Positions 1 to 64,000 of a stretch of DNA of 64,000 bases are shown one piece after another. Below the pieces are notes generated by a model that was not told the origin of the DNA, did not search any database, and worked only from the letters and a program-made list of their open reading frames with translations. Each line of letters opens with the position of its first letter. The first letter of the stretch is position 1. This DNA comes from Chloroflexota bacterium (GTDB lineage Bacteria; Chloroflexota; Dehalococcoidia; Lucifugimonadales; JADFKI01). The DNA is taken from contig JAQBUT010000008.1 in the NCBI GenBank assembly GCA_027623195.1, forward strand, positions 31,015 through 95,014. Reading direction: 5' to 3'. The position numbers were made by a program, and so were the translations under genes.

Positions 1-2690
1 GCTACGCCCACAACATCAAAAGCGCCAAGAGGCTGGCCGAGAGGGCCCGCCCCGAGGTGTGGGACATCCTGGAAGAGGTAGTGAAGGACAGGCCAGTTCT
101 TCTAAACCGAGCCCCTACCCTTCACAGGCTGGGTATTCAGGCATTCCATCCGGTGCTTATAGAGGGTAGCGCCATAAGGCTTCACCCGCTGGTGACGACG
201 GCTTTTAACGCCGACTTCGACGGAGACCAGATGGCTGTGCACGTACCCCTTTCTAGGGAGGCGGTGCAAGAGGCCAACCGGATGATGCTTAGCACTTACA
301 ACATGTTGGCGCCTAGCTCGGGTGAACCTATAGTCGCGCCAACCCTGGACATGGTGCTCGGCTGCTTCTACATGACGCAGATCGAGGAAGGCGCCAAAGG
401 CACCGGTCATGAGTTCTCCGACTTCGAGGACGCCCGTTTGGCTTACGAGGTAGGCGTGGTGGACCTTAGGGCATTGGTCAAGATCAAGCATGGGCCCGAG
501 TCTTTGGTAAACGCCGAAACAAACGTGTCGGGTTCGTTGGAGACAACCGTGGGCCGCATGATCTTTAACGAGAATGTGCCTGACGAGCTTGGTTACCGCA
601 ACGGAGAGATAGACAAGGACGCGCTGAAATCCATCACGTCTGAGGCGCACACTATCCTAGGCAACGTGAAGACGGCAGTGATTTTGGACGCATTCAAGGA
701 TTTGGGCTTCCATTACGCATCCAAGGCCGGCATCACCATAGCCATTAATGACATTGAGATCTCGCCTGAAAAGGACGTGATCGTGGGCTTGGCCGAAACC
801 AAGGTCACTCAACTGGAACAGCAGTACATGGACGGCCTCATCACAGAAGATGAGCGTTACCGTACTGCAGTGGACATCTGGACCAGGGCCAGTGACGACG
901 TTACCCAGATGGTGCAGGACAACCTGAAGAACTACGGTGGCATCTACGTTATGGCCGCCTCGGGCGCCAAGGGTAACATCGCGCAGATAAAGCAGATGGC
1001 CGGTATGCGTGGACTGATGTCGGACCCCAAGGGACGTATTATTGAGCGGCCCATCAAGGCAAACTTCCGCGAGGGACTGAGTGTTCTGGAGTATTTCCTT
1101 TCGACGCACGGTGCTCGTAAGGGACTGGCTGACACGGCCCTGAGAACTGCGGACAGCGGCTATCTGACCAGGCGTCTCATCGACGTAGCCCAGGAGATCA
1201 TCGTATTGTCCGACGACTGCGAGACTGCAGGCGGCATATGGGTAGAGAACGGTGTGCAGGATTCTCTGCTTACGCCGTTTACGGACAAGGTTCGCGGCCG
1301 TTATCTGGCTGCGCCTGTTGCTGATGCAGAAACAGGCGAAATCATCGTCGACAAAGGAGAGTTGCTTAACGACATAACTCTCGCGAAGCTGCAGGAGGCA
1401 AATACGCCTGGAGTGTTCGCACGATCACCTTTGGCCTGCGAGGCTCGACGTGGTGTATGCAGGTTGTGCTATGGCGTATCCATGGCCACGTGGGACCCCG
1501 TCCTCATCGGTGAGGCGGTAGGCATTATCGCAGCACAAAGCATTGGTGAGCCTGGCACGCAGCTTACTATGCGTACCTTCCACACAGGAGGTATCGCCGG
1601 TGCCGACATCACCAGCGGTCTGCCCAGGGTGGAGGAGCTATTTGAGGCTCGTACACCTAAGGGTGAAGCGGTGCTTTCTGAGATTGACGGTACCGTGGAA
1701 GTCCATGACTCCACTGAAGGTCGCACAATACAGGTGATAAGTACTGAAGACTTCAGTGACGAGTACATCTTGCCGGCCGGCTATCAGGTGCAGGTCAGCG
1801 AGGGTGACATCGTTAATGTCGGCGCGCAACTGGCAGTCAATGGCGAAGAGGAAAGTGGTGAAGAAACCACAGCGCTGGCGTCCAACGATATCATCGCCAG
1901 GGTCTCAGGTGTCGTCCGGATAGAAGGCGATACCCTGAGCATAAGTTGGACCGACGAGGACCAAAGAGAGTACGTGATTCCTGCTGCTTCCCACATCATG
2001 GTGGCGTCAGGGGACCAGGTGGCAGCCGGAGAAACATTAACGGCAGGCCCCAAAAACCCGCAGCAGATCCTGAGAATACAGGGTCGCGAGGCCGTGCAGC
2101 AATACCTCATTGAAGAGGTTCAGAAGGTGTATCGGTCCCAGGGTGTGACCATTCATAACAAACACATAGAGGTCATCATTTCCCAGATGCTGCGCAAGGT
2201 GAGGATCGATAGTCCTGGCGACACGGGGTTGCTGCCGGGTGAGCTGGTGGACCGCCAACCCTACGAGGACATAAACGCCGGCATATTGGCGGAGGGTGGA
2301 GAGCCTGCTACGGCTAGCCCTGTTCTCCTGGGTATAACCAGAGCCTCCCTCAACATGGAAAGCTTCTTGGCCGCGGCGTCCTTCCAGGAGACCACACGGG
2401 TGCTCACAGAGGCTGCAGTTAATGGCCAAGTGGACTACCTCCGAGGTCTAAAAGAGAACGTCATAATCGGTAGGTTGATACCTGCCCGCCTGGATGGCAC
2501 CGTGGAAGGACGCAAATACCTGGGCATTCCCGAGGAGCCGGAACTAGAGCCAATCGGAATACTATCGAACCCTCTTGACGGGGACGGTTTCCAAGAAGGC
2601 GAGTCCGGTGAAATTGTGGAAGACCAGATTGCTCCAGCAGGATTTGACATGGAAAAGGCTGTGGAGGAAACGCCGGTGGGTGACGACTAG
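1..2690 (+). CDS. rpoC: DNA-directed RNA polymerase beta' subunit, 5'-truncated by the window edge
   Basis: NADFDGD catalytic motif, [27 protein letters not shown]. The frame stays open to position 3 ([10 protein letters not shown]). Confidence 0.99.
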
Positions 2691-2719
2691 GCACAGGTAG
2701 ACAAGTAAAAGTTAATTGT

Positions 2720-2746
2720 GGGGGCAGGCTTAACAAGCTTGCCCCC
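2720..2746 (+). terminator. GC-rich hairpin after rpoC, possible terminator
   Basis: gggggcaggctt-aac-aagcttgccccc; the U-tract is weak. Confidence 0.5.
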
Positions 2747-2799
2747 TGGTGTTAGTACGAACTCAGGTCATGCCACCCCCCTGTATCTTTTCTGAATTA

Positions 2800-2829
2800 T
2801 TGACCTGGGTTTTGTTCCCTTGCTACACT
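2800..2829 (+). promoter_or_regulatory. sigma70-type promoter for tRNA-Val
   Basis: TTGACC-N18-TACACT with TGn extended -10, 23 nt before the tRNA. Confidence 0.6.
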
Positions 2830-2852
2830 TTGTAGGCGTAAGAATACTTTTT

Positions 2853-2929
<77 letters not shown>

Positions 2930-3018
2930 TGCATCTAATCAGTTAGATAGCCCATCCCCCTTTAGCTTCCTTAGTTATGTTAAGGGGAAGATGCTTTCCA
3001 TATAGAGAGGAGTACTCC

Positions 3019-3444
3019 TTGGCAGACCAACCTAGCGAAAAGTCGATGGACCGAATGCGCAAAATGGTTGATAAGTTTTGCGAGAAGTCCGGAACCTTTA
3101 AGCATCCTGGCGAGGGTATCACCGAATCTGTCGTCCTCGGCCTTGCACAGAATATGGACGAACTTGGCAGGCCATTATGTCCCTGTAGGTTCTACCCGGA
3201 CAAGAACGAGGAAGCCAAACATCGCACGTGGATGTGCCCCTGCGATGACATGCAGATATACAAGTACTGCCATTGAATGCTTTTTGTGACGGAAGAGGGT
3301 CTTCCGATAACGGAGCATCTGCCTGAGGATCACGAAGGGCTTCAAATGTACGGTGAGGTGAAAGATCCCACCCCGAACAAGGGCAGGGCATTACGAGATA
3401 AGGCGGAAGAGCGCGAGATAGAACGAAAAGAACGCCCTTCTTAA
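3019..3444 (+). CDS. ftrC: Ferredoxin:thioredoxin reductase catalytic subunit, predicted selenoprotein (Sec at TGA 3274-3276), about 141 aa
   Basis: CPC...CPC...CH(TGA)MLFV matches the FTR CPC/CPC/CHC motifs. The frame stays open for 55 codons after the TGA to TAA 3442-3444. TTG start follows GAGAGGAG. trxA is directly downstream. Confidence 0.9.
3290..3306 (+). promoter_or_regulatory. SECIS-like hairpin in ftrC
   Basis: cggaaga-GGG-tcttccg; the loop starts 20 nt after the UGA. Confidence 0.7.
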
Positions 3445-3483
3445 ATCAACCAAATTGATGCGGCAAAAGACATGGAGGTCTAG

Positions 3484-3813
3484 ATGGCAGTACCAATAGC
3501 GGTAACAGACGCAAATTTCGACGAAGAAGTATTACAGTCGGACATCCCCGTTCTGGTGGACTTTTGGGCGGAGTGGTGTGGCCCATGCAAGATGATATCG
3601 CCCGTAGTAGATGAGCTGGCGGAAGAGTATGACGGCAAGGTGAAATTCACCAAAGTCGACGTGGACTCCAATCCCAAGACAGCCATGAATTACGGCATCC
3701 GAGGCATTCCTGCACTGCTTATCTTCGATGGCGGCAAAGTGGCCAAACAGGTCGTTGGCGCTGTGCCTAAGGCCTCCCTGAAGAAAAGTATCGACGAAGC
3801 CATCGGGGGGTAA
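3484..3813 (+). CDS. trxA: Thioredoxin
   Basis: WCGPC active site, 109 aa, GGAGG RBS. Confidence 0.98.
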   Translation: MAVPIAVTDANFDEEVLQSDIPVLVDFWAEWCGPCKMISPVVDELAEEYDGKVKFTKVDVDSNPKTAMNYGIRGIPALLIFDGGKVAKQVVGAVPKASLKKSIDEAIGG

Positions 3814-3847
3814 CGGGCCAGAACCCTCCCTCCTATTTAGGAAATCG

Positions 3848-3899
3848 AATGGGCCTGCCGCTTCGGTAAAGAGTCGGGTGCGGCAGGCCCATTATTTTG
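3848..3899 (+). terminator. Rho-independent terminator after trxA
   Basis: 14-bp stem aatgggcctgccgc/gcggcaggcccatt followed by attttg. Confidence 0.7.
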
Positions 3900-3944
3900 T
3901 TCGCGTATTTTGGGTTCCGGTAATCAAATGCGCTGCCATAACGG

Positions 3945-3973
3945 TTGACCAGGCGCCCTAGAGCGGCTAACAT
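3945..3973 (+). promoter_or_regulatory. sigma70-type promoter for tRNA-Asp
   Basis: TTGACC-N17-TAACAT. Confidence 0.55.
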
Positions 3974-4022
3974 TTAATTGGGCGTTTAGGCTCAATTTTT
4001 TGAGCACTCAGCTCATATTCGC

Positions 4023-4099
4023 GGCCCCGTGGTGTAGTGGTTTAACATGCAGCCCTGTCAAGGCTGAGATCGCCGGTTCGAATCCGGTCGGGGTCGCCA
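4023..4099 (+). tRNA. tRNA-Asp(GTC)
   Basis: Acceptor ggccccg/cggggtc, anticodon arm cagcc-ctGTCaa-ggctg, GGTTCGAATCC T-arm, CCA. Confidence 0.97.
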
Positions 4100-4412
4100 C
4101 CAGTTCAAACTTCAGCCATCGTTGTATTTCTCAATTTGCCTCCAAGATATTCTTAGCGCTTCCCTTCGCAGGCTTGTAATTCGGTCGTAATCAGGGAAAC
4201 TCCGTCTAGCCACGCCACGTTTTTCCAAACTGTGCACCTCTGCTCACCGACTCCCAATTCCCACTCATTTATGCTGCCGACCGCCACGCAAAAAATGGGC
4301 TGGCGGACCTATTTATCCTTTCTGCCTAAATCGGTATATACTGTTGCCCAATCGGGTATGCCGACGAACGGCATGACTTTTAGCAAGAGTGGTATAGAAG
4401 GAGGTCCGGAGT

Positions 4413-6101
4413 ATGGCCAAGGTAGAAGGCAGCTACTTAGTAGCTAAGGCGATTCAAAATGAGGGCATAACCACGCTTTTCGGGTTACCCGGGGGGCCGG
4501 TGGTGGAGGTAATAGGATTTGCGGCTCAGCTAGGCGTAAGGCCAATTAGCGTAAGGCATGAGCAGGCCGCCGCGCTCTCAGCCGCCGCATACGGCTATGT
4601 CAGGAACGAGGTTGGCGTTTGCGTGCTGGCTGCAGGGCCTGGTGTAACGAACGCTTTGACAGGCGCGCACGTGGCCTTCGACAACGGCCTACCCATAGTG
4701 CTCCTGGGAGGGTCCGGCCCTCAGCATGGGCGTTACTCCGGCACGTTCCAAGAGACAGATAACGTGCCGATGTTCAAGAGTATTACCAAGATGTCGGTTC
4801 AGATAGATAGCGCAGCCCGCATTCCTGAATACATGTCCATGGCGTTCCGGAAGGCCCGAAGCGGCCGTCCTGGACCAGTCTACCTGGACCTTCCTTCAGA
4901 CGTTCTTCAGGCAGAGGTCGAGGAAGATGACGTCAAGTGGCCGGTGAATTATTTCGCGGACGTGCATCCCATGGGCGACGCCAATCAGGTGAAGAAGGCC
5001 GCCGAACTGCTGCTAAACGCTGAAAGGCCGTTGATGATTGTCGGCAAGGGCGTTCGCTGGTCTGAGCCTACTGAAGAGCTCAAGGGTCTGGTTGAGGAAC
5101 TGGGCATGCCTTTCATATCGTCACCAATGGGACGCGGCTTCATTCCGGACGACCATCCCTTGAATGCTGCTGCCGCTCGTAGCACAGCAATCCGAGGTGC
5201 AGATGTTGTTCTTATGGTCGGCGCCAGGATGAACTGGATGTTCGATTTCGGTCGAGGGTTTGCACCCGATGCCAAGATCATCCACGTAGACATCGAGCCG
5301 GGAGAAATCGGTATCAACCGAGCCGTTGAGGTCGGCATTGTAGGCGACGCCAAGGGCGTTCTGCAGCAGATATTGACGGAGATTGATGGCAAGACGGACG
5401 GCATAGCGGATAAGGCCGAAGAAGGGCCGTGGCTAACATCTATCCGCGACAAGGCCGCTTCCAACGGAGCCGCTATCGAGCCCCTTTTGAACTCTGACAG
5501 CGATCCTATCCGCACATTCAGGATGATGAAGGAGATTCGCGACGTCTTCCCCAGGGATACCATCTACTGCGTGGACGGCCAGATGACTTTGGGCACAGGT
5601 CGGCAGGTGCTCCAAAGCTACACACCGGCAAGTCGCCTAAACTCAGGCTCCAATGGCTGCGTGGGCGTGGGAGTGCCCTTCGCTGTTGGCGCCAAGCTTG
5701 GCCGACCGGACGTGCCTGTTGTTAGCATCAACGGCGACTGCGCCTTCGGATTCAACGCCATGGAGATGGAGACGGCGGTACGCCACGGTATTCCCGCGAT
5801 ATTCATCATCAACAACAACTCGGGCATCGTTGGTGGCACTATGGAGGCGAAAATGGGCCTTCCCGAAGGATACGGTGAGAGAGTGGCGACCTATGTTCAG
5901 GACATTCGCTACGACAAGATTATCGAAGCCTTTGGTGGATATGCAGAGAACGTTACCCATCCAGAGGAGCTACGACCTGCCCTGGAGCGGGCGTACGAGG
6001 CGACAAAGGCCGGCAAGGTTGCATGCATTAATGTCATTTCTGAGCATATGGAGATGATGGTCAACACTGCCACACGGGCCAGCGCCCTGATGGGTTACTA
6101 A
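4413..6101 (+). CDS. Thiamine-diphosphate-dependent enzyme (2-hydroxyacyl-CoA lyase / oxalyl-CoA decarboxylase / ALS-like)
   Basis: RHEQAA, GPGxTN, GRPGPVYLDLP, and the ThDP motif GDCAFGF...NN. Confidence 0.9.
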   Translation: MAKVEGSYLVAKAIQNEGITTLFGLPGGPVVEVIGFAAQLGVRPISVRHEQAAALSAAAYGYVRNEVGVCVLAAGPGVTNALTGAHVAFDNGLPIVLLGGSGPQHGRYSGTFQETDNVPMFKSITKMSVQIDSAARIPEYMSMAFRKARSGRPGPVYLDLPSDVLQAEVEEDDVKWPVNYFADVHPMGDANQVKKAAELLLNAERPLMIVGKGVRWSEPTEELKGLVEELGMPFISSPMGRGFIPDDHPLNAAAARSTAIRGADVVLMVGARMNWMFDFGRGFAPDAKIIHVDIEPGEIGINRAVEVGIVGDAKGVLQQILTEIDGKTDGIADKAEEGPWLTSIRDKAASNGAAIEPLLNSDSDPIRTFRMMKEIRDVFPRDTIYCVDGQMTLGTGRQVLQSYTPASRLNSGSNGCVGVGVPFAVGAKLGRPDVPVVSINGDCAFGFNAMEMETAVRHGIPAIFIINNNSGIVGGTMEAKMGLPEGYGERVATYVQDIRYDKIIEAFGGYAENVTHPEELRPALERAYEATKAGKVACINVISEHMEMMVNTATRASALMGY

Positions 6102-6123
6102 ACCCGAGATTAGGAATTAGAGT

Positions 6124-6171
6124 GAGCCGGGTACAAGCTGAGCTTCAGCCTGTGCCCGGCTCTTTGGTTTT
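6124..6171 (+). terminator. Rho-independent terminator
   Basis: gagccgggtaca...tgtgcccggctc followed by tttggtttt. Confidence 0.65.
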
Positions 6172-6197
6172 ATCAACATGACAAATTGGAGGATAGC

Positions 6198-6749
6198 ATG
6201 GCTAGAATACCGCAACTGACGACGAAAGAGGATGTGCCCCAGGAGCACCAGCACATCGTTGAAGAGATTATGGGGAGCCGAGGCGGTCGCATAAGCGGGC
6301 CCTTCTCGGTCCTTTTGCATAACCCGGAGGCTGCAGGGCGATCGGCCCATCTGGGAAGCGCGCTACGATTCGACTCCACCACCCTCACCAAAGACCTGTT
6401 GGAGATTGCCATCAACACCGCGGCCAGGGAGAGCGACTGCGGTTACCAGTGGGCAGGACACTATAAGCTGGCTCGGGAAGCCGGCGTCAGCGAGGCCACG
6501 TTGGACGTCATAGCCAACCACGGCTCGCTGGGCTCTCTCTCCGAGGACGAGGCCCTGGTAGTGCAGTACGGCAGAGAGCTATTTCGCGATCACAGGATAT
6601 CCGAGGCCACTTACGCTGCTGCTTCTGAGCGGTTCGGCACGCGCGGACTGGTTGATCTAACGGCCCTGATGGGTTATTACGGCATGCTTGCGTGTTCCCT
6701 AAACGCCTTTGACGTGCAACCTCCGTCTGACGCTCCTAAGCTGCCCTAG
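6198..6749 (+). CDS. Carboxymuconolactone decarboxylase / AhpD-like family protein
   Basis: GPFxxLLHxP, ExAI...AR...C.YQW..H, GLVDLTALMGYY pattern. ATG follows GGAGG. Confidence 0.8.
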   Translation: MARIPQLTTKEDVPQEHQHIVEEIMGSRGGRISGPFSVLLHNPEAAGRSAHLGSALRFDSTTLTKDLLEIAINTAARESDCGYQWAGHYKLAREAGVSEATLDVIANHGSLGSLSEDEALVVQYGRELFRDHRISEATYAAASERFGTRGLVDLTALMGYYGMLACSLNAFDVQPPSDAPKLP

Positions 6750-7013
6750 CGTCCTTAAATATACGATGCTGTGGCCAGGTTGTGCGGCAAATCATGGCCT
6801 TCTGGTAATGCCTAGTCGGCCCCCGTCGCCGACCTGCCGAACGATGAACCTGGCCACGCTTTACCCTTTCACCATCCTCTGGTATATTGTGCTCCGTAGG
6901 CCGAATACGTGCGTGGGAAAACATTATTATGGTCTGGAAATATGGGATTTTCCCACTTACATTTAATTCGGTCATCACTGGAGAATTTGTTAGCTAGATA
7001 GAGAGGGATATTT

Positions 7014-8306
7014 ATGGCAAAGAAGGTAGGTCAGTATATAGAGCGGCCCGGCAGGCAGCCTGGTGATGCCCCGATCATCATTCCGGTGGCCGAAAGCTTA
7101 ATGACGGAGCCAGGCATCCCAACTCGTGAGCGAGACGTTTCGTTCTTCAGTCGAGAAGACCCAATAGAAAACATGGCTCTTTCTGAGAGCGCCTCGGCTG
7201 AGTGGTCAAGGGAAGAGCGCATCCAGCATTCACCTGAGGCCAACGAATTCTTCGACAAGCATGAGGAGAATATGGGGCCAATTGTAGAGTGGGTGAGGCA
7301 CAGTGGTGACCTTGAGCCCACCGGCTCCCCCTCAGGTGTTGATGTCTCGGAGGCAATTCGAGAGAAGGCCCGAGAGCTTGGCTATGGCGAGGTAGGATTT
7401 ACCCGAAACGACGCACACTACGTTTACCAGAGCCGCAAGCGCCCGCTAAGGAACGACCTGCCGCATGCAATATGTCTTGCGTTGGAACAGGACTATGTTA
7501 AGACGCAGACCATTCCTAGTATGGATGCTGAGGACACCCATTTCGGCACCTATGAAGATCAGGGACCGAAGTCCCAGGAGCTTACCGACTTTATAAGGGA
7601 CCTTGGGTACAGCATTCAGGTCTCTGGTCCTACGTGGCATTACGGGCCTATGATTCCGCTGTTTGTTCAGGCGGGCCTTGGCCAGCTTGGCGCCAACGGC
7701 CAGTTGCTGTCACCTCACTTCGGCTCCCGCGCGCGACTGCAGATCATCTATACCGATGCGAAGGTCACCTACGACGAGCCTATCGACTACGGCATTCACC
7801 AGTTTTGTAACGAGTGCCAGGTATGCGTCAACCGCTGCCCTGGCCGCGCTCTTATGGCCGATAAGGTCTGGTACAGAGGCGTCGAGAAGAACAAGCTGGT
7901 ATTCAAGCGGTGCAGGCCGGTCATGGCCAGGTACCTCGGCTGTGGTGTCTGCATGAAGGTCTGCCCTATCCAGAAGTACGGAATGAAGCCCGTAATGGAA
8001 CATTACGTCGAGACCGATGGCGAAATACTGGGCAAGAATACAGATAACCTTGAAGGCTACTCGTTCCCAGATAAAGGTTACTTCGGTCCAGGTCAGCTTC
8101 CCACATTTGAGCGAACGTTCTTCGATATGCCCAAAGGTCGAGCAGAGGACTGGCTGCTGCTGGAATTCCGCGACAAGCTCTTCGAGAATGCCGCGGCTGA
8201 GGGCAAGGATAAAGAGGATATGTGGACGGAGTTCCGAGAAAAGGTAGAGCAGTCCATGGACCGTCGAGGCATGGCCGTTGATATGGGCATGGATCTGGGG
8301 GTTTAG
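7014..8306 (+). CDS. Reductive dehalogenase / QueG-like cobalamin and 2x[4Fe-4S] protein, no TAT signal
   Basis: AGLGQLGANGQLLSPHFGSRARL...TD, FCNECQVCVNRCP and C...CGVCMKVCP. Confidence 0.8.
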   Translation: MAKKVGQYIERPGRQPGDAPIIIPVAESLMTEPGIPTRERDVSFFSREDPIENMALSESASAEWSREERIQHSPEANEFFDKHEENMGPIVEWVRHSGDLEPTGSPSGVDVSEAIREKARELGYGEVGFTRNDAHYVYQSRKRPLRNDLPHAICLALEQDYVKTQTIPSMDAEDTHFGTYEDQGPKSQELTDFIRDLGYSIQVSGPTWHYGPMIPLFVQAGLGQLGANGQLLSPHFGSRARLQIIYTDAKVTYDEPIDYGIHQFCNECQVCVNRCPGRALMADKVWYRGVEKNKLVFKRCRPVMARYLGCGVCMKVCPIQKYGMKPVMEHYVETDGEILGKNTDNLEGYSFPDKGYFGPGQLPTFERTFFDMPKGRAEDWLLLEFRDKLFENAAAEGKDKEDMWTEFREKVEQSMDRRGMAVDMGMDLGV

Positions 8307-8352
8307 CCGCTCCGGAGGCAATCAACGACCAGGCTAATATGGTTGGTAACTT

Positions 8353-8391
8353 GGCGGGGACGCTTTTCATATGCGTCCCCGCCTTTATTTT
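8353..8391 (+). terminator. Rho-independent terminator
   Basis: ggcggggacgc/gcgtccccgcc followed by tttatttt. Confidence 0.8.
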
Positions 8392-8443
8392 AGGCGGAGA
8401 TTCTTGACCGCCATGCACCCGTCTACATCGCACCGCATGGCGT

Positions 8444-8473
8444 TTGACGAGCAAATCACGCCGGTGCTACACT
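8444..8473 (+). promoter_or_regulatory. sigma70-type promoter, possibly driving the DUF255-grd operon
   Basis: TTGACG-N18-TACACT with TGn. Confidence 0.5.
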
Positions 8474-8545
8474 GGGGTAATTTCGCTCCGACTATTTCCG
8501 TCCTAACGTTGGGCAACTACCCAAAAAAACGTCCGAAACGAGGGT

Positions 8546-10291
8546 ATGTTTCGATTTTCGCCAAATCCCAACAGAGCGCACCTTGTTAACTGGCGCGAGT
8601 GGGGCCTGGAAGCATTCGAGGAGGCCCAGCGACAGGACAAGCTGGTCATGCTCTACCTCGGCGCCTTCTGGTGCGGCTTTTGTCAGCGTATGGACGAGAC
8701 CACGCTGTCCGTTGATGAGACCCAAACTCTGCTAAATGCCTACTTCATTCCAGTGCGCGTAGAGGATGCTCAGAGACCCGATCTCAACGCTCGCTATAGC
8801 CAGAACGGCTGGCCAACCATCGTCTTCATGACTCCACAGGGCGATCATGTGGCCAGTGTGAACTACATGCCGCCCAACGATTTTTGTGATGTTCTGGTTC
8901 GGCTTTACCAGATGTACACGGAGCAAAGGCAGGAGTTGGAGCAATCGCTTGCCGAGGCCAACCAGCAGTCATCCCAGGTTAGCACGACGTCTGAGCCTGC
9001 CAGCCCGCGTTCAGAGTCCGTCGCCGAGATCGCTGAAACGCTCATGGGTTTGGCAGACCCTATCTACGGCGGCTACGGACCGGACCACAAGTTCCTGCAT
9101 CCTGAGGCGCACCAGTTTCTGCTGTCCCGTTACCATGCTACCGGGGACCGTGCCTACGTAAACCATGTGGCCCTGTCTCTGGAGCAAATGAGGCGAAGCC
9201 AGACTCACGATAACCAGGACGGCGGGTTTCACCGCTACTCCTCAAAACGCGATTGGACAGAGCCCCACCAGGAGAAGCTGCTGGCAGACCATGCCGGATT
9301 GTTGAGCACATACCTCCACATGCTCGTCATTACTGGAGAGGCCAGGTACGAAGAAATGGCTCAGGAGATTATCGATTTTCTTGATCGAAGGCTCTCTGAT
9401 GCTGATGGCGTGGCGTTTCTAGGCTGTCAGGACTACGTTCGCGCAGTGACCAGGCGCATCTCCGAAGGCCAGGAGGCAACCCCCCGAGAACCCGGCAGCA
9501 CTTTTTGGATAATCGACGATTGGGTCTACACCGACGCCAACGCCCAGGCAGCCTCCGCCTACCTGCACGCATACCAGATACTTGGCGAATCTCGGCTAAG
9601 GGAAAGAGCTCTCAATGCTTTGGACTTTTTGTGGGAACATTGCCGGGACTCGGAAGGTCGCGTGTGCCACTACTTTGACGGTAGTCCCTACGTTCCGGGT
9701 CTTCTAATCGATAAGACGCATTTGGCCCATGCCAACTTGGATGCCCACGCCGTCACCGGTGAGCCTGGGTATTTGGAACGTGCAACGGCTCTAGGCCAAA
9801 GCATTCTCAGCGAGCACAAGAACCCCGCGGGCGGCTTCTACGACATTAGCGAGAATGGACCGGGACATCTTCGGCACAAGTTGACGTTGCTTACGGAGAA
9901 CGGCCTGGTGGCCTCGCTAATGCTCCGGCTGTCGGATGTCACTAGCGACATCTCTTTTGGCGAGGGCGCGACGTGGGCGCTGGGGGCCTTTACCGATGAC
10001 CTGTCCCCCTACGGAGTATTCGCTTCGGACTTCGGAATGGCCATGGCTGGGTACATGTCCTCTCCCCTCACCGTGACGCTGGAAGCAGCGCCGGGAGACC
10101 CCCAGGCTCGTGTGTTAGCGTTGTCCGCCATGGACCGATTGACTGAACGCCGCGTCACCTGGATTTTTCGACCGCCGGATGAAAAGGCGAAGGCTGCTTT
10201 ATACCTGGAGGATGGCGACTCCAAAGTAGGGCCAATATATGAACCGGCACAGTTAACGCCGGACCTGCTAACGGCGGCCCGTCTGTCTTAA
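8546..10291 (+). CDS. DUF255 / YyaL (SPATA20-like) thioredoxin-domain plus alpha/alpha-barrel protein
   Basis: VNWREWG.EAF..A...DK...WCGFC..MD..T, GWPT.VF.TP, GGFHRYS...W..PH.EKLL.D. Confidence 0.88.
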   Translation: MFRFSPNPNRAHLVNWREWGLEAFEEAQRQDKLVMLYLGAFWCGFCQRMDETTLSVDETQTLLNAYFIPVRVEDAQRPDLNARYSQNGWPTIVFMTPQGDHVASVNYMPPNDFCDVLVRLYQMYTEQRQELEQSLAEANQQSSQVSTTSEPASPRSESVAEIAETLMGLADPIYGGYGPDHKFLHPEAHQFLLSRYHATGDRAYVNHVALSLEQMRRSQTHDNQDGGFHRYSSKRDWTEPHQEKLLADHAGLLSTYLHMLVITGEARYEEMAQEIIDFLDRRLSDADGVAFLGCQDYVRAVTRRISEGQEATPREPGSTFWIIDDWVYTDANAQAASAYLHAYQILGESRLRERALNALDFLWEHCRDSEGRVCHYFDGSPYVPGLLIDKTHLAHANLDAHAVTGEPGYLERATALGQSILSEHKNPAGGFYDISENGPGHLRHKLTLLTENGLVASLMLRLSDVTSDISFGEGATWALGAFTDDLSPYGVFASDFGMAMAGYMSSPLTVTLEAAPGDPQARVLALSAMDRLTERRVTWIFRPPDEKAKAALYLEDGDSKVGPIYEPAQLTPDLLTAARLS

Positions 10292-10327
10292 TAGACCCTG
10301 CACCCGTTTAATGAGAGGTAATAAGTT

Positions 10328-11608
10328 ATGCGTTTGACCTTAGCCCGCCACCCGGTAACGGAGATAAAATTCGGCGACGAGACGTCACTTGATGGAACGG
10401 CGCTGTCGATAAACGAAAGCGAGCTCCGCGCGCTACTGTTGGAGGACCAACGCCTGGAAAGCGTAGGCTTGGACGTCGTGCGTCCGGGAGAGAACTGCCG
10501 GGCAGGGCCTGTCTTCGACATCATAGAGCCCAGGGCCAAGGCGGATGGAGGCAGCCCGGACTTCCCTGGAGTACTGGGGCCATCAGCCATAGCTGGCATT
10601 GGCACGACCCACGTCCTGGAGGGCGCGGCCGTTACGGTGGTGGATTGCCGTCCCACTGTCACAGCGCGTGCGGCCAAGCGCAGCATACTGGAGATGAGTG
10701 GAGAGGGGGCGGCCCGTTCACCCTACTCTGCCCTGCAACACCTGGTTTTGACTCCGCGTTCGAGAGCCGATGTACCGTCCCATTCGGCCCTAAACGCAAC
10801 GCGCATGGCCGGGCTTAAGGCAGCGGTCTACATGGCGCAGGCCGCACGAACCAGGCAGCCCATCACCACCGAGACGCTGGGTCCGATAGGGCCGACGGAA
10901 CCGGGACGCGAGGGCCTGCATCGAGTGGCCTACATCGGACAGATCTACTCCCGGCAGCGCTCTCCGGAGATTGATGAGCATATCTTCTACGGCCTGAACA
11001 CAACTGGCATGTTGCCGGTGCTCACTAACCCCAACGAGTGGTTGGACGGCGCTGTTTTGCCCTCTTATGACACGTCGTTGGGCGGCGCGGAGACGTATTT
11101 TTACCAGAACCATCCTGTGATTACAGACCTCTATCGACGCCACAACGAAGGCGAACTGAACTTTGTCGGCGCAGTCGCGTCCATATCCGGTCTGGACAAC
11201 GAAGACCGGGATCGGTTGTGCCAGGTGGCGGCGCACCTCGTCAAATGGGGACTCAACGCCGATGCGGCGGTACTCACCAAGCACGGCGGTGGAGTGCCCC
11301 ACGCCGACATGGCGCAGACGGCCCGCCTGCTAGAGCGCATGGAGGTCAGCACGGCCGTTATGGTGTCCGATATGTCCAGGGACCGCCGCGTAGAATCCGC
11401 GCTGCTTTTTAACTTCCCCGAGGTGAACGCCATCGTATACTGCGGCGGCGGCGACACAAAGTGGACGGTTCCGGCTGTGGAGCGCATCATCGCGGGCAAT
11501 CCGCAGGTGGAGGAGATGTTGGCACAATCGCAAGAACTCATGGCCTCCAGCATAGCCGGCGTCGTGAATCAGCAGGGCGCCAGCCACGTAAGAGCGATGA
11601 CCTACTAG
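10328..11608 (+). CDS. Glycine/sarcosine/betaine reductase component B alpha/beta subunit (GrdE/GrdG/GrdI family)
   Basis: PGE.CR..PV.DIIEPRAK, G.G.THVLEGAAV, PNEWLDGAV, TY.YQN.PVI..LY..H..ELNFVG; lies directly upstream of grdB. Confidence 0.88.
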   Translation: MRLTLARHPVTEIKFGDETSLDGTALSINESELRALLLEDQRLESVGLDVVRPGENCRAGPVFDIIEPRAKADGGSPDFPGVLGPSAIAGIGTTHVLEGAAVTVVDCRPTVTARAAKRSILEMSGEGAARSPYSALQHLVLTPRSRADVPSHSALNATRMAGLKAAVYMAQAARTRQPITTETLGPIGPTEPGREGLHRVAYIGQIYSRQRSPEIDEHIFYGLNTTGMLPVLTNPNEWLDGAVLPSYDTSLGGAETYFYQNHPVITDLYRRHNEGELNFVGAVASISGLDNEDRDRLCQVAAHLVKWGLNADAAVLTKHGGGVPHADMAQTARLLERMEVSTAVMVSDMSRDRRVESALLFNFPEVNAIVYCGGGDTKWTVPAVERIIAGNPQVEEMLAQSQELMASSIAGVVNQQGASHVRAMTY

Positions 11609-11686
11609 TCGGGTTTGGTGAAAGATATATAATCTTGATACATGCCCTGGCCTGGTTCATATGGTTAATGGGGCAGGAGGAAGAAA

Positions 11687-12970
11687 ATGAAAATAGTCCA
11701 CTACGTCAATCAGTTCTTCGGAGGCATCGGCGCCGAGGAGGAGGCTGGTAGGCCGTTGGAGATCCGGGAGGGCGCTGTTGGACCCGGGCGTCTGTTGGAA
11801 CAGCTATTCGGAGACGGCTCTCAGGTTCTCACGACGTTCGTGTGTGGCGATAACTACGCTGTGGAACAGCAGGACCAACTCATCACCGATGTGTTGAACC
11901 ACCTGCGCGCTTCAGGAGCAGACCTGTTCGTAGCAGGGCCATGCTTCGAGGCGGGACGATACGGCATGGCCGCCGGCGCTCTGTGCTCTGCAGTGCAGGC
12001 CGAGCTTCATATTCCTGCTGTAACGGCTATGGGTGGGGAGAATCCCGGCGTCGACCTGTACCGCGAGGAGCTATTCATCGTGGATTCCGGCGCCAGTGCA
12101 TCGGCCATGAGCCAGGTGGTCACCCGTATGGTGGCGCTGGGCAAGAAGCTAGTAGCCGGTGAAGAGATTGGCACACCTGCCGACGAGGGCTACATTCCCA
12201 GAGGGCTTATTCGGGATGCCTTCGTTGAGCAGAACGCGGGCCAGCGTCTTGTTGCCATGGTCATGGACAAGGTCAATGGCGATCCATTTGAGTCCGAGAT
12301 GATGTCCACCTCATTCGAGCCAATACCCATGCCGGCAGCAGTGGCCGACATATCCAAGGCCCGGGTTATGGTCATTACCGATGGCGGCCTGGTGCCCTCG
12401 GGCAACCCTGACGGCATCGAGGGCATGGCCGCCACCCGCTGGGGAACCTACAGCATTAAAGACAAGGATGGCCTGGACGGCAAAGACTACGAGATCTCCC
12501 ACGGCGGCTACGACCCCAGGTTCGTCGAAGCGGACCCCGACAGGCTTGTGCCTCTAGACGCTCTCCGTCAGATGGAGAAAGAGGGCATCATTGGGGAGTT
12601 GCACAACGAGTTTATTTCCACATCCGGGTTGGCCAATCCTCTCTCCAATACTCGGCGCATGGGCAAGGAGATGGCCCAGAGGGTCAAAGAATTGGGGGTG
12701 GACGCGGTAATCGTCACATCCACCTGAGGCACCAGCACTCGCAGCGGCGCTGCGATAACGACCGAACTGGAGAAGGCTGGCATACCGGTAGTGCAGATTA
12801 CGTCAGCTCTGCCAATAGCCAAGATGGTGGGCTCAAACAGGGTAGTTCTTGGGAACGGGATTGTTCATGTTGCCGGAGACCCCAATCTGCCCGTCAACGA
12901 AGAGAAAGACCTGCGACGCCGACTGGTGCAGAAGGCGCTGGACGCTCTGGAGTCGGAGGCGAAAGAATAA
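11687..12970 (+). CDS. grdB: Glycine/betaine reductase selenoprotein B (Sec at TGA 12725-12727), about 427 aa
   Basis: MKIVHYVNQFFGGIG, GPCFEAGRYG, ENPGV, HGGYD...DPDRLVPLD. VIVTST-TGA-GTSTRSGA...ELEKAGIPVVQI...VGSNR...GDP continues in frame to TAA 12968-12970. Confidence 0.95.
12739..12755 (+). promoter_or_regulatory. SECIS-like hairpin in grdB
   Basis: tcgcagc-GGC-gctgcga; the stem starts 11 nt after the UGA. Confidence 0.7.
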
Positions 12971-13010
12971 CCTGTCGAAAGTCTTATAAGCGACCCGAGG
13001 TGCACCAGAG

Positions 13011-14468
13011 ATGATGGGCATGACATCTCCAGGCAGGTTGCCGGTTATCACAGGCGTGCGACATTTTCTTGCCCATACGCCCGGGTTGGTGCGATATGGA
13101 CACAAGCCGTCGCTGGATATCGCCAGAAACGCGGCCGTCGCAGAGAACATCGCGGGCCACCTGCGAACCTTTTCTGAGGCAGTCGCCTACCCGCCTAATC
13201 GCGCATACCTCGGCTCCATCTACCCTGACCAGCTTCGGGATATTCCCAGGCCCTGGTTCCTGCAAAACGGTCCTGCGGAACGCCGACAGCCTCATGGGGA
13301 CATGATGCCGGAGGAAGAGTTTTACGCCATTTTGAAAATGGCTGACGACTTCGACATCGTCTGGCTGACTGAAGATTTTGTGAAAGAAGCAACGCAGAAT
13401 CTGCAGGATAACCCTCTGATCAGTTCCGCAGACTTGGACAAGCTTACCGATGGCCACCAGCAATCCGGCATAGAGCAACGGATCGCCCAAGAAAGCTCTT
13501 TACCCCTCACTTTGAAGGATGGGCGGCTCATTGGCTGCGTAACTGGGGCTGCGGGCAGCGACGAACTCAACGCCGGGGTGCTGCTGGAGAACCTGGCCTG
13601 TAAAGCCACTGCTGCCATGGCGCTGCGCACGCTACTCCACGATGGTGGCTTCGATGCGACTCAGGTGCAATACATCCTTAATACGGGCGAGGAGGCCGTG
13701 GGCGACTCCTTCCAACGCGGCGGTGGCAACATGGCCAAGGCCGTTGGGGAGTTATGCGGTCTTGCTGGCGCTACCGGCTCCGACGTGAAGGCCTTCTGCT
13801 GCGCGCCCGTGCACGCACTGGCTATCGCTGGTTCTATGGTGACCTCTGGCTTGTATGACCGCGTGGTTGTGATAGGGGGATGCTCGCTGGCCAAGCTGGG
13901 TATGAACTACACCGGCCACCTGGACGCGGACCAGCCGGTGCTCGAAGACGTCCTCGCGGCATTCGCAGTGATGGTCGAGCCTGACGACGGTAAGAGCCCT
14001 GTGATTCGCCTGGACTCGGTCGGAGGGCACAACATCGGGGCCGGTTCGTCGTTGCGTGCCATATCCCGAACCCTCATGACTGATCCCTTGGCGAGGTTGG
14101 GATTTCGCTTCCAGGACATAGATAAATTCGCCATCGAGCTTCAGAACCCGGAGATCACCGAGCCAGCAGGTGGCGGCGACGTAACGGAGCGCAACTACCG
14201 AGTCATAGCGGGGCTGGCCGTTCAGAACCACGAGATTGATAGGTTGGACATACCCACATTCTCGGCACGGCACGGCATGCCTGGCTTCTCGTCGACGCAA
14301 GGGCACATCGCTTCTGCGGTGCCTTTCTTGGGTCACGCTGTGGACCACATTGGCTCTGGTGACATGCAGAGGGCTATGTTCGTGGCGAAGGGAAGCCTGT
14401 TCCTGGGCCGCATGACGCAAATGTCGGATGGTTTCTCTTTTATACTGGAGCGCAACCCTGCCCGCTAA
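13011..14468 (+). CDS. grdC: Glycine reductase component C beta subunit (FabH/thiolase-like); exact start uncertain
   Basis: EEAVGD..QRGGGNMAKA, ATGSDVKAFC..P.HAL, LAKLGMN, NPEIT.PAG.GDV...NY, HGMPGF..TQGHI.S, KGSLFLGRMT. Confidence 0.93.
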   Translation: MMGMTSPGRLPVITGVRHFLAHTPGLVRYGHKPSLDIARNAAVAENIAGHLRTFSEAVAYPPNRAYLGSIYPDQLRDIPRPWFLQNGPAERRQPHGDMMPEEEFYAILKMADDFDIVWLTEDFVKEATQNLQDNPLISSADLDKLTDGHQQSGIEQRIAQESSLPLTLKDGRLIGCVTGAAGSDELNAGVLLENLACKATAAMALRTLLHDGGFDATQVQYILNTGEEAVGDSFQRGGGNMAKAVGELCGLAGATGSDVKAFCCAPVHALAIAGSMVTSGLYDRVVVIGGCSLAKLGMNYTGHLDADQPVLEDVLAAFAVMVEPDDGKSPVIRLDSVGGHNIGAGSSLRAISRTLMTDPLARLGFRFQDIDKFAIELQNPEITEPAGGGDVTERNYRVIAGLAVQNHEIDRLDIPTFSARHGMPGFSSTQGHIASAVPFLGHAVDHIGSGDMQRAMFVAKGSLFLGRMTQMSDGFSFILERNPAR

Positions 14469-14540
14469 AGATGCACAACATGCAATAATGGGGCCTGCTT
14501 TAACAGGTCTGGAATTTGGTGAACCACGGAGGCCAATGGA

Positions 14541-15011
14541 ATGGATTTGAAGGGGAAGAAGGTCATAGCCCTGGGAGAGAGGGATGGCGTTCAGAGCGGT
14601 TCTATTGTCGAATGTGTTAAGAGCGCCGGGGCCGAAGTGGTGATGGAGTTCACTGCCTGTTTCGTCTGAACGTCCGCTGGTGCGCTTGACCTGGAGGGTC
14701 AAGAGATGATCAAGAGGGCGGCAGATCGGGTCGGCACCGAAGACCTCGTCGTAGTGTTGGGCACTCCCACCGCTAACAGCAGCAAGCTTTTCGCCATGAC
14801 AGTCACGGAAGGCGATCCCACATGGGCTGGTCCTTTGGCCGGCGCTGGGTTAGGTATCCCCGCCTACCATGTCATGGAAGACGAGATCAAATCTCAGGTA
14901 GACGAATCGGTTTACGAGGACGAGGTTGGTCTAACCGAAATGACTATTGAGAACCCTGACGAAATTCTCGCAGCCGTCAAAGCGGTGCGGGAGAGCAACG
15001 GCTTAGCCTAG
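14541..15011 (+). CDS. grdA: Glycine reductase selenoprotein A (Sec at TGA 14667-14669), 156 aa
   Basis: MDLKGKKVIALGERDGV...TACFV-TGA-TSAGALDLE..., in frame with track ORF 14706-15011 (TVTEGDPTWAGPLAG). CxxU motif, GGAGG RBS. Confidence 0.96.
14685..14703 (+). promoter_or_regulatory. SECIS-like hairpin in grdA
   Basis: cttgacct-GGA-gggtcaag; the loop starts 23 nt after the UGA. Confidence 0.7.
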
Positions 15012-15099
15012 GATTTTTTCAGGGCGTTTTACGGGTGGAGTCTCTTGGCAGCCCAGGCGAGAGTTCGGTTATTGAAATTCAACGTAAGCGAGGTTCGAG

Positions 15100-15999
15100 A
15101 TGGATTACCAGGTTTGGGTTAACGGCGAATACGTGGCACGCAGCCAGGCCACCATCAGCATGATGGACCGTGGCTTCAGGCTCGGCGACGTAGTATTCGA
15201 TACGTCACGCACCTTCAATGGTAAGGTCTTTCGGCTGCGGGACCACCTTGATAGGCTGTACCGGTCGCTGCAATACACCCGCATAGACCCCGGTCTGAGC
15301 AAGGACGAGATGGAACTTATCACGCTGGGTGTGGTACAGCAAAACGAGGCCATGCGGGAGGGGGCTGGCGACGACTATCAGATTACTCAGATCATAACGC
15401 GAGGCGTCGGGCCGATACAGAACCCGTCCAGTCCCAATGTCTCCATCTGGATTGACCCGTTGGGCGGGCCTCGTTTCGCCCCTCTATACAAGACGGGCGC
15501 TCACGTCGTAATTCCCAAGACCCGCAGCTACACTGCCGAGCAGATCGATCCCAAGGTCAAGCACTACAGCAGGCTCAACTTCGTGATGGCGGAGCTTGAG
15601 GCCACCGACGTAGACCCCGAAGCCCTCCCCCTTCTTTTGGACACCGACGGCAACATCACCGAGGGCATTGGCGCGAACTTCTTCATGGTTAGCAATGGCG
15701 TGCTGAAGACCGCCAGAGACAACGACATATTGCAGGGCGTATCCCGCATGACCGTTTTCAATTTGGCTGAGCAGCTAGGCATACCTGTTGTCGAGGAAGA
15801 CCTCCAGCCTTACGACGTTTACACCGCAGACGAAGCGTTTCTCTGCAGTACCCCTTACTGCATTTTGCCGGTGGGCCGAGTCGACAACCGAGCCTTGGGA
15901 GAGGGCGCTCCCGGTCCGATAACCAACCAGCTGCTAGCTGCCTGGAGCGAAAGAGTAGGCCTCGATATAGTTGATCAACTTGGCAGATTGACTCAGTAG
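15100..15999 (+). CDS. Aminotransferase class IV (branched-chain / D-amino-acid type)
   Basis: DRGF..GD.VF, HL.RL..S, catalytic K in PKVK..SRLN, EG.GANFF, ILQGVSR, ADEAFLCST. Confidence 0.93.
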   Translation: MDYQVWVNGEYVARSQATISMMDRGFRLGDVVFDTSRTFNGKVFRLRDHLDRLYRSLQYTRIDPGLSKDEMELITLGVVQQNEAMREGAGDDYQITQIITRGVGPIQNPSSPNVSIWIDPLGGPRFAPLYKTGAHVVIPKTRSYTAEQIDPKVKHYSRLNFVMAELEATDVDPEALPLLLDTDGNITEGIGANFFMVSNGVLKTARDNDILQGVSRMTVFNLAEQLGIPVVEEDLQPYDVYTADEAFLCSTPYCILPVGRVDNRALGEGAPGPITNQLLAAWSERVGLDIVDQLGRLTQ

Positions 16000-16087
16000 C
16001 TCACGATTTGAGACCTTCGCCATCCCAGGTTTATCCCTCTGTTGTACCGTTATCGGCCAAATCAATAATCTGTGAACCTGAAACGAA

Positions 16088-16116
16088 TTGTCATATCCCT
16101 ACTTCCGTGGTACTAT
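16088..16116 (+). promoter_or_regulatory. sigma70-type promoter upstream of infA
   Basis: TTGTCA-N17-TACTAT with TGn. Confidence 0.55.
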
Positions 16117-16346
16117 GACCGTGCTTCTCATTGAGACCTTGGTTGGTATCGCCAAAATATGGCGTGGACAAGCCTGCCACGGGTGCCTAATGGGAATCCA
16201 GAGCGGCATGCGAGATTTTACCTGGAACGGAAACGCATGCCTGAATTGGCGTCTGTGGGGATTGCCTAGGTAAGAGCCCTTCAGTTTTCGTCAAAGTCTG
16301 GTATTGTTAATGTATAAGGTTCTGTTTAGTCGTAACAGGGAGTTGT

Positions 16347-16565
16347 ATGGCAAAAAAAGAGGTGATTGAGGTTGAAGGAACGGTTTCGGAATCCCTTCCG
16401 AACGCTTCTTTCAGAGTGGAATTAGCCAATGGTCACCAGGTGCTTGCCTATGCTTCGGGCAAGATACGCCGCTTCTTCATCCGCGTCTTGCCGGGTGATA
16501 GGGTTCTCGTGGAACTCTCGCCATATGATTTGACTAGAGGCAGAATAACCTACAGGTTCAAGTAA
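16347..16565 (+). CDS. infA: Translation initiation factor IF-1
   Basis: [26 protein letters not shown]...[20 protein letters not shown]. Confidence 0.99.
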
Positions 16566-16657
16566 CCCCGTATCTATTGGCAGGTGACCGCACGTCTACT
16601 TTTTGTCGGTGTGTCCCTGTCTCGTTGCCTATGAAGAATTTGGGAGGCGTTTGAGAT

Positions 16658-18142
16658 ATGTACCGAAAGACGGACGAAGACGGAGTCGATGAGTATCTCT
16701 GGAAGCCATTTGATAGGACCGGCAATTCTTCAGATTCCCTAGAGCGTATTGTTAGGGCCAATGGGCAGGAGCAAATGGCCGACGGCGCCGCCCTTGCTGG
16801 CCCCGACGAGACCCAATCCCAAACCGGCCTCGATGCAGACTGGGAGAAGGATCTCGAAACTGTTGAAATTGACGACCCAATCCGCATGTACCTGAGGGAG
16901 ATCGGTAGGGTAAGCCTTCTTAAGAAATCGGATGAGCGAACGCTAGCCAGGCGCATAGAGGCCTGCAAGCACATCCAAAACGTAGAGAAGGACCTTGCAG
17001 AAGCGGAAGTCGAGTCTTCGCGAGCTTGGGTAAATATCGCTTTCATGGTCAAGCGCCTGGGCGATGGCAGCTCTCTTTTGAATGCACTTTGCAGGTACCT
17101 CGGATTCGAACGTGAGCCTACGCTCTCCGATGCCATGGCTGACCCCGTCCTACGAGAAGCTCTTGATGGTGAACTTCCTGAAGAGCTTTTGAACTTCGTT
17201 TCTGAGATGCTCAACAAGGAACCTGAGGATGTTAAGGCCGAGTTACAACGACTCTCCTTGGACAGCCGCTTGCTTCCCAGGGAGATTAACGAGCTTGTTA
17301 ACCCCGAGACAGATGTTAAGCATCTGAGCATAGTGGCACAGAAAGAAGAATTCATAGAATCACTGAAATCCTATGAGCTTATATTCAATAGCCATTTGGA
17401 AAGGTTAAAGGACGAAGGCGTCCGGGCCGGACGCCATCTGGCGGAGGCCAACCTCCGATTGGTAGTCAGCGTTTGCAAGAAGTACGTTGGTCGAGGCCTT
17501 TCCCTGCTGGACCTTATCCAAGAGGGAAACATCGGCCTTATGCGCGGCGTCGAGAAGTTCGATTACCGCAAGGGCTACAAGTTCAGCACCTACGCTCACT
17601 GGTGGATTCGACAGGCGACCACCAGGGCCATCGCCGACCAGTCCCGGACCATTCGACTACCGGTGCACATGGTTGAGGTCATTAACAAGCTACTCCGCGT
17701 CAGCCGACAGCTGGTTCAAGAGAATGGCCGAGAGCCTACCAGCGCCGAGATCGGCATTGCGATGGAGGTCTCCGAGGAGAGAGTCAAAGAAATTCTGAAG
17801 CTTACGCAATCGCCATTTTCACTGGAGACGCCTATTGGCGAAGAAGAGTCCAGCCAGCTAGGCGATTTCATCGAGGACAAGGACGCCCTGGCGCCAGCCG
17901 ACGCAGCCTCATACCAGCTTCTCCGAGAGCAGGTAGATGACGTGCTCTACACCCTGAGCGACCGCGAGGCTCGAGTACTCCAACTTAGGTTTGGCCTGCT
18001 GGACGGCAGGACACGTACATTGGAAGAGGTTGGCCGGAACTTCGGCGTAACACGAGAGCGAATCCGACAGATCGAGGCTAAGGCTCTGAGGAAGCTCAGG
18101 CACCCCAGCCGTTCCAAGAAGCTTCGAGACTTTTTGGATTAG
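16658..18142 (+). CDS. rpoD: RNA polymerase sigma-70 factor, RpoD/SigA type
   Basis: Region 1.2 [11 protein letters not shown], region 2 ANLRLVVS...DLIQEGN.GL...KFSTYAxWWIRQA, region 4 [18 protein letters not shown]. Confidence 0.93.
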
Positions 18143-18299
18143 TTGGACTGGCGGGGCTTCGAATCCCTATCGCCCACTGGTGGACGAATAGTCCCTACAG
18201 AAACCATATAAAGCATATACGAGGTGCGGACGAGCCATCGACTCAGATGGCCCATCCGCACCTTTTGATTTGTCCGCGATCCGGAAGCAGCGTTTAAGC

Positions 18300-19055
18300 A
18301 TGGATGCATTTAGCCTTATACAGATTCTGGTTGCCGTGCTTGCCACTTTGGCCGGTTCCACCGTGCTCGCTTCTCTGGGCTTCGGTATAGGGATGGTGGC
18401 AACTCCCATCCTGCTTCTTGTGTTGGACCCCCAGACAGCCGTGGTCGTGTTAAACGCGGTCAGCGTTCCCATAACAGGACTGCTGGTCTGGCAGACTCGC
18501 CGCCACCTCCGATTGAAGGATGCCATCCCTGTGGCCGCGTTGGGATTGGCCGGCGCTCTGATTGGCGCATATGTGCTGTCCGCCTCGGGCGAACGAGTCC
18601 TTCGCCTGAGCATCGTAGTCTTCATTATTCTCCTCACTGCTGCCACTGCCTTTAATCCTGTTGGCCTACAAGGGAAGGTCCCCTACCCCAAAGTGGTCGG
18701 CGGGGCAATAGGCTTCCTGGTCGGGGTAATGCTGGGGGCGCTGGCTATTGGCGGGCCGCTGCTGGTCCTGTTCGTCCTTAGCCAGGGCTGGGACCGGCAC
18801 CGAATTCGCGCCTTTCTGTCGTTATATCTATTCGTGATAATGTCCTCCGCCACGGTTGGGTACATCCCCACGGGGCTGTTCACCCCAGACCGCATCGTCT
18901 TGGCGCTGGTGGCCCTGGGGCCTGTGCTTCTGGGCTTCTGGGTAGGCAGTCGGGTGGCAGGCCGTTTGAACGAGGAGCTTTTCCGGCGTGTGGCCATTGG
19001 CGTTATCGTGGCGTCCAGCCTGTCAGTGTTAGTGCGAGAGCTAACCAGCCTTTAG
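18300..19055 (+). CDS. Sulfite exporter TauE/SafE family membrane protein
   Basis: Multiple TM helices, GFG.GMV..P.L and G...G...IGGP repeats. Confidence 0.85.
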   Translation: MDAFSLIQILVAVLATLAGSTVLASLGFGIGMVATPILLLVLDPQTAVVVLNAVSVPITGLLVWQTRRHLRLKDAIPVAALGLAGALIGAYVLSASGERVLRLSIVVFIILLTAATAFNPVGLQGKVPYPKVVGGAIGFLVGVMLGALAIGGPLLVLFVLSQGWDRHRIRAFLSLYLFVIMSSATVGYIPTGLFTPDRIVLALVALGPVLLGFWVGSRVAGRLNEELFRRVAIGVIVASSLSVLVRELTSL

Positions 19056-19128
19056 GCTCCTATACGGGGTCGCCTACTTGATGCGGAGAGAGACGCTGAG
19101 ATCGGGCCAAAAAACGCAGTTGGCTGGT

Positions 19129-19157
19129 TTGACATGGGTTTAAGGGCCTCCTATACT
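19129..19157 (+). promoter_or_regulatory. Near-consensus sigma70 promoter for the DUF1800 operon
   Basis: TTGACA-N17-TATACT. Confidence 0.75.
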
Positions 19158-19274
19158 TGCCTTAAATTGGCTTAGAACTCCCCATGTCTGACCTCTCCTG
19201 ATGTGCATTGATTGGATTCGACCCGGGGCTTGATGTCCGCGGGGCGCAGACCGTTCATCTGAAAGGCTCAAAGC

Positions 19275-20681
19275 ATGCCTAATAAAGAAGACATTGCCCT
19301 GATGGCCCACCTGATGAGGCGAGCCGGTTTCGGCGCAACTTACGATGAGTTGGAAATCCTCGCTGAGCGTGGTTACGACGCTACTGTGGAAGAGTTGCTC
19401 CAGCCCGAGGTTCAGGAGCCGGTGGACCGGTACGACCTTCTTCGATACCATCCCTGGTCCTGGAAACCAGGCACCATACAGGGCACCGGCCACGCGACAT
19501 GGCTGTTCGACATGGTGAACACCAGGGCACCGCTGCTGGAGAAGATGACCGTATTCTGGCATGGCATATTTGCTACCGGGGTCTCCAAGGTCGACCACTG
19601 GGACGAGATCGTCGACATGGTTGACATGTTCCGTGATAAGGGCTTGGGCAGCTACAAAGAAATGCTGATCGAGGTGGCCAAAAGCCCGGCCATGCTGTAC
19701 TGGCTAGACAACAACGAGAACCACGCCGGCGCTCCTAACGAGAATTGGGGCCGGGAGCTTCTGGAGCTATTCAGCATGGGCGTTGGCAACTACACCGAAA
19801 AGGACGTCTACGAATGCTCCAGGGCCTTCACGGGCTGGACGATTACCCCGAAACTGCCGCGCTTTCCCATGGGGCGGTTCGACTGGTCTTTCGAATACCG
19901 CGAAGAGGACCACGATGGAGATGAGAAGTCATTCCTTGGAAACAGGGGAAACTTCAACGGTGAGGACATAATCGATATCATATGCCGCCAGCCGGCCACG
20001 GCCCGATTCATGGCCCGCCACCTGTACAACTTCTTTGTGGCCGACGAGGCGCAGGTGCCTGCCTGGCAAACGGTACCGCCCCGGGACCCTGAAGCGATAC
20101 AGGTCTTGGTGGACGCCTTCGTGGCGAACGACTATGACATGCGAGAGGTTCTCCGGGTGCTGTTCAACTCCGATTTCTTCAAAGAGGCCCGTTTCTCCCG
20201 AATCAAGAGTCCGGTTGAGGTTGTGGTGAATACCCTGAGGTTCGTCGGAGGTCACGAATTCCCTGCGCCCGGCATAGGAAACCTGGGACGGCAGACGGGT
20301 TACATGGGGCAGGAGGTCCTCAACCCGCCGAGCGTGGAGGGGTGGCATACGGGCCGCGAATGGATAAACAGCGGCTCGCTGATGCGCCGAATTAATTTCG
20401 TTGCCGATCTTGTGGGCGACGTTAACTTGCCAGGAGTGCAGGCCATACTAGGTCGATTGCGAGGCGCAGGGGAGATGCCGCCCGATGGGTTCGTGGACAT
20501 GTGCCTGGAGCAGATGGGCCCGCTGGACCTGGACACGCAGACTCGTCAGGAATTGATAGACCACGCCGCACCGGATGGCAACCTGTCCTGGGATACACCA
20601 ACGCAGGCTGATCTCTCGACTCAGAGGGTAAGTGAGATGCTACAACTGATCGTATCTTTGAGAGATTTCCAGTACGCATAG
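19275..20681 (+). CDS. DUF1800 family protein
   Basis: HLMRRAGFG, EKMT.FWH, PAML.WLDN..N....PNENW.RELLELFSMG, PPSVEGW. Confidence 0.93.
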   Translation: MPNKEDIALMAHLMRRAGFGATYDELEILAERGYDATVEELLQPEVQEPVDRYDLLRYHPWSWKPGTIQGTGHATWLFDMVNTRAPLLEKMTVFWHGIFATGVSKVDHWDEIVDMVDMFRDKGLGSYKEMLIEVAKSPAMLYWLDNNENHAGAPNENWGRELLELFSMGVGNYTEKDVYECSRAFTGWTITPKLPRFPMGRFDWSFEYREEDHDGDEKSFLGNRGNFNGEDIIDIICRQPATARFMARHLYNFFVADEAQVPAWQTVPPRDPEAIQVLVDAFVANDYDMREVLRVLFNSDFFKEARFSRIKSPVEVVVNTLRFVGGHEFPAPGIGNLGRQTGYMGQEVLNPPSVEGWHTGREWINSGSLMRRINFVADLVGDVNLPGVQAILGRLRGAGEMPPDGFVDMCLEQMGPLDLDTQTRQELIDHAAPDGNLSWDTPTQADLSTQRVSEMLQLIVSLRDFQYA

Positions 20682-20764
20682 CTGGGTGACAGGGATAAAC
20701 AAAGGGCGAATGATGGCTTCGCTGAAAAGCCTGGCCAACCCGCGTATGGCCCAGAAAGACGGAG

Positions 20765-21907
20765 ATGAACATGACCACCGTGGATAAGAAAGACCCTGTA
20801 CTGGTCGTTGTGCAGTTATCCGGAGGTAACGATTACCTCAATACAGTCATCCCCTATGGCAACGACCTATACTACGATTACAGGCCGTCCGTGGGCATAC
20901 CCCAGGACAAGGTGTTGCACATAGATAATGAGATGGGGTTGCACCCTAATCTCGCGCCTATTAGGGGCATGTATCAGGGGGGAAACGTGGCAATCATCCA
21001 CGGCGTTGGATACGAGAACTCGCCTCGTTCCCACTTCCGCTCCATGGATATCTGGCATACGTGTGAGCCGGATGACGTGGGCACGGAAGGCTGGCTGGGC
21101 CGTGTGATTCGCGAGCTGGATCCCCACAAGGAAAACGTCGTAACCGGCGTGAGCTTTGGGCCGAGCATGTTTAGGGCAATGGCCGTTCCCGGTGTTCCCA
21201 TTGCCGTAGTGGAGAACCTGGAGGACTACGGTCTGCTGCCGGGCATCAGCATGGCGGACCAGCGGCAGAGGATACTTGATAGGTTCTCCCGTCTGTATGG
21301 CCCGGCCATCGGTCGAGGCCCCGTAATGGAATTCCTGGGCCAGACGGGACTGGACGCGTTGAGGGGCGCTGACATTCTTAAGATTGCGCCGAAAAACTAC
21401 TCATCGACGGTTGAGTACGCCGACACCACGTTGGCCAAGAAGCTGAAGGGCATCGCTCAGGTGCACCTGGCCGGTCTGGGAACCCGCGTCTTCTACTGTG
21501 ACCATGGCAGCTACGATTCGCACGCGGGACAGCCCAGCATGCTGTCCGTACTGTTTGATGACCTGTCAGCCTCCATCCGGGACTTCTTCGACGACCTGCG
21601 AGAGCACGACGCTGCTGATAACGTAATCATGCTGCTGTTCTCAGAGTTCGGTCGTCGAACCCATGACAATGGGTCTGGCACAGACCATGGCGCGGCGGGA
21701 GTTGCTTTCCTGATAGGCGACCGGATTAAGGGCGGCCAGTACAGCGTCATGCCGTCACTCAAGTCGCAAGACTTACAACAGGGCGACCCGGTGCCCAATC
21801 TGGACTTCCGAAGCCTGTACACCACCATTCTGGAAAACTGGATGTTGATTGACGCCAATCCCATTGTTGGCAGGGCCTTCGAGAAGCTGGACCTGGTAGG
21901 GGCTTGA
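20765..21907 (+). CDS. DUF1501 family protein
   Basis: VVQLSGGND.LNTVIP, RSHFRSMDIW, SEFGRR...NGSGTDHG, DFRS.Y. Confidence 0.93.
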   Translation: MNMTTVDKKDPVLVVVQLSGGNDYLNTVIPYGNDLYYDYRPSVGIPQDKVLHIDNEMGLHPNLAPIRGMYQGGNVAIIHGVGYENSPRSHFRSMDIWHTCEPDDVGTEGWLGRVIRELDPHKENVVTGVSFGPSMFRAMAVPGVPIAVVENLEDYGLLPGISMADQRQRILDRFSRLYGPAIGRGPVMEFLGQTGLDALRGADILKIAPKNYSSTVEYADTTLAKKLKGIAQVHLAGLGTRVFYCDHGSYDSHAGQPSMLSVLFDDLSASIRDFFDDLREHDAADNVIMLLFSEFGRRTHDNGSGTDHGAAGVAFLIGDRIKGGQYSVMPSLKSQDLQQGDPVPNLDFRSLYTTILENWMLIDANPIVGRAFEKLDLVGA

Positions 21908-21949
21908 ATCCTCGAAGCGCTGCCAAGTTATTAAATTGCAGGTGAAAAA

Positions 21950-22984
21950 ATGCTCACGACCGTAGTCGCAGGACGGACTTTTGATTATAGTCACGCCGTT
22001 GGCGGGCTTTATATGCCTATGCCGGTGGCGGTGGCATGCGGGTCAGGTGATAAGGTCTACGTCGTCAGCCGGCAGTATGAGCAGATTCTGGATGTGCCTT
22101 GGAACCAGACTGCCACCTTCGCCCAGGTTAACGTGTTCAACATCACCACCACTCCAGGCGAAGAGGAGCACCTCGTCAAAATAAGCCGGTACGGCGACGC
22201 TGAAGGTCAGCTTATTTGGCCGGCAGGAATCGCGCTAGACTCGGACGACAATGTTTTCGTGACCGACGAGTGGATGAACCGCGTCTCGGTATTCACCAGT
22301 GCCGGGGAGTTCGTGAAGTGCTGGGGAACCCCCGGCGCTGGACACGGGGAATTCAATCGCCCCTCTGGCATCGCCATGGATTCCGACGGCACCCTGCTGG
22401 TATCCGATAGCCTCAACCACAGAGTGCAACGTCTGACCGTCGACGGGGAATTCATATCTGCCTTTGGCGGATACGGAAGTGGCGAAGGAAAGTTAGACTC
22501 GCCCTGGGGCGTAACCACCGACAAAGACGGGTTCGTCTATGTTGCAGACCACAAGAATCACCGCGCGCAGAAGTTTACGACAGATGGCGAGTTCGTCATG
22601 TCCTTCGGCAGCTTCGGTGATGGCAAAGGCCAGCTAACCCGTCCCAGCGACGTGGTCGTGGATAACGACGGCGACGTCTACGTATGTGATTGGGCTAACG
22701 ACCGCGTAGAGGTCTTTACTCCCCAGGGCCGGTTCCTCACCAGCCTAAGGGGAGATGCCCAGGACCTGGCCAAGTGGCATCGGGAACAGGTGGAGGCCAA
22801 CGCCGACGTAGAGAAGGCCCGCCGACGCGTGTACACGCTGGAGCCCGAATGGCGGTTCGCTATGCCCACTGGACTAGCCTTTGACGAGTCGAAGTCTCGT
22901 ATAATAATTACGGATACGCAGCGGGGCCGCGTCCAGATTTACAACAAGCTTCATGACTATATGGAGCCACAGTTCAATCTTTAG
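21950..22984 (+). CDS. NHL-repeat beta-propeller protein
   Basis: Repeated G.G.G.(F/L)..P.G(I/V)..D..G..(Y/L)V.D..NHRVQ units. Confidence 0.92.
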   Translation: MLTTVVAGRTFDYSHAVGGLYMPMPVAVACGSGDKVYVVSRQYEQILDVPWNQTATFAQVNVFNITTTPGEEEHLVKISRYGDAEGQLIWPAGIALDSDDNVFVTDEWMNRVSVFTSAGEFVKCWGTPGAGHGEFNRPSGIAMDSDGTLLVSDSLNHRVQRLTVDGEFISAFGGYGSGEGKLDSPWGVTTDKDGFVYVADHKNHRAQKFTTDGEFVMSFGSFGDGKGQLTRPSDVVVDNDGDVYVCDWANDRVEVFTPQGRFLTSLRGDAQDLAKWHREQVEANADVEKARRRVYTLEPEWRFAMPTGLAFDESKSRIIITDTQRGRVQIYNKLHDYMEPQFNL

Positions 22985-22999
22985 GCCGGATGGAAGGCA

Positions 23000-23932
23000 A
23001 TGATCTGTCTGAATTGTCAGTATAATAACCTCGAGTCCGCCGTGTTCTGTCAGAGCTGCGGAAACAAATTACCGGATCACGAAGGCATATCTGCCCGTGC
23101 TACGCCTCAGGCTCAGCCATTCAGGGCCTCCGCTGTGAGTGTCGAGGGGAATGTGGTTCAACTGGCCCGCAGGGCCCTTGGTGACCTCATTGGGCAAACC
23201 ATTTCAATCTATAAACTTCACTTCTTGGTATTCTTCGCACTGGCAGTGATTCCGCAGATACCGGTCGTTATTCTTACTATGCTGGTGCCGGAGTTAGGCT
23301 CAGGATTCACAGCGGATAATGAAGGCGAGACGTTCGACTTTCCACAGCTTGGAGAGCTGGCGGGCACTGTGTTTGTGCTGGTCGTGGCCACGATCGTTTT
23401 ATCTTTGCTGTCCATAGGCGGAATAATTTACGCCACCGGACAACACTATCTGGGCAGGAACGTGGAATTTCTCGCCGTATTAGGAGCCGCAGCCAGTAAA
23501 TTCGTAGCGCTGCTTCTTGTCGCAATACTTCTTGTGCTGATATTCCTCATCCCGGCGGCGCTTACGTTGATATTAATTGGCTTGCCTGTACTGATCTTCG
23601 CGATGGTTCGTCTATATTTTGCGTTCGATGCCCTGGTGCTGGAGGACCTTAGGCCCGTGGACTCAATCAGAAGGAGCTGGCGTCTGGTTGAAGGTCACTG
23701 GTGGAGAACATTCGGAATCGGCATAATCTTCTTCCTGATGGTCTTCGGGGCGACCTTCGTGGGCTCGCTACTGTTGTTACCTCTAGATTCCTTGGGCGGC
23801 ACAGCTCTGAGCAGCATTGTTTCTGGCCTGATTAGCGCCATCGTGGCGCCTTTCATGCACATAGGAGCCACCCTGGTTTACCTGGACCTTCGAGTGCGCC
23901 AAGAGGGTGGTAGCGTAAAAATCGTCGGCTGA
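23000..23932 (+). CDS. Zinc-ribbon plus multi-TM membrane protein
   Basis: N-terminal CxxC...FCxxCG, about 6 TM helices, SIRRSW.LV.G.WWR.FG and LVYLDLRVR motifs. Confidence 0.75.
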   Translation: MICLNCQYNNLESAVFCQSCGNKLPDHEGISARATPQAQPFRASAVSVEGNVVQLARRALGDLIGQTISIYKLHFLVFFALAVIPQIPVVILTMLVPELGSGFTADNEGETFDFPQLGELAGTVFVLVVATIVLSLLSIGGIIYATGQHYLGRNVEFLAVLGAAASKFVALLLVAILLVLIFLIPAALTLILIGLPVLIFAMVRLYFAFDALVLEDLRPVDSIRRSWRLVEGHWWRTFGIGIIFFLMVFGATFVGSLLLLPLDSLGGTALSSIVSGLISAIVAPFMHIGATLVYLDLRVRQEGGSVKIVG

Positions 23933-24049
23933 GGTTTCGTTCCCTGGTGGCAGGCCTTAGACGAAGCCAGCCTCCGCCTCATAGTCAGGAAGACGCGGCG
24001 TGGCCAAATTCAGATCTTCACACAGCCAGTGCTACTAAATAGTTGAGGG

Positions 24050-24925
24050 CTAGGCCTCGACCACTCGTACCTCTTCGCCCACCTCTATACTCATGAGATC
24101 GTGGCCTATGACGAATGGCCCGTCATACGTCTCCGCAGTGCCGATGTTGATTTCGTTTATGGTGGCGTCTCCAAACGGACCTACGATGTGCGAGTAGACC
24201 GCGAGCTTTGGTCGGACTCTGCTAAATACCTCTCCCGCCTGTTGCGGAGTGGTGTGGTGTGCGACGATCTGATCGACGATAAAGTCCGTTGTCCGCCCGC
24301 TCCTTGCGGCACGGCGGGCCTCCGGCGCAACGACCTCGTGGATGAGCAGGTCCGCGCCCTGAGCATGAGTTACCAGATTTTCCGACTGTCGGGCGTCGCC
24401 GGAAAGGACTACCGACCTTCCCTCGTACTCGACTCGAAACCCGAAGGAGGGTACCTCCGGAATGTGCTCCACATCGAAGGTACTCAATCTGAAACCACTT
24501 TCTTCGAAGACGAAGCTCGACTGAATGTCCTGGGCGACGAACTCGATACCGGCCGCCGGAAGTCTCGTGTCCATGTCCCGGCGCATCATGATGTCCGGCT
24601 GGAAGGCCTGCGCCAGGTGCTCCATCATGTTGACTGTTCCCTGAGGGCCCCATACTCTCAACGGGGTGTCCCGGCCCGCAACCCATGCAGACAACCAGAG
24701 GTCCGGCAAGCCCACCAGGTGGTCAGAATGCAAGTGCGTTAGGAATAGCTTGTCCACCGTCCCAAGCGGCAAGGCCAACTGCCGCAGGCGTTGTAGCGCG
24801 CCGCGACCGCAGTCAATTAGAAGCTTGGTGCCGCCGGCCTCAATTAGAGTACTCATGCCGAACCGCTCAATGCCCGGAACGGGTGAGCCTGTGCCAAGTA
24901 GGGTTACTGTCATACCGGTCGCCAT
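24050..24925 (-). CDS. MBL-fold metallohydrolase, RNase Z / arylsulfatase-like (ElaC/AtsA)
   Basis: LLGTGSP, LIDCG, THLHSDH, SGD, DLLIHE, HHTT, YSHI. Confidence 0.9.
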   Translation of the reverse strand: MATGMTVTLLGTGSPVPGIERFGMSTLIEAGGTKLLIDCGRGALQRLRQLALPLGTVDKLFLTHLHSDHLVGLPDLWLSAWVAGRDTPLRVWGPQGTVNMMEHLAQAFQPDIMMRRDMDTRLPAAGIEFVAQDIQSSFVFEESGFRLSTFDVEHIPEVPSFGFRVEYEGRSVVLSGDARQSENLVTHAQGADLLIHEVVAPEARRAARSGRTTDFIVDQIVAHHTTPQQAGEVFSRVRPKLAVYSHIVGPFGDATINEINIGTAETYDGPFVIGHDLMSIEVGEEVRVVEA

Positions 24926-25007
24926 TTACCTATCTCCTGTGCATTTGGTTGGGCATAGTTTGCCGTAGGGAGTGGGGATTCTGGTGATTTCATTCTCCCA
25001 CGGCAGT

Positions 25008-25048
25008 AAAAAGGCAGGCCAGGCTCGCAATCCGAGCCTGGCCTGCCT
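25008..25048 (-). terminator. Rho-independent terminator of the betaine-binding protein gene
   Basis: 16-bp stem aggcaggccaggctcg/cgagcctggcctgcct; the A-tract on + is a U-tract on -. Confidence 0.8.
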
Positions 25049-25094
25049 ATGTTGTGAATCTACAGATTTTCTAGGCTAACTCTAAGTGGGTGGG

Positions 25095-26459
25095 TTAGCT
25101 CTCGTTCGCGAGTGCGGCGTTAACGGCATTCGCGGCCTGGGGTGTTATCCAGCTCTCCCAAACATCATTGTTATTCAGGAACCAGACAGCGGCTTCGGAT
25201 GCCTCGCTGCCGGGGTTGGCGTCCATCCACTGGAAGATGCCTTTGTACAGGTCTATGGTGAATTCCCAGTTCTGAAGCATCGCGATAACATCGGGTGCGC
25301 GAGGCAGCAGACTCTGGTTGACTGCCACCAGCACCAGCGATTCAGAGAATGCGCGGCCCTTGTCTGTGTCCCAGCATTCCGTGCTAAATGGGGGCTCTTC
25401 CAGCCGGACCAGGTCCAGCTTCAAGGCGGGGTCGCCGGTGCCCCACATGTAGCCCAGCCACGGCTCTTCCTTATCGTAAGCAGTGTAAAGGTCGGCGAAC
25501 ATGGCCTCTTGAGAGCCTGGATTGATCACGTGAAGAGAGTCGATGAGGCCGTACGTCTCTATTTGCGCTGTGTTTACGCCCTCACATGACCAGCCAATGA
25601 CACACGACACGTGACGTGCCTTGCCTCGACTATCGTCCGTAGAGAAAAGTTCCTGGTACTCTGCTTTCGCCAGGTCCTGGGGCGTCTTGAGGTCCGGGTA
25701 CTCGTCCGCGAGGTACTGGGGTATGACGAACGTGCTTTGCCAGTCGCCAACCAGGCTTGTGCCTACTGAGACGACCTCACCCAGCTCTACTGCTTTTTCC
25801 TAGCCGATGGACTGGTTGGGTAGCCATATCTCCAGGGCAACATCGATGTCACCCTTCTGCAGTCCCTGGAAGTTGGGCAGTGTGCCTCCGAAGATGGTGT
25901 CTGTGGGGTATCCGTATCCATTCTCGATAATATACTGCGCGATGCGGTTCTGCACCTGCGCGCTGGTCCAGTTAAGGTCGGAGAAGACGATCGTATCCTT
26001 GGCAGGCTATCCTGCAGCTAAGGCCTCGTCGAGAATTTCCTGGATCTCCATAGCCGTAAGGGAGTTTGAAGCCGCATCCATGACTGCGGATGATACGGCA
26101 GCCTCCACGTCTTGGATCGTAACGGCGTTAGCCTGGGCCTCCATGACCGCACGGTCGATTGCCGTCTGAACGTCCGCGGCTGTGACGGCGCCGGACGTGG
26201 CGGAGTCCACTGCGGCCCGGATATCTGCGGCGGTAACGCCACCAGACGCGGCCGAATCTATCATCGCCTGAATCTCTGCGGCTGTTATCTGGGGTTGCGC
26301 GGCGGGCTGCGACTGGGCTACGGCATCCGCCACAATCTTGCTAAGCTGGGCCTCGTCAATGGCTGGCGCAGCTGATGAGCAGGCCACCGCTGCCAGGGCA
26401 AATATGGCTAGCAGCACACCTACTATTGTGAACCTCTTGGTCGAAATGCGACCTAACAT
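25095..26459 (-). pseudogene. Glycine-betaine ABC substrate-binding lipoprotein (ProX/OpuAC-like) with two in-frame TAG stops
   Basis: One continuous frame: lipobox AVAC, Ala-rich stalk, TAG (26007-9), PAKDTIVFSDLNWTSAQVQN...EIWLPNQSIG, TAG (25800-2), EKAV...CVIGWSCE...PWLGYMW. No frameshift. Confidence 0.85.
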
Positions 26460-26608
26460 ATGTTCTCCTCCCAATTAATAATTTTCGTTGTCTAGTGAGT
26501 TAGCTTTTACGTATTTGCTCTCGCTCGACCCCCTCTACGACAGTTGCCCTCGCATAATCACGCCTCAATGCTTCCAACGGATTCAAAGGCACTGCAAGCA
26601 TAAATGTG

Positions 26609-27013
26609 CTATTCCCCTGTCAGCGCGCGTTGGCGCTCGCGGGCTACCGACTGGGTGACGCGGTCAATTATGATTGCTATCGCGACGATAGCCAGGCCCG
26701 CGATTAAGCTATTGCCGGCCTCCCCCCTACCCATCGCACGCAGCACGGCCTCGCCCAGGCCACCCGCGCCCACCAGGGAGGCGACCACTACCATGGCCAG
26801 CGCCATCATGATCGTCTGGTTTATGCCCGCCATGATGGTTGGCAAGGCCATTGGCACCTGCACTTTTGTTAGCATTTGGATTGGCGTTGTCCCGAAGGAG
26901 CGGGCCGCTTCCACGGCCTCGGGTGAGACTTGTCTTATGCCCAGATTGGTGAGCCGAATCACTGGAGCAACCGCGTAGATAACCGTGGCCATCACGGCCG
27001 GCACGTTACCCAG
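26609..27013 (-). pseudogene. 3' remnant of glycine-betaine ABC permease (ProW/OpuAB)
   Basis: [25 protein letters not shown]...EAARSFG...[30 protein letters not shown]; the N-terminal half is missing. Confidence 0.85.
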
Positions 27014-27130
27014 GCGCTGCTTCGGAACCCTCAACAGACGGTTGGCCTTGGCCTCCTCATCCGCGAACGCCGTATTCAGCATCTCGGTGTCTATAGGTCC
27101 GGGATGCACCGAATTGCAGCGTATGTCGTT
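27008..27130 (-). pseudogene. Fragment of a short-chain dehydrogenase (C-terminal part) fused in frame to the ProW remnant
   Basis: [17 protein letters not shown]...RVP..RLG is the classical SDR C-terminal motif; TAA lies immediately upstream (27131-27133). Confidence 0.8.
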
Positions 27131-27220
27131 TTAGAGAAAAATGGCTCAATAGTTTGATGGCTCTCTTCACTTGGGCTGCCAAAGTGTACAGGTATTCAGT
27201 TTAATCCATACTCAGGAGAA

Positions 27221-27988
27221 TTGATGAAGCTACCCCAAATCCGGCACCCGCTTACATTCGTTGTAAGTGGGGTTTTCTTGGCATTAGCTATGACCAGCGT
27301 TGTGGCATGTACAACGGTCAATGTAGACAAAGGACTGACCGATGCTGCAACGACAGTTTCTTCTCCATCTGATGCAGCGACATCGGCTCCAGCGCCCACT
27401 GATGCTACAACATCGACTACAAATCCAGCCGCCCAGGCGACAGAGACACCAACCTCAACGCCGGAGTCAACTGAAACACAGACTCCTGAACCAACTTCAA
27501 CGCCGAAGCCAACTGAGACACAGACTCCTGAACCAACTTCAACTGAAACCCCGGCAGATGTAACATTAGCCGACGGGACCTGGACGATAAAGATGGTCAC
27601 ATCACGTGGGAATTCTTTCTACCCCACCATTGCTGTGAATTTCAAGCAGTACCCCGACGGAACCCCCAGTGGAGAGCTGGAAGGAACACCGTACACCTAT
27701 AGCAGCGGGGGCACGACCCTGATTACACAAGTCACCGATGGTACAGTAGATAGCTTGGGTAATGTGGAATTAGATTTCACTGTTCATGAGGGTACCGCTT
27801 TTCGTGCTAGCTTCACCTTTACCGGTAAAGCAGGGCCCTCTACTCGGCCAATCCGTAATCAGATCAGTGGTGACCCGACGCCAGAAGCTAATTCAGGGTT
27901 CGAACGGTGTACTGATGGCTGTGGTTATGAAGCCACTTTTCCGGATGGGAGTACAGAGACAGGATTCTTTACAATGTCTAGCCAATAA
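27221..27988 (+). CDS. Hypothetical lipoprotein with Pro/Thr-rich linker
   Basis: Signal peptide with lipobox VVAC, TETQTPEPTST repeats, beta-rich C-terminal domain. Confidence 0.7.
   Translation: MMKLPQIRHPLTFVVSGVFLALAMTSVVACTTVNVDKGLTDAATTVSSPSDAATSAPAPTDATTSTTNPAAQATETPTSTPESTETQTPEPTSTPKPTETQTPEPTSTETPADVTLADGTWTIKMVTSRGNSFYPTIAVNFKQYPDGTPSGELEGTPYTYSSGGTTLITQVTDGTVDSLGNVELDFTVHEGTAFRASFTFTGKAGPSTRPIRNQISGDPTPEANSGFERCTDGCGYEATFPDGSTETGFFTMSSQ
27449..27543 (+). repeat. 42-bp tandem repeat (about 2.3 copies) encoding PTSTP(E/K)(S/P)TETQTPE
   Basis: caactgaaacacagactcctgaaccaacttcaac at 27468 recurs with one mismatch at 27510. Confidence 0.85.
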
Positions 27989-29163
27989 CCGAGGCGAAAA
28001 TTGAGGCCAATGTACCCTTGCGGTGAGACTGTCACGCCATGAGGGGGCATATTATTGCAATCCGTTGACATGCCCACTACAAGCGGATAAAGGGGCGTTA
28101 GACATCGACCGGGAGCAGGTCAACGCCCGGATCACCACGGCCAAGTGGTACTGGTCAAGGCGAGAGATGATCAAGCAGCACTACATCCTGGAAGCTGATG
28201 AGCTGCCCCTGATCATCGAGGTGAGGAAAATGCCCTCGGTGAAATTTTCGGTCCGAAATACTGCTTCGGAGGTGGAAGCGTTTGGAGGTCAGTGAATATT
28301 CCAGTATTCTCTTGAGACAATATCACCTGCTAGCAACAATGCGTTCTTCCTCAGGGGTTATGGTTCTCGTCGAAGCTCCCCGTATCATGCCCGAATCTTG
28401 ATATCTGAGAAGCGCTGCTAGTGGCTGCTCGATTAACAATTGACGTGTTGGGGCCAAGTCATCCTCGGTGGTGCCGGCAATCTGGAATATCGTGAATTAA
28501 TTATGCGGAGACAATTCTCAAGATCTACCTGCGGCACCCGCTTTGCTGCTCCGTCCTAGGCCTCGATAACCGCTAGTTATGTTGCTGCGGCTTTGGCACT
28601 CATTTTTGATATTAATGCCGCTTGCAAAAGGACTAAGTTATAATACGCGGCAATGTTGCTGACGGTGCTCTCCGGAACTCAGATTGATCTGGGAAATACC
28701 GGCTAAATAAACATCGACACGTACGTTAACGGCCTGTTGCTCCCTAACCTCCGTAACGGCGCGTGGGTCTGCTTGGATGGGACTCCACTTATATAGGATA
28801 AGGATGTCAACCAATTTGCAGATCAATACGGGAAGGGGGCATTGGGAGTGCCCAAATATGAAGTTGTGTTAGGCGACCTACGGTTCGTGAGCCGTGATTG
28901 AAATGTCGATCTTCCGTATTCGGTTAGAAGAAACCATGGAGTTACTTTCCTGTGCCACCCAGCAAGTCCGCCCGCATTTCTCGTCAAGGGGTGGTCGATA
29001 TCCAGAATCAAGGATGCTATAGATAGCCTTGGAACCCGGTTTCGACCCTGCGCTACTTTCGGCACTCGTTTTATCATGTTCGAGTAGCGCATGTCAAATT
29101 CAAGGTGGCTTACTGCCAGAGGGAAAGCAAGGTATAGTAAGAGCTATATTAGGGAATTATTGA

Positions 29164-29496
29164 TTCCATGTGGAAAACAGGATAGTAACCCTCATATCAA
29201 ATGAGCCTGGCACGTTGAAGGCCTTCAGCGCCTAACTGTTCAGAGAACTTAACGATGTCTTAGACTCCGTCCACTTGGCTCATGATGTCAATCTGCTGGT
29301 ATTGACGGGCGTGGGGCAGGCATTTCCCTCATGTTTGGACATCTTCCGGCGGCAGACCTATGAGGGTATTCTTCCAATGGAGGACGCATTGCCGGAGGCG
29401 GAGACGCTTAAAGCCTTCTGGATGGGACAGGATATGCGAGCCTTCCTGCGGGCCCGGGTGGCAGCAATTCAGGAAGACTCCCCGCTATCGAAGTGA
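29164..29496 (+). pseudogene. Degenerate enoyl-CoA hydratase (crotonase) remnant
   Basis: VENRIVTLISNEPGTLKAFSA*LFRELNDVLDSVHLAHDVNLLVLTGVGQAFPSCLDI resembles the crotonase N-terminus; internal TAA at 29233-29235. Confidence 0.65.
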
Positions 29497-29551
29497 CTGG
29501 ATCGGTGCGTTTCTAGCGCATTTAACATTGGTGAAACGTTACCGTGTCCCC

Positions 29552-31396
29552 TTACTCAGCCAGCGCGTTGCCCTCGGTTAACGCAGGGTCCAGTTGCCGT
29601 TCCTCTTCGTTGGCCGTGATCTGAATATGCAGGTCCTCTAGCTGTGACTGCTCGACCACGTTTGGCGCTTCGAACAGCGGGTCGAAACCGCTCTGGGTCT
29701 TGGGGAAGGCGATGACGTCGCGGATGTTGTCTTTACCCATCAACACCATGAGCAGGCGGTCTATGCCGGGGGCGATGCCGCCGTGAGGTGGCGTTCCATA
29801 CTCGAATGCAGTCAGCAATTGGTCGAAACGCTCGGCCACCTGCTCCTTGCTGTACCCCAGCACCTTGAAGACCCGCTCCTGAAGCTCCCGTTTGTGGATT
29901 CGAATGCTCCCGCTGGCCAACTCAGACCCGTTAGCCACCAGGTCGTACAACTTGCCCAATACCCTGCCGGGGTCGGTCTCTAAGAACTGCTCGTGGCCTT
30001 CTTTGGGCATGGAGAAGGCGTGATGCATGGCGTCCCAGGTGCCATCATCATCGTTGTACTCGAAAAGAGGGAAGTCGGTTACGAATGCAAGTGCCACCTG
30101 GTTGGGGTCCGCTAGTCCCAATCGCTGACCCATCTCATGACGCAGGAGGCTTAGAGCAAGGTTGGTGCTCTTGGCAGGCCCCGCCACGATAAGCATCATG
30201 TCGCCGGGTTGGGCCTCCACCCTGCGGGCCATCTCCTTCACCTGCTCGACGGTAAGAAAGCGCGATGCTCCGGACCTGATCTGCTCCTCTGTGAGATCGT
30301 CAAGGTCACCTTCACCGGTCAGGGAGATGGTCACCAGCCCTTGGGCTCCTCTCGCCTTAACGAAGTCGATTAACTCGTCGGTCTGCCTGCGGGAGTACGT
30401 GGCGCAGCCTGGAGCGTTGAAGCCCTTGACTATGCCTCCGCTTTCCACCACAGAGGTGAATACGCGAAACTCCGTCTGGGTGCCGACATCAGAAAGATCG
30501 GCCATATCCAGGTCGAAACGCATGTCCGGCTTGTCAGTGCCGTATAACGCCATGGACTCTTCATAGGTAAGCCGGGGAAATGGCTTGACCAGCCACTTTT
30601 CTGGAAACAGGGCCTCTATGAGCTTGGTGTACAGCTCTTCGATGAGGTTGAGGACGTCGTCCTCCTCCACGAAGCTCATTTCGAGGTCAAGCTGCGTATG
30701 CTCTGGCTGCCTGTCTGCGCGCGGGTCTTCGTCTCGGAAACACCTGGCAATCTGAAAATAGCGCTCCACGCCTGCCGCCATAAGAAGTTGCTTTAGCTGT
30801 TGCGGTGATTGAGGCAGGGCGTAAAACCGGCCTGGATAGAGCCTACTGGGCACCAGATAGTCGCGGGCGCCTTCGGGCGTGCTCTTGATCAGAATGGGTG
30901 TCTCGATCTCCAAAAAGCCACGCTCATCCAGAAAATCCCTTATGAACTTGACCACCTTGTGCCGCATGATAATCATGTCGCGCATGGCGGGCCGACGCAG
31001 GTCCATGTATCGATACTTTAGACGAATAAACTCGTCCACCTCGCTCTCCTCGTTGATGTAGAAGGGAGGGGTCTTGGACTCATTCAGTACGGTTATCTGG
31101 TTTATGGCGACTTCAATCTGTCCGGTAGGAAGGTTTGGGTTTTCGCTGCCTTCGGGTCGTTTGGTTACTTCGCCTATGACCTGAACAACCCATTCGCTCC
31201 TTAGCTGTTCGGCTATGCCGTGTGCCTCCGGAGCGTTTTCGGGGTTGAATACCACCTGCACAAGACCTTCGCGGTCTCGCAAATCTATGAAGATAAGGCT
31301 CCCGTGGTCCCTGCGGCGGTTAACCCACCCGGCCAGGGTTACAGTTTTACCTATGTGTTCGGCGCGCACGTCGCCACAGCTGATGGTCTTAAGCAA
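29552..31396 (-). CDS. aspS: Aspartate--tRNA ligase, likely non-discriminating (Asp/Asn)
   Basis: GWVNRRRDHG, STPEGARDYLVP, LPQSPQ..KQ, FRDED.RADRQPE, PPHGG.A.GIDR. The RRDH and RPEG signatures match ND-AspRS. Confidence 0.98.
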   Translation of the reverse strand: MLKTISCGDVRAEHIGKTVTLAGWVNRRRDHGSLIFIDLRDREGLVQVVFNPENAPEAHGIAEQLRSEWVVQVIGEVTKRPEGSENPNLPTGQIEVAINQITVLNESKTPPFYINEESEVDEFIRLKYRYMDLRRPAMRDMIIMRHKVVKFIRDFLDERGFLEIETPILIKSTPEGARDYLVPSRLYPGRFYALPQSPQQLKQLLMAAGVERYFQIARCFRDEDPRADRQPEHTQLDLEMSFVEEDDVLNLIEELYTKLIEALFPEKWLVKPFPRLTYEESMALYGTDKPDMRFDLDMADLSDVGTQTEFRVFTSVVESGGIVKGFNAPGCATYSRRQTDELIDFVKARGAQGLVTISLTGEGDLDDLTEEQIRSGASRFLTVEQVKEMARRVEAQPGDMMLIVAGPAKSTNLALSLLRHEMGQRLGLADPNQVALAFVTDFPLFEYNDDDGTWDAMHHAFSMPKEGHEQFLETDPGRVLGKLYDLVANGSELASGSIRIHKRELQERVFKVLGYSKEQVAERFDQLLTAFEYGTPPHGGIAPGIDRLLMVLMGKDNIRDVIAFPKTQSGFDPLFEAPNVVEQSQLEDLHIQITANEEERQLDPALTEGNALAE

Positions 31397-31614
31397 GGTC
31401 GTATCCCCTTCGGAAGTGTATTGAGGTGGTTAACGCCGATTCATAGGTTAAGCACCCGCCTGGCGGGCCAGGGATGGGCGCACTATCGCCTGGAATCGGT
31501 ACCTTTTGTCTGGAGATTATACAGGTTTTCGAGGTAGGCAGGCCAAATAATGGCGTCCTGGTTTTGCGGGAGGGCACCATTATTTAATGATTGCGGTTGG
31601 GATGGGGACCACGG

Positions 31615-32055
31615 CTAGCCGCCTGAGCCGAATCCTCGCTTCTTCACGGTAAGATTCACGAAGGTTTCGGTGCGCCGGACGCCGGCAATTGCGCCTATCT
31701 TGGTTCGTAGGAAGATTCCGAGGTCCTCGGCCGTAGGAAGCGCCGTCCAGGCGAAGACGTCGTAAGCGCCCGTGGTGACGGCAACCCAGGCTACCTCATC
31801 CAGCTTGGATATGTCTTCTGCAACGCTGTCAACCTTGTCTGGGTCGACTGTTACCCCTACAAGGGCTTCAGGCCTATACCCAAGCTTGCCGGGGTCCAGC
31901 ATTGCGATTACGTGGATATACTCTTCATCGATTAATCGCTTGAGTCTTCTTCTTACTGTCCCTTCGCTGACGCCGACTCTTCTGGCAATTCCAGAATTAG
32001 ATGCTCTCCCGTCTTCTTGGAGGATCGAGATTATATTTGAGTCCAAATCATCCAT
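31615..32055 (-). CDS. Lrp/AsnC family transcriptional regulator
   Basis: MDDLD..II..LQEDGR....IAR.VGVSEGTVRRR HTH plus RAM domain (TGAYD). Confidence 0.95.
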   Translation of the reverse strand: MDDLDSNIISILQEDGRASNSGIARRVGVSEGTVRRRLKRLIDEEYIHVIAMLDPGKLGYRPEALVGVTVDPDKVDSVAEDISKLDEVAWVAVTTGAYDVFAWTALPTAEDLGIFLRTKIGAIAGVRRTETFVNLTVKKRGFGSGG

Positions 32056-32343
32056 ATTTCAAAGCACCTAGAAAAGTCACGCTATTGGCCCGAATCATAC
32101 CTATTCTGGAAGAATATGTCAATGACGGTCCTTTAGTACGGTGTAAATATTGGAGCCTAAATTCATCTGCCTTCAACCCGAATTCTACCATTTTGGAGGC
32201 TGTATGTTGTCAAGTAGTGACACGAACAACATTCGTGCAAAGCTAACGATGGCTTAACTATTTGGTGTGGTAAGGGTGTTGGCTAATGCTGCACAGTCTG
32301 GAGGGAGAATTCTCTATACCGCAGTGAGCAGGCGGCGGCGTTG

Positions 32344-32847
32344 CTAGAAGCGGCGAATGGATAGCCAGAATGCTGCGGCGATTCCCATGACCAGCATCAG
32401 CGGAAGGTGCCCCAAGACGCTGATTATTGCGAGGGTTAATGGGAAGGAAGCCAATAACATGCTGCCGGAGCTTACGAATTTTAAGGTTCGACCCTTCTTC
32501 CGATTTACCGAAAAGGAGACTGCTTCTCCTATGGCGTAGCCTATACCCGCCACTATGGCGACGTGCAGGTATGGGAACAGGAATGGCACGAAGAGGAGGA
32601 TGGGGTTTAAAAACCAGAAAGCGAGACCCAATGCAAACGCTGATACAACACCTGCTGCGATTCCCCTGGCCAGATAAGCGGGAGTAACGTTGTACGTTGG
32701 TATCGGGGTTGTTCTCGCGCATGTAGGGCAGCGGGCGCCCACGGGCGTTTGCACCATGCAGTCCGTGCAGATGAACTCATCGCAACGGCTGCACCTGAGG
32801 TTGGTCTCGTTTCGAGGGTTCCTGGGGCAGTAATTAAGCTGAGACAT
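32344..32847 (-). CDS. B-box-like zinc finger plus membrane protein
   Basis: CxxxPxxETxLRCxxCxxxICxxCMxxTPVGxRCxxC followed by about 4 TM segments. Confidence 0.75.
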   Translation of the reverse strand: MSQLNYCPRNPRNETNLRCSRCDEFICTDCMVQTPVGARCPTCARTTPIPTYNVTPAYLARGIAAGVVSAFALGLAFWFLNPILLFVPFLFPYLHVAIVAGIGYAIGEAVSFSVNRKKGRTLKFVSSGSMLLASFPLTLAIISVLGHLPLMLVMGIAAAFWLSIRRF

Positions 32848-32871
32848 GTTTTTGTGCCTGAGTATTGCCGC

Positions 32872-33555
32872 TTAAAATTTGTCTGGTACGTCGGGAAGAC
32901 GTTGAGTCCATTGGTCTTTTCTGGCCACGTCTCTATCCCATAAAACGCGATACAGATAAACCAGATAGCGCCCTTGCCGTCGATCCGGCGGTTCCCAGTT
33001 GGCTGTCAGCCGCTTGGCAAACAGCAACACGGCTATGAGTATCGACATGACCATGATTTCGGTGGGGCGCTGAAAAAGGTAAGCCATAACCGGTAGCGCT
33101 ATCAGCGATACAAATGTCCAGAATCCTGTGTCTTTGAAGATCAGCCTTCCCAGTCCGCCTAAGACAATACCAAGTATAAGCCAATCGGGCCATAACCAGA
33201 AGACCAGGAGTAGACCGATTGCAGTGGCCACTCCTCGCCCCCCGGTGAATTTCAGAAATGGCGACCAGTTGTGTCCTGCCACGGCCGCGAGCCCAACACC
33301 CACCTGAACAGCCAGGCTCTGGTCCAACAACCTGGCCGCCAACACCGGCAGAATCCCCTTGCCAACGCAGTCGAATGTCCCTATAAGGATTCCCGTGACG
33401 GAGCCCATTTGCGACAACGCATTAGAAGCGCCGACGTTTCCGGACCCATAATTTCGTATATCGATGCCGAACCTGTAACGGGCAACAAGAAAAGATGTGG
33501 GAATACCTCCCCACAGGTAGGCCGCCAAGATGAATCCTAGGCCGGTAATTGACAT
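32872..33555 (-). CDS. plsY: Glycerol-3-phosphate acyltransferase PlsY
   Basis: YLxGxIP, DIR.YGSGNVGASN, D..KG, GHNW..F..F.GGRGVAT. Confidence 0.9.
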   Translation of the reverse strand: MSITGLGFILAAYLWGGIPTSFLVARYRFGIDIRNYGSGNVGASNALSQMGSVTGILIGTFDCVGKGILPVLAARLLDQSLAVQVGVGLAAVAGHNWSPFLKFTGGRGVATAIGLLLVFWLWPDWLILGIVLGGLGRLIFKDTGFWTFVSLIALPVMAYLFQRPTEIMVMSILIAVLLFAKRLTANWEPPDRRQGRYLVYLYRVLWDRDVARKDQWTQRLPDVPDKF

Positions 33556-33710
33556 GCGCCCGCCAGATTTGAACGATTCGTGGACGTAGCATAGCTAACG
33601 AAGGTATCTATTAGAAAGGGTTTCCCGCGAAGACCCTAGATGGAAGATAGCGTTACAAGCCTTGGCAGCAGTCCGACGTGCCCGACGAGGCGGCTCTTTG
33701 GCCAGCCTGC

Positions 33711-34574
33711 CTACATTCGGTCCTTTGCTACCTCTAGCGCCTCTACTGTGGAAAGGGGAGGGCCTGCCATGCCAGGTTCGGGTTCGTCTGGGTTACCCGA
33801 CGCGTGGTAATCGCTGCCGCCGCATGGGATCAGATCGAATTTTTCTGATAGCTCCTTCAAATAGCTTATCTGGTGCGGGGTGTAGTCCCCGTAATAAACT
33901 TCCATTCCAACCAGACCTGCCTCCTTGAGGCCTGCCAGCGTCTCTGTAAGAGATCCGACCTCGTCTCTGTCCGATTTCGATGCAGAGTAGGTCGGGTGGG
34001 CCATTACTGGCACAGCGCCGTGGTGCAGCAGGAGCTTTATCGCGTCTTCCGGGGTTAGTTTCATACGCTCCACGTACGCCGGACCCTCTCGCCCGATGTA
34101 CTTGTCGAAGGCGTCTTTGGGGTACTCGACGTAGCCCGCCTCAACAAGAGCGCTGGCGATGTGGGGACGCCCTATAGAAGCCTCGCCTGCAATCTCCTTA
34201 ACTCGCTCCCAAGTTATGTTTATGTCCATCTCGTTGAGCTTCTTTACCATGCCCTCTGCCCTGCCCTCGCGGCTGTCTCGGAAGGTTTGGAGCACCTTCT
34301 GGAGTTCTGAGTCATTGTGGTCGACAAAGTAGCCCAGAACGTGAATCTCGCCGCCTGGTACGTCGGTGCTCAGCTCGATACCAGGGATAATCTTCAGGTC
34401 TGGATGCGACTTGGCCACTTCGAAGGTCTCCGGCAGGCCATTGGTGGTGTCGTGATCGCTTATGGAGATTACCTTCAAACCTCGTTCGACGCACAGGTTA
34501 ATCAACGCTGTGGGCGTCATGGTGCCGTCGGAGAATGTGGTGTGTAGGTGCAAATCGGCTTCAATTTCTGGCAT
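33711..34574 (-). CDS. PHP-domain phosphoesterase (TrpH/YciV-like)
   Basis: DLHLHT..SDG, SDHDT, GIELS, HVLGY, GRPHIA, AHP, GGSDYH. Confidence 0.93.
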   Translation of the reverse strand: MPEIEADLHLHTTFSDGTMTPTALINLCVERGLKVISISDHDTTNGLPETFEVAKSHPDLKIIPGIELSTDVPGGEIHVLGYFVDHNDSELQKVLQTFRDSREGRAEGMVKKLNEMDINITWERVKEIAGEASIGRPHIASALVEAGYVEYPKDAFDKYIGREGPAYVERMKLTPEDAIKLLLHHGAVPVMAHPTYSASKSDRDEVGSLTETLAGLKEAGLVGMEVYYGDYTPHQISYLKELSEKFDLIPCGGSDYHASGNPDEPEPGMAGPPLSTVEALEVAKDRM

Positions 34575-34579
34575 TGGTG

Positions 34580-35350
34580 TTAATTTAACTCCCTGTCAAT
34601 TCGCGATATAGCTGTTGCGCCACCGGTTGAATCATCGATCTCAATTAGTACGCTGTTAAATCTAATAGGCCCCTTGGTGACGATACGTAACCTCTGGGGC
34701 GTCTGCTGTAGGAATCTCGTCAGTACGTCCTCGGGTTCGGCCCCTATTATTGAGTGTAGCGGCCCTACCATGCCAAGGTCGCTAACGAAAGCCGTTCCTT
34801 TGGGCAATATCTTTGTGTCGGCTGTCGGTACGTGTGTGTGAGTTCCAACCATTGCACTTACGCGACCATCTAGATACCAGCCCATCGCCTCTTTTTCGGA
34901 GCTGGCCTTGGCGTGTAGGTCAACGATGATGGTCTTCGCCTGGCCAGACATCTCCTCCAATAGGGCGTCCATGGCCCTGAAGGGGCAGTCAAAGTTACCC
35001 ACGAAGACTCTACCGATCAGGTTGACGATTAGCACGTCGCCGAACTGGATGTACCCTCTGCCTGGAGTGTCCGGAGGGTAGTTAAGTGGCCGAGCTATCT
35101 TCAAATCTGAGTCCAGGTGGGGGATTATCTCCTTCTGGTCCCAGATGTGGTTGCCGGATGTGATGCCGTCTACGCCGGAGGAGAACATTTCGGTGGCTGT
35201 GCGCAGGTTGAGTCCGAAGCCTCCCGCAGCGTTCTCTCCGTTGGCGATTACCAGGTCAAGACCCAGCTCGCTGCGTAGTTCGGGTAGCAAGGTGGCGATG
35301 GCCTTGCGCCCCAGACGTCCCACTACGTCGCCAATCATCAATATCCGCAA
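34580..35350 (-). CDS. ymdB: YmdB / TIGR00282 metallophosphoesterase
   Basis: GDVVG..G, NGEN.AGG.G, TSGNHIWD, RPLNYP, GTHTHV.TAD, D.GM.GP; syntenic with rny. Confidence 0.93.
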   Translation of the reverse strand: MRILMIGDVVGRLGRKAIATLLPELRSELGLDLVIANGENAAGGFGLNLRTATEMFSSGVDGITSGNHIWDQKEIIPHLDSDLKIARPLNYPPDTPGRGYIQFGDVLIVNLIGRVFVGNFDCPFRAMDALLEEMSGQAKTIIVDLHAKASSEKEAMGWYLDGRVSAMVGTHTHVPTADTKILPKGTAFVSDLGMVGPLHSIIGAEPEDVLTRFLQQTPQRLRIVTKGPIRFNSVLIEIDDSTGGATAISRIDRELN

Positions 35351-35405
35351 ATGATTGACCTATTCTCGTCCAAAGGCCAGGAGGGCCTGGGATTCGCGAG
35401 CACAC

Positions 35406-35443
35406 AAAGGCCGCCGAGATATGCTTTACAACTCTCGACGGCC
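35406..35443 (-). terminator. Hairpin after rny, possible terminator or attenuator
   Basis: On -: ggccgtcgaga...tctcggcggcc followed by tttgtgt. Confidence 0.5.
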
Positions 35444-35461
35444 TCACTCAATTTACTTCAA

Positions 35462-36991
35462 TTAACGGGCGTACTCGATAGACCTGCTCTCTCGAATTAC
35501 CGTTACTTTTATCTGCCCAGGATACACCAAGGTGTCCTCGATCTTTTTGACCACGTCACGGGCTATTTTCGAAGCTGTGGCGTCGTCTACTTCCGTCGGC
35601 TGCACCATGATGCGTACCTCTCGCCCAGCCTGTATGGCGAAGCACTTCTCCACGCCTTCGAAGGCGCGACCAACGTCTTCCAAGGCCTGAAGCCGCTTGA
35701 TGTAATTCTCCACGGTGTCCTTGCGGGACCCTGGCCTTGCGGCGCTTATGGCATCAGCAGCAGCGACGATAAACGCCTCAGTGCTGCTCATGAAATCGTT
35801 GTGGTGCTCGGCGATGCATGCGCATATTGCCTTGCCTACGTTATGCCTGGTGGCTATGTCTGCACCTATCTCGGCGTGAGGGCCTTCCACCTCGTGGGTC
35901 AAGGCCTTGCCCAGGTCATGCAGTAAGCCGCCAGCCTTGGCTATCTTTACGTTCGCACCAATCTCAGAGGCGATCATACCCGACAGGTGGGCAACTTCTA
36001 TGCTGTGTTGCAGCACGTTCTCGCCGTAACTGTACCGGTACTTTAACCGTCCAAGTAGCCGGATGATGTCCGCATTAAGTCCGCGTACGCCTACATCGAA
36101 AACGGCTGCCTCGCCGCTCTTCCAGATGCTGTCCGCGACCTCTTTCTCTGCCTTGGCCACCATCTCCTCGATGCGGGCCGGATGGATCCGTCCATCAGCC
36201 ACTAATGTGGTGATTGCCAATCTTGCAACTTCCCTACGAATCGGGTCGAAGCAAGACAGCGTTACTGCTTCTGGCGTGTCGTCTATTATCAGGTCGACAC
36301 CCGTATATTTCTCTATGGCTCTTATGTTCCGTCCCTCTCGGCCTATAAGACGACCTTTCATGTCGTCATTGGGAAGGGGTACTGATGTTAGGGTCACATC
36401 AGATACAACATCTGCAGCTAGTCGGTGAATTGCCAGGGCCAGGATACTTCTGGCCTTGTCGTTGGCCTCCTCCTTGGCCTGTTCCTCAACGTTACGGTAT
36501 TGGACAGCAAGCTCGTGCTTTATGTCCTCTTCCGCGCGACGCATGAGAATCTCTTTCGCCTCATCGATGGGGAGATTGGCTATCTCCTCCAGTTGCTGAA
36601 GCTCACTCTGGCGAAGCTCTTCCAGCGATTGTTCTAACTTCTCGGCTTCCTTTTCTTTAACAGTGAGAATTTTCTCTCTACGTTCTAAGTTGTTTGCGCG
36701 CCGTTCGACGTTCTCTTCTCGATTGGACACGCGAGTTTCAGTTCTCTGGAGTTCTGAGCGTCGTTCCCTGAGTTCCGAATCGGCTTCGCTACGCACTCTT
36801 ATGGCCTCTTCCTTTGCCTCAATTATGACTGCGCGCTTCTGCTCGTTGGCGTCCTCCAGGACCTTCTCTGCTTCCGACTTTGCTGCTGCGTAGCGCCTAT
36901 TGTCGTTGATTCGTCTGACGAGAAAGGCGCCAATAGCCCCTATTACCAGGCCGATCAGGACGGCGAGTATCGCTGCGATGGCGATTTCCAC
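35462..36991 (-). CDS. rny: Ribonuclease Y
   Basis: N-terminal TM, coiled coil, KH domain (KGRLIGREGRNIR), HD domain (LLHDLGK). GTG start after AGGAGG preferred over the track start 37081. Confidence 0.97.
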   Translation of the reverse strand: MEIAIAAILAVLIGLVIGAIGAFLVRRINDNRRYAAAKSEAEKVLEDANEQKRAVIIEAKEEAIRVRSEADSELRERRSELQRTETRVSNREENVERRANNLERREKILTVKEKEAEKLEQSLEELRQSELQQLEEIANLPIDEAKEILMRRAEEDIKHELAVQYRNVEEQAKEEANDKARSILALAIHRLAADVVSDVTLTSVPLPNDDMKGRLIGREGRNIRAIEKYTGVDLIIDDTPEAVTLSCFDPIRREVARLAITTLVADGRIHPARIEEMVAKAEKEVADSIWKSGEAAVFDVGVRGLNADIIRLLGRLKYRYSYGENVLQHSIEVAHLSGMIASEIGANVKIAKAGGLLHDLGKALTHEVEGPHAEIGADIATRHNVGKAICACIAEHHNDFMSSTEAFIVAAADAISAARPGSRKDTVENYIKRLQALEDVGRAFEGVEKCFAIQAGREVRIMVQPTEVDDATASKIARDVVKKIEDTLVYPGQIKVTVIRESRSIEYAR

Positions 36992-37295
36992 GTTACTCAC
37001 CCTCCTATATAAATATTCGTACGCTAGTTTACCTAGGACGTCCGATAATCTCATGTTATCGGCGGCGCCAAATAGTGTCAAGGTTAGCCACTACGATGAA
37101 CCGCGTTATTCGGTCAGTCATCGGTGCGCTAACCTTTCGGAAATCCGCGTCGTTATGCCGGCTTTTTGGCCGTTTTGGCCTCTCGGCTTGACGAACTACG
37201 CCGCCGCCGATACATTTGCTTTCGCAATCTGTCGAGAAAAGGACTGGGCTTTTTTCGAACTAGCCCAAGATTCGACAACTATGAGAGGTAGGCGA

Positions 37296-38054
37296 ATGGC
37301 GAATCGACTGAAGGAAAAATTGAAGGCGGGTGAACCGGCCTTTGGTGTATCAGTGATGTTCCCTTCACCGCAGATCGTGGAAATGGTCGGCAAACTCGGT
37401 TTCGACTGGGTGATGATCGACTGCGAGCACGGCAGCATATCTCCTGAGAGCATCGAGACCATGGCCATGGCCGCAGAATTGACCGGTATAACCCCTATCG
37501 TCAGGCCTTGGACCAACTCTGCCGAGGCCATTCTCCGAGTCATGGACAGGGGAGCAATGGGAGTGCAGGTCCCCCACGTCAACACGGCGGACGATGCCAG
37601 AAGGGCCGTCAGAGCGGTGAAGTACCATCCGCAAGGGGAACGGGGTCTCGCAGCAGGCAGCAGACCCGCCAACTACGGCTTTGGCATACCGATGTCGGAA
37701 TACGTTGTGCAGGCAAACGCCGACACGCTGGTATGCGTGCAACTGGAGGAGGAGGAGGCGCTGCGGAATATCGACGAGATACTGAAGGTTGAGGGCGTGG
37801 ACGTGTTTTTCGTCGGGCCTTCGGACCTCTCTCAGTCCATGGGTTACCCCGGCCGGTCGGGTGAGCCCGTGGTAAAGCAGGCCATGGACGAGGCCTTCTC
37901 CGCGATTGTGGCGGCGGGAATGGCACCTGGTTCGGCCGGCAATGCGCAGGCTACGAGGGGCTACCTGGAACAGGGCGTCCAGTACCTCTACACGCACCTG
38001 ACTACGTTGCTCGGGAGCGCCAGCTCGGACTTTCTTGGCTCCGTCAAAGGGTAA
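37296..38054 (+). CDS. HpcH/HpaI aldolase family protein
   Basis: GFDWVMIDCEHG, D.GA.GV.VP, KY.P.G.RG, Q.E....L.NIDEI..V.GVD..FVGPSDLS. Confidence 0.93.
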   Translation: MANRLKEKLKAGEPAFGVSVMFPSPQIVEMVGKLGFDWVMIDCEHGSISPESIETMAMAAELTGITPIVRPWTNSAEAILRVMDRGAMGVQVPHVNTADDARRAVRAVKYHPQGERGLAAGSRPANYGFGIPMSEYVVQANADTLVCVQLEEEEALRNIDEILKVEGVDVFFVGPSDLSQSMGYPGRSGEPVVKQAMDEAFSAIVAAGMAPGSAGNAQATRGYLEQGVQYLYTHLTTLLGSASSDFLGSVKG

Positions 38055-38209
38055 CCATTCTGTCGTCGGGGTATAATGTCGAAAATGCCAGTCTGCGGCT
38101 GGTGTAGATCAAATCCGTGCCACTTCACTTATCGGCAGGCCAGAGGCTGTTCTATGAGTCCGTTGAGCCGCCGGATATCTGGGGGACACATAAAAGGTAG
38201 GAATGCGAT

Positions 38210-38641
38210 ATGGCCGCTGCCCAGGATGGCGACACCGTTAAAGTACATTATGTTGGAACTCTGGATGATGGCTCCCAGTTCGACTCCTCACGGGAACGAC
38301 AGGAGCCACTGGAGTTTACGATTGGCCTAGGCCAGATGATACCTGGCTTTGAGAAGGCTGTGCTCGGCATGGAGCGGGGAGATGCTCTGACCGTAACGAT
38401 TCCGGCTGAGGAGGCCTACGGTCCAAAGGATGCCAGCGCGATGATGCTGGTAGAGCGGGCGAACCTTCCCAATGATGTGAATATCGAAGTAGGCCTTCGC
38501 CTTCAGGGTCAGCGCGCTAACGGCGCTACTGCGGTGTTTACCGTGGTTGAGGTGGCGTCGTCCACCGTTACGCTGGACGGCAACCATCCCTTGGCTGGCC
38601 GAGACCTCACGTTCGAGATAGAACTGGTGGAGATCATGTAA
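38210..38641 (+). CDS. slyD: FKBP-type peptidyl-prolyl isomerase, SlyD-like, no His-rich tail
   Basis: V.VHY.GTLDDGSQFDSS, G.GQMIPGFE, EEAYG, LDGNHPLAG..LTFEIEL. Confidence 0.9.
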   Translation: MAAAQDGDTVKVHYVGTLDDGSQFDSSRERQEPLEFTIGLGQMIPGFEKAVLGMERGDALTVTIPAEEAYGPKDASAMMLVERANLPNDVNIEVGLRLQGQRANGATAVFTVVEVASSTVTLDGNHPLAGRDLTFEIELVEIM

Positions 38642-38647
38642 TCGGGC

Positions 38648-39184
38648 TCAGTCCCCAGCGGGCTCACGCATGGATTGCCCCGCCGAGATGCCAGCGGCTC
38701 TCCTCTGGGCCATAGCGCGGCGCTTCCTGCGCCAACGGACTATTTTCCATATGTTGGGTTCGAAGTTGGACCAGAAAGGGGCTGGCCCCACGTCAGGGTC
38801 CGGTCCGGTGCTTTTGTGCAGCCATTCACTTCTGAACTTGCGGTAAATCCTGTAGCTTAGGAAGTATGTCCAGGGATAGGTCGAGTTCAGCAGATGGTCG
38901 CTGGTGACGTGACCGACGTAGCCCAGGACAGCGGCCAGAAATATGGGATGCTGCCAAAACAGCAGAGATGCCAAAAGTAGGACTACCAGTTCCCAAGCAT
39001 GCAGCAGCACGATCATGTGCTTTCTGTAGCCCTGGTACATCCAGTCGATCCAGTCCAGCAGGTGATCGCCGTCAATCAGCACTCCCGTGACGATTGCAGC
39101 CGGTACGGCCGCCGGGTAACCCGTGGCCTGCCACACGGTTACGCCTATGGCTGTGGAAAGCGCTGTATGCCCGATGGGACCCAA
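38648..39184 (-). CDS. Membrane protein, putative metal-dependent hydrolase (YdjM-like)
   Basis: H near the N-terminus, LIDxDH, LHAWE, GY..H..xD motifs with TM segments. Confidence 0.6.
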   Translation of the reverse strand: MGPIGHTALSTAIGVTVWQATGYPAAVPAAIVTGVLIDGDHLLDWIDWMYQGYRKHMIVLLHAWELVVLLLASLLFWQHPIFLAAVLGYVGHVTSDHLLNSTYPWTYFLSYRIYRKFRSEWLHKSTGPDPDVGPAPFWSNFEPNIWKIVRWRRKRRAMAQRRAAGISAGQSMREPAGD

Positions 39185-39330
39185 TTCAGAAGCACCTCTG
39201 GAAAGCTGACTGATTCTGCAGTGTACGGTTCATCGCCGAATACCCGTCTGACAAACTAATAAACTAACCGACTTGTTTCCGAACCGTCCAAGGCAAATAC
39301 TTTGGTCCGTTGTCGGTCCCCTACACTAGC

Positions 39331-40209
39331 CTATTGCGCGCTGTGTCCAGGCAGGTTCAGATTATCCAGGATCTTGGATATAGAGTAACTCCGATTTAAT
39401 GCGAAGAAATGAATCCCCTGTACTCCCTGTTCCCAGAGATCCTGCACCTGCTTTGTGGCGTAATCTATGCCCGCCTCACGCATGCCGTCATCGTCCTCGG
39501 CGTACTGCTCAAGTATCACGTCCAGCTTTGGAGGGATGACTTCTCCGCCAAGTTGCGTGAATCGCCGTATCTGTGACGCACTAAGCACAGGCAACACACC
39601 GGCGATAATCGGCACATCGATCCCGGCCCGTCGCGCCCTTTCAACAAAGGCGTAGAAGTCATCGTTATCGTAGAAAAGCTGAGTGATCAGGAACTCAGCC
39701 CCAGCCTCCACCCTCCACTTGGTGTGCTCGATGTCGGTTTGCAGGTCAGGTGAAGAGACGTGCCCTTCCGGATAGCAGGCCCCGGCAAGGCAAAAGTTAA
39801 AATTGGCCTTTATGTGTTTCATGAGGTCTGTGGCGTGAGCAAACCCGCCTTCCATCGGCACGAAGTCTGCTTCTCCGGCAGGGGGATCGCCTCGCAGCGC
39901 GATGAGATTTTCGATGCCGGCATCTTGCAGTCGTCCCAAGACTCCGTCGATTTCCTGTTGGCTCTGGCCAGCGCAGGTGATATGCGCCATTACGGTTAAG
40001 TCGGTCTCCCGCCGCGCACGAATGGCTATCTCCTCGGTGAACGCCCTAGTTGTCCCGCCCGCGCCATATGTTACGGAGATAAAGTCTGGATTATATGGCG
40101 CGAGCCGATTTATGGCCCTGAATACAGCCGGGATGCCGTCCGCCCCACGGGGAGGATAAAACTCGTATGAAATGGTTCGTTTGAACCCTAAGGTATCGAT
40201 GATTGTCAT
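39331..40209 (-). CDS. metF: 5,10-methylenetetrahydrofolate reductase
   Basis: SYEFYPP, SVTYGAGG, AHITC, ALRGDPP, YPEGH, ITQLF, HFFALN. Confidence 0.97.
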   Translation of the reverse strand: MTIIDTLGFKRTISYEFYPPRGADGIPAVFRAINRLAPYNPDFISVTYGAGGTTRAFTEEIAIRARRETDLTVMAHITCAGQSQQEIDGVLGRLQDAGIENLIALRGDPPAGEADFVPMEGGFAHATDLMKHIKANFNFCLAGACYPEGHVSSPDLQTDIEHTKWRVEAGAEFLITQLFYDNDDFYAFVERARRAGIDVPIIAGVLPVLSASQIRRFTQLGGEVIPPKLDVILEQYAEDDDGMREAGIDYATKQVQDLWEQGVQGIHFFALNRSYSISKILDNLNLPGHSAQ

Positions 40210-40420
40210 AAAAATTAATTAATTCCTGGAAGATTTGTTTTTGGACTCTGCAAGGGATGTCAGCGGCTATAGAATCGGCAGGGGGCAATTCCAATCATTG
40301 CCGGGACGGCAGGTCTAAGGCGTAGTGATGATCATTCGTGCGTGGCCATGGCATTACTTCAGAGGCCTGGGATGCGTGGACGCTGCTGGCAAGGCCGTAA
40401 GGCCGCTGGGGCACCCTATG

Positions 40421-40450
40421 AGGTTAAATGAGTGGCGTTGGGCTTGTCAA
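40421..40450 (-). promoter_or_regulatory. sigma70-type promoter for metF
   Basis: On -: TTGACA-N18-TAACCT, about 200 nt upstream of the ATG. Confidence 0.55.
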
Positions 40451-40519
40451 ACCCGTTGGGGGTCTATTGGACGTTCTGTGAGGCTTTGAGAAGCCAGAAG
40501 GACTGCCTTTTAAAAGCGG

Positions 40520-41164
40520 CTAATTCGCTGAGTGATCGTTCACTAAAGCGGAAGTGTCAACGGCCGACATATCAGCGTGCTGGTCCCCGATAACGTCCTG
40601 CTCGGTCTCCCGATTATAGGCTTCAACCAGGCCTGTGCTGTAACCCATCTTCAGGGCGTACGCTCGCTGCACGAACAGACCCATATCGTCCAGGGCCTGT
40701 TTTCGCATCCTGCTCTTTATGTCTTTGCTGCCTGCTCGAACTACCACCTCACCAGCGCTACCGCCGATATATGACAGGACGAATACAACACCTGTCAGGA
40801 AAAGGGCAAAGGCCATTAAGGAAGCCGACAGTATAGCGGTGCTAAGGATTAGCGCCGACATCTCAAGCGCCAGTCCCCCTAGCATGAAAACGAAGCCCAC
40901 CCCGATCCACTGACGGTTCCCCTGGGATCTGGTAACTTCGATGCTGTCCACGTCGTCCAGCGTCGAGCTGACAACGCTGGCCTTGTGATGGGAAACCGAA
41001 TACCTGATAAGGCGTTTGTTAGTAAGTAGAAGTGTCGACTGGCTCTGTTCCAGGTCCTCGGTTATGCCAGTCTCCAACTCCACGGCGAGATCCACCGTTT
41101 CCTCGGGTAGGAGGCGAATGCCAACCTGAGCAAGAGTTAACGAGTTCAGTATGTAACGCCCCAT
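40520..41164 (-). CDS. Hypothetical membrane protein (PH-like domain plus 2 TM)
   Basis: LLLTNKRLI motif and two hydrophobic helices. ATG 41164 after GAGGA preferred over the track start. Confidence 0.65.
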   Translation of the reverse strand: MGRYILNSLTLAQVGIRLLPEETVDLAVELETGITEDLEQSQSTLLLTNKRLIRYSVSHHKASVVSSTLDDVDSIEVTRSQGNRQWIGVGFVFMLGGLALEMSALILSTAILSASLMAFALFLTGVVFVLSYIGGSAGEVVVRAGSKDIKSRMRKQALDDMGLFVQRAYALKMGYSTGLVEAYNRETEQDVIGDQHADMSAVDTSALVNDHSAN

Positions 41165-41496
41165 ATTAAAGTCCTCTAAATGCCGATACCAAGAGGTAAA
41201 CGAGGCATGTGTCTCAATGCCTCTACCCAAATAAAAATAAACCTGTAAATCCAACGTTAAACGCCGCCTGAAAACCTTACGAAATTGCTGGAGAGGCGGT
41301 GGCGGACAATCTTGGAGATATGCTCGTGTATAAGGCCGTTCAGCGGCCTCTCTGGGTGGCCTCACATACCGGAATATGTGCATTCCCCACCCCCAAAGTG
41401 GGGCGACTATCCTCCTTACGTTCGTAGCCACTGAGGTAAGTTGAATACTGTAGGGTATCTTACTGGCCTGAAAAGGCCCGATCTGGGGAAGGACCC

Positions 41497-42246
41497 ATGA
41501 AGCTAGATAAGCTCATGAGCGTCACAAATGTAGCCAAGTTCCTGGGCACTCCAGAGGACGAGGTGAAGACTCTTTTGGAAGAAGGCAGGCTGAGTGGAAC
41601 GCTCATAGCCACACTTCGCACCAGGGGAGTGTCCGTGACGCCGTCTATGAAGAATACTGTAGAAGGCATGGTCAACGGTTTACTGCGGCCGGTCGCGCCA
41701 GCGATGAGCAGGTTAGAACAGGTAGCCACCATAACTGGCGAAGGCACTGCCACCATCATGTTTACCGATATCGTTGGTTCCACTGCCATCACAGAGCGAC
41801 TTGGTGACAAGCGTTCCCGCACCGTTTTCAAGGTGCATGACGACATAATCCGACGTCACATCCAAGCCCATGGGGGAGTCGAAGTTAAGAACATGGGCGA
41901 CGGGTTCATGCTCAGCTTCAACAGCGCCCGTAAGAGCGTGGCCTGCGCCATTAGCATTCAGCGGGAGTTGCGGCAGTATAACCGCGATAATCCTGATGCA
42001 GCTCTGCTTCTCAGGATGGGCATGTCGGTGGGAGAGCCAATACGCGAAGAGCAAGATATGTTTGGCAAGTCCGTGATCTTGGCTGCCAGAATCAGCGCCA
42101 AGGCTGAAGCCCGCCAGATACTGGTTTGCAACATCGTCCACGCTCTGACGGCGAGCATAGGGGACATTGATTATAACGACATAGGTGAGTTCGAGCTCCG
42201 GGGTATTACCGAAAAGCAGAGACTTTTCGAGGTGGTGTGGAGGTAG
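41497..42246 (+). CDS. Class III adenylate/guanylate cyclase with N-terminal excisionase-like HTH
   Basis: TIMFTDIVGST, EVK.MGDGFM, LRMG...GE, DMFG..V.LAARI; N-terminus MSVTNVAKFLG......LL.EGRL. Confidence 0.9.
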   Translation: MKLDKLMSVTNVAKFLGTPEDEVKTLLEEGRLSGTLIATLRTRGVSVTPSMKNTVEGMVNGLLRPVAPAMSRLEQVATITGEGTATIMFTDIVGSTAITERLGDKRSRTVFKVHDDIIRRHIQAHGGVEVKNMGDGFMLSFNSARKSVACAISIQRELRQYNRDNPDAALLLRMGMSVGEPIREEQDMFGKSVILAARISAKAEARQILVCNIVHALTASIGDIDYNDIGEFELRGITEKQRLFEVVWR

Positions 42247-42303
42247 TCGTGGCTCACTGCCGCAAGGGTCCATGGCGGTAAGGGTACGGCTAAAGGCAGG
42301 AAT

Positions 42304-42861
42304 ATGACGCAATCAAAATCAACAAACACTTTTGCTAGCTCCGAAGATGCGCCTAAGAGACGGCGTATCAAGGGCAGATTCGATCCCACACGCCTCAATG
42401 GCGCTCTGGTGATATCTGATGAGGCCAGGCTTGCCCTCGAGCGATGCCTGCTATTTCAGGGACTGGACAGAAACGAGCTCATGGCCGTGGCTGCTCTGGT
42501 AGAAGAGACATCTGTAGAAGTCAACGAGATATTGCTGATGGAGGGCGAGACGGCCCGCTATCTGTACATTGTCATCGAAGGTCAGGGCGCCGCTCAGGTT
42601 GAAATGGAACGTGGATGGCTATCTCTTGGCCTGGTAGGCCCTGGTGAGGCGGCCGGCTGGTCTTCCCTGGTGGGAGGAAGTGTCGTCTATCCCGCAACCG
42701 TCAAAGCTCTGACAGACATGAAGGTCGCTCGAATTGAGACTTCTGGGCTTGCGCTTCTGATGAACGTTGACCCGAAGATAGGTTACCCGGTACTGAAGAG
42801 CTTGAGCGCCATATTCTACCGGCAGTACGAGGCGGCCCTTGTCGCAGCTAAGACTGCCTGA
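42304..42861 (+). CDS. Stand-alone cyclic-nucleotide-binding domain protein
   Basis: LF.GL...EL..VA, EG..A..LYIV.EG, GPGE..G...L, ATV.ALTD. Confidence 0.85.
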   Translation: MTQSKSTNTFASSEDAPKRRRIKGRFDPTRLNGALVISDEARLALERCLLFQGLDRNELMAVAALVEETSVEVNEILLMEGETARYLYIVIEGQGAAQVEMERGWLSLGLVGPGEAAGWSSLVGGSVVYPATVKALTDMKVARIETSGLALLMNVDPKIGYPVLKSLSAIFYRQYEAALVAAKTA

Positions 42862-42971
42862 TATGGCCCTTTAGAGACCATTCAACGGTCTACAACATTC
42901 AGCGCTCCCCTGGAAGCCGAGGTCTCTTAGCTAATCTCCGCCGCACCATGTGGACAGTCGGGTCTAATAGG

Positions 42972-44336
42972 CTAACGACCCTTATTGGTCATGTTGCCCT
43001 GTTGTTGCATCAGCCGACGCATTTTCTTACTACTCTTCCCCCCGCCCATTAGCTGGCGCATCATCTTTTGCGCCTGCTTGAACTGGTTGAGGACCTGATT
43101 TACGTCTTGAGGCGTTGTCCCGCTACCCCGAGCAATACGCTTTCTACGGCTGCCTCCGATAAGATCAGGCTTGTGTCGCTCCTCAGGAGTCATGGAGTAG
43201 ATTATTGCCTCAGTCCTCTTAAGATGGGTGTCATCCAGCTGATCTGTTGGCAGCTTGCCTTTCATGGCAGAGAATCCAGGAAGCATCTCTAGAACCTGGC
43301 TTATGGGCCCCATCTTCTTTAATTGTTGAAGCTGACCGAGGAAGTCCTCCAGGTCGAAGGTGGCCTGCCGAATCTTTTTTTCCAGCTCCACCGCTTGGGT
43401 TTCGTCAAAGGTTGACTGAGCCTTCTCAATGAGCGTGAGCATGTCTCCCATGCCCAGGATTCGAGATGCCAGCCTGTCAGGATAGAACTGCTCTAAAGCG
43501 TCGATGCCCTCACCGGTACCCATGAACTTTATGGGTACGCCCGTAACCGAGGTTATGGATAAGGCGGCTCCACCCCTGGCATCGCCATCCATTTTGGAGA
43601 GTATCAGGCCTGTCAGCCCGATGCGGTCGTGAAACTCTTGGGCCGCCTGCACAGCCTCCTGGCCGGTCATTGCGTCCACTACCAGCAGCGTCTCAATGGG
43701 CGATACGGCCTTTTTGACCTCCTCCAGCTCCTTCATCAACTCATCGTCGATCTGGAACCGTCCGGCGGTGTCCACGATGGCCCAGGCCGCGTTTAGCTCA
43801 GATGCACGCTTCACGCCGTCTTTGGCAACCTTGGCGGTGGCATGAGACGAGTTGCCCTTGTACACGGCGACGTCTACCTGCTTGCCCAGGGTCTCCAACT
43901 GCTGTATGGCCGCAGGTCGCTGCAGGTCTGCTGCAACGAGGACAGAGGCCTGCCCCGACTGTTTCAAATGCTTCGCCAGTTTGGCTGAGGCGGTTGTCTT
44001 GCCAGCGCCATTCAGGCCCACCATAAGGATTACGGAGGGCTGCTTGGAGTCGGACTCCAGCCTGTGCACTCCACCGCTTAAGATCTCAACCAGAGCGTCG
44101 TTTGTAATTTTTATAACCTGCTGGCCGGGACTCAGGCTTTTAAGCACGTCGTCACCAAGGGCGCGTTCCCTGATTCGGGCGATGAAATCTCTCGCCACGC
44201 GGAAGTTAACGTCAGCCTCCAGCAAGGCCATCCTGACCTCGCGGAGGACTTCATCAACGTCTGCCTCCGTCAATCGTCCCTTGTTTCCCAGGCGTCCGAA
44301 TACGCCATTAAGTTTGACAGATAAAGCTTCAAACAT
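42972..44336 (-). CDS. ffh: Signal recognition particle protein
   Basis: [45 protein letters not shown] domain RIARGSG. Confidence 0.98.
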
Positions 44337-44431
44337 ACGTCAGGTGTTGCCTCCCTGAATTCGATTGTAGACACAGAAGGTAGGAGGGTCAAGGCTGTTG
44401 GCTAGGCCAATTCGTTGTGACCCGGGCTAGC

Positions 44432-44468
44432 AAAAAGCCACCGGCTTTACACAGAGGCCGGTGGCTTT
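44432..44468 (-). terminator. Rho-independent terminator after hrcA
   Basis: aaaaagccaccggct...ggccggtggcttt. Confidence 0.75.
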
Positions 44469-44489
44469 AAGTTCAAATCTGCTTGAGTA

Positions 44490-45518
44490 TTAACTCAGAT
44501 AAACGCTTTCCACCAGATCACTCATGGCGGAAGACATGATGCGGACCCCCGATATCGTCCGGGAGTACTCCATGCGAGTGGGACCTATCACGCCCACAGT
44601 GCCCATGGCCTCGTTGGGGATGCCATAGCGGCTGATAACTATGCTTAAGGGCCACAGCAGCGCATCGCCCTTATTCTCCTGGCCAATGATGACTCGCACC
44701 ACATTGCCATCAGGCGTTTCTCCGAGGATAGCCTGCACCAGGCTGCCATTCTCCATGCCTTCGACGATGAGGCGAGTCATGTCGTTTTCAACGAACTCAG
44801 GCTGACTCAACAAGTTGCGCAAGCCGTCCACGTAGTGGTCACGGTACACTGCCTTGTCCTCTTCCTCCAGGACTGATATTGTGGCGCTTACCAGTTCTTC
44901 TTCCAACGGGTTGAATGTCATTGCCTTGGCTTCTATTTGGCTGCGGCTTAGCCCCATCAAGTTACTCCGGAGCCTGTTGGCCGAGCCTTCGATCTCCGCG
45001 AGGTCGATTGGCTTTTCTAAGCGGATCAACTGACGGCGAAGGTGCGTCTGCTCTAGTACGACGATCAGCATAAGCACAAGGTCCTGCATATACACGAGGT
45101 CCAGGTGGCGAATACGGGACTCTTTTGCCTTGGGAAACGTGGCTATAGCCATATTCCCTACAAGTTGGGATAAGACTGCAGCAGAGACGTTTGCCCATTC
45201 ATCCACGTCTCGCTCGATCTCGCTGAGTTGACGCTTAACTGACTGGGTCACCGCTGCCGGTATCGGGGCAGGCTCCTCAGCTAGCAACGCCTCCACGTAA
45301 AAGCGATAGGCCTTGTCCAGCGGCACGCTGCCCGCAGATGTATGAGGATGGCTTATGAAGCCTTCTTCTCTCAGCGCCCCAACGTCATTACGTATGGTGG
45401 CCGAGCTGACGGACAGACCAGAACTGCGAGCTATGGCTTCCGAGGATATGGGAGCCGCAGTCCGAGTGTAATCCTCTACGATGATTTTTAATATGGCTTC
45501 TTGTCGTTCTGTAAGCAT
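44490..45518 (-). CDS. hrcA: Heat-inducible transcription repressor
   Basis: LTERQ..IL..IV.DY..TA.PI.S, SSATIRND, PHTSAG.VP..KAYRFYV, GVIGPTRM.Y. Confidence 0.96.
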   Translation of the reverse strand: MLTERQEAILKIIVEDYTRTAAPISSEAIARSSGLSVSSATIRNDVGALREEGFISHPHTSAGSVPLDKAYRFYVEALLAEEPAPIPAAVTQSVKRQLSEIERDVDEWANVSAAVLSQLVGNMAIATFPKAKESRIRHLDLVYMQDLVLMLIVVLEQTHLRRQLIRLEKPIDLAEIEGSANRLRSNLMGLSRSQIEAKAMTFNPLEEELVSATISVLEEEDKAVYRDHYVDGLRNLLSQPEFVENDMTRLIVEGMENGSLVQAILGETPDGNVVRVIIGQENKGDALLWPLSIVISRYGIPNEAMGTVGVIGPTRMEYSRTISGVRIMSSAMSDLVESVYLS

Positions 45519-45758
45519 AATCCATCTGCTGATTGTCCGAGCTTTCCTAGCCCAGGTGCGTGCATTGTACGCATATCCAATTATACAGACAAGTATGCCC
45601 GTATGTGGAGGCCGTTGGAAAGCGTCGTTAGTCTAGCATAGCCTCTTATCCGTTATTACACGCCCCAGTAACTCTAATAAACGCCGTATTGCATATTGAA
45701 GCTGTAAATCGCTAATTGCTATACTGGAGAAGGCCAATGAAAGTGAGGAAATTGCTTC

Positions 45759-46457
45759 ATGGATATTACCTGGCTAGGCCATTCGGCGGTACGGCTCAAG
45801 AGTTCCCAACTGGTGTTGTTAACGGATCCCTACGATGACACTATTGGCTCCGCTATGCCGAATGTTAAAGCCGACGTTGTTACTGTAAGTCACGACCACC
45901 CCCACCATGCCTACGTAAAGGCCGTGGAGGGCGAACCCAGGGTGCTCTCGGGTCCCGGCGAGTATGAGGTTGGAAGCTTTTATATAAGCGGTATGGGCAC
46001 CTCCAGGCATCCGAAACCTCCGTCCCGAGAGGCGGCATCCGAATCCGATGATGAGGAAGGCAAGGAGCTGGAGCGGCAGGATTGGGATCGCCAGATAAAC
46101 ACCGTATTTACCTTTAGGGGCGAAGGCCTAACTATCTGTCACCTAGGCGCGATAAGTCAGGCACTGTCCCCGAGGCAATCTGAAGAGTTGAGTCAGGCTG
46201 ATGTACTGATCATACCTGTGGGTGGCCATTCCACCATAGACGTGGCCAAGGCCGCACAGGTTGTGAGCGCCATAGGGCCAAGAATCGTGATACCGGTGCA
46301 CTTTAGGTTGGACGGCTTCGACGAGGATCTGGAACCTGTGGAGCGATTTCTAGGAGAGGTCGGAGCGACGGATATATCCCCTCAGTCGCGCCTTAGCGTC
46401 TCACTTACAAACCTCCCCAGGGACATGACCGTGGTGGTGCTTCAAAAGGGTTCCTAA
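45759..46457 (+). CDS. MBL-fold metallohydrolase (Lactamase_B_3 / UPF0173-like)
   Basis: ITWLGHS, TDPY, VSHDHPHH, GPGEYE, HLG, IPVGG, IPVHF. Confidence 0.88.
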   Translation: MDITWLGHSAVRLKSSQLVLLTDPYDDTIGSAMPNVKADVVTVSHDHPHHAYVKAVEGEPRVLSGPGEYEVGSFYISGMGTSRHPKPPSREAASESDDEEGKELERQDWDRQINTVFTFRGEGLTICHLGAISQALSPRQSEELSQADVLIIPVGGHSTIDVAKAAQVVSAIGPRIVIPVHFRLDGFDEDLEPVERFLGEVGATDISPQSRLSVSLTNLPRDMTVVVLQKGS

Positions 46458-46484
46458 GCAACGCGCTATTATTAAGTCTTAAGT

Positions 46485-46523
46485 AAAGAGGCCCCGACAA
46501 CAAAGCTGTCGGGGCCTCTTTTT
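46485..46523. terminator. Bidirectional terminator between convergent genes
   Basis: aaagaggccccgaca/tgtcggggcctcttttt. Confidence 0.85.
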
Positions 46524-46548
46524 CGTAGCTAATCTTATTTTACGGGTG

Positions 46549-47646
46549 CTACTGCTTTCGTCGTTTACGGTACTTGACACCGCCGATCATGGCTAGCGGG
46601 CCCATCATGAGCAGCATGTTAATGGCTGCCGTTTCCATTGAAACGTGAGTCGAGCCGCACCCACCACCGGCCTCCTCAGGTTCCTCCGTGGCTTCGCCCG
46701 AAACCGCGGTCGGCGAAGCAAGAACCACTATGGGTGTGTTGGTAGGCGGCACGGATGTGGCCGTTGGAGCCTTAGTTGGCGTCGCCGTGATTATGATCGG
46801 CGTAGGCGTCGGAGGAATCGGCGTCGCCGTAGGCGGCTGTGGCGTAGCCGTGAGGGCCTCAGAAATCACAGTCGGCTCCGGAGTTGGCACGCCTACGAAT
46901 ACCAGATCAAGTCGCTGGTTCTTGCCAGGCTCGAATGGGCCAGGCGAGTGGGTGGCGCCCACGCCGTTTAAGTAGAACTCCACAGGCTGCCCAACGAGGG
47001 CTTTATCGGTGGTTATGATGACCAGGCCTGTGAAATTGGGACCATCTAGGCTGGCAGGGAACGATTCATAAGAGCCTATGCGGGCCACCAGCACCATGCC
47101 AGGGAGTACGGGAGCGCCGGCTATCGTGACGGTTCCCGAATAAACGGCAGGCAGCACTGGTATCGCAGTTGGCGTGGCCGTAGGCACAGGTAAGTTAGGT
47201 ATGCTAACCGGGAAATTGAAATTTGTTCCTGGCGCATACACCAGCTCCTGGTCGAGCGGGACCGTGTCAACGAAAACCGTGACGCTTCGCCCAAGCGCGT
47301 CTGGAAAATTGGGAACAATCTTTAAGAAGGCGGTGCCGTTTTCAGTGAGGACAGGCTCCGTCTCATATTGGTCGCCGATGCGGGCTACCACCGGCAAACC
47401 GTCCGGCAACTCGGAGCCATCTGTCACATCAATCGTAATCAGCACAATCATAAGGCCGGAGAAGGTCGGCGGTTGTGCCGACAACGGCGTTCTTGTCGCG
47501 GTTGCTGCCGATGTCGGCACAGGTGGAGGCGCCTGCGCTTGCACAGGCGCGGCGGGCAAAGACATCATTAATGAGGCAAATATAAGGAGCGCCAGGAATC
47601 CGAGCTTAGGAAGATACGAAGTCATTATAAGTCTCGTTATGTTCAT
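46549..47646 (-). CDS. Secreted surface protein with duplicated beta domain, PT-rich linker and GGGC-TM-basic C-terminus
   Basis: Signal peptide, two 'F/YSG....G...V.VARIG.YE...LV' units, PTATP repeats, AGGGCG...hydrophobic...KYRKRRKQ. Confidence 0.8.
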   Translation of the reverse strand: MNITRLIMTSYLPKLGFLALLIFASLMMSLPAAPVQAQAPPPVPTSAATATRTPLSAQPPTFSGLMIVLITIDVTDGSELPDGLPVVARIGDQYETEPVLTENGTAFLKIVPNFPDALGRSVTVFVDTVPLDQELVYAPGTNFNFPVSIPNLPVPTATPTAIPVLPAVYSGTVTIAGAPVLPGMVLVARIGSYESFPASLDGPNFTGLVIITTDKALVGQPVEFYLNGVGATHSPGPFEPGKNQRLDLVFVGVPTPEPTVISEALTATPQPPTATPIPPTPTPIIITATPTKAPTATSVPPTNTPIVVLASPTAVSGEATEEPEEAGGGCGSTHVSMETAAINMLLMMGPLAMIGGVKYRKRRKQ

Positions 47647-47686
47647 GTTGACAGCAAACTCGCTAAAAGTAAATTGTGAATCTCAT

Positions 47687-47726
47687 AAAAAAGGCCCCCC
47701 TCCCCATAATCGAGGAGGGGGGCCTT
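47687..47726 (-). terminator. Rho-independent terminator after the S-layer-like gene
   Basis: On -: aaggcccccctcc...ggaggggggcc followed by tttttt. A second 13-bp hairpin lies at 47784-47814. Confidence 0.8.
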
Positions 47727-47825
47727 GCCTTATCTTTTTAAGCGGACTAAGCCCGCGCCACTTGACACCGAAGTGTCTTGCAGCGTGGACTGGGAGATTA
47801 CCTCCCAGTCCACGAACTTAGCCTA

Positions 47826-50798
47826 CTATTTTAGGACTTTACCACCAGGTACGAGAGTTGAAGCCTCAGTTGCGAATACCCAGACCGCGTCACCGAACGG
47901 AATGTCCAAGTCGTCCAAGTCGTCCGGTATAGTCGCGTCTCCGTCTGAGGAGTCGCTGTCAATTGCGTCATCACCGAATGGGATAGTGCTCCACTCGTTC
48001 TGAATGGTATCGAATGCGAGTATCCTGGCAATCTCATCGCGGGAGCTTTCAAAGTAATCGTCTGCGTCCACGAAGGAATCGGCATCCAGAGCCTCACCGG
48101 TTACGTCCACGATGGGCACCAGGTTCCAGCCAGGGAACAGGTCAATTAGAGGAGGCTGGATTGGCGTTCCGCCGCTGACGGCACCACCAGGTAGCCTAGG
48201 AATGTCCACTTCCCAGTCCTCGATCTGGTCGGCCCTGATCCAGTAACCACGCCTTGATGTGATTTCCCGGAGGTCGCCCACCCAAGAATCGTCGGATGTC
48301 TCCCTGACTGCTACCAACCATCCACCAGGTACCGTCGGGTCGAATGTGTACACGGTGGTGACAGGCACGTCAGGGCCTAGCACTACGTCGATTGAAGGAT
48401 CATTCGGATCAGCAGGTACGCTGACCAGGTTCCAACCAGGGTTGAGGGTCCTTTCGAACGGATCTCGCTCCTCAACCTCGAAGTCGAGTTCCAGTATTTC
48501 GTCGAGCTCATTGCCGGCTTGGTCAACGGCATTGATTTTGATGGTGTGATCGCCAATGGAGATATTCTCAATGGCTACCAGGAACCTCTGGTCGTCCGTG
48601 CTGCTAACCAGATCAGTTAGGTCTACTCCGTCTAGGAGGAATGACGTAATCACTACGTCGTCAAATTTATCCTGTGAGTATTCCTTATTCTCGTTATTGT
48701 TGCCCGAGGTATTGTTGGCGTTCTCGTCGAACAGAATCTGAATGAAGAACGGGTCTTCGAACTCGAAGGTATCCTCGTCTACTTCCACCTCTAGCCCGTC
48801 GATGTTCACCTTGGGATCGGGCATCGCAATGTCGCCCTGGAAGAAGACTGCGCCGTCATCAACGTCGCCATCGCCATCGAAGAAGTCGGTCAGGCCGTCT
48901 GAAGCTGTCGGGTCAATTGCGTCGGCCACTTCGCCGTCGTTTCCTTGGTCGTCCTCACCGGATATCCAAATGTTGTAGTAACCGGTGTTGTTTGGCTCGT
49001 CAACGATGACGCGCCAGCGGTTAGTCCCGACCTCGTCCACGTCTGTGTTCAAGGTGCTGCCCACATTTGTCAGGGCACCATCTATTACCAGGGTGACCGT
49101 AACAGTAGGGTCGGACTCAATCGCCTCGTCCGCTGTGAAGAAAATTTCTATTTCCTGGTTTTCACCAACGACCAAGTCAGGAGAATTTGGCCCTTCGATG
49201 GACTCAATCTTGAACTCCGGAGAGATTCGGTCCTCCGCCTCTTCGTCATCACTGTCGAGGTTGTTGCCAGCCTCGTCATCAATGCCGTCGGGGACGATAT
49301 TAATGTCAGGGGTCTCGTCCGGGTCCAGGTCGTCTTCCAACTGGATGAAGACGCTGTTCCTAAGCATGAACCGACCGTTTTCATCCGGAACCGCTGGGGT
49401 TACGTTAGGGTTGCCACCAGTGGGGAACCAGCTGTCGGGCCTTTCAATCTTCGCTGTCGTCACTGTGCAGGCGGCTGTTGCCGAACCATCGGCTGCGAAG
49501 CATGTTGCCGGCCTTGTGCCGTCAATATCTTCCGGACCATCCGCATGTGGCGTACCAGAGTCTGGGCCGCCCTCGATCTCCGAGGGATCCACGTCAAACC
49601 ACTGGACCCTTCGGATGGTGTGGCCTTCTACTACGAAGTCGTCTTCGTCAATCGTATCGGCGTCCAGGTCGGTGTTGTCTACTATGATTACCTGGATCCA
49701 TCCTCGATCATCAGAAAACTCATCGTCTGCTGAGTCGTAGGAGACGCCTGTTCGTGGTGGGAAGGTCGAATTAAGTACGGGATCTTCCGTGTCGACCGTT
49801 AGCTCTAGCATAGTGTCAGTTGAACTGTCGTCTTCGCCGTCGTAAATATCGAAGTTACCTGCGGCGTCGAACGTTACCACTGTCATGAAGTGGGTCTCGT
49901 TCTCGTCCAGGAAGGCGTTAGTGCCAACATCGAAGCCGTCGGTGATGTCGTCGTAGTCGTTCTCGTCTTCTACGGTGATTACCGTTATGGCTGAGCCGCC
50001 GGAGCATATTGTTGTTCCAGCGTCGATGCCGCCGCTTGTGATGCCAGTGGTGATTTCGGTTACGGTGCACTGGACATCGGAAATAAGGATCACTGTGGCC
50101 GAGTACTCGTTGTCCCCGTCAGTGTCGGGTTTGTCCTCGGGATCCGGGATTCCGGCTCCGCGGTCTGTAATGGAGAATTCAATATCGACGTCCTCGTCGT
50201 CCACTACATCGCCGTCCTCAGGAAGGACGTTCCGTACCTTGGGGTCGGTGTTCTCAACACCGATGGTTACGGACTTCGCAACGTCAATCGTGTCGCCCGT
50301 GGAAGGCTTCACAACGATAGTTACCTCGTCGTCGCTATCCACTTGAATCTGGAATCGATCGCCCGCCCCAACCCAGTCTCCACCAAGGGCAGGAGACGTG
50401 GAGGACGCTTCGGTTAGCTCGATCTCAAACACAATAAGTCCGTCGTCTGAGCCAAAGTCGTCCTCATCTATCCTTCGGGTTGTCAGGGTTATATCGGACT
50501 CTTTGGTTGAGATTGTTACGTCGGCCCCTCTTACGGAGACTCCGGCAGAAAGGCCACCGCTCTGCACTTCCACCCAGAGGACTGTGCCGGTGTTGCCCCA
50601 GTCGGTCTCTACGTCCGGGATTCCGTCTGTAGCATGGTCTGTGCTGGCATCGGCGCCAGGTACAGGGTTATCCATGTATACGGTTATCACCGGAGACACA
50701 GCAAGAGCAGTCTGCGGCTGCTCTACTATGTTGAAAACTACTCCGAACAATAAAACTAGTACTGCGATTATGGGTATGGACCCAAAGACTCTTTTCAC
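47826..50798 (-). CDS. Large acidic secreted protein, S-layer / cell-surface candidate (990 aa)
   Basis: Signal peptide, very Asp/Glu-rich Ig-like segments, DxDxDG-like motifs, two C-terminal L.PGWNLV...(GYW/AVW) repeats. Confidence 0.75.
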   Translation of the reverse strand: MKRVFGSIPIIAVLVLLFGVVFNIVEQPQTALAVSPVITVYMDNPVPGADASTDHATDGIPDVETDWGNTGTVLWVEVQSGGLSAGVSVRGADVTISTKESDITLTTRRIDEDDFGSDDGLIVFEIELTEASSTSPALGGDWVGAGDRFQIQVDSDDEVTIVVKPSTGDTIDVAKSVTIGVENTDPKVRNVLPEDGDVVDDEDVDIEFSITDRGAGIPDPEDKPDTDGDNEYSATVILISDVQCTVTEITTGITSGGIDAGTTICSGGSAITVITVEDENDYDDITDGFDVGTNAFLDENETHFMTVVTFDAAGNFDIYDGEDDSSTDTMLELTVDTEDPVLNSTFPPRTGVSYDSADDEFSDDRGWIQVIIVDNTDLDADTIDEDDFVVEGHTIRRVQWFDVDPSEIEGGPDSGTPHADGPEDIDGTRPATCFAADGSATAACTVTTAKIERPDSWFPTGGNPNVTPAVPDENGRFMLRNSVFIQLEDDLDPDETPDINIVPDGIDDEAGNNLDSDDEEAEDRISPEFKIESIEGPNSPDLVVGENQEIEIFFTADEAIESDPTVTVTLVIDGALTNVGSTLNTDVDEVGTNRWRVIVDEPNNTGYYNIWISGEDDQGNDGEVADAIDPTASDGLTDFFDGDGDVDDGAVFFQGDIAMPDPKVNIDGLEVEVDEDTFEFEDPFFIQILFDENANNTSGNNNENKEYSQDKFDDVVITSFLLDGVDLTDLVSSTDDQRFLVAIENISIGDHTIKINAVDQAGNELDEILELDFEVEERDPFERTLNPGWNLVSVPADPNDPSIDVVLGPDVPVTTVYTFDPTVPGGWLVAVRETSDDSWVGDLREITSRRGYWIRADQIEDWEVDIPRLPGGAVSGGTPIQPPLIDLFPGWNLVPIVDVTGEALDADSFVDADDYFESSRDEIARILAFDTIQNEWSTIPFGDDAIDSDSSDGDATIPDDLDDLDIPFGDAVWVFATEASTLVPGGKVLK

Positions 50799-51125
50799 TT
50801 TTTACCCCCTTGATAATTCCGGGTCTGACATTTGATTGAAATTTCTGTAAAAACAGAACCCCGGGCCTTTGATTTCACCCGGGAGGGCGGCGACGGTCCA
50901 CTTTGCAGAAGCGGCATCTGGAACTCTTCGGACTCCTCGCTGCCATTATCTTGAAATTTAATCCTGTCCAAAACCTATTGTCCCTAATGACGTTTTGATA
51001 CTGGCTTTCACCAGTAATGAAGATTGCCACCAACACCTCAGGAACCAGAAATCCTGGGCAGTCGGGGTATTCATAAATATCATACCCCGAAATGGCGAAG
51101 GGCAAACTTCGACAAATCCAGCGAA

Positions 51126-51155
51126 ACTATATAAGAATCAGGAGGCCAATGTCAA
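51126..51155 (-). promoter_or_regulatory. Near-consensus sigma70 promoter for the S-layer-like gene
   Basis: On -: TTGACA-N18-TATAGT. Confidence 0.65.
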
Positions 51156-51837
51156 TAAGATTAAGCCTCAGTACTCACAGTATTTCGCGCCCTCTGGGAG
51201 ATGAAATGATCTGGATTTCCAGCGCATTATCTCCCTGTTTGTTGTTAACTTAAGTCCTTTTTTTTAAGTGTCACCTCTTGTCAAAAGAGACGCCTGTCCG
51301 AGCACTATTCGAACGCCCGTTCTGCGCCATTAAATTGCTCTGGAATTTGGGTCGACAAAATTCATTTCCATCTAATCAAACCCAGAGCCACGAATACGTA
51401 ATCTACTATTACAAATGCCCTCTACCATTGCAATGCCCTTAGGTCCTATCGAAATACGCAATTTTGATACCTGTTTTGTGTGCTGTGTATTTCGGCGAGC
51501 ATCAGTGCCCGCGCCTGATTTGTTCGTAGGGAGGCGTTACAACTTTCCTTATGGTGTTATTTGGCCCATTCCCACGGCAAAACTCTCCGGCGCATGCCCG
51601 AAACTGATTCGAATGAACTAACAGTTACTTAGGTTCGTGCCGTTCTATACTACGAGTAAGGGTAAAGTCCGCAGTATTACCTGAGCGTTACGGGGGGAAA
51701 CGGGTTTGGTGTGTGGCCTTTGGTGAAAGCATTGTGAACTCAAGGAGGTTATGGGCATCTTTCTGTCCTGCGTATTGCTAATACGGGATATTTGGAGCTG
51801 TTGGTTATCACGCCCACGAAGTTGGTCTGGGGTTTAA

Positions 51838-53532
51838 TTGTCTCGATGTTCCCACTTATGCCAGAAACGCGGCGTTTTTAATCCCGGCCCTTTGTGGCCT
51901 ACTGGCGTTAAGGGGGGCTTCTACAGCATTGACATGATATTTGTACGCGGCTACGCTTTTTTCGTAGCTGGCGTCAGCATAATATACTCACGTATCGGAT
52001 CATCGGGTGCGGCGGGGCGTGAAAATGAGCCTACTAGTAAGGGGACGGAACTGAAGGTATTGTCGAAGGAAGATTCTGCTAAGCCTGCTGATGGGACCGG
52101 GTTGCCAACCCAGGTGAAGGGGCAAAAGGGCCTCAGGTGGTCACTTCGCATGTCTGAGCGGAGGGGCCTCCTACTGGTGGCCGATGTTTTGCTTGTTAAC
52201 CTGAGCGTCTTCCTGGCGTTATGGTTCTGGACCATTGGATACCTGCCGTTTACTCGGGACTTCTTGATTGAACAGCTTTACTGGTTTCCCATTTTGACTG
52301 CTCTATGGGTTGTTTCCGCAGTCCTTAATGGTCTCTATGACACTGCGGTAACAGCCAGCCTCAGGAATAGCGCCAGGGCATTGACGCAAGCTATAGCCTT
52401 GCTTCTCGTTGCATATCTCCTTGTGTACTTCCTTTCGTCGCCGGGCGAGCTGCTCCGCCGATTTGTCTTTTACTTTATAGGTATGTCTTTTGTGGCCCTG
52501 GGGGCGTGGCGATTTGTCTATACCGTTTACCTTGGGAAGGCCCCGTTCCAGAGGAGGGCTATTCTTGTTGGAAGCGGCATAGCGAGTTCCACCGCAGCCC
52601 AGACCGTTAGAACCTTATCTAATCCGCACTATCACGTAGTCGGGTTCGTCAACGAGCAGGTTTTGAATCGGCAAGATGCCGCAGAGAAAGATGGCATGGC
52701 GCCATTGGGCTCCACTGAAGACCTTCCTGAACTGGCCAGATTAATGGGCGCCTCCGAGGTTATCGTGACCTCCATGGACAGTCTGAACGAAAGCTTGGTG
52801 CGAAGTCTGGTGGACTGCCAGGAGCAGGGCGTCCAGGTGACTCCCCTTCCGGTTGTGTACGAGGAGATAACCGGTCGCATTCCTCTGGATATGGTTTCAC
52901 ATGGTTGGCTTAGCGTTCTGCCGATGTCCCATGCCAGCACCGGCGTTATATTCCCTCTTACTAAGCGGTTGATCGACGTGACGCTGGCAGTGTTGGGGCT
53001 TCTGGGTGTCCTGGCGTTGCTGCCGTTCGTTGCAGTAGCTATTCGTCTGGACTCTCCCGGCCCGATCTTCTACGGACAAGACCGCGTAGGCAAGGGCGGC
53101 CGCCGTTTCCGGGCGTATAAGTTCAGGTCCATGGCGATATCGCCTGACGACGTTGAGCAGCCCCTTTGGACGGAAAGAGGGGACATCCGGGTAACCCGCG
53201 TCGGGCGAATACTCCGGTCTACGCATGTGGATGAGTTCCCTCAGTTCCTGAACGTATTTAAAGGGGATATGAGTGCTGTTGGCCCCCGCCCTGAACGGAT
53301 AGAGCTAGCCGAGCAGTTTGACAGAGCAATCCCATTTTACAGGCTACGTCACTCCGTGCGGCCAGGAATGGCTGGCTGGGCCTTAATCAATCAGGGCAAT
53401 ACCAGTTCTGTACAAGATGCCTGGATGAAGCTGGAGTACGACCTTTACTACATCAAGCATCAGTCGCTGTGGCTGGACATGGTTATCCTCCTCAAGACCT
53501 TCGTTGACGCAGTGACATTCCGAGGGCGTTAA
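51838..53532 (+). CDS. Polyprenyl-phosphate priming glycosyltransferase (WcaJ/WbaP family); true start probably 52050-52150
   Basis: N-terminal TMs, CoA-binding-like domain, KRLID...SPGPIFY.Q.RVG..G..F..YKFRSM...D.RVTRVG..LR...DE.PQF.NV.KGDMS.VGPRPE. Confidence 0.93.
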   Translation: MSRCSHLCQKRGVFNPGPLWPTGVKGGFYSIDMIFVRGYAFFVAGVSIIYSRIGSSGAAGRENEPTSKGTELKVLSKEDSAKPADGTGLPTQVKGQKGLRWSLRMSERRGLLLVADVLLVNLSVFLALWFWTIGYLPFTRDFLIEQLYWFPILTALWVVSAVLNGLYDTAVTASLRNSARALTQAIALLLVAYLLVYFLSSPGELLRRFVFYFIGMSFVALGAWRFVYTVYLGKAPFQRRAILVGSGIASSTAAQTVRTLSNPHYHVVGFVNEQVLNRQDAAEKDGMAPLGSTEDLPELARLMGASEVIVTSMDSLNESLVRSLVDCQEQGVQVTPLPVVYEEITGRIPLDMVSHGWLSVLPMSHASTGVIFPLTKRLIDVTLAVLGLLGVLALLPFVAVAIRLDSPGPIFYGQDRVGKGGRRFRAYKFRSMAISPDDVEQPLWTERGDIRVTRVGRILRSTHVDEFPQFLNVFKGDMSAVGPRPERIELAEQFDRAIPFYRLRHSVRPGMAGWALINQGNTSSVQDAWMKLEYDLYYIKHQSLWLDMVILLKTFVDAVTFRGR

Positions 53533-53564
53533 AGGCATTATAGGCCACGCACTGATGAACTACC

Positions 53565-54803
53565 TCAAGGTAGCCTTTTAAGAATCTTCAGGTAGTCCTT
53601 GGCCGTCTGTGGGCGCGAGGCGTGGTTTCTTACGTACTCTGCCCCGTTCATTCCCAATGTTTTGCGGAGTTCGCTATCTTCACGCAGTTGGGAGATTGCT
53701 TTCGTCAGCTCGTCGGCGTTTTCAGGCTCGATACAAAGGCCGGCCTTTGCCGATTCCAGGATTTCCTTGGCCTGACCTTCGACACCTAGAATGACCGGTC
53801 GCTCGCAAGCCATGAACTCCAACATCTTCGTAGGTATGACTGTCTTGAACACATCGGCCTTCTTCAAAAGCACCAGACAAACGTCCGATGACCGGATCAG
53901 GCCCGGTATGGATTCCCGAGGCTGCTGAGGCAAGAACTTGACGTTGGGAATGCCCCTTTCCAGGGCCACTTGCTCCAGTCGGGATTTCTCCGCGCCCTCC
54001 CCTATGAAGACAAACCGAACATCGCGTTGAAGGTGTTGCATGCTTTCGGCGGCATTCAAGACGGTATTTAGGCCGTGAGCCGCTCCCATTGTCCCAATAT
54101 AGGAGACTATGAAATGATTATCATCGGACCTCAACTGGTCTCGATGTATGTCATCAGATTCGTTTCCGTGGAATAGGTTTGTGTCTACGCCATTAAGGAC
54201 TACGGAAATCTTTTTTTCCGGCACCGACCAGTCTCTCACCAGCGAATCCTTGAATGCTGGAGTAACCACAACGATTTCACGGGCATTGCGGTACAAAAAG
54301 CCAGCTACCCACTTAAGCCAGCGATAGGCGAATGACTTTTCGTTGCCCATGCCGGCAGCCACAATCGACTCCGGCCACAGGTCTCTTACCTCAAAAACCA
54401 GCGGCGCTCGTTTGATCGTGCTCAGCCACCAGCCGGACAGACCTACTAGCAGTTGTGGGGACGTGGCAATTATTACATCAGGGCGTTTGAGGAACGACCC
54501 GGTCAAGGCAGCCGAAATGGCGAAGGAGACGTAGTTCAGTGCCCGTTCCCAGGATTTCCGATTGGGCAGAGGCGCCAGAATCGTTCGGACTACGTTGATG
54601 CCGTCTATGCGCTCCCTGTACACCAGCCTTTTCATGCGGCTTCTGTATTCAGGGTGGACTACTCCGGCCGGGTGATTGGGAAAGCCCGTCAAAACGGTAA
54701 CGTCATGACCCTCGGCCGCCCATTCACGCGATAGCTCGTGGACCCGGGCGGCAGGCGCGCCCATCTCTGGCGGAAAGTATTGAGAAACGTAGAGTATTCG
54801 CAT
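53565..54803 (-). CDS. Glycosyltransferase family 4 (WbuB-like)
   Basis: SQYFPPE..APA.R, PNHP.G, TSPQL, EVRDLWPES, IPTKMLEFMA. Confidence 0.92.
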   Translation of the reverse strand: MRILYVSQYFPPEMGAPAARVHELSREWAAEGHDVTVLTGFPNHPAGVVHPEYRSRMKRLVYRERIDGINVVRTILAPLPNRKSWERALNYVSFAISAALTGSFLKRPDVIIATSPQLLVGLSGWWLSTIKRAPLVFEVRDLWPESIVAAGMGNEKSFAYRWLKWVAGFLYRNAREIVVVTPAFKDSLVRDWSVPEKKISVVLNGVDTNLFHGNESDDIHRDQLRSDDNHFIVSYIGTMGAAHGLNTVLNAAESMQHLQRDVRFVFIGEGAEKSRLEQVALERGIPNVKFLPQQPRESIPGLIRSSDVCLVLLKKADVFKTVIPTKMLEFMACERPVILGVEGQAKEILESAKAGLCIEPENADELTKAISQLREDSELRKTLGMNGAEYVRNHASRPQTAKDYLKILKRLP

Positions 54804-54815
54804 TCTCTGCCGCTG

Positions 54816-55841
54816 CTAGTAGTAGGTCAACTTGAATATCGCCTTGTATGCCAACGCCGCCGTGCGCTTAAAGGGGTTTTGCCGGTAGGCCTCCCATCGC
54901 TCGGCGTATTCGGCGAATACCTGCTCGCCAGTAATCGTGTGGAGCACTCGAAGCTGCGCTATGTGCAGCCGATGATAAAAGGGGCTGGCAATCATTTTCA
55001 GGCGGGTCCCCGACTGTTCGTAAAGAGACCAGAAGCCGATATCGTATTCGTGTAGGTTCTTGGCAATAGTAGAAACCGACTGGCGAAAAATCTCGCGGGA
55101 AAGCTCGTTGCCGGTGGCCAGGTGGTAATCATATATTCCCCAACTCGCCCAGATGAAGCCGTTAAGGATGTGGGTCGGAGGTGAAACGATGTACTCCTCT
55201 ATCCAAATGTCTCCGGCATCGTCTGTAAAAATAACGCCTCCCTCGTCTGTGGACCCGCAAAAAGACTCAAAGGCTAGTCCGGCCGCTTGGAGATACGAGC
55301 CGTCTCCGGTTTCCTTGTGGGCCCTCACCAGGACAGATATCCCTTGCCCTTGCGCTAATCCGGAATACCAGGGAGCGCGCAACGTGGAGCGGTATTCCCA
55401 GTCGAAATGGTGGTTCCATACGCTAAGGCCCGCTTCATTGAGTTCTAGGCTGCGTACCAGCCAGTCTGCCACAGCCAGGAACTTTCGACGGCGTTCCTGG
55501 TCTTCGGTTCTCAGAAAGAGATTGTAGTTGCCGAGACCGTACTGGGATATCGCGATGGGGTTGTATTGGAGGCCCGTACCGCCGTGGTAGTTGAGCAGAG
55601 GTATTCCGGTATCGTCGTACTGGCCGGAGTAGTCTGCCTTGGCGGTAAAAGGCATGTAGTACTCCCCAAGTTCGTCTCTCTTGAGGTTTTCGTTTACTTC
55701 AGGAACCTCATGCCAAAACGTCAGTTGGCTTTTTTTCGGGGTGAGGTATGCGGAGAAGACCCTGCGGTAGTAGTTGAGGCGCCCACTGGCCCCGCGCGGG
55801 GTCCTTGGCGAGCCGGCCATATTGCCGTTGGCTTCAGCCAT
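54816..55841 (-). CDS. D-glucuronyl C5-epimerase family protein
   Basis: YNP..I.QYGL, PWYSGLAQGQ.ISVLVRA, W.EEY...P..HILNGFI....G.YDY, YD.G.WSLY, YHRLHI.QL. Confidence 0.88.
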   Translation of the reverse strand: MAEANGNMAGSPRTPRGASGRLNYYRRVFSAYLTPKKSQLTFWHEVPEVNENLKRDELGEYYMPFTAKADYSGQYDDTGIPLLNYHGGTGLQYNPIAISQYGLGNYNLFLRTEDQERRRKFLAVADWLVRSLELNEAGLSVWNHHFDWEYRSTLRAPWYSGLAQGQGISVLVRAHKETGDGSYLQAAGLAFESFCGSTDEGGVIFTDDAGDIWIEEYIVSPPTHILNGFIWASWGIYDYHLATGNELSREIFRQSVSTIAKNLHEYDIGFWSLYEQSGTRLKMIASPFYHRLHIAQLRVLHTITGEQVFAEYAERWEAYRQNPFKRTAALAYKAIFKLTYY

Positions 55842-56952
55842 CCCACTTCGCAAGCTCTGAGGCGATGCGCTCAGACGCATGGCCGTCCCATAGTGGCGGA
55901 ATCTCGCCCTCTTTGGGATTTCCGGCCAGAATGTTTTCGACTTCTACGTGAAGGCGCTTCAGATCGTGGCCGATAAGCACATTAGTGCCTAACGTGACTG
56001 TTACGGGGCGCTCCGTATTTTCTCGAAGGGTCAAGCATGGCACGCCGAGGTAGGTGGATTCCTCTTGAATGCCGCCAGAGTCAGTGATGACAACAGTGGC
56101 GGACATCTGCAGCGCCAGGAAATCAACGTATCCCAGAGGCTCCACTAGCTTCAGGCGTTTCTGGACATCGGCGGGGATCATCCCCTCCATACGCTCCCGT
56201 GTCCGGGGATGCACGGGGAAAATCAGTGGCAACGACTGGCTAATCTCACCAAGAGCATCCAGAATCGGCAGCAGCGTCGAAGGGTCGTCGACGTTCGACG
56301 GGCGATGAATGGTGACCAGTCCATATCTGTCTAGGCCGGATGCCAGGCGTTTCGCCTCCTGGGAATTCTTCGCCTCGGGAAGCAGCCGCACCAGGGAGTC
56401 GATCATGACGTTGCCAACCAGGCGGACTTTTTCGCGCGGTATCCCCTCGCGTAGCAGGTTGACGTCGCCGTCGTCAGACGGGGTGAACAGCAGGTCGGCG
56501 AGCTGGTCCGTTACCAGACGATTAATCTCCTCTGGCATAGCTCTGTCATAAGAACGCAGACCAGCCTCAACGTGACCCACTGGCACCATGAGCTTTGAGC
56601 AGACCAGAGCTGCGGCCGCCGTGGAATTCACGTCGCCGTAGACCAGGACCATGTCAGGCTTCCTATCCAGCACGACTGGCTCAAAGAGAGACATGACCTC
56701 TGAGGTCTGCTGTGCGTGGCTTCCTGAGCCTACACCGAGATTTACGTCCGGCTGAGGCATTCCTAGCTGTTGGAAAAACACCTCGGACATATTTACGTCG
56801 TAGTGTTGGCCGGTGTGCACTAGCGTCTGCTCCATGCCATCCGTCTGACTCAGGGCATGAAGCACCGGCGCAGCCTTCATGAAGTTTGGCCGAGCGCCCA
56901 CTACGTGGAGAACGTGCATCTTCTTGAATGAGATTCGCGCGGTCTCGGTCAT
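55834..56952 (-). CDS. wecB: UDP-N-acetylglucosamine 2-epimerase (non-hydrolysing)
   Basis: GARPNFMK, HTGQHYD, GDVNST, HVEAGLRS, MPEEINR, TDSGGIQEE, TERP. Confidence 0.96.
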   Translation of the reverse strand: MTETARISFKKMHVLHVVGARPNFMKAAPVLHALSQTDGMEQTLVHTGQHYDVNMSEVFFQQLGMPQPDVNLGVGSGSHAQQTSEVMSLFEPVVLDRKPDMVLVYGDVNSTAAAALVCSKLMVPVGHVEAGLRSYDRAMPEEINRLVTDQLADLLFTPSDDGDVNLLREGIPREKVRLVGNVMIDSLVRLLPEAKNSQEAKRLASGLDRYGLVTIHRPSNVDDPSTLLPILDALGEISQSLPLIFPVHPRTRERMEGMIPADVQKRLKLVEPLGYVDFLALQMSATVVITDSGGIQEESTYLGVPCLTLRENTERPVTVTLGTNVLIGHDLKRLHVEVENILAGNPKEGEIPPLWDGHASERIASELAKWDG

Positions 56953-59150
56953 TCGTTGCGCCCGGAGGCGGCCTGCAAGAACGTCTCAACGTTAATGTCT
57001 TGCGTCAGGCCCGTCTGCAAAGAGTCCATAGCTCGGAATGTGGTGAGACTGGTGGCCACAAGGTCTTCAAAGGGTATCGGGGGAGCCCCATGCCCGCTCA
57101 CGGCATCGGCGAATGCCTTCCACTCTCCGAGGTGCCCCTTGTCTTGCCTAAGCCGAGACCTATGCACCTTTTTTCTGCCGTGCCCCATCAACTCCAACTT
57201 TCGGAAGTCATCTAGTACCGCGGACCTTCCCCCTCCGAAGACCTCTACGCGCTCCTTGGACATAGACGAGCTACCGTTGGCCGCATAAACGATGTTGCCT
57301 ACGGTGCCGTCCTGATACTCTATGACCAATGATAGATTGTCCTGACTGTAACGAACCCCATTAGGCAGTGCCGTGGCGTTAACCCTGATGGGCAATGAAC
57401 CCGACAGAAATCCCAGGAAATCGACGAAATGGCACACCTCCCCTACTACACGCCCACCGCCTATCTGGTCGTCCTGTGTCCAGTGGTCGCTGGGTATGTA
57501 GCCGGCATTCACTCGATAGGTAATCACAAGTGGCTCGACGACCTCCGAAAAGAAAGCGATTATCCTTTCGGCCATGGGGGCGAATCGTCGATTGAAGCCC
57601 ACGGCCAGCATCCGTGTGTTTTGGCCCGCGTACGCTTCTACAATCTCCCCAAGCTCGTCGATGTTCAGGGCCAGGGGCTTTTCGCAGAAGACGTGCTTTC
57701 TTGCGGCGATGGCGGCTATCACTTGACGGGCATGCAGGTTGTGCCTTGTGGCGATTACCACCGAATTGATCGACGCGTCGTCCATCAGTTCGCTCTCGTC
57801 CGTTGTGCAATAGTTGAAGGCGAACTTTTTTCCAGCCTGCCGCGCACTTAAACCAGTCGTAGTGCACACGCCGATCAGTTCCACATTGGGAGACTTTCTC
57901 ATTGATGGTATGAGTGTGGAGTTGGCGAAGACACCGGCCCCCAGCATACCTACTGTTACCTTGTCGACTGTTGCCGTTGCGATTGCCCGACCTTGTTTCA
58001 GGTCCAGCCTCCGTTCGACCGGGGATTCTCCATCGTAAGTGATGAGCACGGCCAAGGACGACACTCTGGATTCGGGTGACAGCAGGTCGTATGCCTTGGC
58101 AGCGTCCGCAATAGGGAACCTGTGGGTCACCAGCGGCGCTGTTTTGACCTCGCCCTGACCAATGAGGTCGACGAATGCCTGCATATTCCGGTTCTCTGTC
58201 CAGCGCACGTAGCCTGGCGGGTAGTCCCTGCCTTCAAGCTCGTACTGGGAGTCGTACCTGCCCGGCCCGTAGGAGCGCGACACTCGGAATTCCAGCTCCT
58301 TCTCGTAGTATAGACGTCGGGGTAGGTCCATGCCCACGTCTCCAATGGCGACAACGGACCCTCTATCTCTGGCCACTCGACCAGCTAAATCTACAGGACC
58401 GCTGTTGGGCGTGGCAGCGCAAATCAGAACCCTGTCCGCCCCTTGGACTTCCAGGTTGGCTAGGACGTATTCCTCCAGTTTGGCTCCTTCAGTGAAAACG
58501 GCTTCGCAGCCCAGGCCAAGAGCGATGCGTCCCCTTGCAGGGTCGGGGTCCACACCTAACACACGACAACCGGCCGATCGTGCCAACTGAGCGGCCATCT
58601 GTCCTACCAGACCCAGCCCGATGACAACCACGGTCTCACCTAGTTCGGCGTGGCTTAGACGGAAGCCGTGCATGGCGATAGAGCCCAGTGTTACAAACGC
58701 TCCATCCTCAAAGGCAACCGAGGTGGGCAATTTAACGACCAGGTTCTCCGGCACGCTAACGACCTCGGCGTGACTGGCATAGCCCGCGCCGGCGCATGCG
58801 ACACGGTCGCCCGGGTGGAATCGCTTGACCCCCTGCCCTACGCTAATAACATCCCCTGCCGATGAGTAACCCAGGGCTATCGGCTCCGCCAGTCGGCTTC
58901 TTGCGGCATCAAGGGCCGTCAGCAAACCGTCGCGCCGAGCCTTGTCTATGACCTGTTGCACAAGGTCGGGCCGGGACTTTGCCTTCTGAATCAGGCTCTT
59001 GTTTGCGAACTCCACGGCGGCTCGTTCTGTCCCGGCGGATACCAGGGACGCCGCAGTAGCAACCAGGACTTCGCCAGGTTTGGGAGCGGGTGCGGGTACC
59101 TCCACAACGGAGGCATCACCTTTGCTAAGCGGCTTGATTAGTTGTTTCAT
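56949..59150 (-). CDS. Bi-domain oxidoreductase (Zn-ADH-like plus Gfo/Idh/MocA) of polysaccharide loci
   Basis: SLVSAGTE, LGYS.AG, SYGPGRYD..YE..G.DYP..YVRWTENRN, EKP, GFNRRF, GE.CHF.D. Confidence 0.93.
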   Translation of the reverse strand: MKQLIKPLSKGDASVVEVPAPAPKPGEVLVATAASLVSAGTERAAVEFANKSLIQKAKSRPDLVQQVIDKARRDGLLTALDAARSRLAEPIALGYSSAGDVISVGQGVKRFHPGDRVACAGAGYASHAEVVSVPENLVVKLPTSVAFEDGAFVTLGSIAMHGFRLSHAELGETVVVIGLGLVGQMAAQLARSAGCRVLGVDPDPARGRIALGLGCEAVFTEGAKLEEYVLANLEVQGADRVLICAATPNSGPVDLAGRVARDRGSVVAIGDVGMDLPRRLYYEKELEFRVSRSYGPGRYDSQYELEGRDYPPGYVRWTENRNMQAFVDLIGQGEVKTAPLVTHRFPIADAAKAYDLLSPESRVSSLAVLITYDGESPVERRLDLKQGRAIATATVDKVTVGMLGAGVFANSTLIPSMRKSPNVELIGVCTTTGLSARQAGKKFAFNYCTTDESELMDDASINSVVIATRHNLHARQVIAAIAARKHVFCEKPLALNIDELGEIVEAYAGQNTRMLAVGFNRRFAPMAERIIAFFSEVVEPLVITYRVNAGYIPSDHWTQDDQIGGGRVVGEVCHFVDFLGFLSGSLPIRVNATALPNGVRYSQDNLSLVIEYQDGTVGNIVYAANGSSSMSKERVEVFGGGRSAVLDDFRKLELMGHGRKKVHRSRLRQDKGHLGEWKAFADAVSGHGAPPIPFEDLVATSLTTFRAMDSLQTGLTQDINVETFLQAASGRNE

Positions 59151-59221
59151 ATTCTTCGCTTAGAATTGTAACCTCGACCCGCACAAACTTCGCCTTCGCC
59201 AAACTGAATAGAGCAATTGAG

Positions 59222-61171
59222 TTAAAAATGGGATGCCAATCCGCCATATCGTGCTGCGCTGGCTTCTATGGGACTATCGAGGAATATACGGCACCACAGT
59301 TCCATGCAGAGTATGGCAAAGATTATGTATGCGGCGTCAACCCTGCCCTTCCGGTCCGAGTCTAGAAGTTCCCGAACAGCCCTGCCGTTGAACAGCCCCC
59401 GGTCGTTCAGAGAGCGCTCGGATAGAACATCGTCGGTCATTTCCCGCAGTTCGATGTGCAGCCATCTTCGCAGGGGTATGCCGAATCCGGTCTTGGGCCG
59501 GTATATGGCATCGCGAGGAAGCATCGGCTCCATTGCCTTCTTGAAAATGTACTTGCTCTCGCGTCCCTTCAGCTTCATGGACGGCGGGATGCGTATGGCG
59601 TAATCAACCAGGTCCAGGTCCAGCAGCGGCACCCGTATCTCCACACCCTCGGCCATGCCTGCCCTGTCCATGTAGTTCAGATTATGGTCGGGCAAAAAGT
59701 GTTTGCCTTCCAGGTACAGCATCTTGTTAAGGCGGTTGGGTTCTTTTCGGGCCACGTTCTCTAGAGTGGCTCTTAGAGGATCGGCCGCGTCAACGCCACT
59801 CAGGTTGTGGGCAATCTCGTCGCTGTAAAGGCCCTGGCGCATGGCTTCGCTGGACCAAAAGAAATACGATATGAGCCGATCTTCTGGAGGCAGACCGGCG
59901 TAAGCGAAGGCGCGCTTGAGTCTTCGCATCGCGGGATTGGCGCCCCTTGCCTGGTTAGCCACGCCTGAGATCCCTTGCCTGAGTATCGTCGGGAGCCATG
60001 CCCAAGACTTCTCGAACTTCAGCGCTAGATGACGCCGATAGCCGGAAAACAGGTCGTCGCCGCCTGATCCTGCCAACAATACCTTGATGCCATCGAGCCG
60101 GGCCTGGCGAGATATTAGCATTGAGTTTATGGGGGCAGGGTCTGCCTGCGGTTCATCCAAGTAATAGAGCATTCTTTCCAGGTTGCTAATCATGTCCGGG
60201 CCCACGATGATCGGGTGCAGGTCTAAGTCCAAGTGGTCCGCAACCTTGCGAGCGTAGGTCAGGTCTTGCGGCGCGCCGTCCATGTCCACGTCATCTGAAA
60301 AGCCAATCGTATAGCATTTGGGTCGAATGTCGGGTTGCGCGCGTTTCATCATGGCGACAACGGCGCTGGAGTCTAGACCTCCCGAGAACATGGCGCCTAT
60401 GGGAACGTCACTAACCATTTGGCGGCGCACGGCCCGCTCGAGGTGCCACCGCAGGCCTTCGGCGATCTCTTCTTCTCCGCCAGTCAACCTGGCACCGCCG
60501 TAAGGCAGGTCGTAGAAGCTCCACTGGCGTGTGATGCCTCCGTCTCTGACCAGTAGGGCGTTGCCCGGCGGCAGCTTCCTTACACTCTTCAGCATCGTTC
60601 CCGGCGACGGCGCCCAAAGGTACGTCATGTGGTGGTGGAGGGTCACAGGGTCGATCTCTTTGGAAACCTGCTCGCACGCCAGTAACGCCTTGAGTTCCGA
60701 AGAGAAGAGAAATCCTGCTGACGTCTCGCTGTAGTACAGGGGCTTCACGCCCAAACCATCCCGGGCCAGGAAAAGCTGATTCTTAGCCTCGTCCCAGATA
60801 GCAAAGGCGAATATGCCATTCAGCTTTGAAAGCATATCGAGACCGTGTTGCTCGTATAGATGCAGTAGTACCTCGGTGTCGGTCTGGCTATTGAACCGGT
60901 GACCGCCGGCGAACAGATCTTCGCGCAGGCTCTGGAAGTTGTATATCTCGCCGTTATACGCCACTTGCACAGTGCCGGATGAGTTGGCCATCGGCTGATG
61001 GCCGTCGCTGGACAGGTCGATGATTGAAAGCCGACAGTTGCCCAAACCTACGCCGGCCCGGGTATTAACCCACTCTCCGGCGTCGTCGGGTCCCCTGTGG
61101 GCAATAAGGCGGTTCATGCGTGATAGTAATGTGGGCTTGAAGCTGCCGGAATAACCTACGATGCCACACAT
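59222..61171 (-). CDS. Asparagine synthase (glutamine-hydrolysing)-like amidotransferase
   Basis: MCGI start, HRGPD, RLSIIDL, NGEIYN, RD..GVKPLY, SGGLDSS, G.GGD.LF.GY. Confidence 0.95.
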   Translation of the reverse strand: MCGIVGYSGSFKPTLLSRMNRLIAHRGPDDAGEWVNTRAGVGLGNCRLSIIDLSSDGHQPMANSSGTVQVAYNGEIYNFQSLREDLFAGGHRFNSQTDTEVLLHLYEQHGLDMLSKLNGIFAFAIWDEAKNQLFLARDGLGVKPLYYSETSAGFLFSSELKALLACEQVSKEIDPVTLHHHMTYLWAPSPGTMLKSVRKLPPGNALLVRDGGITRQWSFYDLPYGGARLTGGEEEIAEGLRWHLERAVRRQMVSDVPIGAMFSGGLDSSAVVAMMKRAQPDIRPKCYTIGFSDDVDMDGAPQDLTYARKVADHLDLDLHPIIVGPDMISNLERMLYYLDEPQADPAPINSMLISRQARLDGIKVLLAGSGGDDLFSGYRRHLALKFEKSWAWLPTILRQGISGVANQARGANPAMRRLKRAFAYAGLPPEDRLISYFFWSSEAMRQGLYSDEIAHNLSGVDAADPLRATLENVARKEPNRLNKMLYLEGKHFLPDHNLNYMDRAGMAEGVEIRVPLLDLDLVDYAIRIPPSMKLKGRESKYIFKKAMEPMLPRDAIYRPKTGFGIPLRRWLHIELREMTDDVLSERSLNDRGLFNGRAVRELLDSDRKGRVDAAYIIFAILCMELWCRIFLDSPIEASAARYGGLASHF

Positions 61172-61238
61172 GGTCCTATAGCCTCCCGCCGGCCTGGCCG
61201 GTATTCGTCGGCCTGAATCCAATCACAGAAGTAAGGGC

Positions 61239-62063
61239 TTACCCGGGCTTTCGCGCCGTCATCAGAATGTACAGACCGAATCGATGCCCCACCAAGCGCA
61301 CCAGCCAACGAGGGTACAGGTTCCATATGGCCGAATAAATAGCCCCCTGATACAGGCGGCTGGGTTTGATCTGAAGCAAATCCCCGGGCCCTAATTTCGT
61401 GTAGGTGTCTACGTTCTCGTAACCGGCGTCTATCAGGATGTCGGCCGCCTCTGACCGAGTGTAGACCTTTGTTCCAGGGCTTTCCAGGTGCTCATAGACG
61501 CATTGTTTGGCGCTCTTGAATGGCTTGAACTTTAGAAGCGCGTGTCGGAACCAGAGCATCCAGGCCGTCCAGGAGTGGGTGTGGTACACCATGGCCTTCA
61601 GCTCGCCTCCAGGCTTCAGAACACGAAATGCCTCGACGAACGCCTTTGGCGTATCGGGTGTGACGTGGAGTACGCCCCAGGAGTAAACGAGGTCAAAAGT
61701 CTCGTCCTCGAAAGGCAAATTCTCGGTGTCGGCCCTTTGCAAGTCGTATGCGCTCTTATTGAAGCCCATAGCATCCAGCCGTAGCGTGGTGTGGTTGATG
61801 GCGGCGTCCGTTAGGTCCACGCCCGACGCCTTCGCGCCATTACGCACGAACTGCGAGAAGTCGGTGCCTGCGCCCACGCCGATCTCCAGCGTGCGTTTGC
61901 CGGTGTACTTTTCGAACTGGGCAAAGGCAGGTATGTAAGGTTCCAGAAGGTAGCGCTGCTTCTCTATCTCCGTGTACAGCTCCAAGGCGTCGTCGCCCTC
62001 GCCGTAACGTACCCCACAAGTCTCGTCTTCCCAATGGGCACGTATTGTTTCTTTAGTAACCAT
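61239..62063 (-). CDS. Class I SAM-dependent methyltransferase
   Basis: LEIGVGAGTD, GVDLT, D.ENLPF....FDLVYSWGVLH, RVLKPGG. Confidence 0.93.
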   Translation of the reverse strand: MVTKETIRAHWEDETCGVRYGEGDDALELYTEIEKQRYLLEPYIPAFAQFEKYTGKRTLEIGVGAGTDFSQFVRNGAKASGVDLTDAAINHTTLRLDAMGFNKSAYDLQRADTENLPFEDETFDLVYSWGVLHVTPDTPKAFVEAFRVLKPGGELKAMVYHTHSWTAWMLWFRHALLKFKPFKSAKQCVYEHLESPGTKVYTRSEAADILIDAGYENVDTYTKLGPGDLLQIKPSRLYQGAIYSAIWNLYPRWLVRLVGHRFGLYILMTARKPG

Positions 62064-62208
62064 TAGCGTCTCCTCGCAATAGCCTGTCCCTACTAGGATA
62101 CACCGCCATCGCACTTGATAACCAAGGGCCAATCAAGGCCGACGGCGTTCGTCTTGTCTTGTGCTTATCGAGTTGCATTTTGATTCCGTTCTATGGGACC
62201 GGGTTGAC

Positions 62209-63432
62209 TTACGTTCGAACGAGTCCTCTGTCGTTTTCGGTGGCGTCCTTGTAGAGGTCAATCCACGCTCCGGCAATACTTTCCGCCGAGTAATTATCGG
62301 ATACCCGCTCCCGCGCCACACGGCCCATCTCGATGCGCTTGTCCGGATTCTGCGCCAGCCAATTAAGCCGGGTTGCCAGCATTTCCACGTCACCCACATC
62401 CATGAGGAATCCGTCTTTTTCGTCCTGGATTATGTCCGGTATGGCGCCCACTCGAGTCGCGATGGTCGGTATGCCCGCATCCATCGCTTCCAGAATGACA
62501 TTAGGGAAACCTTCAAGGTGGCTGGGCAGTACCAGTACATCACTATACATGTAAGCGGTCCTGGCCTCGTCTACCCCTACGCGGCCCCGGAGCTCCACCC
62601 TGTCGCCGATGCCCAGCGTGTTGATGAGGTAATTGGGCCATTCAGCGTACTGCGCGCCTGGCGGTTTTGGATGCAAGGGCCCGATTATGGTCAACGTCGC
62701 TGAATCTACTTGGGCCAAGGCTTTCAGCAGCTCGTCGACGCCCTTGGCAGGATTAACCCAGCCTACGAAAAGGACTCTAAGGCCGTTGCCCGGACCAGGC
62801 TTACGTGCCTGAGAGCTAAACGGGTGCAGGTCGATGCAGTTGGCGATGACCTTAACCCGACGGCAACCAAGGCCGGTGACCTCGTCTGCCACGGTCCTAG
62901 TTATGGGGACCACACACCAGCATATGCGAAGGCTAGCGCGTACCAGCGGTCTGAGCACCTTCGGTACGCCCCTGGAGAAGGCTTCAGCGTCACCGAACCT
63001 CAGGTTTAGCACTACCTTTCGCCGCAACAGACTGGCGACGAATATGTACACCATGTCTCGATAGTATCCGGAGAATCGGCTGTTATATCCCAGGTCACGG
63101 TAGTGGGTTGCAAATCCGCTGGTGGTGATATGCACTGCGTCGGGTCGGACCTTCAGGCAAATCCAGATTAGCTTTAGTAGAAGAGCGGCCGCCAAAAATA
63201 TTTTGCTCAACACCGGGGCCGTAAACCGACTGTGGTCCCCGCTTGGTGACGTATCTACATGGAAGAGGTGCACTTGCTTGATGGCATCCGTCGCAAGCAT
63301 GCGCTTCGTCCAGCTGGCAACACCGCCTTCCGGAGGAGGCAGGGGGCTCAGCAGGACGACCTTAGGCTGGTGCTTGCCCTTCGGAATTGAGGACGCTTCG
63401 TGTTCCATTTGGCTTGCCTGTTCTGCGGCCAT
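62209..63432 (-). CDS. Glycosyltransferase family 4
   Basis: PPP.GG, LFVG.....KG, LVLPSH.EGFPNVILEAM..G.P.IAT.VG. Confidence 0.92.
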   Translation of the reverse strand: MAAEQASQMEHEASSIPKGKHQPKVVLLSPLPPPEGGVASWTKRMLATDAIKQVHLFHVDTSPSGDHSRFTAPVLSKIFLAAALLLKLIWICLKVRPDAVHITTSGFATHYRDLGYNSRFSGYYRDMVYIFVASLLRRKVVLNLRFGDAEAFSRGVPKVLRPLVRASLRICWCVVPITRTVADEVTGLGCRRVKVIANCIDLHPFSSQARKPGPGNGLRVLFVGWVNPAKGVDELLKALAQVDSATLTIIGPLHPKPPGAQYAEWPNYLINTLGIGDRVELRGRVGVDEARTAYMYSDVLVLPSHLEGFPNVILEAMDAGIPTIATRVGAIPDIIQDEKDGFLMDVGDVEMLATRLNWLAQNPDKRIEMGRVARERVSDNYSAESIAGAWIDLYKDATENDRGLVRT

Positions 63433-63434
63433 GG

Positions 63435-64000
63435 TTAGATAGTCACGCCGAATCGCCGGCCCCAGGCGGCCAGTTGCATTAGCGCCCAAAGCTGATGGCT
63501 GATGCGAAAAACACTGGCATCCGCCATGTCGCGCTGTCTCGTCAGCGCCAGGCCCTTGGTCTTGTTGACCATTTCAACGGAAAGCAGGGATAGCGGCCCG
63601 TCGTTAGCGCCCAACAGGTCGTCGGCCATTTCGCGATATGCGTCGTTCTGGACCCGGTGCAGCGGTACGCTGAACCCACTTTTCGGATGGTCTAATACAA
63701 CCTGTGGGAGCCTGTCCGCCGCCAGCCTGCGCAGTATGTACTTGTTCTCTCCTCGCCGAATGAGATGTCTGTCGGGCAACGCCATCGCCACCTTCGCAAG
63801 ATCAACGTCCAGGAACGGCGCGCGCACTTCCAGCGAGCATGCCATACTCATGCGGTCGACCTTAACCAGCATGTCTTCCGGCAAGATTCGCCTGATCATG
63901 TAGTACATCAGGCACTTGAGAGGCGACCAATGTTCGGCGGCCTCGGGCAAGGCGGTAAGTCTGTCCGGCGGCGCACCGAGGTGCTCTCTGAGTTGGGAGT
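63435..64000 (-). CDS. Second asparagine-synthase-like amidotransferase, C-terminal part only (runs off the window)
   Basis: LPEDMLVKVDRMSMA.SLEVRAPFLD, KYILR, K.GF.VP. Confidence 0.9.
   Translation of the reverse strand, partial: SQLREHLGAPPDRLTALPEAAEHWSPLKCLMYYMIRRILPEDMLVKVDRMSMACSLEVRAPFLDVDLAKVAMALPDRHLIRRGENKYILRRLAADRLPQVVLDHPKSGFSVPLHRVQNDAYREMADDLLGANDGPLSLLSVEMVNKTKGLALTRQRDMADASVFRISHQLWALMQLAAWGRRFGVTI

Follow-up and report, generated by a model that had tools for sequence, protein, structure and literature searches.

A marine Chloroflexota genome encodes a genuine selenium-dependent reductase that is related to glycine reductase but is missing three parts of the textbook system. 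Within the window, the 64,000-nucleotide stretch that we analysed, all of the genes named in the original prediction are present on the plus strand: ftrB(Sec), trxA, DUF255, grdE-like, grdB(Sec), grdC, grdA(Sec) and a class IV aminotransferase (Table 1). Gene content, selenocysteine codons, the absence of GrdD, motif differences and synteny are shown here. They are probably best explained by two independent modules, an ftrB-trxA unit and a DUF255/Grd unit. By this explanation, which we favour, the FTR unit stands apart and the Grd genes belong to a GrdD-less branch that would work by the mechanism proposed below.

Table 1 Features of the region discussed, in window coordinates (cut-offs are those of the respective models)
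Feature	Position	Strand	Match or basis
tRNA-Val (gac), upstream border of ftrB-trxA unit	2853..2929	+	ARAGORN
FtrB, FTR catalytic subunit, one Sec; outside the Grd system	2977..3444	+	PF02943, 88.6 bits
TrxA thioredoxin, paired with ftrB	3484..3813	+	TIGR01068, 133.6 bits (cut-off 96.8)
Terminator-like hairpin after trxA	3851..3899	+	Read from sequence: 11-bp G+C-rich arms, 18-nt loop, T-rich tail
tRNA-Asp (gtc), downstream border of ftrB-trxA unit	4023..4099	+	ARAGORN
TPP-dependent enzyme, oxalyl-CoA decarboxylase / 2-hydroxyacyl-CoA lyase-like	4413..6101	+	PF00205, PF02775, PF02776
Carboxymuconolactone-decarboxylase (CMD/AhpD-like) family protein	6186..6749	+	PF02627, 24.5 bits
Reductive-dehalogenase-like protein, two 4Fe-4S motifs	7014..8306	+	TIGR02486, 104 bits (under cut-off 160)
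DUF255/COG1331 protein	8546..10291	+	PF03190, 92 bits; WCGFC motif
GrdE-like substrate subunit	10328..11608	+	PF09338, 257 bits
GrdB-family selenoprotein	11687..12970	+	TIGR01918, 466 bits (cut-off 65)
GrdC, protein C beta subunit, FabH-like	13011..14468	+	NF040746, 604 bits (cut-off 450)
GrdA, selenoprotein A	14541..15011	+	NF040748, 192 bits (cut-off 130)
Class IV (branched-chain / D-amino-acid) aminotransferase	15100..15999	+	PF01063, 135 bits

The three in-frame UGA codons fall at known selenocysteine positions and are not errors, because TGA is conserved in relatives, the selenocysteine machinery is present and an independently assembled contig agrees. They encode residue 100 of FtrB (3274-3276, within CPC...CPC...CHU), residue 347 of GrdB (12725-12727, in ST-U-GTSTRSG, that is, UxxSxxS) and residue 43 of GrdA (14667-14669, in CFVU). 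At the GrdB position all 72 clade members, the window among them, have TGA, and the UxxSxxS motif is invariant in the clade; GrdA exceeded its cut-off in 28 of 30 related genomes, with a single TGA in every one of the 29 matches. A hairpin follows the GrdA UGA (z = -2.2; 3 of 200 shuffles fold equally well), and another lies 16 nt past the FtrB UGA with a folding energy indistinguishable from that of shuffles. The host genome, which is 87% complete, has SelA, SelB, tRNA-Sec and SelD, the last with a TGA of its own; the original prediction depended on this machinery. The contig from the independent study covers 2897-15228 unbroken and departs from the window at 67 letters and by 1 gap. Routine annotation does shorten such genes, as had been anticipated: the best 120 listed GrdB relatives were all 346-353 aa long, with 81% query coverage.

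The ftrB and trxA genes are bordered by tRNA genes, and this arrangement recurs outside the window. The order tRNA-Val-ftrB-trxA was found in three relatives (G032, G035 and G036; loci L150, L151 and L152), two of which (G032 and G035; loci L151 and L152) also carry tRNA-Asp 3' of trxA, and the genus of G035 and G036 has GrdC in none of 11 genomes. We read the segment from tRNA-Val to tRNA-Asp as a self-contained housekeeping unit for thiol redox that is characteristic of this SAR202-like family, with or without Grd genes. The Sec-containing FTR catalytic subunit described by Zhang and Gladyshev in 2008 (excerpt of PMC2398784; NF041072) comes from marine microbes and, like the window FtrB, has Sec at a redox-active Cys position. 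The window protein has a single Sec (CHU) where members of the NF041072 family have two, and its score for that family is 49.6 bits (cut-off 160). Some other relatives carry the double-Sec type (CPU...CIU).

The original prediction had joined these genes into a dedicated, co-evolved chain from ferredoxin through Sec-FTR and TrxA to GrdA(Sec), forming one selenium redox system. The genes do share a strand and fit within 13 kb, in an arrangement repeated in the independent contig, and in characterised systems GrdA is classically reduced by thioredoxin (excerpt of PMC13188914). However, trxA is separated from the grd module by a terminator-like hairpin (its loop beyond the 8-nt limit of the pattern scanner, which did not list it), tRNA-Asp and three unrelated genes. 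Neither FTR nor TrxA was found within 10 kb of grd in any of 80 related loci; FTR is missing from 18 of the 30 Grd-bearing genomes; in the 12 that have it, it is nowhere close to grd, the distance being 0.33-2.4 Mb where both share a contig. In same-genus G032, the TPP-enzyme gene is preceded by a recombinase fragment and a luciferase-like gene rather than by ftrB-trxA, and the FtrB Sec position is U or C among close orthologues irrespective of Grd. Because the hairpin and tRNA gene set the unit apart, because the unit recurs in a Grd-less genus and because FTR-grd linkage is absent, ftrB-trxA is not supported as a dedicated feed for Grd. Synteny and co-occurrence thus largely refute the dedicated chain, which we now regard as very unlikely. 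The prediction had counted both on the absence of GrdD and on the co-occurrence of FTR with grd genes; the former held and the latter failed.

The claim that trxB is absent stood for the window but not for the genome. None of the genome's 10 TrxB-family matches is on the window's contig, but two TrxB-like genes are found elsewhere (335 and 328 bits, cut-off 343). Both of their products have the CATC motif and neither has the HRR NADPH motif, a point in favour of the dedicated chain. Much of the reduced thioredoxin in this host may in practice come from FTR, since the nearest thioredoxin gene is the FTR-linked trxA and the TrxB-like proteins lack HRR. It is possible, if doubtful, that GrdA draws its electrons straight from a general thioredoxin pool, itself supplied mainly by FTR-TrxA in this host, much as thioredoxin acts on GrdA elsewhere, and that DUF255 is otherwise employed in selenoprotein protection or maturation, or in substrate handling. 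The genome has FTR and two TrxA genes (the second, on contig C46, is 71% identical), and DUF255 does not adjoin GrdE-GrdB in 30 of the 49 loci whose flanks each extend for 2.5 kb or more. Against this, the GrdD-containing control clusters carry trxA inside the operon (4 of 4), whereas the window clade has none in 80 GrdE-centred or 16 GrdC-GrdA-centred loci and recurrently has DUF255 instead. The frequent lack of FTR in Grd-bearing genomes also speaks against such a pool.

In the remaining 19 of the 49 loci, DUF255 lies no more than 600 bp from GrdE-GrdB, in three different arrangements and several phyla. At its N terminus the protein has a thioredoxin fold whose WCxxC is conserved, and it also has an alpha/alpha-toroid-like domain; the motif AFWC..CQrMDE is kept in 28 aligned clade members. 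We infer from this that, among candidates for a GrdA reductant encoded in the operon itself, DUF255 is the strongest, although its role could be a different one, for example in selenoprotein protection or maturation. Its nearest solved structures (7TKV and 3IRA) are both without an assigned function. COG1331 proteins are common in Grd-less genomes, which counts against a reductant role.

The substrate-binding pair differs from that of glycine reductase in both subunits. Clostridial-type glycine reductase (GrdA, GrdB/GrdE, GrdC/GrdD, TrxA/TrxB) was represented by control loci L163 and L164, both with UxxCxxC and SGNCV; L163 passes TIGR01917 (617 versus 602). The window GrdE-like protein has PSYDT in place of the glycine-type SGNCV and thus no Asn-Cys self-cleavage (pyruvoyl) site, and no Cys is invariant across 78 aligned sequences, window included. 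A FastTree phylogeny of 121 GrdE-like proteins grouped all 7 sequences with Asn-Cys in one clade (support 0.925) and placed the window in another (support 1.0). The best NCBIfam matches of the window GrdE-like protein are below cut-off (GrdG, 203 versus 780 bits; FarE, 156 versus 675 bits). The GrdE and GrdB genes lie side by side at 72 of 80 loci, and in the other 8 the contig stops no more than 700 bases after grdE. The GrdA CxxU, the GrdB ST-U-G core, a GrdE-family gene directly upstream of GrdB and the FabH-like Cys of GrdC are all shared with glycine reductase, as is the potential for several alternative protein-B pairs per GrdC-GrdA pair. GrdC was above cut-off in 27 of 30 genomes of the GrdE clade, beside GrdA in nearly all; its Cys263 is conserved in 26 aligned GrdC (DvK.FC..P) and the same Cys occurs in GrdD-linked GrdC.

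These differences might be cosmetic and the enzyme a conventional reductase for betaine (or for sarcosine or glycine), which we consider unlikely. Betaine is an abundant marine osmolyte, and JGI names for some members of the clade include 'betaine reductase' and 'glycine reductase'. Characterised betaine reductase works with GrdC, GrdD and thioredoxin. The alpha-type subunit GrdI of betaine reductase GrdH/GrdI is unprocessed, as is predicted for the window GrdE-like protein, and the quaternary-amine substrate permits no Schiff base (excerpt of PMC10838667, citing Bednarski 2001). Nonetheless, the window GrdB is under the cut-offs for betaine GrdH (441 versus 775), sarcosine (478 versus 800) and glycine (429 versus 602). 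Compared by eye, it also departs from GrdB/GrdF motifs in an excerpt of Nobu et al. (PMC9751293), with GAE for GGE, FEAGRYG for F[NF]AGRYG, and at SHGGYDP and STSGLANP; GrdD and acetate kinase, moreover, were not found in the genome. The fluoroacetate reductase FarB/FarE of Cloacibacillus (excerpt of PMC10838667; NF053623) resembles the window clade in having no CxxC after the GrdB Sec and no GrdE processing cysteines, and these shared departures point to a substrate not bound as a Schiff base. The window protein is nevertheless no FarE orthologue (a FarE-like representative, P0141, is 31% identical), and the gene-map legend for Cloacibacillus porcorum strain MFA1 in that source names grdC, grdD and trxA, in contrast to the GrdD-less window clade.

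A reductase without GrdD, as predicted, was borne out across the whole host genome, in which no GrdD match was found. GrdD was likewise over cut-off in none of 30 genomes with the same GrdE clade and none of 13 further GrdC-bearing Chloroflexota, giving 0 of 44 with the host counted and including three single-chromosome assemblies (L090, L092 and L099). As a positive control, 401 Thermodesulfobacteriota genomes were searched and 6 of them yielded GrdD, with scores of 478-544 bits; the search was also sensitive enough to return 18-34-bit matches, presumably PlsX, in 22 of 43 GrdD-less genomes. It is therefore extremely improbable that a GrdD for a canonical last step was missed through the incompleteness of the host genome or the divergence of its copy. 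The genomic absence of GrdD would also be compatible with an unrelated protein in its role; a recurrent extra gene beside GrdC-GrdA common to different lineages was looked for and none was found. Acetate kinase was above cut-off in all 6 GrdD genomes (directly beside grd genes in two) and in only 13 of 43 GrdD-less genomes, a contrast that favours our explanation, although those 13 tell against it. It was not found in the host, and this and the presence of two heme-copper oxidase genes set this organism apart from glycine reductase hosts and agree with its earlier reading as no Stickland fermenter.

Several genes around the module are neighbours only within the genus. The TPP enzyme, CMD-family and reductive-dehalogenase-like genes between trxA and DUF255 had been omitted from the original prediction, as had the two tRNA genes, the hairpin after trxA and the two TrxB-like genes elsewhere in the host. 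The TPP enzyme (413 bits against NF006721, under the cut-off of 557) is 81% identical in G032, and the 80 related loci show no conservation of it. The CMD-family gene is partly retained in G032, and the reductive-dehalogenase-like protein is 90% identical there, with two paralogues in the host genome (61% and 55% identity). The aminotransferase keeps its position after grdA in G031 and G032 (84-89% identity); among the 80 loci it occurs only in L024 and L027, ~9 kb away.

The substrate and product are probably unlike those of glycine reductase, and we infer their classes as follows. The unprocessed GrdE-like/GrdB pair would bind a carboxymethyl compound, X-CH2-COO-, with no need for a Schiff base (compare betaine and fluoroacetate). 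Sec347 of GrdB would displace X and hand the carboxymethyl group to Sec43 of GrdA, after which Cys263 of GrdC would turn it into an acetyl thioester while GrdA is oxidised. Because GrdD is absent, there would be no phosphorolysis, and the acetyl group would leave as acetate or acetyl-CoA rather than acetyl phosphate. Oxidised GrdA would be re-reduced by a thioredoxin-fold dithiol, with DUF255 replacing the in-operon TrxA of canonical clusters and itself drawing on the general thioredoxin pool, including FTR-TrxA in this host. Judged by sequence, DUF255 - grdE-like - grdB(Sec) - grdC - grdA(Sec) appears to be a widespread GrdD-less branch of the glycine/sarcosine/betaine reductase family, a variant for which we found no published description and whose most likely reaction is cleavage of X-CH2-COO- without the formation of acetyl phosphate.

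The gene set and the three selenoprotein genes of the original prediction were confirmed. The three in-frame UGAs are real selenocysteine codons. All 72 members of the clade formed by relatives of the window's GrdE-like protein and GrdB (the window clade; window counted) have TGA at the selenocysteine position of GrdB, and one TGA was present in each of 29 GrdA matches, which came from 28 of 30 related genomes. The selenium machinery on which the prediction depended is encoded in the window's own genome, with SelA, SelB, SelD (which carries a TGA of its own) and tRNA-Sec. A hairpin follows each of the three UGAs, only that of GrdA being better than shuffles. Positions 2897-15228 are spanned in one piece by a contig from an independent second study, with 67 letters differing. 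Pattern scans for promoters and terminators were at chance level (9 promoter-like matches vs 7.7 expected; 15 terminator-like vs 12.5). Just beyond rpoD lies a gene for a TauE/SafE-type sulfite exporter (18270-19055).

Table. Positions of the features discussed, in the window and on two further contigs of the same genome
Feature	Location	Coordinates	Strand	Selenocysteine codon
rpoC	window	57-2690	+	
tRNA-Val	window	2853-2929	+	
ftrB	window	2977-3444	+	UGA, residue 100 in CPC...CPC...CHU
trxA	window	3484-3813	+	
tRNA-Asp	window	4023-4099	+	
TPP enzyme	window	4413-6101	+	
CMD-family protein	window	6186-6749	+	
Reductive-dehalogenase-like protein	window	7014-8306	+	
DUF255/COG1331 protein	window	8546-10291	+	
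GrdE-like	window	10328-11608	+	
GrdB	window	11687-12970	+	UGA, residue 347
GrdC	window	13011-14468	+	
GrdA	window	14541-15011	+	UGA, residue 43 in CFVU
Class IV aminotransferase	window	15100-15999	+	
rpoD	window	16658-18142	+	
TrxB-like	contig C6	40463-41440	-	
TrxB-like	contig C65	144641-145888	+	

GrdA exceeded the cut-off of its model (NF040748, 192.3 bits vs 130) and has the CxxU motif as CFVU (U43); its model cut-off was likewise exceeded by GrdC, the protein C beta subunit (NF040746, 604 bits vs 450). The predicted absence of grdD held beyond the window: a profile search of the whole genome, which is 87% complete, gave no match to GrdD, the protein C alpha subunit. Of the 30 genomes with the window GrdE clade, 28 had GrdA over its cut-off and 27 had GrdC, and none had GrdD. 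GrdC was found in 16 of 401 sampled Chloroflexota genomes, including the window's own and the unpublished G093 and G327, which enter no other result; leaving these three aside, GrdD was over its cut-off in 0 of the 13 others. As a positive control, the GrdD model recovered 6 of 401 genomes of Thermodesulfobacteriota, at 478-544 bits. The GrdD-less, atypical reductase is real and conserved.

GrdC and GrdA form a pair of their own that is often distant from GrdE-GrdB and sometimes lies beside a second GrdE-GrdB pair (30-39% identical); in the window's own order, the system is patchy, with GrdC in 3 of 25 relatives. Clustering of ORFs over 30 loci for a GrdD substitute beside GrdC-GrdA gave no gene common across lineages. 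Recurrent genes encoded an NMT1-type binding protein (8/30), a macro-domain protein (8/30), a HAD hydrolase (7/30) and a class I pyridine-nucleotide-disulfide oxidoreductase (8/30), all of them confined to a fetched set of 16 GrdC-GrdA loci without any from Dehalococcoidia or SAR202. The class I oxidoreductase, a protein of 476 aa that includes a dimerisation domain, is encoded ~2.4 kb from GrdC-GrdA in loci L130-L137 and L142 (for example, L130:10480-11910). Eight of these 16 loci, from soil, groundwater and similar MAGs, carry it, and it could be a lineage-specific electron donor.

The window's GrdB passed the subfamily model TIGR01918 (466 bits vs 65) and fell far under the cut-offs of all three substrate-specific models (glycine, 429 vs 602; sarcosine, 478 vs 800; betaine, 441 vs 775), whereas GrdB from L163, the one glycine-type, GrdD-positive control locus scanned, passed the glycine equivalog (617 vs 602). 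UxxCxxC is the GrdB motif of the canonical enzyme in the excerpted text of PMC13188914, and the GrdB proteins of controls L163 and L164 read U-GT-C-TR-C, in contrast to U-GT-S-TR-S, which the window shares with each of the 71 further clade members that are at least 57% identical to it. On inspection, the window also departs from the published GrdB and GrdF motifs, as given in the excerpts of PMC9751293.

GrdE departs from the canonical form too. The glycine- and sarcosine-type GrdE is a proprotein that self-cleaves at an Asn-Cys site to yield a pyruvoyl group; this site is absent from the window clade, which has PSYDT where controls L163 and L164 have SGNCV. No invariant Cys was present in 78 aligned GrdE sequences of the clade (window counted), and Asn-Cys occupied the site in only 5 of 111 aligned GrdE-like sequences (110 representatives of a 50%-identity library plus the window protein). 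In a FastTree phylogeny of 121 GrdE-like sequences, the Asn-Cys proteins formed one clade of 7 (support 0.925), and the window GrdE fell in a separate clade (support 1.0) inside a 28-member group (support 0.962). Because this group also holds a third, GrdD-linked type with UxxSxxC (L161 and L162), the cleavage site and GrdD were lost in separate events.

The same two departures are described for fluoroacetate reductase FarB/FarE, and lack of the cleavage site for betaine reductase GrdI, in the excerpted text of PMC10838667. The FarE equivalog (NF053623) was missed (156.4 bits vs 675), as were those of D-proline reductase (PrdA, 26 bits vs 700; PrdB, 82 bits vs 300). Gene order also sets the window clade apart: the controls L163 and L164 run grdE-grdB-grdC-grdD-trxA-grdA, and trxA lies inside the operon in 4 of 4 GrdD-type control loci compared with 0 of 80 window-clade loci.

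GrdE-like relatives at 52-69% identity came from MAGs labelled SAR202, Dehalococcoidia, Nitrospinota, Binatia, 'Deltaproteobacteria', Verrucomicrobiia, Acidiferrales and Entotheonella. GrdE was followed by GrdB in 72 of 80 loci, and the contigs of the other 8 stop within 700 bases. The block differs in the same-genus genome G032, where DUF255 breaks off at about residue 77 and is joined straight to GrdB residue 359 (L125, on G032:C292, 6196-6628), so that GrdE is missing entirely and DUF255 and GrdB for the most part. Another GrdB-GrdE pair (36% and 28% identical), together with another TPP enzyme, is found at 1765-6196 of L127 (G032:C276), where it sits between the aminotransferase and rpoD. 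The arrangement suggests that the substrate-binding module was exchanged.

The gene immediately 5' of the DUF255-grd block is the reductive-dehalogenase-like one, with a 90% identical counterpart in the same place in G032; it has two paralogues in the window's genome, and its position is not conserved beyond the genus. Its place next to a reductase whose motif pattern is like that of fluoroacetate reductase is suggestive. Neighboring genes were also considered as a clue to the substrate and set aside: Amidohydrolase_2, NMT1-type and other binding proteins, luciferase-like oxygenases and dienelactone hydrolase recur but are commonplace in these genomes, and just 4 of 81 loci have a family III CoA-transferase.

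The original prediction had electrons running from ferredoxin through a Sec-containing FTR and thioredoxin to GrdA, as one dedicated system. Neither synteny nor genome co-occurrence links the two. None of 80 loci fetched via the GrdE-like protein, each with flanks of at most 10 kb, held a credible FTR or TrxA gene; the sole match covered 50 residues (E = 2.5e-4, L064). FTR was over its cut-off in 12 of the 30 genomes with the Grd system (Dehalococcoidia, SAR202 or Chloroflexota MAGs and one Entotheonella), and where FTR and GrdA share one contig they are 0.33-2.4 Mb apart. The claim, which gave the appearance of a new redox chain, fails: the position of the grd block beside a tRNA-bracketed redox unit typical of the lineage is a chance juxtaposition.

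This redox unit can be followed separately. The order tRNA-Val-ftrB-trxA recurs in G032 and in G035 and G036, two relatives from a genus in which GrdC was found in 0 of 11 genomes; tRNA-Asp stands 3' of trxA in G032 and G035, and none was seen at the G036 locus. In the window, trxA is followed directly by a hairpin (3851-3899; G+C-rich, 11 bp, with a T-rich tail) and then by tRNA-Asp, and three unrelated genes separate tRNA-Asp from DUF255. FtrB itself matched PF02943 (88.6 bits, cut-off 22), with CPC, CPC and CHU motifs and Sec at the final position. A Sec-containing FTR has been on record since 2008 (PMC2398784, in excerpt), and NCBIfam has a model for the two-Sec form (NF041072), which the window's FtrB, with its single UGA, fails (49.6 bits vs 160). 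The choice between Sec and Cys switches among close orthologues, with U in the window, L111 and L112 and C in six others. Other Dehalococcoidia relatives (L113-L118, L153) carry a two-Sec FTR (CPU...CPC...CIU) that is ~30% identical to the window FtrB.

Upstream of the TPP gene, G032 has a luciferase-like gene and a fragment resembling a large serine recombinase. The fragment (L125, 3 to about 1000) lies 5' of the TPP, CMD and dehalogenase-like genes, where the window has ftrB-trxA-tRNA-Asp. It hints that the block is mobile; in the window itself, neither repeats nor a composition shift were found. A genomic island at tRNA-Asp was rejected: no directly repeated copy of the tRNA end turned up in 3900-16700, and GC is barely raised over the grd genes (0.58-0.61 vs about 0.55).

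The prediction's lack of TrxB stood for the window's contig; elsewhere the genome has two TrxB-family genes, whose scores of 335 and 328 bits fall just short of the TIGR01292 cut-off of 343.45. Both proteins have a CATC redox motif, with VRG or ERG replacing the NADPH motif HRR(xxxR), and the C65 protein has a fused N-terminal glutaredoxin/NrdH-like CPDC domain. Against solved structures, the first reached 266 bits with thioredoxin reductases and only 82-97 bits with the clostridial ferredoxin-dependent type. As judged from these motifs, an NADPH-specific thioredoxin reductase may be lacking from the organism altogether. A second TrxA gene, its product 71% identical to the window TrxA, lies on contig C46 (48093-48410), 173 bp upstream of the sole tRNA-Sec gene of the genome (48583-48680); C46 also carries selD and selA.

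GrdD reportedly bears the thiol that forms acetyl phosphate. The FabH-like Cys263 of GrdC is kept in the window, as in GrdD-linked GrdCs. Acetate kinase was over its cut-off in 6 of 6 GrdD genomes and in 13 of 43 GrdD-less genomes, including 0 of 14 from Chloroflexota, SAR202 or Entotheonella (G004, G006, G018-G029), and was not found in the window's own genome, which has two genes for heme-copper oxidase subunit I. In two genomes it directly adjoins the grd cluster (G500:C4:235477-236670 and G696:C132:13625-14812); these clusters combine a GrdE predicted to be of the unprocessed type with a UxxSxxC GrdB, the third type.

Where the 4 canonical control loci have trxA, the window clade recurrently has DUF255, a protein with a conserved WCxxC within a thioredoxin fold. 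DUF255 was at most 600 bp from GrdE-GrdB in 19 of the 49 loci with at least 2.5 kb on both flanks. In 9 of these it stands upstream in divergent orientation; in the rest it shares the strand of the pair, 6 times downstream of it and 4 times upstream. Counted by protein cluster, it was present in 32 of 81 sources. A second paralogue, 32% identical, is encoded elsewhere in the window's genome. One joint reading, which we consider improbable, is that DUF255/COG1331 would be a partner-specific reductant for an oxygen-tolerant, GrdD-less Grd, with aerobic SAR202, Nitrospinota, Binatia and others as hosts. The substrates of the enzyme would be abundant carboxymethyl compounds (betaines, sulfonium or sulfo-acetates and haloacetates), in which it would break C-N, C-S or C-halogen bonds by reduction, the acetyl unit would pass from GrdC Cys263 directly to CoA, and in SAR202 electrons would ultimately come from ferredoxin through the Sec-FTR/Trx pool. 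If true, this would give COG1331 (SPATA20/YyaL) its first function and dissolved organic matter a new entry route.

Within the literature searched, the GrdD-less reductase is undescribed: we found no description of such a system or of a link to DUF255, and no paper combining SAR202 with betaine reductase or with selenoproteins. In their excerpted texts, a Lost City study calls 'GrdEBCA' clusters glycine reductase without comment (PMC9469722), and Nobu et al. filtered out sequences of the window type by motif (PMC9751293). All 120 best public-database matches listed hold window-type GrdB as fragments of 346-353 aa, bearing out the expectation that annotation misses the selenoprotein genes. Among the matches listed, a search with GrdB returned only shortened members of its own clade; the canonical comparison sequences were drawn from GrdD-positive genomes. 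Because databases hold the selenoproteins as truncated fragments, the GrdD-less system is invisible to routine metabolic reconstruction.

Glycine-type reductases are known as enzymes of strict anaerobes, which gain ATP via acetyl phosphate. The version described here, complete with its two selenoproteins but lacking the acetyl-phosphate subunit, is found in a genome with heme-copper oxidases. It recurs across dozens of uncultured lineages from marine, soil and groundwater settings, and a single genome often encodes several alternative substrate-binding pairs. The substrate is probably not glycine. Identification of the substrate, the product and the role of DUF255 would bear on carbon turnover by SAR202 and soil lineages, on selenium demand in oxic waters and on the function of the COG1331/SPATA20 family.

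Follow-up and report, generated by a model that had tools for sequence, protein, structure and literature searches.

The 64,000-nt stretch of DNA analyzed here (hereafter, the window), which comes from a Chloroflexota bacterium (JADFKI01; assembly GCA_027623195.1, contig JAQBUT010000008.1, positions 31,015-95,014, forward strand), very probably includes a genuine selenoprotein gene, encoding a selenocysteine (Sec) form of the catalytic subunit of ferredoxin:thioredoxin reductase (FTR). The textbook example of disulfide cleavage by an iron-sulfur cluster, which proceeds through a cluster-bound thiolate, is FTR. Sec-containing FTR is a kind of protein already known from sequence; the form described here, with a single predicted Sec at the cluster-facing position, recurs in marine Dehalococcoidia. 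Decoding of the in-frame TGA of this gene as Sec is strongly supported by sequence comparison, specifically by the recurrence of TGA in orthologues, by a hairpin specific to the TGA forms, by tRNA-Sec genes that neighbor some of these orthologues, and by the presence of grdA and grdB in the window. The features discussed below are collected in Table 1.

Table 1. Location of the FTR gene and associated features in the window.
Feature	Position	Strand	Details
tRNA-Val(GAC)	2853..2929	+	directly upstream of FTR; same arrangement in loci L004 and L013
Ribosome-binding site GAGAGGAG	3005..3012	+	6 nt ahead of the TTG start; read from the sequence
FTR catalytic-subunit gene	3019..3444	+	141 codons, one in-frame TGA; PF02943 (88.9 bits), PDB chains, Foldseek
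TGA predicted to be read as Sec (U86)	3274..3276	+	equivalent to Cys87 of Synechocystis FTR; Cys in homologues, TGA in related loci
SECIS-type stem-loop	3277..3318	+	apical stem 3290-3296/3300-3306, loop GGG 3297-3299, lower stem 3277-3287/3310-3318
Thioredoxin gene (WCGPC)	3484..3813	+	39 nt downstream of FTR; PF00085 (124.6 bits)
GrdB/F/H-family selenoprotein B gene	11687..12970	+	in-frame TGA 12725-12727 (U347); TIGR01918
GrdA selenoprotein A gene	14541..15011	+	in-frame TGA 14667-14669, CFVU motif (U43)

Family, active site and C-terminal tail of the FTR product

The reading frame begins with TTG at 3019, a start that agrees with the N-termini of 141-aa homologues covering 100% of the query, and ends with TAA at 3442-3444. 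Its translation reads LCPC (54, 56)-X16-MCPC (73, 75)-X8-YCH-TGA-MLFVTEEG...ERPS, with 55 sense codons beyond the TGA, which bears out the motifs and the open downstream frame on which the original prediction was based. The frame contains only one TGA, and its first motif is CPC; both hold for all 16 related TGA loci described below as well. By Pfam family and predicted fold, the gene is that of an FTR catalytic subunit. The product scored 88.9 bits against PF02943 (FeThRed_B; threshold 22), with residues 10-94 corresponding to profile positions 2-90 of 106, and it matched the FTR catalytic chains of Arabidopsis and Synechocystis in the PDB with E values of 6.7e-25 to 4.4e-20. An AlphaFold2 model, for which 32 sequences were used (31 of 120 listed homologues plus the query), reached moderate quality, with a mean pLDDT of 74.7 and values of 54-67 near the cluster motifs; when this model was used as a Foldseek query, the best 10 matches were all FTR catalytic chains, each with a probability of 1.00, and target-normalized TM-scores were 0.58-0.63 to 7bzk_A, 1dj7_A and others.

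The spacing of the six-cysteine signature of the family (CPC-X16-CPC-X8-CHC) is exactly preserved, with five cysteines in place and the TGA at the sixth position. Query residues 3-93 align with residues 4-94 of 1dj7_A, and in this register U86 corresponds to Cys87, C56 to Cys57, and C54, C73, C75 and C84 to Cys55, Cys74, Cys76 and Cys85, which we take to be the ligands of the [4Fe-4S] cluster. Dai et al. (2000/2007) reportedly found that Cys57 and Cys87 form the redox disulfide, with Cys57 exposed and Cys87 adjoining the cluster, and that Cys87 binds the cluster in a one-electron intermediate. The placement of Sec at the last cysteine of CHC, the cluster-interacting member of the redox pair, as originally proposed, therefore agrees with the alignment of the TGA with Cys87 of 1DJ7 chain A, and this positional equivalence suggests that Fe-Se chemistry may occur at the cluster.

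With regard to the C-terminal part of the protein, the Pfam match ends at residue 94, so that the first ~8 residues after the TGA still lie inside the domain, and solved catalytic chains extend ~15-25 residues past the aligned part. In the tail proper, a short helix is predicted with low confidence at residues 126-138 (block mean pLDDT 65-67; 50 at the final residue). This tail is common to all 120 homologues among the matches listed, and the extension of ~50 aa is thus a family trait of Cys and Sec forms alike. The suggestion that the extension may substitute for the variable subunit (FTRV) found no support, as Cys forms carry the tail just as Sec forms do; a role of the tail as a variable-subunit mimic was also rejected because Foldseek gave no significant match to the variable chain (7c3f_V, E = 3.6). 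By contrast, the statement that no variable-subunit gene is adjacent held up: the neighbors are a tRNA-Val and a thioredoxin gene, and no FTRV partner was found among the genes adjoining the window FTR. Clustering of the flanks of 37 related loci likewise yielded no conserved neighbor, beyond subclades, that could be a candidate partner subunit. According to a review (PMC9025218), FTRV is exclusive to oxygenic phototrophs, and its absence here is thus expected.

Recurrence of the TGA codon in related loci

A protein search returned 1736 matches at E <= 0.001 among 1737 candidates. The best 120 of these 1736 homologues are 72-84% identical to the query, are 140-167 aa long, and carry SAR202 or Chloroflexi FTR names where they are named. 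CHC is found in all 120, which places a cysteine opposite the TGA, and the sequence downstream of the TGA is conserved, as one would expect if the original prediction were correct; the full motif pattern is found in 119, the remaining one (P0106) having an altered first motif and an intact CHC. The closest protein match among those listed (84% identity) is a Cys form.

Related loci were collected from one genome per species with peptide patterns none of which spans the Sec codon; 38 of 94 candidate stretches were confirmed, and one of these (L038), which ends at ...YCH and is hence uninformative, was left out. The 38 loci come mostly from Dehalococcoidia/SAR202 MAGs, with three from Acidobacteriota bins and one on a contig of a Scalindua bin. 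At the aligned codon, TGA was found in 16 of the 37 informative loci, and the 21 Cys loci carry TGC (16 loci) or TGT (5 loci); since two TGA loci (L017 and L019) belong to the same MAG, the 16 TGA loci represent 15 genomes. In all 16, a further 55 conserved codons follow in frame and end with ...RPS-stop. When the 16 loci and the window (17 TGA sequences) were compared in pairs, differences at the first, second and third codon positions were 0.189, 0.127 and 0.524 downstream of the TGA and 0.165, 0.095 and 0.471 upstream; this similar, third-position-biased divergence indicates that coding constraint acts alike on the regions before and after the TGA. In a maximum likelihood tree of 38 proteins, built with the Sec position masked as X, parsimony gives five Cys/Sec changes, at least three of which are forced by well-supported branches, and the window FTR occupies its own branch.

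The codon that follows the Sec position is ATG in the window (3277-3279) and in L007, L021, L025, L026 and L028, and it specifies Leu in the other 11 TGA loci (CTG or CTA) and in 119/119 Cys homologues examined; the ATG may reflect a context effect on UGA decoding or a structural adjustment. L017 and L019, which are two contigs of one MAG, carry nearly identical TGA-form FTR genes, representing either gene duplication or strain mixing. Three loci with the same 141-aa FTR type in its Cys form (L034, L036 and L037) lie in Acidobacteriota/Vicinamibacteria bins and, together with the L038 fragment in the Scalindua bin, point to cross-phylum transfer or binning errors.

Gene callers split TGA-form FTR genes into pieces of 73-85 aa and 55 aa. 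Among database proteins of 30-76 aa, 53 pieces were found, including five that end exactly at ...YKYCH and four (besides the window's own) that begin right after the TGA position; three of these four are 55-aa ORFs that start with MLFVTEEG, at the same Met as the post-TGA piece of the window, to which they show 85-89% identity. Five further short proteins, outside the counting rule, start with MLFC..., and most of the remaining pieces are partial Cys-form ORFs. As these genes are cut up and NCBIfam holds no model covering the single-Sec form of FTR, selenoprotein use in marine Dehalococcoidia is under-counted.

SECIS-type hairpin and the context for selenocysteine decoding

The hairpin that was originally noted directly after the TGA is present in the form of a 7-bp apical stem capped by a GGG loop 20 nt past the TGA. 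The fold of positions 3274-3325 has an energy of -15.4 kcal/mol and a z-score of -2.0, with 8 of 200 shuffled sequences equally stable; as this single fold is only modestly unusual, the case for the hairpin is made by its relatives. Published constraints on bacterial SECIS (bSECIS) elements, as given in PMC13188914, comprise a loop of 3-9 nt with G in the first two loop positions, an upper stem of 4-16 bp, a spacing of 16-37 nt from the UGA, and a minimum free energy (MFE) of <= -7.5 kcal/mol, and the window hairpin, with its loop, stem length, spacing and energy, lies within all four. An Rfam search at gathering thresholds returned only two tRNAs and no SECIS family.

An invariant Gly codon (GGN; alignment columns 25-27) sits 21 nt past the TGA in all sequences, and in the TGA forms its GG caps a hairpin because the codons flanking this Gly are mutually complementary. 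Five versions of the stem occur, namely GGCA/UGCC, GGAA/UUCC, GGAC/GUCC, GGGC/GCCC and, in the window, CGGAAGA/UCUUCCG; the window stem (7 bp) is the longest GGN-capped stem of the 38 sequences compared, and its register differs from that of the other TGA forms. Since the apical stem occurs in three registers (with tri-, tetra- and penta-loops), which one consensus fits only in part, sequences were scored singly. A GG-enclosing stem of at least 4 bp was found in 16/17 TGA forms and in 2/21 Cys forms (L004 and L005), and the mean energy of columns 13-40 with GG unpaired was -8.3 kcal/mol for the 17 TGA forms as compared to -1.8 kcal/mol for the 21 Cys forms; Mann-Whitney tests gave p ~1e-7 for both stem length and energy, a value that is not a true probability, as the sequences are related and comparisons between TGA and Cys forms are not phylogenetically independent. 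The MFE of the whole 60 nt did not separate TGA forms from Cys forms. One of the two Cys exceptions, L004 (TGT), retains a 4-bp GGN-capped hairpin (GGAG/CUUC), which could be left over from a recent reversion of Sec to Cys or could represent a pre-SECIS state.

An RNAalifold consensus contains 11 pairs in the TGA forms and two in the Cys forms. For the 11-pair structure, 94.5% of cells are paired in the TGA forms (a value reached by 0/500 shuffles) and 78.6% in the Cys forms, and the pairs that differ between the two groups are 15/36, 18/34, 19/33 and 21/32; columns 15/36 covary at two synonymous third positions, with U-A in eight rows and G-C in six. Only the apical part of the hairpin thus discriminates TGA from Cys forms. 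The lower stem (columns 10-16/35-42; window 3283-3289/3308-3315) is largely paired in Cys forms as well, and it is supplied largely by coding constraint in both groups because the codons for FV and ITE are complementary. This coding-supplied lower stem may explain the recurrent switching between Cys and Sec in the SAR202-type FTR family.

With regard to Sec-decoding machinery, ARAGORN identified a tRNA-SeC(TCA) gene 4-5.5 kb upstream of FTR in 6 of the 16 TGA loci and in 0 of the 21 Cys loci. In these six loci (L006 [4878-4974, - strand], L010, L018, L020, L022 and L023), the tRNA-SeC gene adjoins a thioredoxin homologue that is 54-56% identical to the window thioredoxin; no sel genes were found among 10 ORFs flanking the tRNA-SeC gene of L006. 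The 64-kb window itself contains no tRNA-Sec gene, and no sel gene was found among the 45 window ORFs scanned. The window does contain two further genes with in-frame TGAs that look like Sec codons. The selenoprotein B product scores 368.8 bits against TIGR01918 (cut-off 65.45), with a match that stops at model position 345 of 431, exactly at the TGA, and read-through adds 80 further residues; the post-TGA piece of grdA matches model positions 55-149 of 151 of NF040748. Both genes have hairpins past their TGAs, with a GGC loop at 18 nt in grdB and a GGA loop at 23 nt in grdA. The in-frame TGA of the selenoprotein B gene suggests that the window organism decodes Sec.

Three other readings of the FTR TGA were weighed, each of which we consider very improbable. 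The first, and the best placed of the three, is that of a nonsense allele, or of a TGY codon miscalled as TGA, the gene then being a pseudogene or in truth encoding CHC. One base turns TGC or TGT into TGA, fragmentary ProW/ProX-like ORFs show that some genes in the window are broken, and L004, the locus closest to the window in gene order (RpoC 84% and thioredoxin 86% identical), carries TGT. As this locus and the closest protein match among those listed are both Cys forms, the set offers no close DNA relative with TGA for the window Sec lineage. TGA at 16/37 loci and conservation downstream nevertheless speak clearly against an isolated nonsense allele. A fresh error would not create the longest GGN-capped stem of 38 sequences; moreover, the ATG after the TGA is shared with five other TGA loci at a position that is Leu in the Cys forms, the 85-89% identical 55-aa ORFs with the same starting Met lie on other contigs, and the two other TGA-containing selenoprotein genes are located 9-11 kb away.

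Slightly less probable still is read-through of the UGA by a near-cognate tRNA (Cys or Trp), with the hairpin serving only to stimulate read-through. The identity of the inserted residue is not decidable from sequence alone, and none of the window ORFs scanned is a sel gene; Sec insertion is nevertheless favored by a hairpin that agrees with the bSECIS constraints and resembles the GG-loop hairpins of grdA and grdB in loop type and spacing (18-23 nt), and by selC genes that neighbor six TGA orthologues but none of the 21 Cys loci. The least probable of the three is a split gene, in which termination at the UGA is followed by reinitiation at the overlapping AUG (UGAAUG), with chains of 85 aa and 55 aa assembling without a sixth cysteine. 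While the ATG found in the window and five related loci and the deposition of the 55-aa piece as a separate ORF by gene callers are compatible with such an arrangement, the TGA is followed in 11 of the 16 related loci by CTG or CTA, a poor restart codon, the stop would fall exactly at the codon of the invariant catalytic cysteine, a SECIS-type hairpin accompanies the TGA, tRNA-Sec genes lie near FTR in six loci, and the product would miss half of the redox pair. General reassignment of TGA (table 4 or 25) was rejected, as TGA ends 7 of 47 long window ORFs and only three in-frame TGAs look coding; in the related loci, 7 of the 16 TGA-form FTR genes likewise end at a genuine TGA stop. A single Sec encoded by the in-frame TGA is the reading that we adopt in what follows.

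Relation to known systems, proposed mechanism and gene neighborhood

Cyanobacterial and plant FtrC (1DJ7, 2PVO and 7BZK) and the window protein share the Pfam family, the CPC-X16-CPC-X8-CHx spacing, the predicted fold, and ~40% identity over ~90 residues, with active-site residues in register; the thioredoxin gene adjacent to the window FTR may be counted as a further likeness. The window protein differs from these in the predicted Sec in place of Cys87, in the lack of a variable subunit, and in ~30 extra charged C-terminal residues with a conserved ending (...KAEEREIERKERPS). Cys-type FTR of SAR202/Dehalococcoidia (e.g., P0062 from SAR202 cluster bacterium Io17-Chloro-G9) are true orthologues, with 72-84% identity over 141 residues and the same tail, but have Cys instead of Sec, Leu as the next residue (119/119), and no apical part of the hairpin. 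Two ferredoxin-dependent disulfide reductases of anaerobes, the Methanosarcina acetivorans FDR (4TPU) and the Desulfotalea Grx-FDR (7PWE), are alike in having a non-photosynthetic FTR-like catalytic domain and no variable subunit; these proteins, however, are much less similar to the window protein (E = 1.8e-9 and 6.6e-4, respectively), are rubredoxin or glutaredoxin fusions, and are all Cys forms.

The original statement that Sec-FTR had appeared in metagenomic surveys proved correct as to the protein family, which was reported from the GOS data in 2008, but the form reported there belongs to a different, two-Sec subfamily. In that study (Zhang & Gladyshev, PMC2398784), two reads with Sec-FTR homologues are described, one with Sec at both redox-active positions, and the supplement contains one complete GOS translation, a protein of ~100 aa with CPU...CPC...CIU. 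Reviews of 2022 and 2026 (PMC9312934 and PMC13188914) give the family motif as CxU, with two Sec and NF041072 specified in the latter. NF041072, named "FtrB family double-selenoprotein", resembles the window protein in the predicted Sec at the last cysteine of the third motif and in being known from sequence alone; it is, however, a shorter family (121-position profile) with CPU...CPC...CIU and Sec at both redox-active positions, as compared to CPC...CPC...CHU, a single Sec and a longer tail in the window protein. As the window protein scores 50 bits against NF041072, well below its 160-bit cut-off, it appears to be a single-Sec variant within the SAR202-type FTR family. Full-text literature searches, which covered the text of non-subscription papers, returned no description of a single-Sec 141-aa FTR and, in line with what had been claimed, no biochemical study of Sec-FTR; full-text literature searches also returned no paper on SAR202 selenoproteins, and the titles listed for Dehalococcoidia selenocysteine literature included nothing on FTR.

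We propose that the stem-loop just after the UGA would recruit SelB and Sec-tRNA(Sec) during translation, leading to insertion of Sec at position 86. The four cluster-ligand cysteines (C54, C73, C75 and C84) and the exposed active-site C56 would be kept, and Sec would take the place of the buried partner that adjoins the [4Fe-4S] cluster. If the catalytic cycle resembles that of the cyanobacterial enzyme, C56 and U86 would be joined by a selenenylsulfide in the resting state; a first ferredoxin electron would break this bond, allowing C56 to attack the thioredoxin disulfide while the selenolate sits on cluster iron, and once a second electron arrives the mixed disulfide would be resolved by the selenolate, freeing reduced thioredoxin. 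Because the host is a non-photosynthetic Dehalococcoidia-type organism, the electron donor cannot be a photosystem I ferredoxin.

The likely substrate of the predicted reductase is the product of the neighboring thioredoxin gene, which scores 133.6 bits against TIGR01068 (cut-off 96.8) and has its own GGAGG; no terminator-like site was found on the + strand between the two genes, which are likely co-transcribed. This thioredoxin could in turn supply the Sec-dependent reductase of the glycine/sarcosine/betaine type whose genes lie 7 kb downstream. Among the related loci, adjacency of FTR and thioredoxin genes is found only in the window and L004, with neighbors elsewhere differing by subclade, and the order rpoC/tRNA-Val/FTR/Trx/tRNA-Asp is common only to these two (FTR at 10001-10423 in L004); a link from FTR through thioredoxin to grd is thus suggested for the window genome only.

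Tentatively, these elements may be combined into the possibility of a natural single-Sec SAR202-type FTR in which selenium, in place of sulfur, binds transiently to the unique iron of the [4Fe-4S] cluster and pairs with Cys56 in a selenenylsulfide, in a family that has toggled at least three times between Cys and Sec, eased by the coding-supplied lower half of the SECIS element; in this organism, such an enzyme might form part of an all-selenium chain from ferredoxin through Sec-FTR, thioredoxin and Sec-GrdA to Sec-GrdB. If such a chain exists, an abundant lineage of the deep ocean would depend on selenium supply in both its redox and its osmolyte metabolism. Selenium at the cluster-bound position would furthermore make the intermediate accessible to spectroscopy (Se K-edge, 77Se), and a Sec-FTR would allow for testing what Sec contributes at a resolving, metal-contacting residue rather than at an attacking one; since close Cys and Sec orthologues coexist, natural matched pairs are available for kinetic comparison.

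Three further observations concern the surroundings of these genes. The grd cluster (10328-15011, + strand) consists of a GrdG-like gene (10328) followed by genes for selenoprotein B, component C beta and selenoprotein A; it is of the glycine/sarcosine/betaine reductase type, and the best B-subunit models (GrdF, GrdH and GrdB) all score below their own cut-offs. Near this cluster, three ORFs at 25095-27109 (- strand) match parts of ProX (model positions 155-323 of 331) and ProW (206-333 of 356), and these ORFs of a glycine-betaine ABC transporter look broken or fragmentary. Between the FTR-thioredoxin pair and the grd cluster lies a gene for a reductive-dehalogenase-like protein (7014-8306, + strand) with two 4Fe-4S motifs and a TIGR02486 score of 104 bits (cut-off 160), which is followed by a gene for a DUF255 thioredoxin-domain protein (8546-10291).
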